This document shows, piece by piece, positions 1 to 33,058 of a DNA stretch of 33,058 nucleotides. The notes under the pieces were generated by a model. That model ran no database searches. It was not told the origin of the DNA and saw only the letters and a program-made list of their open reading frames with translations. How positions within the stretch are numbered: the stretch's first letter is position 1; every line of letters begins with the position of its first letter. Both the position numbers and the translations under genes were made by a program. Location of the stretch: the IMG/VR virus record IMGVR_UViG_2061766007_001416; one strand, given 5' to 3'. This stretch comes from an uncultured virus (IMG/VR IMGVR_UViG_2061766007_001416). Taxonomy: Duplodnaviria > Heunggongvirae > Uroviricota > Caudoviricetes.

Positions 1-538
1 CAGACAAAAAACGCTTTAAAAACCGTACTGTAAGCTACAAAATATCCTCTATTCCTCCATGGTGCGATTATGACGAGCAGAAATTTGTGTACAGGCTGAG
101 CGCATGGCTTTTGACGTCTTACGAATATAGAATTTTAAAGGATACATATAACACAAACTACTATCAAAGAGCGGTTTGTACCGGTATNNNNNNNNNNAAT
201 GCAAAAGGAGCTGTGTCTGCAACGATAAATTTTAACTGTGATCCGTTCTTGTATAGTAAAAGCGGCTTAACGGAAATAGAAGTAAATTCCACCAATTATA
301 CAATTACAAACCGTGAAAAATGGGACGCAGAGCCAATTATTANNNNNNNNNNATAAATTTTAACTGCGATCCGTTCTTGTACAGCAAAAGCGGTTTAACG
401 GAAATAGAAGTAAACTCCAACAATTATACAATTACAAACCGTGAAAAATGGGACGCAGAGCCAATTATTAAAGTTAACGGCAACGGATTGTTTACGATCA
501 CTGTAAATACAGATGTTATTGAAATCACGCTTGACGGT
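1..538 (+). CDS. Distal tail (Dit-like) protein, allelic fragments separated by N gaps
   Basis: YEYRILKDTYNTNYYQRAVC...INFNCDPFLYSK...WDAEPIIKVNGNG is nearly identical to the gene at 11826-12403 and the fragments at 9174-9940. FxCxPF is typical of siphophage distal tail proteins. Confidence 0.7.
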
Positions 539-548
539 NNNNNNNNNN

Positions 549-785
549 GGACAGGACAAACAAAGGGTTCTTACCAATATAAGGTTGATGAAGATAACGG
601 AGTTTGTGTTGTCGGAAGTGCTTTAGAGAATGCGATCTGGGAAGAGTTCGGAACAGGTGAGTATGCCGTTAACAATGACGGCAGAAAAAAGGGCTGGTGG
701 ATCAAGGTCGGAAACGGCAGAGGAGAAATACCGCTGTCTGTTGTGGATAAATACAAATGGGCTAAATATCGTTATGAAAACGGCG
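549..785 (+). CDS. HK97 gp10-like tail completion protein, allelic fragment
   Basis: TGQTKGSYQY...GSALENAIWEEFGTGEY is a variant of 2419-3090. Confidence 0.75.
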
Positions 786-795
786 NNNNNNNNNN

Positions 796-1196
796 TTGAG
801 TGACAGAGCAGACGGAGCGCAGGAAAATATTGAAAATCTCGGCAGCGAGGTTGACGAAACAAGAGAAAGTACAGAGCAGTTAGGAGAAGAAACAGAAAGA
901 ACCGGAGAGCGTACCGAGGATACAAACGANNNNNNNNNNNNNNNNNNNNNNNNNNNNNNNNNNNNNNNNNNNNNNNNNNNNNNGCAAAAGAGATTGTAGG
1001 ATTAGGCGAGGATTTTACTGCTACCATGTCAGAGGTGAAAGCTATCTCCGGAGCAAGTGACGAGGATTTTCAAAAGCTCACTAATACAGCGAGAGAGTTT
1101 GGTTCAAAAACTGTTTTCAGTGCAACGGAAGCGGCAGAGGCTTTAAAGTATATGTCGCTTGCCGGCTGGGATGCAGAGCAGTCATCGGCGGCATTG
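796..1196 (+). CDS. Tape measure protein N-terminal region, allelic fragment
   Basis: LGEETERTGE...MSEVKAISGASDEDFQKL...KYMSLAGWDAEQSSAAL matches the protein starting at 4774, with substitutions. Confidence 0.8.
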
Positions 1197-1206
1197 NNNN
1201 NNNNNN

Positions 1207-1456
1207 TAAACGGCATTTTGCAATTAAAAAGCGCGTCTAAAAATGCGATAGGCGAAGCTGTCACAAGCTATACCGACACGGTTGTTTTGAAAGGTTTTCT
1301 TGACCTTATGAGCGGCGATGTTCGGCGGATCGTTTACAGCGCAAAAGTACAGGAGTCAACGCATATTTTCATTTGTGATTATGTGGACTTATCGCAATAT
1401 AATATTATTCCCGAAAATTGCAGAATGCTTGTAAAAGGCATTGTTTACGAGGTGCT
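1207..1456 (+). CDS. Head-closure protein, allelic fragment
   Basis: Near-identical to the internal part of 2085-2426 (NGILQLKS...KGIVYEV). Confidence 0.75.
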
Positions 1457-1467
1457 NNNNNNNNNNA

Positions 1468-1539
1468 GCGACTAAATATTACGGCACCGCTCTCACAAAT
1501 GCGGCAAAGGTAGTTATTGCATATTTCAAAGCTTCATAA
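1468..1539 (+). CDS. Probable 3' end of the major capsid protein gene
   Basis: Frame reads ATKYYGTALTNAAKVVIAYFKAS-stop directly upstream of the head-tail adaptor. It resembles capsid C-termini of Firmicute siphophages, but only 23 codons are visible. Confidence 0.55.
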   Translation, partial: ATKYYGTALTNAAKVVIAYFKAS

Positions 1540-1555
1540 TAAGAGGTGTTGATCG

Positions 1556-2083
1556 ATGATAATATCGGTTGATGAACTGCTCACTTTGCCCGAGTTTTCG
1601 GGACAGAGTGAGCAAATTTTAACGGATAAACTAACGGCTCTTGAAGAACTGATCAGAGCATATACAAACAACAATTTTCAAAATCGGGCAATCCGTTTTG
1701 AGGGCGCAAGCGTATTTGACAGAGTATACGGCAGTTCTCCCTATCTTAAAGTTGGTGACACGGTTCAAATCACGCAGTCGCAGGTCAATGACGGACTTTA
1801 TATTGTCGAGGAAATTACAGACGAATACACACGTCTTGACAGTGAAATATTTGCTGTATCAAAAAATCTTGTAACAAAGGTTGAATACCCGAGTGTGATA
1901 AAAAAAGGAATTATTGACCTCATGAAATGGGAGCTAACAAACCGTGACAAGGTTGGAATTCAGCAGGAAACCATTTCAAGGCATTCCGTAACATATTTTA
2001 ACATGGACGGCAATAACTCGGTTATGGGTTATCCCAAGTCGCTTTTAGGCTTTTTAAAGCCGTATATGAAAGCGAGGTTTTAA
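1556..2083 (+). CDS. Head-tail adaptor/connector protein
   Basis: 175 aa ORF with RBS GAGGTG, LEELIRAYTNNNF and ETISRHSVTY...GYPKSLLGFLKPY motifs; lies between the capsid end and the head-closure gene. Confidence 0.75.
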   Translation: MIISVDELLTLPEFSGQSEQILTDKLTALEELIRAYTNNNFQNRAIRFEGASVFDRVYGSSPYLKVGDTVQITQSQVNDGLYIVEEITDEYTRLDSEIFAVSKNLVTKVEYPSVIKKGIIDLMKWELTNRDKVGIQQETISRHSVTYFNMDGNNSVMGYPKSLLGFLKPYMKARF

Positions 2084-2084
2084 C

Positions 2085-2426
2085 ATGATAGGCGGCAATA
2101 CTAACGGCATTTTGCAATTAAAAAGCACGTCTAAAAATGCAATAGGCGAAGCTGCAACAAGCTATATCGATACGATTGTTTTGAAAGGTTTTCTTGACCT
2201 TATGAGCGGCGATGTGCGGCGGATCGTTTACAGCGCCAAGGTGCAGGAGTCAACGCATATTTTTATTTGTGATTATGTGGACTTATCGCAATATAATATC
2301 ATTCCCGAAAATTGCAGAATGCTTGTAAAAGGCATTGTTTACGAGGTGCTGATGATAGACAACCCAATGGAACTTAATCGGCATTTGGAGATATATTTGA
2401 AGCTTGTAGGCGGTCAAAATGGCTAA
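2085..2426 (+). CDS. Phage head-closure/head-tail joining protein
   Basis: 113 aa, NAIGE, STHIFICDY and YEVLMIDNPMELNRHLEIYLK motifs; synteny. Confidence 0.75.
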   Translation: MIGGNTNGILQLKSTSKNAIGEAATSYIDTIVLKGFLDLMSGDVRRIVYSAKVQESTHIFICDYVDLSQYNIIPENCRMLVKGIVYEVLMIDNPMELNRHLEIYLKLVGGQNG

Positions 2427-3090
2427 TAATATCGAATACACAAACAACAGCGTTCAGGTAACGGCGGCGCTTAAAAATGCTGTGAAAAAATGGCTTTACG
2501 AAGCAGGCGGCGAGCTTCAGGCGAGAATTATTCGCAATTCAAGAACACGCACAGGGCAAACAAAAGGCTCATATCAATACAGCGTTGACGAAGAAAACGG
2601 AGTATGTACTGTCGGAAGTGCTTTGGAAAATGCAGTTTGGGAAGAGTTCGGCACAGGCGAATATGCNNNNNNNNNNCGAACAAGAACCGGACAGACAAAA
2701 GGATCGTATCAGTACCATGTTGATGAAGAAAACGGAGTATGTACTGTTGGAAGTGCTTTGGAGAATGCAGTTTGGGAAGAGTTCGGCACAGGCGAATATG
2801 CAGTTAACAATGACGGCAGAAAAAACGGTTGGTGGATTAAAGTCGGAAATGGTCGTGGTGAGATTCCTTTATCTGTTGTAAACAAATACAAATGGGTAAA
2901 ATATCGCTATGAAAACGGTGACACAAGTCATGGTAAAAAACTTAGACAGACTCAAAACAGAGGTAAACTTGCCTATGTTTTTACATACGGAAAGAAACCA
3001 AACAAGCCTATGCAGAGAGCTTTTGAAGCCTTGAAAGAACCGCTTGAAAGGCGGCTTGGAAGTATCTTAAAAGACATTTTTGAGGGATGA
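2419..3090 (+). CDS. HK97 gp10-like tail completion protein (ORF joins two alleles across the gap at 2667-2676)
   Basis: RTGQTKGS, NAVWEEFGTG and KKPNKPMQRAF motifs; the segment before the gap is repeated after it. Confidence 0.8.
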   Translation: MANNIEYTNNSVQVTAALKNAVKKWLYEAGGELQARIIRNSRTRTGQTKGSYQYSVDEENGVCTVGSALENAVWEEFGTGEYXXXXRTRTGQTKGSYQYHVDEENGVCTVGSALENAVWEEFGTGEYAVNNDGRKNGWWIKVGNGRGEIPLSVVNKYKWVKYRYENGDTSHGKKLRQTQNRGKLAYVFTYGKKPNKPMQRAFEALKEPLERRLGSILKDIFEG

Positions 3091-3094
3091 TTTT

Positions 3095-3472
3095 ATGGTG
3101 GGTTTGCTTGCAATAATTAACGAAGAGCTTGGAGAAAACAATATTCCATATGAGTTTTCGGAGTGGAAATCAACTGTAAGATACCCTTACTTTGTCGGCT
3201 CATATGATGAAAACAATTCGTATTTTGAAGACAACCGCATTGAGGGAACATTTACAATTGACGGCTGGTCAAGAAGAAGCAGCATTGAACTAATTGAAAA
3301 AGCCGAACAAATAAAAGAAATTTTCTCCGATTTTCAAAGAATACGAAACGGCAATATTTATTACATTCGTTTTAACAGTTCAATGCTTGTGCCTACCGGT
3401 GTTGAAGATCTGAACAAAATAACAATTACTCTTGAAGTGACAGAATGGAAAGGTGAGATAAATGGCACTTAA
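3095..3472 (+). CDS. Tail terminator-like protein
   Basis: ATG at 3095 after GAGGGA; YPYFVG and FTIDGWSR motifs; directly upstream of the major tail gene. Confidence 0.65.
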   Translation: MVGLLAIINEELGENNIPYEFSEWKSTVRYPYFVGSYDENNSYFEDNRIEGTFTIDGWSRRSSIELIEKAEQIKEIFSDFQRIRNGNIYYIRFNSSMLVPTGVEDLNKITITLEVTEWKGEINGT

Positions 3473-4049
3473 AAAGCACGGAATAACTTCACAGACAATT
3501 CAAAATCTTGTGTTGGGAGCAGGAGTTATTTATAAAAATTTGACTTATGCAAGCAACGAGTGGACAGGGACTGTACTTGGCGCAACCTCGGGCGGCATTA
3601 AATTCAACTATGAAGCGCAGTGGCTTGATATCGAGGTAGACGGCGCAACGGTGCTTGTGAAAGGCGTAACCAAGCAGAAAATAGGCGAAACAGCAACTCT
3701 CGAGGGACAGATGACGGAGCTTACCGAGGACATACTTGTAACGGCGCTGCACCTTGAACAGGCGCAAACGTCCGAAGACACGAATTATAACAAGTACGTA
3801 TCAAAAGCGAACATTGACGGCAGCAACTATAGCGACTATCTTTCAAATATCGCTTATGTAGGTACGCTTTCAAACGGAAAGAACATCATAATTATTTTGC
3901 CGAACGCTTTGTGTACGGAAGCTTTTGAAATGGAAACAAAGAACGCAGCGCAGACAACGTTCTCGGTAAAATTTGAATGCACAGCCGATCTTGCAAACGA
4001 TACGCTTGATAAGCTTGATATCATGATTTACTATCCGAAGCCGGCGTAG
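3462..4049 (+). CDS. Major tail (tube) protein
   Basis: 195 aa, LVLGAGVIY and LGATSGG motifs, beta-rich; upstream of the chaperone and tape-measure genes. Confidence 0.8.
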   Translation: MALKKHGITSQTIQNLVLGAGVIYKNLTYASNEWTGTVLGATSGGIKFNYEAQWLDIEVDGATVLVKGVTKQKIGETATLEGQMTELTEDILVTALHLEQAQTSEDTNYNKYVSKANIDGSNYSDYLSNIAYVGTLSNGKNIIIILPNALCTEAFEMETKNAAQTTFSVKFECTADLANDTLDKLDIMIYYPKPA

Positions 4050-4068
4050 AATTAAGAGGTGAATACAA

Positions 4069-4515
4069 ATGTCTGAGATTATTTTTAAAGATTTTACGGT
4101 TGATAACTTGTTTGATTTTTGCGGTGTTCTTGACGCTGTGGGCGCAGAGGAAGTGTTTAGCGCCTTTGACGAAAGAGAAATCAAGGCTTTGCAGAGAGCC
4201 GAGGAGAACATTGAAAAAATCGGCATTGTAATTTTGATGAAAATTGTAAAGGTAATCATCAAGAACATCCCGAAGTCAAGAAACGAGATATGTATGTTTT
4301 TGTCAAACTGTACTGTGTTTGATGACGGGACGGACACCAAGGCTGATGATTTTTGCAATATGAAAATTGTCCCGTTTGTAAGGCTTTTAAAAGCATTGTC
4401 CAAAAGAGAGGACCTTGCCGATTTTTTCGGGGAGGCTGCCGAATTGCTGGGTTCGGAACGGAAAAATTTGAAGAACTTATCAACAGACGATACGCAGACC
4501 CGAGAGGATACATAA
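4069..4515 (+). CDS. Tail assembly chaperone (lambda gpG analogue)
   Basis: 148 aa between major tail and tape measure; RBS GAGGTG; contains the slippery heptamer T TTT TTC at 4422-4428. Confidence 0.7.
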   Translation: MSEIIFKDFTVDNLFDFCGVLDAVGAEEVFSAFDEREIKALQRAEENIEKIGIVILMKIVKVIIKNIPKSRNEICMFLSNCTVFDDGTDTKADDFCNMKIVPFVRLLKALSKREDLADFFGEAAELLGSERKNLKNLSTDDTQTREDT

Positions 4516-4769
4516 ACGCAGCTATAAAGCGTAATAAGCTTGAAAAAGTGACCGACACTATTCTATCTCAACATGAGGAGGAGAAGTGTTGGTCGCTTTA
4601 TTTGGCGGCTGTATCAAATCCAGTTGTGGAGGTTGGCTCATTTGATGAATTCATGAAAAACAGTAAACCAAAGAAAACAAGTCGGCAAATCAAAAGAGTT
4701 GATTTAAAAACTCAGGTTATGAAAGCAGAAAAAATGTTGAGCGGATTTATACCGCCAAGCAGGGGGTGA
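4422..4769 (+). CDS. -1 frameshift extension of the tail assembly chaperone (gpGT analogue)
   Basis: Open -1 frame (FFRGGCRIAGFGTEKFEELINRRYADP...) overlaps the chaperone, has no evident RBS of its own and ends 4 nt before the TMP start. Confidence 0.65.
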   Translation, partial: FFRGGCRIAGFGTEKFEELINRRYADPRGYINAAIKRNKLEKVTDTILSQHEEEKCWSLYLAAVSNPVVEVGSFDEFMKNSKPKKTSRQIKRVDLKTQVMKAEKMLSGFIPPSRG

Positions 4770-4773
4770 GAAC

Positions 4774-6191
4774 ATGGGGTTGCTTGAATTGTTCAGAATA
4801 ACAGGACGTGTTGCCGTTGAATATTCCGAAGCCCAAAGAGGTATTGAAGCTGTGAGCGGTTCGGCAGACAATACCGCAAGAAGTTTGGGAGCATTGACTG
4901 TAAATGCCGATGAAACGCAGACAAGTATTCACGGACTGGGCACAGAAACTGAAAGGACACGAGAAAGCACCGAGGGTTTGGGAGAGGAAACAGAGCGAAC
5001 AGGAGAAGAAACCGAAAACACAAACGAGGGTTTTACCACTTGGAAAGCTACTCTTGCAAATTTGGCGAGTTCTGTTATTCAAAAAGCAATAAGTAAAATA
5101 ACGGAGCTTGCGAAAGAAATAGTCGGTTTGGGAAAAGATTTTACAGCCACTATGTCAGAGGTAAAAGCTATTTCCGGAGCAAGTGACGAAGATTTTCAAA
5201 AGCTTACCGATACAGCAAGAGAATTTGGTTCAAAAACTGTTTTCAGTGCAACGGAAGCGGCAGAAGCATTAAAGTATATGTCGCTTGCCGGCTGGGATGC
5301 GGAACAGTCATCAGCAGCTTTAGGCGGTGTTCTTGACCTTGCGGCGGCATCGGGAATGGGACTTGGCGAAGCTTCGGATATGGTAACAGATTACTTGACA
5401 GCTTTTGGCATGGAAGCCGATAAATCTGCATATTTTGCCGATATGCTTGCGTATGCACAGGCGAACAGTAACACTACTGCGGCTCAGCTTGGTGAGGCAT
5501 TTGGAAACTGTGCGGCTACTCTCCATGCAGGAGGACAGGATGTTGAAACTGTTACGTCGCTGCTTGAAGCAATGGCAAACGGCGGCTTAAAGGGCAGTGA
5601 AGCCGGAACAGCTTTAAACGCAACTATGCGTGATATAACAAACGCTATGTCGGAAGTAAAAGATAAAACCGATTTAGCAAATTTATCTCAGGGAGAATTT
5701 GTATCTTCTACTGGAGATCTGAATGATTTACTTGGTAAGAATTATATTCAGATGGGTAAAACACTAATTCCGGTATCCGATGCAAACGGTAACTTTAGAG
5801 ATTTAACAGATATTCTAACAGATGTATCAAAGGCAACCGACGGTATGGGAGATGCCGAAAGAGCGGCTGCAATGTCAAGCACGTTCACTTCATATTCTAT
5901 TAAGGGTGTAAACCTTGTTTTAAATGAGGGTATTGATAAGGTTGCAGAGTATGAAAAAAAATTAAGAAAAGCAGATGGTTCCGCTTCGGATATGGCATCC
6001 ACAATGAACGATAACCTTAAAGGCGATCTTGCAGGAATGAACAGTGCATTTGAAGAATTAAAACTAAAAATTTATGATGGTTTGGAAGGACCTCTTAGAA
6101 GTGCTGTGAGATTTATTACCGGCAAAGTAGTTCCTGCACTAACGGTGTTAGTTCAAAACATTGATAAAATTGCACCGCCGATTATGATAGC
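4774..6191 (+). CDS. Tape measure protein allele A (5' part, truncated by a gap)
   Basis: TP901-like TMP core: FSATEAAEALKYMSLAGW, GLKGSEAGTAL, GSASDMASTMNDNLKG. Confidence 0.9.
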
Positions 6192-6668
6192 NNNNNNNNN
6201 NNNNNNNNNNNNNNNNNNNNNNNNNNNNNNNNNNNNNNNNNNNNNNNNNNNNNNNNNNNNNNNNNNNNNNNNNNNNNNNNNNNNNNNNNNNNNNNNNNNN
6301 NNNNNNNNNNNNNNNNNNNNNNNNNNNNNNNNNNNNNNNNNNNNNNNNNNNNNNNNNNNNNNNNNNNNNNNNNNNNNNNNNNNNNNNNNNNNNNNNNNNN
6401 NNNNNNNNNNNNNNNNNNNNNNNNNNNNNNNNNNNNNNNNNNNNNNNNNNNNNNNNNNNNNNNNNNNNNNNNNNNNNNNNNNNNNNNNNNNNNNNNNNNN
6501 NNNNNNNNNNNNNNNNNNNNNNNNNNNNNNNNNNNNNNNNNNNNNNNNNNNNNNNNNNNNNNNNNNNNNNNNNNNAATGTAAATTTAAGTATTGCAGAAA
6601 CATGGGAAAAAATTAAGAATTTTTTGAAAACGGCAAAAAAAGTACTGAATGATTTTGTNNNNNNNNNN

Positions 6669-8957
6669 TTTTGGCGATGAGATGGAGAACGCTCAGAAAT
6701 ACGCCGATTTAATGGCTAAAGGTGCAACGCTTGCCAATACAGATGTAAACGGATTGGGTGCAGCGTTGTCGGGAGCTTCCGCAACTGCTAAAAGCTATGG
6801 TCAAGATGCCGAAGGTGTTACTTTGTCGCTCTTGCGATTGGCAGAGCAAAATGTTACAGGCGAGCAAGCTGCTACTATGTTGAGCAGAGCAATGACAGAC
6901 CTCTATACTCCAACTGATGCCGCAAAAAAGGCACTTGGCGAATTAGGTATTGCTGCCTATGATTCAAACGGCAAAGCAAGAGATTTTACAGTTATCACGG
7001 ACGAGCTTAACCAAAAGCTGTCAGAAATGACAGAGGAGCAGGCAAACGCTTATAAAGCAACTATTTTTACAACAAACGGCTTGAACGGCTTTAACAAAAT
7101 GATGGCGTCAAGCCCGGAAAAGGTAGAGGATTTTAAAAATGGTTTAGCAGATGCTGCCGATAGTGCCGAAAATCAGGCTAAGACCATGATAGACAACCTT
7201 CAAGGCGATATTACAATAATGCAGTCAGCGGCAGAGGGATTAGGAATCACGTTTTACGAAACCTTTAACGATGATTTAAGGTCAAGCGTGCAGTTTGCTA
7301 CTGATAGTCTTGGAAAGCTAACAGAAGCATTTGAAAACAATGGACTTGAGGGAGCGGCAGACGTTGCAGGAACCATAATTTCCGATATTGCAAACAAAGC
7401 TGTTGAATATGCTCCAACATTGATAGAAACAGTTACAACATTGATTGGTTCTATATCTGCTGCTCTATCGGAAAATTCGGGAAATATTGCACAATCGGCA
7501 GGAAACCTTATAACTTCAATTGCAGAAGGATTGACCCAAAACACAGAAACAATTCTAAACGCTGTTTTAAGTATTGGTGATAATGTGTTGAGCATTCTTC
7601 CCGATATGCTTGAAAGCTTGATAACATCCGCTTCATCATTCTCCAAATCTATTATTGATTTTCTTAGCAAAGCTGTTTCAATCGTTGCTAAGAATTTGCC
7701 GTCAATAATTGAAGTATTGTCGATTGGATTAATGGGAGAATTGCCTGTTATTACGCAGGCAATTCTCGATTTGATAACAAACACTGTGAGTTCTGTATTA
7801 CCGATTTTACCGGATATTCTGAGTGAAGTTATAGATTTAACAACTGATTTTATACTTGAATTTATTCCACAGATTGTTAATACAGTGTTAAAAATTGCCG
7901 AAAGTATTGTTGATAATTTACCCGAAATCATTGATACTCTTGCAAATGCTGTTCCTGAGATTATACGGAGTGTTTTAATTGCGGTTTTAAACCAAATACC
8001 AAAGCTTTTAGAGGGAGTATTAGGAATTGTGTCGGCAATAGTAAATGCTTTACCTCAAATAATCGACAGCCTTACAGGAATGCTGCCGGAAATAATCAAC
8101 GCAATAGTCACTGCAACAGTCGTATTTCTTCCTGAGATAATAAACATGGGTATAACCCTATTTACAGCCTTAATTGAGGATTTGCCTAAAATCATAAAAA
8201 GTATTGTAAAAAAACTCCCTGAAATAATTGACTCAATAATCGGAGCATTACTTGACGCACTACCTCTCTTGATAGATTGCGGAGTAGATTTGTTTTTAGC
8301 TTTAATTGAGGAACTGCCGACAGTCATCATGGAAATAATGGAGTGTATGCCTCAGATTATCGAGGGTGTTATAAAAGCAATTATTGAGCTGTTTCCGAGA
8401 ATATATACCGTTGGTATACAGCTGTTTATGGCTCTTGTGGAAAAGCTCCCAGATGTTATAACAAAGCTTGCTAACCGTATGCCTGAAATCATTACAGGCT
8501 TGACAAACAAACTTCGTGAACATATTTTTAGAATGGCTGAGATCGGATCTGATCTTGTTAGTGGTATTTGGGAGGGTATACAAAACGCAAAAGATTGGCT
8601 GATTGATAATATATTTGGTTGGTGCAGTACAGTTACGGACAGCATAAAAAACTTTTTCGGAATTCATTCTCCGTCTACTCTTTTTCGAGATGATATAGGC
8701 AAAAACCTTGCTTTTGGTGTTGGAGAGGGATTTGGCGATGCAATGGACGATGTATCGAAAGATATGCAAAAAAGCATTCCAACAGCCTTTGATATTGACC
8801 CGAGCGTTAACCTAATAAGCGGCGACAGCCGTATGCAAATGATGAATAATAACACGTCTTCAATACCAACTGCACAGCCTATTAAAAGCGGCGGTGTTAT
8901 TAATTTTACTCTCCAAATCGAAAACTTCAACAATACGGCGCAGTCTTCACTAGACGA
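6669..8957 (+). CDS. Tape measure protein allele B (internal to near-C-terminal part)
   Basis: A diverged second TMP core (AENQAKTMIDNLQGD), long amphipathic LPxII repeats and the FFGIHSPS motif. Confidence 0.85.
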
Positions 8958-9173
8958 NNNNNNNNNNNNNNNNNNNNNNNNNNNNNNNNNNNNNNNNNNN
9001 NNNNNNNNNNNNNNNNNNNNNNNNNNNNNNNNNNNNNNNNNNNNNNNNNNNNNNNNNNNNNNNNNNNNNNNNNNNNNNNNNNNNNNNNNNNNNNNNNNNN
9101 NNNNNNNNNNNNNNNNNNNNNNNNNNNNNNNNNNNNNNNNNNNNNNNNNNNNNNNNNNNNNNNNNNNNNNNNN

Positions 9174-9940
9174 AGTTTCGGCAACGATTAATTTTAACTG
9201 CGATCCGTTCTTGTATAGTAAAAACGGCTTAACGGAAATAGAAGTAAATTCCACTAATTATACAATTACAAACCGTGAAAAATGGGACGCAGAGCCAATT
9301 ATTAANNNNNNNNNNNNNNNNNNNNNNNNNNNNNNNNNNNNNNNNNNNNNNNNNNNGCGGAAATAACGATAGATAAGCCAAATGAGGACGTATATTACAC
9401 TAGTACGGGAATAAGCTGCAATGACAAAATAGACGCAGTTAGGCTGCCTTTTTTGAAACCTGGAGCTAACGAAATAACATATAGTACCGGATTGGGAACA
9501 GATTTTACCATGAAAATAATTCCAAATTGGAGGCGATTATAAATGCTGCCATNNNNNNNNNNATTTTGAAACCTGGAGCTAACGAGATAACATATAGTAC
9601 CGGTTCGGGAACAGGTTTTACCATGACAATAATTCCAAATTGGAGGCGATTATANNNNNNNNNNGAAATGGGACGCAGAGCCAATTATTAAAGTTAACGG
9701 CAACGGAGTGTTTACGATCACTGTAAATACAGATGTTATTGAAATCACGCTTGACGGTACGGAAATAACGATAGATAAGCCAAACGAGGACGCATACTAC
9801 ACTAGTACGGGAATAAGCTGCAATGACAAAATAAGCGCAGCCAGGCTTCCTGTTTTGAAACCTGGAGCTAACGAGATAACATATACCGGATCGGGAACAG
9901 GTTTTACCATGACAATAATTCCAAATTGGAGGCGATTATA
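9174..9940 (+). CDS. Dit-like protein, several allelic C-terminal fragments
   Basis: Three versions of LKPGANEITY...TMxIIPNWRRL separated by gaps. Confidence 0.7.
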
Positions 9941-9950
9941 NNNNNNNNNN

Positions 9951-11023
9951 ATGCAGGAGCTATCTTAACAGCATTTACAAACGGTTTAAAAGCCGTAAAA
10001 ACTGCTTTTATGGCACTTAACACTACCATGCTTGCGAACCCGATAGCTATAGTTATAGCGGCAATAGCGGCACTTGTAGCAGCGTTTATTTATCTCTGGA
10101 ACAACTNNNNNNNNNNNNNNNNNCTTGGGGAGAAAATCAAAGAGGTAGCCGGATATGCTTGGGAAGCTTTGCAGATGCTTGTTAATAATATAATTAGTTT
10201 TTGGGTTGATGTAAATCTAAGAGTTATAAAAGCATGGAATAAATTTAAAGAGATTTTAAGCTTAGCTTGGCATGCGTTAAATGAATTTGTTGCAAATATA
10301 ATTGCTTTTTGGGTTAGTTTTAATCTTAAAATAATAGATTCAGTAAAAACAACATGGACGGAAATAAAACAATTTTTTGCATATATTCCCGAATGGATCA
10401 AAAAGCATATTATTCAGCCTATTTCCGATTTTTACACCTCTTTATGGACAAACATAACCGAAAAAGCTAAAGAAGCTTGGAATAATATAAAATCCGTTTT
10501 TGGAAAAGTTGGAGATTTTTTCNNNNNNNNNNNNNNNNNNNNNNNNNNNNNNNNNNNNNNNNNNNCTGCTTTTAAATATGCCATAAACTCTGTAATTGCA
10601 ACTGTTGAAAAGCAAATCAACTTTATCCCGAATGCGATCAACGGAGCTATAGGTTTAATAAACAAACTCCCTAATGTGGAAATATCTGCGATACCGACAG
10701 TATCTCTGCCAAGACTAAAAAAGGGCGGTGTGGTAGATGATGATACAGTAGTAGAAGTAGGTGAAGATGGTTCCGAAGCAATTGTTCCTCTTGAAAATAA
10801 CACGGAATGGACGGGCAGGGTCGCACAGCTTATCAATGCTCAAAACCCAAATAATAATGATAATACGGAGTTATTATCAAAGCTTGATGATATTATTTAT
10901 CTGATGAAAAACATTTTATCAGGTGTGGAAAACAACAATTCTGCATCTTCTTACATATCGAATGACACAATAGAATCCGCACTTTACAACTTCGTAAGAC
11001 GCTCAAAACTGGGGGCTTGTTAA
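9951..11023 (+). CDS. Tape measure protein C-terminal region, allele C (gapped)
   Basis: ANPIAIVIAAIAALVAAFIYLW, W/F-periodic repeats, LPRLKKGGVV...VGEDGSEAIVPLE. The stop overlaps the ATG of a Dit start (MLHTFEFNGK). Confidence 0.8.
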
Positions 11024-11064
11024 TGCTGCACACATTTGAATTTAACGGTAAAAANNNNNNNNNN

Positions 11065-11824
11065 TAATGATATCATTCAGTATTGGGTCAATGTATGTTT
11101 AAAAATTGTTGAAAAGTTTTTGGAAATAAAAAAATTTTTCAAATCTATTCCTAAATGGTTCAATGAAAAAATCATTCAGCCAATTACAGCGTTTTTCTCC
11201 TCTTTGTGGGACAGCATTACAAATAAAGCCAAGGAAACATGGGAGAACATAAAAAAAGCATTTGGCAAAGTCGGAGATTTTTTTAGTGGTATCTGGGATA
11301 CTTTCAAATCAAAATTTTCGTCAATCGGAACAGCTGTCGGAAATGCTATAGGCGGAGCATTTAAAAAAGCAATTAACAGTGTACTTGAAACCATTGAACG
11401 TACATTGAATTTTATACCCGATAAAGTGAACCCTGTTTTGCAAACAATCACCGATTGGACAGGTGTTTCACTTCCCTTTATGCCGGTAATCAGCCTGCCA
11501 CGACTTGCAAAAGGCGGTGTAGTAAACAGCAAAACTGTTGCGGAAATTGGCGAGGATGGTACAGAAGCTGTTGTGCCGCTTGAAAAAAACACGGAATGGA
11601 CATCTAAGGTTGCGGAATTGATTAATTCAAAATCTAACAATACAGATATTGTTTCAAAGCTTGACGAATTAATATCTATTGCAGAACGAATTAGACCGAT
11701 TAATCTAACTCTCCAAATCGAAAACTTCAACAATACGGCGCAGTCTTCACTAGACGATATTTCCAACTTAATTAAAACAACACTGTACGACTTTATAAGA
11801 GAAGACAAAATGGCGAGGTGTTAA
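11065..11824 (+). CDS. Tape measure protein C-terminal region, allele D
   Basis: W/F-periodic repeats and LPRLAKGGVV...IGEDGTEAVVPLE; followed directly by the Dit start. Confidence 0.8.
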
Positions 11825-11825
11825 A

Positions 11826-12403
11826 ATGCTGCCTACATTTGAATTTAACAATAAGAAGCTGTCTGATTTTGGAGCAGTTATCGAAGAAGCACCTCACTAT
11901 GTTTTGTCGGTCAGAGAGTTTGAGTTTACATCAATTCCACAAAAAAGCGGCGATTTTATTANNNNNNNNNNAAAGCTGTCTGATTTTGGAGCAGTTATAA
12001 ATGAAGCACCTCACTATGTTTTGTCGACCAGAGAGTTTGAGTTTACATCAATTCCACAAAAAAGCGGCGATTTTATTANNNNNNNNNNNNNNNNNNNNNN
12101 NNNNNNNNNNNNNNNNNNNNNNNNNNNNNNNNNNNNNNNNNNNNNNNNNNNNNNNNNNNNNNNNNNNNNNNNNNNNNNNNNNNNGTGGCTTTTGGGATCT
12201 TATGAATACAAAATTCTTAAGGATACATATAACACAAACTACTATCAAAGAGCGGTTTGCACCGGTATTACAAATGTCGCTGTGGATGCAAAAGGAGCTG
12301 TGTCTGCAACGGTAACTTTTAACTGCGATCCGTTCTTGTATAGTAAAAGCGGCTTAACGGAAATAGAAGTAAACTCCAACAATTATACAATTACAAACCG
12401 TGA
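11826..12403 (+). CDS. Distal tail (Dit-like) protein, gapped
   Basis: MLPTFEFNNKKLSDFG...SIPQKSGD...FNCDPFLY; directly downstream of the TMP. Confidence 0.75.
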
Positions 12404-13259
12404 NNNNNNNNNNNNNNNNNNNNNNNNNNNNNNNNNNNNNNNNNNNNNNNNNNNNNNNNNNNNNNNNNNNNNNNNNNNNNNNNNNNNNNNNNNNNNNNNN
12501 NNNNNNNNNNNNNNNNNNNNNNNNNNNNNNNNNNNNNNNNNNNNNNNNNNNNNNNNNNNNNNNNNNNNNNNNNNNNNNNNNNNNNNNNNNNNNNNNNNNN
12601 NNNNNNNNNNNNNNNNNNNNNNNNNNNNNNNNNNNNNNNNNNNNNNNNNNNNNNNNNNNNNNNNNNNNNNNNNNNNNNNNNNNNNNNNNNNNNNNNNNNN
12701 NNNNNNNNNNNNNNNNNNNNNNNNNNNNNNNNNNNNNNNNNNNNNNNNNNNNNNNNNNNNNNNNNNNNNNNNNNNNNNNNNNNNNNNNNNNNNNNNNNNN
12801 NNNNNNNNNNNNNNNNNNNNNNNNNNNNNNNNNNNNNNNNNNNNNNNNNNNNNNNNNNNNNNNNNNNNNNNNNNNNNNNNNNNNNNNNNNNNNNNNNNNN
12901 NNNNNNNNNNNNNNNNNNNNNNNNNNNNNNNNNNNNNNNNNNNNNNNNNNNNNNNNNNNNNNNNNNNNNNNNNNNNNNNNNNNNNNNNNNNNNNNNNNNN
13001 NNNNNNNNNNNNNNNNNNNNNNNNNNNNNNNNNNNNNNNNNNNNNNNNNNNNNNNNNNNNNNNNNNNNNNNNNNNNNNNNNNNNNNNNNNNNNNNNNNNN
13101 NNNNNNNNNNNNNNNNNNNNNNNNNNNNNNNNNNNNNNNNNNNNNNNNNNNNNNNNNNNNNNNNNNNNNNNNNNNNNNNNNNNNNNNNNNNNNNNNNNNN
13201 NNNNNNNNNNNNNNNNNNNNNNNNNNNNNNNNNNNNNNNNNNNNNNNNNNNNNNNNNNN

Positions 13260-14354
13260 TGCTTTATAATTCAAACACGACACCACAAAAATTCTTTGAT
13301 AATAACGGGTTGGGTTTTATAAAAAACAGCACAAAATGTATTGCAAGCGAGGAAAGAAACGGCAAATACGAGTTGGATTTGGAAGTGTTAACAAGCGACA
13401 GGTTATCAAGTTGTATTGTGCCGGGAATGTTTGTNNNNNNNNNNGTTAGATACGGCTCAAATATTAGCTCATATCATCAAGATAGTGACATCTCGACTGT
13501 TTATACACATTTAATGCCTTATGCGGTGCTTCCTCTTGTGCATTATGAAGTCAATAAAGATAAGGCAATTATTGGCGAACGTACGCTATATAATTATGCC
13601 CCAATTGAATTAGGAAACACTTCATTAACGTATAAGCGAGCTTTGCCTTATGATTTTTCCGAGAAATTTACAGAAGAACATGATCATATCCATTTTAACA
13701 CGTTCGGTGGTGCATGGTTAAACACAAACGAATTACTTAACAAACTCCAAACAGAAGCCGAAAAATACATCCGAGAAAATCAAGCGGCACTAACAGACAG
13801 ATCTGTAAATATCACAATAGATGTTGCCGCCACGCTTAANNNNNNNNNNGCTTCCTGTGGTTACATACGAAAATGATGGCTATAGCCTAAAAGATATAGC
13901 CACGCTTAGAGAAGAAACCCTATATTCTGTTGCAGTTTTGATTCCAGGCAGCACATTGACTTACGGAAGAGCTTTGCCTTATGATTTTTCCGATAAATTT
14001 ACAGAAGAACATGATCATATCCATATAACTAATGGTGTTCACGCAAACTATCGTGACCTGATAGATAAACTCCAAGCGGAAGCCGAAAAATACATCCGAG
14101 AAAATCAAGCGGCGCTAACAGACAGATCTGTAAATATCACAATAGATGTTGCCGCCACGCTTAACACTCTCAGAAACTGCCATTTGTGCGATACTGTAAA
14201 AGTCTGCTTTGAACCATTAGGATTTACAACAAATGCAAAAATCATAAAAACTGAATACGATTGCTTAAACGAACGTTACACCAAGCTTGAATTGGGTACG
14301 GCTAAAAAAAACATTGCTGACTTGTTTGACGGCAAAAACATAGGGGGTGCGTAA
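13260..14354 (+). CDS. Tail hub/endopeptidase-family (Tal-like) protein, gapped mosaic of alleles
   Basis: DNNGLGFI...EERNGKYELDLE N-terminus, YGSNI...VYTHLMPYA, LCDTVKV...AKIIKTEYDCLNERYTKLELG C-terminus. Confidence 0.8.
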
Positions 14355-14407
14355 GTTGCACATAGACGAATNNNNNNNNNNTTTGTTTGACGGCAAAAAC
14401 ATAGGGG

Positions 14408-15019
14408 GTGCGTAAGTTGTACATAGACGAATACTTAACGCTTGATTTGTCAGAAAACAAATATTTAGACTTTATAAACATAAAGCAAAATGAAAACGGC
14501 GTTAGAGATATCTATATTAATTTGACTTTTAACGGCGACCCTATAACTTTGGGATCTGGCGTTTACCCTGAGGCTGAAAGTTTTCCTATAACCGGACAAA
14601 CGCACGCTGCATATGTTAACGCAAGTGTAAACGGAGTAATTACGGCATACAGACAAGGTTGTTCAATTAGTGACGACCAGGTGATTGTTAATGTAAGCAG
14701 CGATTTGTCACGAGTCGCAGGCATGGAATACTGCGAATTAAAAATTGTGAATTTGAGTGTAACAGATCAAACAATAACTGAAAAAGTGGCATACAGCGCA
14801 ACATTTTTGCTAAATGTAGAGCAATCTGTGCTAAACCGAAACACAAATGATTATTTGCCGAACTCGAATTTAGAAAAAGAGTTGCAGGAAATAAAAGACA
14901 GGTTAGACAGATTAGAAGCCGGCAGTAATATTTTTGCTGGAATTGCTGTCGAGCATGTTTTACAGAATATTGTGAGTGAGTCAGTTGCAGGGACGGCAAC
15001 GGGCGGAGTACTTTTCTAG
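14408..15019 (+). CDS. Baseplate upper protein (BppU-N-like)
   Basis: GTG start after AGGGG; LTLDL...IKQNENGVRDIYINL resembles the BppU N-terminal motif; short coiled coil near the C-terminus; follows Tal. Confidence 0.6.
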   Translation: MRKLYIDEYLTLDLSENKYLDFINIKQNENGVRDIYINLTFNGDPITLGSGVYPEAESFPITGQTHAAYVNASVNGVITAYRQGCSISDDQVIVNVSSDLSRVAGMEYCELKIVNLSVTDQTITEKVAYSATFLLNVEQSVLNRNTNDYLPNSNLEKELQEIKDRLDRLEAGSNIFAGIAVEHVLQNIVSESVAGTATGGVLF

Positions 15020-15144
15020 GCAAACGAATGAGGTGGTTAAATGGATATTTATAAATCAGAACACGCAGTTTACGCATATAATGTTTTTACACGGCTCNNN
15101 NNNNNNNAGGCGGCGCTGGCTATAGCTAATTATGGGGTGGTTAA

Positions 15145-15815
15145 ATGGATGTTTATAAATCAGAATCCGCAGTTTACGCATATAATGTTTTTACACGGCT
15201 CAAACATATTTTTGACGTAATTTACGATTGGTCAAATGTGGAAACAGGGACAAATTACGAAAGGTACTATTTAAAAAATTATTTATATTTTGAAATTTGC
15301 AATGCGCCAACAGACGGTGTTAATGCCAGGGTGTCAGTAGTCTGGGATCTAAATAGNNNNNNNNNNCGTAATGCGCCAACGGACGGTGTTAATGCCAGGG
15401 TGTCAGTAGTCTGGGATCTAAATAGTGAAGAGGGTGGAACTCCGGTTTACGCACAATATGATTTCCAAGATAATTTTGCACACATAGAGGTTTACAAAAC
15501 TGACAGCACTGTATTTATTTGCTTTTCCCAAGGTCTTGAACCGGCAAATGTATCGGTTACTTATATGCCAACATTTATAATCAATACCGTAAGTTTCTAT
15601 GACGATGTTCACGTTATAAGCGATATATATGACACATCAGTGAAAGTTTATGGCGACTTTGATTATGCTGGCGTAGCGCCACAGATTGGCATCCATGTAC
15701 GTTACGGCTCGGAGTATACATTCAATATTTTAACAACACAAGTTGTGCCGTTTTATAATGTACATGGAGTTAACAAACAATATGACAATTTGTATCAAAT
15801 ATTATATTCGGACAA
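15145..15815 (+). CDS. Putative tail-tip/receptor-binding accessory protein (gapped; second allele start at 15041-15097)
   Basis: Aromatic- and beta-rich ORF with RBS GGGGTGG after the BppU-like gene. Function inferred from position only. Confidence 0.4.
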
Positions 15816-15825
15816 NNNNNNNNNN

Positions 15826-16995
15826 TTTTATACGATTTAGGCGCTGGAGTTTCAATAGCAGCAACCCCACAAGAAATTTTTGATGAAATATTAACACCTA
15901 TGGATCNNNNNNNNNNAAGCAAAAGCAAATCCGCATGATGATCCGCAGATTTTTGAAATTTATCAAACATCTGCGGATGATAAAAAAATTACAGCTAAGG
16001 GGCGGCATTTAAGATATATTGCTTATGGAAATGCGTTTAGGGATTTATACAATACAGGCGCTGGAGTTGCAAGAGCAGCAACCCCACAAGAAATTTTTAA
16101 CGAGATATTAACGCCTTATGTCGGCTATCCTACAATGCTTTTGTTTGATAATAATTTTGAGCTTTATTCTGACATAGAAACTGAAAATTACGTTCATGCA
16201 GGAGAGCAAAGACTTGTTCGTTTTGGCGAATTTCTTCAAGGACTAAAGGGTTCAATGCTTGACGTTTTTGGCGGCGAGCTTTATTTTGATAATTTCAGAA
16301 TTGAGCTATTGAAAAATCGTGGTTCGGATACGGNNNNNNNNNNGAAAAACGGTTAGTCCGGCTAGGAGAATTCCTTCAAGGTTTAGAGGGCTCAATGCTT
16401 GATGTGTTTGGCGGTGAATTCCGTTTTGATAATTTCAGAATTGAGCTATTGAAAAATCGTGGTTCTGATACGGGTATCGCTGTTAGATACGGCTCAAATA
16501 TTAGCTCATATCAACAAGATAGTGATATTTCAACTGTTTATACACATTTACTGCCTTATGCGGTTTTGCCTTTGGTGTTGTCTGAAACGTCCAAAGATAA
16601 GGCAACTCTTGGTGAAAGAACAATTTACAGTTATTCCCCAATTGAATTAGTAAACACTTCATTAACGTATAAGCGAGCTTTGCCTTATGATTTTTCCGAT
16701 AAATTTACANNNNNNNNNNTTTGCCTCTGGTGTTGCATGATCAGGACGGAGATAAGTCAACTCTTGGTGAAAGAACACTTTACAGTCTTTCCCCAATTGA
16801 ATTAGGAAACACTCCATTAACGTATAAGCGAGCTTTGCCTTATGATTTTTCCGATAAATTTACAGAAGAACATGATCATATCCATATTAGCACTTACGAT
16901 TATACATGGCTAAACGAAAGCGAATTACTTGACAAACTCCAAACAGAAGCCGAAAAATACATCCGAGAAAATCAAGCGGCGCTAACAGACAGATC
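15826..16995 (+). CDS. Additional allelic fragments of the Tal-like protein
   Basis: KANPHDDPQIFEIY, GSMLDVFGGExxFDNFRIELLKNRGSDTG and RALPYDFSDKF, shared with or complementary to 13260-14354. Confidence 0.75.
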
Positions 16996-17630
16996 NNNNN
17001 NNNNNNNNNNNNNNNNNNNNNNNNNNNNNNNNNNNNNNNNNNNNNNNNNNNNNNNNNNNNNNNNNNNNNNNNNNNNNNNNNNNNNNNNNNNNNNNNNNNN
17101 NNNNNNNNNNNNNNNNNNNNNNNNNNNNNNNNNNNNNNNNNNNNNNNNNNNNNNNNNNNNNNNNNNNNNNNNNNNNNNNNNNNNNNNNNNNNNNNNNNNN
17201 NNNNNNNNNNNNNNNNNNNNNNNNNNNNNNNNNNNNNNNNNNNNNNNNNNNNNNNNNNNNNNNNNNNNNNNNNNNNNNNNNNNNNNNNNNNNNNNNNNNN
17301 NNNNNNNNNNNNNNNNNNNNNNNNNNNNNNNNNNNNNNNNNNNNNNNNNNNNNNNNNNNNNNNNNNNNNNNNNNNNNNNNNNNNNNNNNNNNNNNNNNNN
17401 NNNNNNNNNNNNNNNNNNNNNNNNNNNNNNNNNNNNNNNNNNNNNNNNNNNNNNNNNNNNNNNNNNNNNNNNNNNNNNNNNNNNNNNNNNNNNNNNNNNN
17501 NNNNNNNNNNNNNNNNNNNNNNNNNNNNNNNNNNNNNNNNNNNNNNNNNNNNNNNNNNNNNNNNNNNNNNNNNNNNNNNNNNNNNNNNNNNNNNNNNNNN
17601 NNNNNNNNNNNNNNNNNNNNNNNNNNNNNN

Positions 17631-18331
17631 GGAAAAAGTAAATGCAATTCTTGGCACGTCCTTGACTAATACAACGACTAAAGAGAACAATTCCTCGAGT
17701 GACTCGACAACAAGCAAAACACTATATCGTGTTCAGATAGGTGCGTTTTCTGAAAAGTCAAATGCAGATACGCAGCTGTTTAACGTTAAAGCTAAGGGAT
17801 TTAAAGACGCATTTGTTACAAAGGTTGACACATGGTATAAAGTACAAGTAGGGGCTTTTGAGAATAAAACCAATGCTGAAANNNNNNNNNNCGCGTTTTC
17901 CGAGAAGTCAAATGCAGATATACAGCTGTTTAACGTTAAAGCTATGGGATTTAAAGACGCATTTGTTACAAAGGTTGACAAATGGTATAAAGTACAAGTA
18001 GGAGCTTTTGAGAATAAAACCAATGCTGAAAAGCAGCTTGAAAAGGTAAAGCAGGCAGGATTTAAAGATTGCTTTATTGCTACAAACGGGATCGTAAAGA
18101 AGTCCGTTACAGAGATCGCAAAAGAAGTAATTGCCGGGAAATGGGGTGCCGGAGCTGAGAGAAAAACGGCTCTTGAAAAGGCTGGGTATGANNNNNNNNN
18201 NCGTTACAGAGATCGCAAAAGAAGTAATTGCCGGAAAATGGGGTGCCGGAGCTGAGAGAAAGACGGCTCTCGAAAAGGCAGGATATGATTATAACGCTGT
18301 ACAAGCTAAGGTCAATGAGCTGATGAAATAA
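17631..18331 (+). CDS. Endolysin C-terminal cell-wall-binding region (two SPOR-like repeats plus a CW_7/Cpl-7 repeat); catalytic domain lost in the gap
   Basis: [15 protein letters not shown] and [16 protein letters not shown] (SPOR); [39 protein letters not shown] (CW_7). Confidence 0.85.
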
Positions 18332-18348
18332 GAAAGAGGTTTTATAAA

Positions 18349-18723
18349 ATGAGAGAACTTAACACAATTCAGAAGAGAGAAAAACTTAACAAGGTCTATG
18401 CTATTGGTGAAAAAGGCAACGGCGGGGCAAATCATCAGTACAATGTTGTAGGTTTGCCTATTGACGAAAATGATATGGGTATCTTTCAGGAAGTAATCCA
18501 TTTTCAAAACGGCGCAAGAAATCTTCCTGACAGCGTTTACGGCGTACTTGATACAGATTTGCTTGAAATTGTTAGAGACCGCCTAAAGGGTTTTCAAAGC
18601 GGCGAGTTTTCTTGCCGTGAGAATGCCTGTGCTCTAACTCATATCGAGGAGGCACTTATGTGGCTGAATCGCAGAGTTGAGGACAGGATTGAAAGGAACG
18701 TTCTCGGCACAAACAATAAATGA
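18349..18723 (+). CDS. tad1: Thoeris anti-defence protein 1 (Tad1), cyclic-nucleotide signal sponge
   Basis: 124 aa with [22 protein letters not shown] and [55 protein letters not shown], closely matching clostridial Tad1 as I recall it; RBS AGAGG. Confidence 0.9.
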
Positions 18724-18796
18724 TAACATAAAATTTTGCGGCTATTTCGCTCAGATTTAGCCGTAGAGCGTTTAAAACTCAAAGAGCTGAAATTAT

Positions 18797-19042
18797 ATGG
18801 ACAACTGGTTTAAATGGCTCTGGAGCGTAATTCTGGGCGGTTTAGCAACGTTTTTCGGGCAGTATGGATTATTCATTGTTCTTGTTGCCGAGGCTATTTC
18901 TATTTCCGAAAATCTTTATCTTATTAACCCAGAAAGTTTTCCGCGGTGGATTGCACGAATGTTGAAAGTCGCAAAAGGGAAAATTGAGAAAGAGGGGTCA
19001 GACTATGACGAAACCGGAAACGATGACAATACAACCAAATGA
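18797..19042 (+). CDS. Holin-like membrane protein, apparently internally shortened
   Basis: N-terminal hydrophobic segment followed directly by EAISISENL...P.W, the C-terminal motif of the phage_holin_4_1 family; lies in the lysis region. Confidence 0.55.
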   Translation: MDNWFKWLWSVILGGLATFFGQYGLFIVLVAEAISISENLYLINPESFPRWIARMLKVAKGKIEKEGSDYDETGNDDNTTK

Positions 19043-19301
19043 TCCTATACCTTATGTTGCATATGAGGCGGCTATTGCAAGGCTTGACCATACAAATAGA
19101 AGACTTTGGATTTTAATTCTTGTTCTTATTGCTGTTATAGGCTTTTTGATATGGCGAGATATGCAATATGAAGATGTTGTGACGACTACAGAAACAGTAA
19201 CGCAAGATACAGGAAATGGCAATGGCAATAACACGTTTAGTGGCGATTTTATAGGCGGTGATTACTACGGCACGACAAACAGTAACACGAACACGAATTA
19301 A
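19005..19301 (+). CDS. Single-pass membrane protein of unknown function
   Basis: ATG at 19005 after GAGGGG; IPYVAYEAAIARLDHTNRR, TM segment LWILILVLIAVIGFLIW, T/N/G-rich tail. Confidence 0.7.
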   Translation: MTKPETMTIQPNDPIPYVAYEAAIARLDHTNRRLWILILVLIAVIGFLIWRDMQYEDVVTTTETVTQDTGNGNGNNTFSGDFIGGDYYGTTNSNTNTN

Positions 19302-19392
19302 AAAACGCCGTAAAAAAACAGGCGGCGATACAGGTTATAAGAAATGCCCTAACTGCGGCGGAGATGGACGTGTGAGGATTCGAAAAACATGA
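19267..19392 (+). CDS. Small basic CxxCxGxG peptide (41 aa) with ACG at the start position; not in the ORF track
   Basis: (T/M)ARQTVTRTRIKKRRKKTGGDTGYKKCPNCGGDGRVRIRKT; SD-like AGGCGGTGA upstream; stop overlaps the next ATG (ATGA). Confidence 0.45.
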   Translation, partial: TARQTVTRTRIKKRRKKTGGDTGYKKCPNCGGDGRVRIRKT

Positions 19393-19613
19393 AAATAAAC
19401 GCTGTTTTTAATTCTGATGATTTTTGCGTTTTTGTTGAAAAATATTGCCACAAAATGACACATAGGCCGATTTTGATTGACCGATATTGCAACGGGCTGA
19501 CCTTCTCAGAACTCTCCGACAAATACGACTACCCAGAAAGAAATATAAAATCAATAGTTTATAAGCACGATGACTTAATCATAAAATTTGTAAAAACATT
19601 AGAGCAGGGCTGA
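19389..19613 (+). CDS. Small sigma70-region-4-like HTH regulator
   Basis: ILIDRYCNGLTFSELSDKYDYPERNIKSIVYK fits the R4-type HTH pattern. Confidence 0.65.
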   Translation: MKINAVFNSDDFCVFVEKYCHKMTHRPILIDRYCNGLTFSELSDKYDYPERNIKSIVYKHDDLIIKFVKTLEQG

Positions 19614-19635
19614 TGCCCTGCTCTTGTTATTTTAT
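19601..19635 (+). terminator. Intrinsic terminator
   Basis: AGAGCAGGGC-TGAT-GCCCTGCTCT perfect 10-bp stem followed by TGTTATTTTT. Confidence 0.75.
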
Positions 19636-19692
19636 ACAAAAATTCAATTAAATCTTTGTACATTAATTTATCAAGAAATCTAAAAAAAAGCG

Positions 19693-19721
19693 TTGACATT
19701 AGTATATACTTATGTTATAAT
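19693..19721 (+). promoter_or_regulatory. Consensus sigma-A/70 promoter with a palindromic operator in the spacer
   Basis: TTGACA(19693)-17 bp-TATAAT(19716) with extended -10 TG; ACATTAGTAT/ATACTTATGT (19696-19715) is a 9/10 inverted repeat. Confidence 0.9.
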
Positions 19722-19771
19722 ATAATCAATATAAGGGAAGGAAAACCGACAGAACCGAAGGAGATAAGATT

Positions 19772-20119
19772 ATGAAAAAAGCAGTTATGACAAGAGCATG
19801 GGAAATCTACAGAACACTCACAGGCGATAGACGCACAAAGTTGAGCATGGCACTTCGTAGAGCATGGGCAGAGATTAAGGCAGCTAACGAGAAAAAAGAG
19901 TTTGGCGATCACGAAGTAATAGTAATCGAGGGCATGAGCAGAAATCAGGTATGGTCATTTAACCGTTGGGAAAAGTACGGCAAGCGCAGAATTTACATCA
20001 ATGAATCAAAGTGGGGTAAGATTGGTTATATCGACATCGACACGAAAGAGTATTGCGGAAACCGTCACGACGCATATATGAGCGTTATTAACAGCTTTTT
20101 AGCATCCTACAATTTTTAA
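19772..20119 (+). CDS. Small early-type hypothetical protein
   Basis: 115 aa, RBS AAGGAG; helical N-terminus MTRAWEI...LRRAWAEIK and C-terminal RWEKYGKRRIYIN...GYID. Confidence 0.8.
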   Translation: MKKAVMTRAWEIYRTLTGDRRTKLSMALRRAWAEIKAANEKKEFGDHEVIVIEGMSRNQVWSFNRWEKYGKRRIYINESKWGKIGYIDIDTKEYCGNRHDAYMSVINSFLASYNF

Positions 20120-20194
20120 TCCAACGAACAAAAAAATGAATATTAATAATCTGTGTTGATGTAGAAAAATGGATAGAGAAAAAGAGGTGATTGA

Positions 20195-20383
20195 ATGGCA
20201 ACAGAAAGCGAGATCAAAGCCGTCAACAAGTTTAACAAAGAAAAAACAAAAGTTATCCCCGTAAGATTAAATTTCAAGACGGATGCGGACATCTTATCGC
20301 ACCTTGAAACCGTATCATCAAAAATGGGTTATATAAAAAAACTTATCAGGGATGATATGGTAAAGAACAGAAAGCAGGGTTAA
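20195..20383 (+). CDS. Ribbon-helix-helix/Arc-like DNA-binding protein (putative autorepressor)
   Basis: 62 aa, RBS GAGGTG; beta strand KVIPVRLN followed by two helices ending YIKKLIRDDM. Confidence 0.6.
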   Translation: MATESEIKAVNKFNKEKTKVIPVRLNFKTDADILSHLETVSSKMGYIKKLIRDDMVKNRKQG

Positions 20384-20447
20384 CGCATAGTATAATAAAG
20401 TCATCAAAGGGAAGGAAAACCGACAGAACCAGAAAGGAAGCAAGATT

Positions 20448-20804
20448 ATGGCTAAAGAGATTATGATGAGAGAGCATTTTTATGAAGAAGAATACGATCG
20501 CACGGGATATGAAATCGTAGTAGATGGGGCAACAGTTGGCACGATAGAAATTATCGATAACTTCAATGAGTACAACGACGTATGTTATATTGAAAGAATC
20601 GACATCGAAGAAGCATACAGAAATCAGGGTATCGGCAGTAAAGTCCTTACATGTGTTCTACGAGAGGAATTTCATTACTTATTTGTTGTTGTTGCACCCG
20701 ACAACGCTGACGCACAAAGACTTTACGAGAGACTTGGAGTGGCAGGCTATAACGCTTATGGTCTCGACTATATGGATCAGGGTTACGGAATATATTCAAT
20801 CTAA
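20448..20804 (+). CDS. GNAT-family acetyltransferase
   Basis: Motif A RIDIEEAYRNQGIGSKVL and motif B NADAQRLYERLG. Confidence 0.85.
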   Translation: MAKEIMMREHFYEEEYDRTGYEIVVDGATVGTIEIIDNFNEYNDVCYIERIDIEEAYRNQGIGSKVLTCVLREEFHYLFVVVAPDNADAQRLYERLGVAGYNAYGLDYMDQGYGIYSI

Positions 20805-20868
20805 GAAAAACAGCTGACCTAACTTACAATTTGTCCGATAGAATGGTATTGATTACAGCTTAAACATC

Positions 20869-20899
20869 ATAAACGCTCCGTTATGGGGCGTTTATTTTT
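20869..20899 (+). terminator. Intrinsic terminator closing the small-gene island
   Basis: ATAAACGCTCC-GTTAT-GGGGCGTTTAT followed by TTTT. Confidence 0.75.
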
Positions 20900-20964
20900 G
20901 CACTTTTTGCGTACTTTTAACGGCACTTTTCGTCATTTCGGAAAGTGCCGTTTTCTTTTATACT
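20900..20964 (+). promoter_or_regulatory. Putative regulator-binding repeats and -10 box upstream of the 7-gene operon
   Basis: GYACTTTT at 20900, 20911 and 20923; inverted repeat 20919-20952; TATACT at 20959-20964 with no good -35. Confidence 0.5.
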
Positions 20965-20996
20965 TTAATTAGAATGCTTAAAATGGTGTGATTAAA

Positions 20997-21377
20997 ATGT
21001 GGAAAAAATACAACCCAAATCCCCGAGGAAACGAATACGCTGGAGATTGCGTAATTAGAGCGATAACAAAAGCGACAGGGCAAAGCTGGGAAAGCGTTTT
21101 TGCTGGGTTGTCGCTTGAAGGATATTATTCGGGAGATTGGGGAAACTCAAACGGCGTATGGGATACATATTTAAGAAAAAAAGGGTTTAGAAGATACATT
21201 TTGCCAAATACATGCCCGTATTGTTACACTATTGCAGACTTTGCAAGAGATTACCCGATCGGCACTTACATTCTTGGGACCGGGAAGCATGCCGTGACGG
21301 TTGTTGACGGCAATTACTATGATTCATGGAATTCAGGGGAAGAAATGCCGATTTATTACTACACAAAGGAGCTTTGA
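20997..21377 (+). CDS. Conserved hypothetical protein with a papain/C39-like Cys-His-Asp signature
   Basis: YNPNP...GDCVIRAI, GKHAVTVVDG and YYDSWNS give Cys at a helix start, then His, then Asp. Confidence 0.55.
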   Translation: MWKKYNPNPRGNEYAGDCVIRAITKATGQSWESVFAGLSLEGYYSGDWGNSNGVWDTYLRKKGFRRYILPNTCPYCYTIADFARDYPIGTYILGTGKHAVTVVDGNYYDSWNSGEEMPIYYYTKEL

Positions 21378-21379
21378 CA

Positions 21380-21874
21380 ATGGCATACAACAGCTTTTAT
21401 CAGCCTTATCAGCAAATAGCGTACAATCAGCAGTATCAGAATTATGTTCCACCGATGAATCAGCAGGCGTTTCAGCAGGTGCAGAACACGCAGCAACCAA
21501 CAATTCAAAACGGCGGCTTTGTGAGCGTTCCGTCAGAAACGGTGGCGCGAAACTATCCCGTTGCGCCGGGGAATAGCGTAACATTTATTGACGAAAACGC
21601 ACCGTATTGCTATACAAAAACGATGGGGTTTTCACAGCTTGATCGTCCGCGCTTCGAAAAATTCCGACTTGTTAAGGAGGAGGAAACGGCACAACCTACA
21701 CAGACAGGCGCAGACGCACCGAAGGCTGACTATGCGCTGAAATCGGAACTACAAGCGGTAAAAGACGAATTTTCAGCAGAAATTTTAAATTTAAAATCGA
21801 TTTTTGAAAAAATTTCTCAAAAGAATGAAAACAAAACAGAAAATATAAAGAAAGAAGTTGAAACAAATGCGTAA
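21380..21874 (+). CDS. Hypothetical protein with Q/P/Y-rich N-terminus, small beta domain and C-terminal coiled coil
   Basis: ATG at 21380 after AAGGAG; YQPYQQ...QQPT, then ARNYPVAPGNSVTFID...YTKT. Confidence 0.8.
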   Translation: MAYNSFYQPYQQIAYNQQYQNYVPPMNQQAFQQVQNTQQPTIQNGGFVSVPSETVARNYPVAPGNSVTFIDENAPYCYTKTMGFSQLDRPRFEKFRLVKEEETAQPTQTGADAPKADYALKSELQAVKDEFSAEILNLKSIFEKISQKNENKTENIKKEVETNA

Positions 21875-22142
21875 CCCATTGATTCAAAACAAACAAAGCG
21901 GTGTATCTTTTAACGATTTTATGAGCAAATTTCAGCAATTTTCGGGAAATCCCATGCAGATGTTATCACAGAGTGGCTTGAACATTCCTCAGGGCATGAA
22001 CAATCCCGGTGAGATCATACAGCATTTAATGAACTCCGGCAAGCTGTCTCAGGAGCAGTATTCACAGTTACAGCAAACAGCTCAAAATATAAGAAATAAC
22101 CCCATGTTTCAACAGCAAATGCAGATGATGGGGAAAAAATAA
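21867..22142 (+). CDS. Small Q/M/N-rich helical hypothetical protein
   Basis: MRNPL...NPGEIIQHLMNSGKLSQEQYSQLQQ; overlaps the upstream stop. Confidence 0.75.
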   Translation: MRNPLIQNKQSGVSFNDFMSKFQQFSGNPMQMLSQSGLNIPQGMNNPGEIIQHLMNSGKLSQEQYSQLQQTAQNIRNNPMFQQQMQMMGKK

Positions 22143-22206
22143 CAGAGGTATTAAAGCCAGTGCGCAGGGCTTTCAATATAAATCTTTTTAAGGAAGGTAT
22201 TAAAAT

Positions 22207-23265
22207 ATGGCACTTACAGACGAAAACGGCGGCAACGGCATGATCATGCCCGTACAGCCAATGGGCGGTTACGGCTACGCTATGCCTTACGGCGGCAATT
22301 TTGGCGGCGGCTTTGGCTTCGGTGATGACTGGATTGTTCTATTTCTTATCGCTATGATGTTCGGCGGCGGTTGGGGCATGGGCGGCTTCGGCGGCGGCTT
22401 CGGCGGCGGCTGGGGCGGCGGCTTTGGCAATATGTTTGAATTTCCGTGGCTGCTTAACGGTCAGCAGAACGTACTTAATGGCGTCAACGCTAACACTAAT
22501 GCAGGATTCAATCAGGCAGCTTTAACCTCAGCAATCGGAGATCTGAACAACACCGTTGTTAGTGGCTTTGGAGATGTTCAACTTGGTATTGCAGGAGTTA
22601 ATCAGAATGTTTGTCAAACAGGTTCGGCAATTACTAACGCAGTTAATCAGGGATTTGCAAGTACAAATCTCGGTATGTGTCAAGGCTTCAACGGCGTTAC
22701 AAATGCCGTTACAGGCGCGCAGAACGCTCTTGCTCAACAGATGTACAGTAACGAGATTGCCAACCTTAACCGTTCCTTTGCGGAGCAGACCGCAAACACT
22801 CAGGGCTTCAACAGTGTACAGTCTCAGCTTGCTCAATGCTGCTGCGACAATAGGCTTGCAACAAATGATCTCAAATACACTATTGCAACAGAAGCTTGTG
22901 CAGATAGAGCAAACAGCACACAGAATACTCAGTCCATTCTTAACCTTGTCAATTCGGGCATTCAGTCAATCAAAGATCAGCTTTGTCAAGACAAGATTGA
23001 TGCAAAGAATGACGAAATTGCACAACTCCGTCAGGAAATCCTTTACACTCGTGGTCAGGCTGCGGCTGAAAGCATTTATCAGCGTGGGCAGAATTCTCAG
23101 GATGTACAGACTGCTCAGATTCTTGCAGGTCAGGCAGCAATACCGGGTCAGGTATATACACGTCTTAATGAATGCCCTGTAAGCACGGTTCCTGTATATG
23201 GTAGGCAACCGATTTTTACTTGCAACAATAACGGCTGCGGTTGCGGCTGCGGCGGTAATTTTTAA
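22207..23265 (+). CDS. Gly-rich hydrophobic N-terminus plus long N/Q-rich coiled coil, Cys-rich; function unknown
   Basis: 352 aa, RBS AAGGAAGG; WIVLFLIAMMFGGGWGMGGFGGG, repeated (Q/A/S)GF motifs, QCCCD, C-terminal GCGCGCGG. Confidence 0.85.
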   Translation: MALTDENGGNGMIMPVQPMGGYGYAMPYGGNFGGGFGFGDDWIVLFLIAMMFGGGWGMGGFGGGFGGGWGGGFGNMFEFPWLLNGQQNVLNGVNANTNAGFNQAALTSAIGDLNNTVVSGFGDVQLGIAGVNQNVCQTGSAITNAVNQGFASTNLGMCQGFNGVTNAVTGAQNALAQQMYSNEIANLNRSFAEQTANTQGFNSVQSQLAQCCCDNRLATNDLKYTIATEACADRANSTQNTQSILNLVNSGIQSIKDQLCQDKIDAKNDEIAQLRQEILYTRGQAAAESIYQRGQNSQDVQTAQILAGQAAIPGQVYTRLNECPVSTVPVYGRQPIFTCNNNGCGCGCGGNF

Positions 23266-23277
23266 GGCGGTGAGGTT

Positions 23278-23742
23278 ATGGCTTGTGAATTCTCGAATAA
23301 CCTCACTCAGACCGTCAACCCTGGCGAATCCGTAATATTCACAGAATCGCCCGTACCTTGTACGCGCGGATTTGTCCGTCACAGAGACGACACTGGAAAC
23401 TTTCTTCTTCGAGGAAATGTGCGAAGAAATAATTGCGGCTGCTGCCCCAATTCTGCAAGATATCTTGTTGATTTTGGAGCGAACATTGCTATTCCAACAG
23501 GTGGCACAGTTGCTCCTATATCGCTTGCACTGACTCTTGACGGTGGTACAGTTCCCACGACACAAATGACAGTAACCCCGGCGGCGGTTGAGGAATTTTT
23601 CAACGTTTCAGACGCTACAATAGTTAGTGTGTGGCGTGGTTGTTGTCAGTCGTTGACGGTCAGAAACATTTCCGATCAGCCTATTCTTGTTCAGAACGCT
23701 AATATCATTTTTAGCAGACCGGACTTGAATGTGACATATTAA
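23278..23742 (+). CDS. All-beta protein, possibly BclA-C/C1q-like jelly roll
   Basis: 154 aa; QTVNPGESVIF start, alternating beta strands (ARYLVDFGANI, ISLALTLDG, LTVRNIS, VQNANIIF), CGCC and GCC clusters. The fold call is by eye. Confidence 0.6.
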   Translation: MACEFSNNLTQTVNPGESVIFTESPVPCTRGFVRHRDDTGNFLLRGNVRRNNCGCCPNSARYLVDFGANIAIPTGGTVAPISLALTLDGGTVPTTQMTVTPAAVEEFFNVSDATIVSVWRGCCQSLTVRNISDQPILVQNANIIFSRPDLNVTY

Positions 23743-23755
23743 GGGGGGTAGACGA

Positions 23756-24175
23756 ATGCACATGTATGAAGAGCTTAAAGAAATGCTCTGTAAGGAGCTT
23801 GAAGAAATCACACGCAAAGGCGAGCTTACAGCAGGCAGCCTTGACACTGTGGATAAACTTACTCACGCTATTAAGTCCATTGACACAATCGCTGCTATGG
23901 AAGAGTATAGCAATGATTATAATTATCGTGGCTCTTATGATAGAGAGAGTGACGGCATGAGCAGCGTAAGACGTAGAACGTATGATGGTCGCTCCTACGC
24001 AAGAGGCAGAAATGCAAAGCGTGACAGCATGGGTAGATATAGCCGGGGCGGCTACTCCTATGACGATGCTAAGGACGATATGATTAATGATTTGCACGAG
24101 CTTATGCAGGATACACACGACGAACGTACAAAGCAGGAGTTTAAAAAGTTTATCAACAAACTTGAAACTATGTAA
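23756..24175 (+). CDS. Hypothetical protein with helical ends and an R/G/S/Y-rich central region
   Basis: 139 aa, RBS AAGGGGG; YRGSYDR...RSYARGRNAKRDSMGRYSRGGYSY. Confidence 0.8.
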   Translation: MHMYEELKEMLCKELEEITRKGELTAGSLDTVDKLTHAIKSIDTIAAMEEYSNDYNYRGSYDRESDGMSSVRRRTYDGRSYARGRNAKRDSMGRYSRGGYSYDDAKDDMINDLHELMQDTHDERTKQEFKKFINKLETM

Positions 24176-24189
24176 GGTGGTGGCTATCC

Positions 24190-24510
24190 TTGATAACTGA
24201 GCGTGACTTAGACGAGGCTATCGCAGAGTGTCAGGGGCAGCCTAATCCAAACGCTAATACCTGTATTAAGTTGGCAGCTTATTACATCATTAAAGATTAT
24301 ATGATTGATAGTAAAAATGATATACCTAACGATTATTCTTTTAATTCTAAACTTACAGAACAAAAGATTAATTACAGCAGCGGTACATCTTTTTCCAATA
24401 TAATCAAAGATAAAAGCATTGATGAAGTATTAGAGATAATGGACGATTTAATGACTACTCTACAAGTGATTAATCCTAGATTATACGATAGCGTGATGAG
24501 GAAATTATAA
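24190..24510 (+). CDS. Helical hypothetical protein, last gene of the operon
   Basis: TTG start after AAGGTGG; 106 aa; followed by a terminator. Confidence 0.75.
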   Translation: MITERDLDEAIAECQGQPNPNANTCIKLAAYYIIKDYMIDSKNDIPNDYSFNSKLTEQKINYSSGTSFSNIIKDKSIDEVLEIMDDLMTTLQVINPRLYDSVMRKL

Positions 24511-24517
24511 TTTTGTG

Positions 24518-24550
24518 AAAAGCCTACAATAATTTGTAGGCTTTTTGTTT
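24518..24550 (+). terminator. Intrinsic (possibly bidirectional) terminator
   Basis: AAAAGCCTACAA-TAAT-TTGTAGGCTTTT followed by TGTTT. Confidence 0.8.
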
Positions 24551-24595
24551 AATATGTAGATTGCAATTTTTTTCTAAAAAAGTGCATTTTTTTGC

Positions 24596-24624
24596 TTGAC
24601 ATTTGCCTCTTAATGATGTATAAT
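24596..24624 (+). promoter_or_regulatory. Consensus sigma-A/70 promoter
   Basis: TTGACA(24596)-17 bp-TATAAT(24619) with an AT-rich upstream region. Confidence 0.9.
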
Positions 24625-24684
24625 AATATCAAGATAAGAAACAACAAAGCCGATAGGCAGAAAGTAGAGAAAGAGGTAAGTATT

Positions 24685-24897
24685 ATGACAACTACATTAT
24701 TTAATGGAAAAGAGTACACATTCACGCAGGAAGCTTATTACAATGCAGGAACAGGGATGTATGAAGCACTGGTCAAGGGCGATGACGGCTATTACCAAGC
24801 ATTTTTCGCAATAGTTAACGAGGAAGCAGAGGAAGAATGCGATATGTGCAACTGGGACGTAGCAGACGAGCTTGAATATATCGGAGAGGATTTTTAA
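24685..24897 (+). CDS. Small, very acidic protein (70 aa)
   Basis: ATG at 24685 after AGAGG (the track's 24592 start runs through the promoter); 17 D/E against 2 K and no R. Confidence 0.8.
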   Translation: MTTTLFNGKEYTFTQEAYYNAGTGMYEALVKGDDGYYQAFFAIVNEEAEEECDMCNWDVADELEYIGEDF

Positions 24898-24975
24898 GAG
24901 AAGGTACTATTCTGATTGTTTGTGCGAACAATCAGAAGCTGCTTGAAATAGCACGTATAATGTAAGGAGGAGAAC

Positions 24976-25170
24976 ATTATTAAAATTAACGAATTAAAAG
25001 CGGAATTTGTTCGCAAGGGTTACACGCAAAAAGATGTAGCCGAGCTACTGGGCATCAGCTTAAGAGCTTTGTCTAATAAGCTGAACGGCAAAAATAAAAA
25101 AGGCAGCTTTACTGATCGTGAGATTGAAAGACTGCAAGAAATTTTAGATATTGATATCTTTTTGAAATAA
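24976..25170 (+). CDS. XRE/Cro-like HTH protein with a probable ATT start; not in the ORF track
   Basis: AAGGAGG at 24964-24970, then ATT ATT AAA...; reads INELKAEFVRKGYTQKDVAELLGISLRALSNKLNGK...FTDREIERLQEIL. Confidence 0.7.
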   Translation: MIKINELKAEFVRKGYTQKDVAELLGISLRALSNKLNGKNKKGSFTDREIERLQEILDIDIFLK

Positions 25171-25249
25171 AAGAGAGGATGAAGAAAAATAAAAATTTTA
25201 ATAGCGTGTGAAGAACTTGGTAAATCTTAGTATAGAAAGAGAGAGTTAA

Positions 25250-25573
25250 ATGATGAAAGCCCACATACCCTTAAAAAACAAGCTCACCAAACAAACGCAA
25301 AAAGATATGCTTGCATTGGCAGAACAGGAACTCAGCAAGAAACAGTTTGGCTTTACACGCAGACTTTTCAAAGCTTTTTGTTATTGCCTTAACCGTGATT
25401 TTGGCTTTGGCAAAAAGCGACTTGAATTTCTGATTGACAGCGTAAACAAGTTGATGAACGAAGTATTGACAGACGAAGCATTTTGGGAACACCTCGATAG
25501 AGCAGTAATTGGCGAATTGGGAATAGAATTCGAGCGTGAAGAAGTCAACGAGGACGGCGAGGTTCTCCAATGA
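25250..25573 (+). CDS. Hypothetical phage protein
   Basis: 107 aa, with the L..DFGFGKKRL motif seen in phage early-region ORFs. Confidence 0.65.
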   Translation: MMKAHIPLKNKLTKQTQKDMLALAEQELSKKQFGFTRRLFKAFCYCLNRDFGFGKKRLEFLIDSVNKLMNEVLTDEAFWEHLDRAVIGELGIEFEREEVNEDGEVLQ

Positions 25574-25722
25574 GCAAGCCTAAACGCCTGCCGCATGTCT
25601 CCGGACACAAGTACAGAATCTGTCGTGGCTGCGGACTGGACTGGAACGTAAGCAAAAATGACGAGTCGGGCAGAGCGTACTACTGCCCGAAGTGCGAAAG
25701 GAAGAGGGGAAAAAACCAATGA
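25570..25722 (+). CDS. Small zinc-ribbon protein (50 aa); not in the ORF track
   Basis: MSKPKR...ICRGCG...YYCPKCERKRGKNQ; ATGA overlaps at both ends. Confidence 0.6.
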   Translation: MSKPKRLPHVSGHKYRICRGCGLDWNVSKNDESGRAYYCPKCERKRGKNQ

Positions 25723-25883
25723 ACGATTTATTNNNNNNNNNNACACTACTTGTGAAGGCCTTGTAAGAGACAGAACCGCCGAAGAATACGATAACATCGT
25801 ACAGGCTTTAACAACAGGAAATCTGTCAGAGGACGAAAAGCAGAAACTTGTAAAGGCGTGGATAACGTTCAGAAAGAAAGGAA

Positions 25884-26273
25884 ATGAATAATATGGAAAT
25901 TGAAAAGGCACTAGACCAACTTGCCGAAAAATTCGGCATTGTCGTAGACTGGTCGCAGGATAGATATTCTTATGTCCAAGATATTTTAAATCGGTATCGT
26001 ACGGTATCAATCGTGCAGGACGCAATAACAATCGTACTTTTTGTTTTAGGTGCGATTTTAGCAACGTTGGTATTGAAGTATATCTTTAAGCAGGACAGAA
26101 AATATATTATCAGTGCAGACGCTGATGATTTCATTTCAGCTATTATTATCGCTGTTTGCATAGTATTTCTGTTAATATTTGTACCTGTAACTATAGTTAG
26201 TATTTACGATATGGCCGAATGGATATTTGTTCCTGAAACGCAGTTCGTTAAAGAACTTGCTAAATTGAAATGA
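25884..26273 (+). CDS. Two-TM membrane protein, hypothetical
   Basis: 129 aa with two long hydrophobic segments. Confidence 0.65.
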   Translation: MNNMEIEKALDQLAEKFGIVVDWSQDRYSYVQDILNRYRTVSIVQDAITIVLFVLGAILATLVLKYIFKQDRKYIISADADDFISAIIIAVCIVFLLIFVPVTIVSIYDMAEWIFVPETQFVKELAKLK

Positions 26274-26357
26274 GGCGATTTTTATGTCAAAAAGAAAGAA
26301 AAAACACCCTTTTGCAGGTTTTAAGGTTAAAAGCTATATGAAAGGACGTGAAAGGAA

Positions 26358-26573
26358 ATGAAAGACAAAAAATTATTTATATCTGAAGATTTAGAGCCAT
26401 TCTGCAAAGTGCTGAATCCAAACGTCGACACTATCAAATACAGCAAGAGTTACACCTCAGAAATTGTGACAGTGTATTTTTTTGACGGGACTAAACGCTT
26501 GATTAAAGTTGACGAAAGCAACGCAAGAACCGCTATTAAAACTATACAGGCGATTACACTAAGTCTAATATGA
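26358..26573 (+). CDS. Hypothetical protein
   Basis: 71 aa ORF with purine-rich upstream sequence. Confidence 0.5.
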   Translation: MKDKKLFISEDLEPFCKVLNPNVDTIKYSKSYTSEIVTVYFFDGTKRLIKVDESNARTAIKTIQAITLSLI

Positions 26574-26599
26574 TTAAAAATAAAGGAGGTTAATCAAAA

Positions 26600-26800
26600 A
26601 TGAATAAGCTTGTAACAATATTTTACACGGCTGTATATCTGATTACAGAGTACGGACGCAAGGCACTCATTATAATAACTGCTTTTTTAAGCGTTGCATT
26701 CGCTGCTGTGGGTATTAATAACGGCTATTNNNNNNNNNNNNNNNNGCTTATTGCAATATGCAGGTACTACGACTGCAAGTATGTTGAGAAAAAAGCATAA
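26600..26800 (+). CDS. Small membrane protein (gapped)
   Basis: RBS AAGGAGG; hydrophobic segments. Confidence 0.5.
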   Translation: MNKLVTIFYTAVYLITEYGRKALIIITAFLSVAFAAVGINNGYXXXXXXLIAICRYYDCKYVEKKA

Positions 26801-26859
26801 TGAATGTATTGATAGCGTGTGAAGAAAGCCAGCGTGTGTGTATTGAGTTTAGGAGGTAG
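26800..26859 (+). pseudogene. 5' remnant of a DNA cytosine-methyltransferase-like gene
   Basis: MNVLIACEESQRVCIEFRR-stop resembles the N-terminus of a phage cytosine-MTase-like family. Confidence 0.6.
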
Positions 26860-26867
26860 AAGTTCAA

Positions 26868-27995
26868 ATGGGTAAAAATCTTATGGATTCAGATGTAAAA
26901 GCTGAAAGAGATAAGAAAATATCTTATTTTAAAGTTAAACAAAAACAGTCTTATGAATTTAAGGTTGCGTATGCTAGATCTAGAGCAAGAGAGTTTGTAA
27001 AAGAATGCGATAAACGTGGTATTAATTATCACATATCGGTTGGAGGACTGGACAGCATAACTTTATTGCTTTTTTTACGTGAGTATTGTTTTTTGAGCGA
27101 TATTCCTGCTATTTCTTGCAGTTATCTTGAAGACCCGTCAATTATAAAAATTCATAAAGCTTTGGGTGTCGAATGTGTTAAGCCTTTAGTTAAGGAGGTA
27201 ACTCCTGACGGTAAAAATAAATACTGGACGAAAAAAGATGTTATTCAGGAGTTTGGCTTTCCTGTTCTTAGTAAGGAAATAGCAGATAAAATTGAAACGT
27301 TAGCTAATCCTACTGAAAAAAATAAAACTGTTCGTCACGCAATTATGACAGGAGAAACTGGAGAATTGGGCGGTTTTCAAAAACACAGTCGTATGAAACT
27401 TGCTGATAAGTGGTTAAACAAATTTGGCGGTTACGGTAACGAGTACGAGGGAACTAATTATGGTATACCTGATTTTAAGGTATCATCAAAATGTTGCTAT
27501 TATTTAAAGGAAAAACCCTGTGATGATTGGGCTAGAGAGCATAACAGTGTTCCTTTTTTAGGGCTTATGGCTTCCGAGGGTGGAAGAAGAGCAAAATCAT
27601 TGATGATTAACGGTTGTAATTATTTTGGAAAATCAACTATAAGGAGTTGTCCTTTTGCAATATTCAGCCGTCAGGACTTGTTACAACTTGCCTTAGATTT
27701 AAATGTGCCTGTTCCTGAAATATACGGAGAAATCAAGTGTAAATCTGATGGTACTTTGTACACCACTAAGGCACAGCGTACCGGTTGCTCAATGTGTGGT
27801 TTTGGAATACAGATTGAAAAGCGTCCGCACCGTTTTGATTTACTTTATGACCGTAACCCCAAAGAATGGGAGTATCTGATGTTTCATTACTGTAAGGACA
27901 GTAACGGTAATGATTTCGGGTGGGCAAAAGTTCTTGATTATATCGGTGTAGAGTGGCAACCCGAAGGATATGGAAAAAATGAGATTGAGTGTTAA
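26868..27995 (+). CDS. PAPS-reductase-family (PP-loop, Cys-cluster) protein
   Basis: 375 aa; ISVGGLDS PP-loop, SSKCCYYLKEKP, RTGCSMCGFG. Confidence 0.85.
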   Translation: MGKNLMDSDVKAERDKKISYFKVKQKQSYEFKVAYARSRAREFVKECDKRGINYHISVGGLDSITLLLFLREYCFLSDIPAISCSYLEDPSIIKIHKALGVECVKPLVKEVTPDGKNKYWTKKDVIQEFGFPVLSKEIADKIETLANPTEKNKTVRHAIMTGETGELGGFQKHSRMKLADKWLNKFGGYGNEYEGTNYGIPDFKVSSKCCYYLKEKPCDDWAREHNSVPFLGLMASEGGRRAKSLMINGCNYFGKSTIRSCPFAIFSRQDLLQLALDLNVPVPEIYGEIKCKSDGTLYTTKAQRTGCSMCGFGIQIEKRPHRFDLLYDRNPKEWEYLMFHYCKDSNGNDFGWAKVLDYIGVEWQPEGYGKNEIEC

Positions 27996-28068
27996 ATTCT
28001 AACTTTTTCCGGAAATCAACTCGTTATAAAAGGAATAAACACATAAACGAACAGAAAGGGAAAACCAA

Positions 28069-28446
28069 ATGGAAACTATAAAAAATTTGACGAGTTTGGA
28101 CTTGCAGAAATACGTTGTCAAAAAGGCTGGTAAAAGCAACGTTACACAAAGAGGGATTATCATAAAGCTGATACCTAGTGGAAGAATGATGATATACTAC
28201 TACTCCGAAATCTTTAAAAAGTTTAGGTATATCATATTTTACACGGTTGAAAATATGCTGCTTATGGAACTTACGAACGAAGCAAAAGAGAACGCATATT
28301 CTGTCACAAAAAAAGGAAATACGATGCAAACAAACGTAGCAGGCACAGCAAAAGAGCAGTTAAGCAGATTTTGCGGAGAGTACAGGGACGTTAAATTTTA
28401 CAACAAAACAAAGTCCAATCCTCTGCTGTATATAACGAAAAAATGA
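28069..28446 (+). CDS. Hypothetical protein
   Basis: 125 aa basic ORF with RBS AAGGGA. Confidence 0.55.
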   Translation: METIKNLTSLDLQKYVVKKAGKSNVTQRGIIIKLIPSGRMMIYYYSEIFKKFRYIIFYTVENMLLMELTNEAKENAYSVTKKGNTMQTNVAGTAKEQLSRFCGEYRDVKFYNKTKSNPLLYITKK

Positions 28447-28604
28447 AAAAATACTACAAAACAAACTTAAACGACCCTAAAATCCGTGAATTATACGACA
28501 GGTTCAAAAAATGGAAAAACATTCCACCAAGCGAGCCTTGCAGCGATGAAGAGCGTGAAGAGTTTGAACGATATGTTTTAAAACTAAAGGAGGTTAAAAA
28601 ATGA
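28443..28604 (+). CDS. Small hypothetical protein (53 aa); not in the ORF track
   Basis: MKKYYKTNLNDPKIRELYDRFKKWK...; ATGA overlaps with both neighbours. Confidence 0.55.
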   Translation: MKKYYKTNLNDPKIRELYDRFKKWKNIPPSEPCSDEEREEFERYVLKLKEVKK

Positions 28605-28795
28605 TAACATATGAAGATTTATGCGTAGGCTGTACAGGGATGGGGCTTAGTTGTCAAGGTAACTCCTGCCCGAATAAAAACGTAAAAACGTTAATTTGTG
28701 ACAGTTGCGGAAAGACGTTCGATTTACTATATTGCGTTGACGGCGAGGAATTGTGTGCCGAGTGTGTTCTTGACGGCTTAGAGGTAATAGAGTAA
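28601..28795 (+). CDS. Small Cys-rich (zinc-binding) protein
   Basis: CVGC...C...CP...CDSCG...LCAEC; RBS AAGGAGG. Confidence 0.7.
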   Translation: MITYEDLCVGCTGMGLSCQGNSCPNKNVKTLICDSCGKTFDLLYCVDGEELCAECVLDGLEVIE

Positions 28796-28869
28796 TGAAG
28801 AACGAAATTATAAAGGTTACACAACTACTTATAACACCGACAGAACATAAAATCAACAGACGGTACGGT

Positions 28870-28935
28870 GTCGGCGTATGTGTAGAATGTACAAAACAGT
28901 TCGTCGGCGTATGTGTAGAATGTACAAAACAGTTC
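28870..28935 (+). repeat. 33-bp perfect tandem duplication
   Basis: GTCGGCGTATGTGTAGAATGTACAAAACAGTTC twice (28870-28902 and 28903-28935), in frame in ORF 28795-29073. Confidence 0.9.
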
Positions 28936-29002
28936 TGGTGCATATCGAACGACAGAGGTATACAGTGCAGTCAGTACGACAAAAGAGAGGAGAAAAGTTA
29001 CA

Positions 29003-29299
29003 ATGAAAATAACAGACGAAACGAGAAAAAAAGTGCTCACCATAATGAACTTGGCAATGTTGCTGAACAGTAGCGACACTAAAAAAGCGGTAACAGGCGA
29101 AAAGCCTACAATAACGGTAACTTTTTTTGGGCATACTTGTTATTTCGAGGTAAATATGTACGAAAACGGGTATGCAAGGAATGAAAAACCTATTTGCTAT
29201 GAAACATACCTTGACGGGAGCTTACCCGAACATAGCACCGATTTGGACAAAATTATTGGTGTTCTCACAGAGCTTTGCGGAGCGTGGGGTGTCATTTGA
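29003..29299 (+). CDS. Hypothetical protein
   Basis: 98 aa, RBS GAGGAG. Confidence 0.6.
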   Translation: MKITDETRKKVLTIMNLAMLLNSSDTKKAVTGEKPTITVTFFGHTCYFEVNMYENGYARNEKPICYETYLDGSLPEHSTDLDKIIGVLTELCGAWGVI

Positions 29300-30096
29300 T
29301 GGACAGTAACGAAATTATCATAGTCAAGCAACTTCCGATTATCGAAGAACAGTTGCAGACGCTGAAATCCGAAATTGAAGCAAGGGTGTCAACCGCCCTT
29401 GCGATGGAATGTACGAACACGACACTCAAAGAGGTTAAGCAAATGCGTACAACCCTCAGAAAAGAGCTTGATGAATTTGAACAGCGTAGAAAAGATGTCA
29501 AGGCAAAAATCGAAGCTCCGTATAAGGCTTTTGAAGAAATCTACAAGGAATGCGTTTCAAACACTTACAAAAACGCTGACGCTGAATTAAAATGCAAAAT
29601 TGACAGCGTAGAAGCCGCAAGAAAAGCCGAAAAGCTGAAAAAGGTAAAAGTATATGCCGAAGAATTAAAGCAGGCTACGGGCTTATTCTGGCTTGATACA
29701 GACAGAATTATTCCGCCTGTTACTTTGTCGGTAAGCGTAAAATCGCTGATAGATAAAGTAAGTCAGGCAATCGAAAGCATTAAAAATGATGTTGACTGCA
29801 TTGATGACGCTGAAATCTTAGCGGAATATCAGAAAACGCTTAATCTTGCACAGGCACAAAAGACAGTCAAGGAACGGCGAGAAGCGATTGAACGAGCAAA
29901 ACAGCAGGCAGAACAGACGCAAAAGCAAGATGAGGTTCAAAAACAGGTGGAAAGTAAGATTGATGAAGCTCTTACACCGCCAACGGTTCAGGAAACTGAA
30001 AAAATGTACAGAATGTCTTTTACAGTTGTGGGTACACGCTCACAACTGAAAGAAATAAAACAATTTTTAGAAAGTAGAGGTATTCAGTATGAATAA
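29299..30096 (+). CDS. DUF1351-like coiled-coil protein
   Basis: ATG at 29299; EVKQMRTTLRKELDEFEQRRKDVK...PY..FE; directly upstream of the RecT-like gene. Confidence 0.7.
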   Translation: MDSNEIIIVKQLPIIEEQLQTLKSEIEARVSTALAMECTNTTLKEVKQMRTTLRKELDEFEQRRKDVKAKIEAPYKAFEEIYKECVSNTYKNADAELKCKIDSVEAARKAEKLKKVKVYAEELKQATGLFWLDTDRIIPPVTLSVSVKSLIDKVSQAIESIKNDVDCIDDAEILAEYQKTLNLAQAQKTVKERREAIERAKQQAEQTQKQDEVQKQVESKIDEALTPPTVQETEKMYRMSFTVVGTRSQLKEIKQFLESRGIQYE

Positions 30097-31366
30097 TAAT
30101 CAATTGCAGACAAGAAAAGTGCCGTTTTCGGCAAAAATCCAGTCGACAGGGATTAAGAAGCTCATTAATGAAACGCTGGGCGACCCTAAACGCTCTATGC
30201 GATTTATTTCGTCAATAACATCAGCAGTGGCGGTCAATTCTGCATTACAGGAATGTGAGTTTAATACCGTCCTTACGGGTGCATTATTGGGCGAAAGCCT
30301 TAACCTCAGTCCGTCTCCTCAGTTGGGTCAGTATTACCTTGTACCGTTTAAGAACCGCAAAAAAGGCACTACGGAAGCACAATTTGTCCTTGGCTTAACC
30401 TAATGGGTCAAGTAAAACCGTGTGAACCCTATTACTCAGGGGTGTACAGTTTTATGTGCTAACGGTGGAAACCCTCCACAGCCTCTATATCCTAAAAAGA
30501 ATTGACATAAGGGCAACACCGTGCTATAATGTATTTGAGGTGATACATTATGACTGGCATTTACTTAATAAAAAATCTTGTAAATGGAAAAAAATATATC
30601 GGTCAAAGCGTAGATATACAACGCAGAAAAAAAGAACACAAATATATTTGCAGCGAATCCAACCAAAGCCTTAAACGTGCGTATAATAAGTACGGATATG
30701 ATAATTTCTCTTTTGAAGTCTTGGAAGAATGTGACAAGTCTCTGTTAGACGAACGGGAAATTTTTTGGATAGAAAAATTAAAGCCCGAATATAACAGGAC
30801 GCGTGGGGGACGTGGAGTTACCGGAATATCTTTTAGCGAGGAAACAAAGGAAAAATTGAGAGAAGCCGGGAAAAAACAATGGGACTCCAAAACAGAAGAA
30901 GAAAAAGCTCAGATTATAAAGAACAATCTTAAAGGGCCGCAGGTAGGACACAGTGTTTCTGAGGAAACAAGAGAAAAGCTCAGAAACGCAAATCTTGGCA
31001 AAAAGCAAAGCCAAGAAACGATAAAAAAGAGATGTGCAAAGCTTAAAGGCCGACACAGAGATAATAGTTATCGTAATAAACCAGTCATTTGTATTGAGAC
31101 AGGCGAAGTATTTAAGTCTATAAAAGACGCAAATGAAAAATACGGACTGTCTACGTTATGCGGACACTTGAAAGGTAAATATAAGACTTGCAAGGGAAAG
31201 CATTACCGATACTTGTAGTGTAACGACTAACAGTGATGAATGTAACTGTGTAGAGTGGAAGATGAGTTACCACTCCAAGCGCACGGCATCTTGTGAGATG
31301 AAGAGATAGTCTAATCCAACGCAAATGGTAAATCGTTGGTATAAATGATAAAGGTTACTTACAGCT
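30089..31366 (+). CDS. RecT-family ssDNA-annealing recombinase, spliced: exon 1 30089-30395, exon 2 from 31348 (runs into a gap)
   Basis: LNLSPSPQLGQYYLVPFK...AQFVLG, and joining the exons gives GYKGYLQ, matching GYKGYIQL in the uninterrupted allele at 31378-31553. Confidence 0.85.
30502..30530 (+). promoter_or_regulatory. Consensus promoter inside the intron, upstream of the homing endonuclease
   Basis: TTGACA(30502)-17 bp-TATAAT(30525) with extended -10 TG; RBS GAGGTG before ATG 30550. Confidence 0.8.
30550..31218 (+). CDS. Intron-encoded GIY-YIG homing endonuclease with NUMOD3-like repeats and a C-terminal HTH-like region
   Basis: GIYLIKNLVNGKKYIGQS; SEETKEKL and SEETREKL repeats; KPVICIETGEVFKSIKDA. 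Confidence 0.92.
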   Translation: MTGIYLIKNLVNGKKYIGQSVDIQRRKKEHKYICSESNQSLKRAYNKYGYDNFSFEVLEECDKSLLDEREIFWIEKLKPEYNRTRGGRGVTGISFSEETKEKLREAGKKQWDSKTEEEKAQIIKNNLKGPQVGHSVSEETREKLRNANLGKKQSQETIKKRCAKLKGRHRDNSYRNKPVICIETGEVFKSIKDANEKYGLSTLCGHLKGKYKTCKGKHYRYL

Positions 31367-31377
31367 NNNNNNNNNNT

Positions 31378-31925
31378 CCACAACTAGGACATTACTACCT
31401 TGTACCATTCAACAACCGAAAACAAGGCACTACAGAAGCACAGTTTATCTTAGGCTATAAAGGATACATTCAGCTGGCTGCACGTTCAGGCAATTACAAG
31501 CATATTAACGTCATGGAGATCAAAGAGGGCGAGCTTGTTTCGTATAATCCGTTNNNNNNNNNNTGCTATCCGTTCGGGCAACTACAAAAAAATTAACGTC
31601 ATGGAGATCAAAGAGGGCGAGCTTGTTTCGTATAATCCGTTTGACGAAGAGATTATTCTCAATCCAATTCAGGATGTTGACGAGCGTGAGAAAACCCCGA
31701 CAATAGGCTATTACGCAATGTTTGAATACACCAACGGATTTAAAAAGGTTCTTTATTGGAGCAAAGCTCAGATGTTAGCTCACGCTGACAAATACAGCAA
31801 GGCATTTTCTGTTAATGCAACACGCGGAAAATATCCGAAAGTATCATATGCAGACTATGCAGCAGGGAACTACAACAAAGATGATGAATGGTTGTATTCT
31901 TCATTTTGGTACAAAGATTTTGACT
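31378..31925 (+). CDS. RecT-family recombinase, intron-less allele and downstream fragments
   Basis: PQLGHYYLVPFNN...AQFILGYKGYIQLAARSG; IGYYAMFEYTNGFKKVLYW...FWYKDFD. Confidence 0.85.
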
Positions 31926-31935
31926 NNNNNNNNNN

Positions 31936-32120
31936 AACGCTCAGGGCTTAAACGAACCCAATGTGAAAGAAAAATCGGCTACAGTAAAGAGGCGTTTTGG
32001 AAGTGGGAAACAGGCGTGAGGATTCCTAACGGAAAAGCCTTGATGGATTTAGCAACGTTTTTTAACGTATCTACCGACTATCTTTTAGGGTTGACAGATA
32101 AGAAAGAGAGGTTGAAGTAA
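31936..32120 (+). CDS. XRE-family HTH protein (5' end in gap)
   Basis: KWETGVRIPNGKALMDLATFFNVSTDYLLG. Confidence 0.75.
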
Positions 32121-32987
32121 TTGATCGACGGCATTATTGTAGTTAAGCAACTCCCCGTTATTGAGGAACGATTGAAAGATGTCAAAACCGACATAGAAAG
32201 CCGTACATCTGCGGCGGTCGCTATGGATTGCACAGAAGAGAACTACAAGGACGTAAAGAAAATTCGTGCAGAACTCAACAAAGAGTATAAAGAGTATGAG
32301 GATTTCAGAAAGGCTGTTAAAAAGACGGTAGAAACACCTTACAAGAATTTTGAGGAAGTATTCAAGGAATGTGTCACTGACTCCTTTAAAGCCGCTGACA
32401 GCAAGCTGAAAGCAAAAATCAACAACGTTGAGGACAGTTTGAAAGCACAGAAGCGTGACAATGTTTTGAAATTCGCTGAGGAGCTTAAAGCTTCATATTC
32501 TCTTGACTGGCTCAACATTAACAGAGTTATGCCTAATATNNNNNNNNNNTTACCGAACTAAACGCAAAGATTGACAGCGTAGAAGACGGCTTGAAAGCTT
32601 CAAAGCGTGAAAACGTGTTGAAATTTGCAGAGGAATTGAAGGCTTCATATTCTCTTGACTGGCTCAACATTAACAGAGTTATGCCTAATATTACTTTATC
32701 AGCAAGTGAATCAAGTTTGATTCAGAAAGTTTCTGACGAACTCGAGAGGATTAACACAGATGTACAGGCTATTACCGATATTGAGGTTTTGGCTGAATAC
32801 AAGAAGTCTTTAAACCTTGCACAATCTAATTTGACTGTTGCAAACAGGCGAAAAGAAATTGAAGAAGCAAGACTTGAAGCCGAACGCAAGGCACATCAGG
32901 AAGAGATTAAGCAGGAAACCGAGAAAAAGGTTGAAACGCTTGCACCGCCTGTAGTGGAAGAAAAACCGCCAAAAGAAGAGGTCAAGC
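32121..32987 (+). CDS. DUF1351-like protein, further alleles (gapped)
   Basis: IIVVKQLPVIEE...DVKKIRAELNKE is homologous to 29299-30096; the segment around the gap at 32540-32549 is repeated. Confidence 0.7.
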
Positions 32988-33058
32988 NNNNNNNNNNCAA
33001 AGGAGATGTTTGAAGATGATCGATAACCTTTTTGGTAAACGTTTGAGAGACCTGCGTG

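What the first reader, a model, noticed from the sequence alone, without database searches (positions are those of the whole stretch)
20997..24510. Uncharacterised 7-gene operon that looks like a self-contained particle or assembly system (top candidate)
Seen: seven tightly packed co-directional genes in gap-free sequence, with their own upstream repeats and terminator, none resembling standard virion, lysis or replication genes. The parts are a Cys-His-Asp protease-like protein, two Q/P/N-rich low-complexity proteins, a Gly-rich hydrophobic plus coiled-coil protein, a Cys-rich all-beta protein, an RG/SY-rich putative nucleic-acid binder and a helical protein. I recall similar unannotated clusters in gut Clostridia prophages but know no function for them. 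Inference (speculative): a processing enzyme, scaffolds, a membrane-inserting spike with a head subunit and a nucleic-acid-binding protein could form a membrane-associated particle, a delivery device or a spore/cell-surface structure. Being flanked by Tad1 and two acr-like units also allows a counter-defence or host-manipulation role.
Basis: partly seen in the sequence, partly recalled or inferred. Interest (0 to 1): 0.85.

Follow-up and report, generated by a model that had tools for sequence, protein, structure and literature searches.

The report
Gut-virus stalk with swappable head cassette
Seven neighbouring genes of a cattle-rumen phage form a real, self-regulated module, shared by very many gut viruses, that most likely builds a protein stalk with an exchangeable tip and a processing enzyme, but nobody has yet shown what the structure does.

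Summary
The seven ORFs are real and travel as an ordered, mobile cassette: 65-74 of 80 viral loci picked by g4 carry each of g1, g2, g3, g5 and g6, and 42 carry g7. This scan found the cassette before on at least five other genomes. g5 has the BclA/C1q fold. g4 is a long helix whose length varies in steps of 7 and 11 residues, with a short Gly-flanked hydrophobic segment and a Pro/Cys tail. Added here: (1) two slots are filled by mutually exclusive, unrelated proteins in 129 loci: peptidase (Cys-His-Asp 113, HExxH 11, both 0) and head (g5 102, g5b 20, both 0); (2) all 7 head-less copies also lack the g4 tail (one or two events); (3) promoter spacing co-varies with the type of upstream HTH regulator; (4) g4 relatives occur in crAss-like, Bacteroides, Clostridium and Methanomassiliicoccales viruses and, more weakly, in 220 records of mostly enterobacterial phages, which excludes a general spore role. 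Best reading (0.45): a late-made, peptidase-processed adhesive fibre with a detachable head. Binding, oligomer state, location and function are untested. A counter-defence role is not supported by the neighbours.

The parts
19389..19613 (+). Stand-alone sigma70-region-4-like HTH, last gene of the lysis operon; probable dedicated regulator of the cassette (inferred activator), here separated from g1 by a 3-gene insert
   Evidence: Pfam Sigma70_r4 E 9e-4, below cut-off; a homologue scores E 2.7e-7 above cut-off; family present within 2.6 kb upstream in 58 of 145 loci, GerE-like alternative in 24, none in 63
20900..20926 (+). GCAC/GTAC direct repeats at 11-12 nt spacing, candidate regulator boxes
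   Evidence: sequence; [TG]GCAC in 10 of 32 sigma4-type loci against 0 of 14 GerE-type loci
20919..20964 (+). 14-bp palindrome with TCAT loop and T tract centred over the -35 position, followed by -10 box TATACT (20959-20964)
   Evidence: centre-to--10 distance 23-24.5 nt in 24 of 32 sigma4-type loci with a detected site (13 further loci had none) against 25 of 191 control hairpins
20997..21377 (+). g1, 126 aa, putative papain-fold (C39-like) cysteine peptidase; replaced by an HExxH metallopeptidase in some cassettes
   Evidence: invariant D17 C18 R21 H98 G105 D109; Atlas neighbours carry PF03412 (11%) and DUF261 (32%); slot exchange
21380..21874 (+). g2, 164 aa, Q/Y/P-rich N-terminus, small conserved core and C-terminal helix; function unknown, inferred adaptor or scaffold
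   Evidence: phrog_21718; 69 of 80 loci; alignment A4
21867..22142 (+). g3, 91 aa, Q/N/M-rich helical protein with weak STI1/DP likeness; inferred chaperone for the hydrophobic segment of g4 (lead only)
   Evidence: PF17830 in 5 of 42 homologues, best E 4e-4, and PF23195 in 2 of 42
22144..22193 (+). Conserved hairpin with GYGCRCA loop followed by an A/U-rich stretch, just upstream of g4
   Evidence: TGC[GA]CA in 56 of 122 intergenic regions against mean 4.2 in shuffles; stem of 5 bp or more in 64 of 71 against mean 36, max 46 with swapped arms; no Rfam match
22207..23265 (+). g4, 352 aa, core protein: Gly-rich N-terminus with an 8-12 residue hydrophobic run, long non-heptad helix with QxxxCCC motif, Pro/Cys-rich tail; inferred stalk
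   Evidence: model helix 139-322, pTM 0.25; lengths step by 7 and 11, period 3.63 and 3.8, not 3.5; hydrophobic run; 8000 or more clusters, capped
23278..23742 (+). g5, 154 aa, stand-alone BclA-CTD/C1q/TNF jelly roll; inferred trimeric head; replaced by unrelated g5b in other cassettes
   Evidence: pLDDT 88; Foldseek 9h38 E 6.5e-8; VIA Z 16.5, rmsd 1.9, 124 aligned; PF18573 in 5 of 65 homologues; exchange
23756..24175 (+). g6, 139 aa, helical ends around a Y/S/R/G-rich linker with RDSMGRYS motif; net acidic; function unknown
   Evidence: 71 of 80 loci
24190..24510 (+). g7, 106 aa, optional helical protein
   Evidence: 42 of 80 loci; 63 of 129 complete loci; alignment A6
24518..24549 (+). Terminator-like hairpin (12-bp stem, T tract) closing the cassette
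   Evidence: read from sequence; not listed by the scan

Best explanation
A portable late-gene module of gut viruses that builds a fibre or spike from two separate chains. Shown by computation: the genes move together; g5 has the C1q/BclA fold; g4 is one long helix whose length changes in whole turns; head and peptidase are exchangeable slots; promoter geometry follows the regulator type. Inferred steps: (1) the small HTH gene at the end of the lysis operon is made late and switches on the cassette promoter, and copies without it sit inside head, tail or lysis genes and are read with them; (2) the hairpin before g4 raises or controls g4 output; (3) g4 forms a parallel, probably trimeric coiled-coil stalk (about 27 nm if the 184-residue helix is straight), locked by its Cys clusters and anchored by the Gly-flanked hydrophobic segment, with g3 shielding that segment; (4) a g5 trimer, or g5b, docks on the Pro/Cys tail, much as ExsF takes a kinked peptide in its trimer cleft; (5) g1 or the metallopeptidase trims a subunit to mature or release the structure; (6) g2, g6 and g7 act as base or assembly factors. 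The most likely job is adhesion of progeny virions or lysis-derived membrane particles to gut surfaces or cells, as an accessory and not as the infection-essential tail fibre.
For: Synteny. Fold of g5. Helix, 7/11-residue length steps and non-heptad period. Head slot: g5 102, g5b 20, neither 7, both 0 of 129; g5b is unrelated to g5. All 7 head-less loci lack the g4 Pro/Cys tail, while 125 of 126 loci with a head keep it. One g4-g5b fusion is on record (P0131, single contig). Peptidase slot: g1 113, HExxH 11, neither 5, both 0. Endolysin is the commonest neighbour (49 loci). 14 of 16 sampled regulator-less loci have a head, tail, packaging or lysis gene within a few ORFs, and tail-fibre genes split the cassette in L072 and L106. 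Enterobacterial relatives follow the lateral tail-fibre genes. ExsF precedent: passages of PMC12357932.
Against: No g4-g5 contact or oligomer state could be predicted, and the g4 model has pTM 0.25 with no fold match. The tail/head co-loss is only one or two evolutionary events, and L152 keeps g5 with an altered tail. The hydrophobic run is 8-12 residues, short for a membrane-spanning anchor, and there is no signal peptide in view. Non-heptad periodicity fits helical tubes as well as fibres. The enterobacterial and archaeal relatives have no detectable g5, g5b or peptidase next to g4. No virion proteomics was found for any carrier. g2, g6 and g7 remain unexplained. Late genes make up a large part of any phage genome, so late neighbours are expected partly by chance.
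Confidence: 0.45

Rival explanations
1. Protective coat or occlusion-like matrix: g4, g5 and the Q/N-rich proteins form a Cys-cross-linked shell around virions or cell remnants, set by oxygen after leaving the gut, that aids passage between animals.
For: Cys clusters in g4 (CC in 61 of 64, tail with 3 or more Cys in 64 of 64), g5 and g5b; closest solved folds are exosporium proteins; GerE-like second-tier regulator in 24 of 145 loci; carriers with a stated source or host are gut, rumen, faecal or sewage viruses; weak Baculo_PEP_C hit in 4 of 64.
Against: The PEP hit is weak (best E 0.003) and typical of Asn-rich coiled coils; head-less, tail-less cassettes persist; stalk length variation fits a fibre better than a lattice; no such phage coat was found in the papers searched.
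Confidence: 0.17
2. Membrane-penetrating tube or spike: after cleavage by g1, the Gly-rich hydrophobic end of g4 enters a membrane and the N/Q-rich helix forms a channel or fusion-like rod that delivers cargo such as g6, like a DNA pilot protein.
For: Gly-flanked 8-12 residue hydrophobic run; 11-residue steps and period near 3.63, a feature recalled for microvirus H tubes; peptidase slot conserved; GenBank labels crAss relatives 'spike protein/glycoprotein'.
Against: No Microvir_H or fusion-protein family hit in 64 members at E 0.1 or better; no helical hairpin of similar arms and no C-terminal membrane anchor in the model; carriers infect monoderms, diderms and archaea with very different envelopes; the GenBank labels are not discussed in the main text of PMC7886860 and look like coiled-coil similarity calls.
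Confidence: 0.15
3. Intracellular scaffold or condensate for assembly, or an anti-defence or host-manipulation system acting inside the infected cell.
For: Low-complexity Q/N/Y regions in g2, g3 and g6; no signal peptides in view; Tad1/Acb2 and a small insert with strong promoters lie next to the cassette in this window.
Against: These neighbours are not conserved with the cassette; late context; C1q heads and Cys clusters are typical of extracellular structures (established knowledge).
Confidence: 0.13
4. Phage-encoded modification of the host spore coat or exosporium.
For: g5 is closest to F-BclA, BclA and ExsF; GerE-like regulator; many hosts are Clostridia; gut phages do carry sporulation genes (passages of PMC10294663, which has no mention of coat, exosporium or BclA).
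Against: g4 relatives with neighbouring cassette-like genes occur in crAss-like and Bacteroides phages and in Methanomassiliicoccales viruses, whose hosts make no endospores; phage Ceridwen, seen only as lytic, has the full g5 cassette; no collagen stalk.
Confidence: 0.05
5. A chance string of unrelated morons.
For: None of the seven has a curated family; g7 is optional.
Against: Conserved order in more than 100 loci, slot exchange, co-loss and dedicated regulation.
Confidence: 0.01

Closest known systems
BclA and F-BclA of the Bacillus cereus-group exosporium and F-type appendages (PDB 1wck, 9h38; Pfam PF18573)
   Same: g5 has the same C1q/TNF jelly roll (Z 16.0-16.5); a stalk of variable length capped by this head
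   Different: The head is a separate gene; the stalk is alpha-helical, not collagen; the genes are viral, carry a peptidase and a regulator, and the head can be replaced by unrelated g5b
ExsFA/BxpB (PDB 7r1m, 8d02, 9h3d)
   Same: Stand-alone C1q-fold protein (Z 13.9); known to hold a kinked peptide of a stalk protein in its trimer cleft (PMC12357932 passages)
   Different: ExsF is the base anchor in a spore layer; here the partner peptide would be the C-terminal tail of g4, and binding is untested
Phage tail fibres with C1q/TNF-like tips (cyanophage A-1(L) 8ke9, A4 9k09; Sf6 needle knob 3rwn; PRD1 P5 1yq5)
   Same: Viral fibres ending in the same fold (Z 9.6-12.8); some cassettes lie among tail-fibre genes
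   Different: Those are single-chain fibres fixed to one virion type; this cassette moves between siphovirus-like, crAss-like and archaeal viruses and has a hydrophobic N-terminus
Peptidase C39-like papain-fold enzymes
   Same: Invariant Cys-His-Asp in matching order; Atlas neighbours carry PF03412 at 11%; GenBank calls Bacillus phage homologues 'putative peptidase'
   Different: No Pfam hit for g1 or its 63 homologues to a peptidase family; no ABC transporter; substrate unknown
GenBank 'spike protein/glycoprotein' and 'outer capsid protein/viral fiber' of crAss-like phages (phrog_16490 family)
   Same: True g4 homologues (HMM E 6e-23)
   Different: Labels only: the terms do not occur in the main text of PMC7886860 (supplements not read), and no function or cassette is described there under these terms

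Membership tests
BclA/F-BclA collagen-like spore fibres | C-terminal C1q/TNF (BclA_C) fold | tested here: met
   PF18573 in 5 of 65 homologues
BclA/F-BclA collagen-like spore fibres | Collagen GXY stalk in the same chain | tested here: not met
   g5 is a stand-alone 154-aa protein; the 'longer' search gave 1 hit among 8000 candidates, a portal chimera, which is weak evidence; g4 is alpha-helical
BclA/F-BclA collagen-like spore fibres | Chromosomal gene of a spore-forming host | tested here: not met
   found in viral contexts; strong hits in 3 of 300 further Lachnospiraceae-family genomes and not found in 250 and 300 genomes of two other groups
ExsF/BxpB | Stand-alone C1q-fold protein | tested here: met
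   Z 13.9, rmsd 3.1, 135 aligned to 7r1m
ExsF/BxpB | Trimer cleft binding a stalk peptide | not testable with these tools
Peptidase C39-like / papain fold | Conserved Cys-His-Asp triad | tested here: met
   C18, H98, D109 in 64 of 64
Peptidase C39-like / papain fold | Family profile or fold match | tested here: inconclusive
   no Pfam or PDB sequence hit; Atlas neighbours with PF03412 11%; g1 was not folded
Peptidase C39-like / papain fold | Proteolytic activity and substrate | not testable with these tools
   needs assay; transglutaminase or acyltransferase chemistry is not excluded
Class I viral fusion proteins | Gly-rich hydrophobic peptide near the N-terminus | tested here: met
   8-12 residue hydrophobic run between GFGG repeats in 64 of 64
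Class I viral fusion proteins | Heptad repeats folding back as a six-helix bundle, with a C-terminal membrane anchor | tested here: not met
   power at period 3.5 is 0.08 against 0.95-1.5 at 3.63 and 3.8; no C-terminal hydrophobic segment
Microvirus H DNA pilot proteins | N/Q-rich 11-residue-repeat helix after a hydrophobic N-terminus (feature recalled) | tested here: inconclusive
   composition and 11-residue indels fit; no Microvir_H hit among 64 members; fold search had no match at E 0.001
Microvirus H DNA pilot proteins | Ten-helix tube | not testable with these tools
   no multimer prediction available
Baculovirus polyhedron envelope protein | Baculo_PEP_C and PEP_N domains | tested here: inconclusive
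   PEP_C in 4 of 64, best E 0.003; no PEP_N
STI1/DP chaperone domains | STI1-HOP_DP profile match for g3 | tested here: inconclusive
   5 of 42 homologues, best E 4e-4; none for the window's own g3

The most novel reading that the evidence does not exclude
Gut viruses of Bacillota, Bacteroidota, enterobacteria and methanogenic archaea share an undescribed, separately regulated 'very late' assembly system. It makes a non-tail extracellular structure (an adhesive spike-bearing particle or an exosporium-like, disulfide-set coat) that carries progeny between animal hosts, a phage counterpart of spore appendages or insect-virus occlusion bodies.
Probability: 0.25. Interest if true: 0.9.

Novelty: categorically new. 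Interest (0 to 1): 0.7.

Why it matters
How viruses of strict gut anaerobes persist in and pass between animals is an open question, and a dedicated adhesion or protection module would address it. The work here makes it testable in cultured systems: Butyrivibrio phage Ceridwen has the full cassette, and E. coli K-12 phages CAjan and KarlJaspers carry a reduced relative. The label 'categorically new' refers to the combination of parts and its spread; the folds of g5 and probably g1 are known, and the function is not shown.

Tried and rejected
Pfam, NCBIfam and PDB sequence searches gave nothing at cut-off for g1-g7. The Atlas returned only unnamed viral clusters for g4. The fold search with the g4 model had no match at E 0.001 or better. 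g5b has 369 clusters at 50% identity but no PDB match and only unnamed PHROGs; a recalled likeness to a tail-fibre domain found no support in the loci held and g5b was not folded. No convincing fused g4-g5 protein was found, which is weak evidence. Expression: 5 of 22 listed runs are on record as RNA and hold only 6-19% of the words; contigs of four RNA runs cover short pieces of relatives over g4-g7 and some flanking genes, cannot rank genes and may be DNA, so they are not used. Rfam has no match to either hairpin. No complex could be predicted and no own genome is held, so binding, oligomer state and host are open. MAG labels such as Prevotella, Cryptobacteroides or Atopobiaceae may be mis-binned phage contigs; the profile found nothing in 250 and 300 further genomes of those groups, so host breadth rests on the phage records. 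KarlJaspers g4 alone did not beat shuffles on a broad profile (8.7 against max 10.3) whereas CAjan did (23.9 against 7.6). Literature searches for the cassette found nothing relevant; the library lacks most subscription papers, and the CAjan paper, recalled to have virion proteomics, is not held. Supplements were not read for any paper; those of PMC7886860 may explain the crAss labels.


Full report
Observation. The window is a gapped scaffold of a siphovirus-like phage with tail, lysis and replication genes. Its DNA occurs in bovine gut metagenome runs (8 of 22 listed runs hold half of the words or more, 4 of them the possible source sample).

The genes are a unit. Of 80 IMG/VR loci picked by g4 (the best 80 of 230), g1 is in 73, g2 69, g3 65, g4 79, g5 74, g6 71 and g7 42, mostly in the window's order; several misses are contig ends. 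In 50 GTDB loci the counts are 40, 37, 34, 50, 47, 45 and 14, and a second order (g2-like, g4, g5, g6, g1) appears. The cultured Butyrivibrio phage Ceridwen has all seven after its endolysin; passages of its paper (PMC7372960) report only lytic growth and never mention spores. g4 has at least 8000 clusters at 90% identity. It is not a core host gene: strong hits in 3 of 300 further genomes of one Lachnospiraceae-family sample, and none in 250 and 300 further genomes of two other groups. Five earlier notes of this scan describe the same cassette on other genomes; I reuse their stalk-and-head wording and tested the claims myself.

The parts. g5 folds confidently (pLDDT 88) as a C1q/TNF jelly roll closest to F-BclA and BclA (Foldseek E 6.5e-8; Z 16.5 and 16.0), then EDA, ExsFA (Z 13.9) and phage fibre tips. 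g4 is predicted as one helix from 139 to 322 (pTM 0.25) with no fold match. Across homologues its middle part changes length in steps of 7 and 11 residues, and the hydrophobic period is 3.63 and 3.8, not 3.5, which indicates an uninterrupted non-heptad coil. The N-terminal hydrophobic run is 8-12 residues between GFGG repeats; CC occurs mid-helix in 61 of 64 and the tail has 3 or more Cys in 64 of 64. g1 keeps C18, H98 and D109 in 64 of 64. g3 has a weak STI1 likeness (5 of 42). g6 is net acidic with an RDxxGR[YF] motif in 47 of 56.

Slot exchange and co-loss. In 129 de-duplicated loci with enough flank (picked with g4, a tail-less g4 and g5b as queries, so not natural frequencies), g1 is present in 113, an HExxH metallopeptidase in 11, neither in 5 and both in 0. 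The HExxH proteins hit SprT-like and M78 profiles below cut-off and are unrelated to g1. Two unrelated protease types in one slot argue that proteolysis is part of the job. The head slot holds g5 in 102, an unrelated Cys-rich 132-aa protein (g5b) in 20, neither in 7 and both in 0. Among 133 distinct g4 sequences, all 7 from head-less loci lack the Pro/Cys tail, 121 with g5 and 4 with g5b keep it, and 1 with g5 has an altered tail. On the tree the 7 come from one or two events, so this is suggestive only. One database protein fuses g4 to g5b, from a single contig.

Regulation. A small HTH gene lies within 2.6 kb upstream in 82 of 145 loci: sigma70-r4-like in 58, GerE-like in 24. Before the first gene is a palindrome with a T tract whose centre is 23-24.5 nt from a -10 box in 24 of 32 sigma4-type loci with a detected site (13 more had none) and 20.5-22 nt in 10 of 14 GerE-type loci (8 more had none). 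Control hairpins fall in these bins 25 and 31 times of 191. Loop and upstream repeats also differ by type. Related phages are not independent, and a few regulator assignments were to longer proteins. In the window the distance is 23 nt and the HTH gene is separated from g1 by a three-gene insert. A second hairpin before g4 has a conserved GYGCRCA loop (56 of 122 regions against 4.2 by chance) and stems that pair in 64 of 71 against 36 when arms are swapped; in 49 sequences chosen for a clear hairpin each of the four inner pairs takes 5-6 pair types. Rfam does not know it. Endolysin is the commonest neighbour (49 loci), and 14 of 16 sampled regulator-less loci lie next to head, tail, packaging or lysis genes. 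Late expression is inferred from this; RNA data were inconclusive.

Reach of the family. A human-gut g4 finds 78 phage records, including crAss-like phages, a C. perfringens phage and T1-like coliphages. XP41-N3 has g2-g3-g4-g5b and a g7-like gene; cr53_1 has g4 (E 6e-23) followed by a weakly g5b-like gene between lysis and virion genes. The cr53_1 protein finds 45 records, among them Bacteroides phage C3_41T2LP and two Methanomassiliicoccales viruses. The KarlJaspers protein finds 220 records, mostly of enterobacterial phages; in KarlJaspers and CAjan it follows the lateral tail fibre and leads three shared genes unrelated to g5-g7. The QxxxCCC motif and Gly-rich start align across all of them and the Pro/Cys tail across all but vir335; the enterobacterial link is moderate (CAjan 23.9 bits against shuffle max 7.6; KarlJaspers 8.7 against 10.3). 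A general spore role is therefore excluded.

Mechanism. The best reading is a late, peptidase-matured fibre with a detachable, exchangeable head used for adhesion (0.45). A protective cross-linked coat (0.17), a membrane-penetrating tube (0.15), an intracellular or anti-defence system (0.13) and spore modification (0.05) are rivals. Fold, synteny, exchange, co-loss and promoter geometry are computed; binding, oligomer state, cleavage, timing, location and function are inferred.

Comparison and novelty. It works like a BclA/ExsF-type stalk and head (passages of PMC12357932) but fails membership: no collagen, separate head, viral genes. It also fails the heptad and anchor tests for class I fusion proteins. 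GenBank labels crAss relatives 'spike' or 'fiber', but these words are absent from the main text of PMC7886860; passages of the BASEL paper show no discussion of this gene; PMC10294663 does not mention coat, exosporium or BclA. Searches found no description of the cassette, within a library that lacks most subscription papers. Verdict: real, widespread, undescribed in what could be searched, function open; interest 0.7.

Noticed in passing
window 1-17700 and 31300-33058: The scaffold has many N gaps and duplicated fragments of tail, tape-measure and recombination genes, so gene order outside the gap-free stretch may be an assembly artefact.
   Followed up: no
window 18349-18723: Acb2/Tad1 family protein above the Pfam cut-off, directly after the endolysin tail; not a conserved neighbour of the cassette.
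   Followed up: partly
window 19693-20804: Three-gene insert between the HTH regulator and g1: perfect sigma70 promoter at 19693-19721, an identical 24-nt repeat before two of the genes (19733, 20407), a GNAT acetyltransferase and a small protein; anti-defence role untested. A second perfect promoter lies at 24596-24624.
   Followed up: partly
window 18996-19301: Small membrane protein whose family precedes the sigma4-like regulator in 21 loci; may belong to the lysis operon or to the cassette.
   Followed up: no
window 26868-27995: PAPS-reductase-like protein (phrog_424, E 6e-23).
   Followed up: no
L141:4950-5348, L191:4001-4405: g5b, an unnamed Cys-rich beta-type family of 369 clusters at 50% identity with no known fold; worth folding.
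   Followed up: partly
L072:2420-5336, L106:6865-9887, L074:1759-5572: The cassette is split between g3 and g4 by several inserted genes, tail-fibre and tail-collar genes in L072 and L106.
   Followed up: partly
L058, L078, L090, L104, L109, L111: Second gene order (g2-like, g4, g5, a 60-66 aa extra gene, g6, g1); the extra gene also occurs in phage XP41-N3.
   Followed up: partly
L207:4168-5992, L210:3806-5985: Enterobacterial siphoviruses carry a reduced g4 followed by three shared unknown genes (52-68% identical between KarlJaspers and CAjan), and CAjan adds a small Cys-rich ORF; a tractable laboratory model.
   Followed up: partly
P0128, P0132: Single database proteins joining a portal to part of g5, and g5b to a long g6; the first is probably an assembly chimera.
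   Followed up: no
one search hits (Bacillus Tsamsa-like phages, GBK2, Lak phages): g1 homologues also occur in large Bacillus phages and Lak megaphages, where g4 searches gave no hit, so the peptidase family is used outside the cassette.
   Followed up: no
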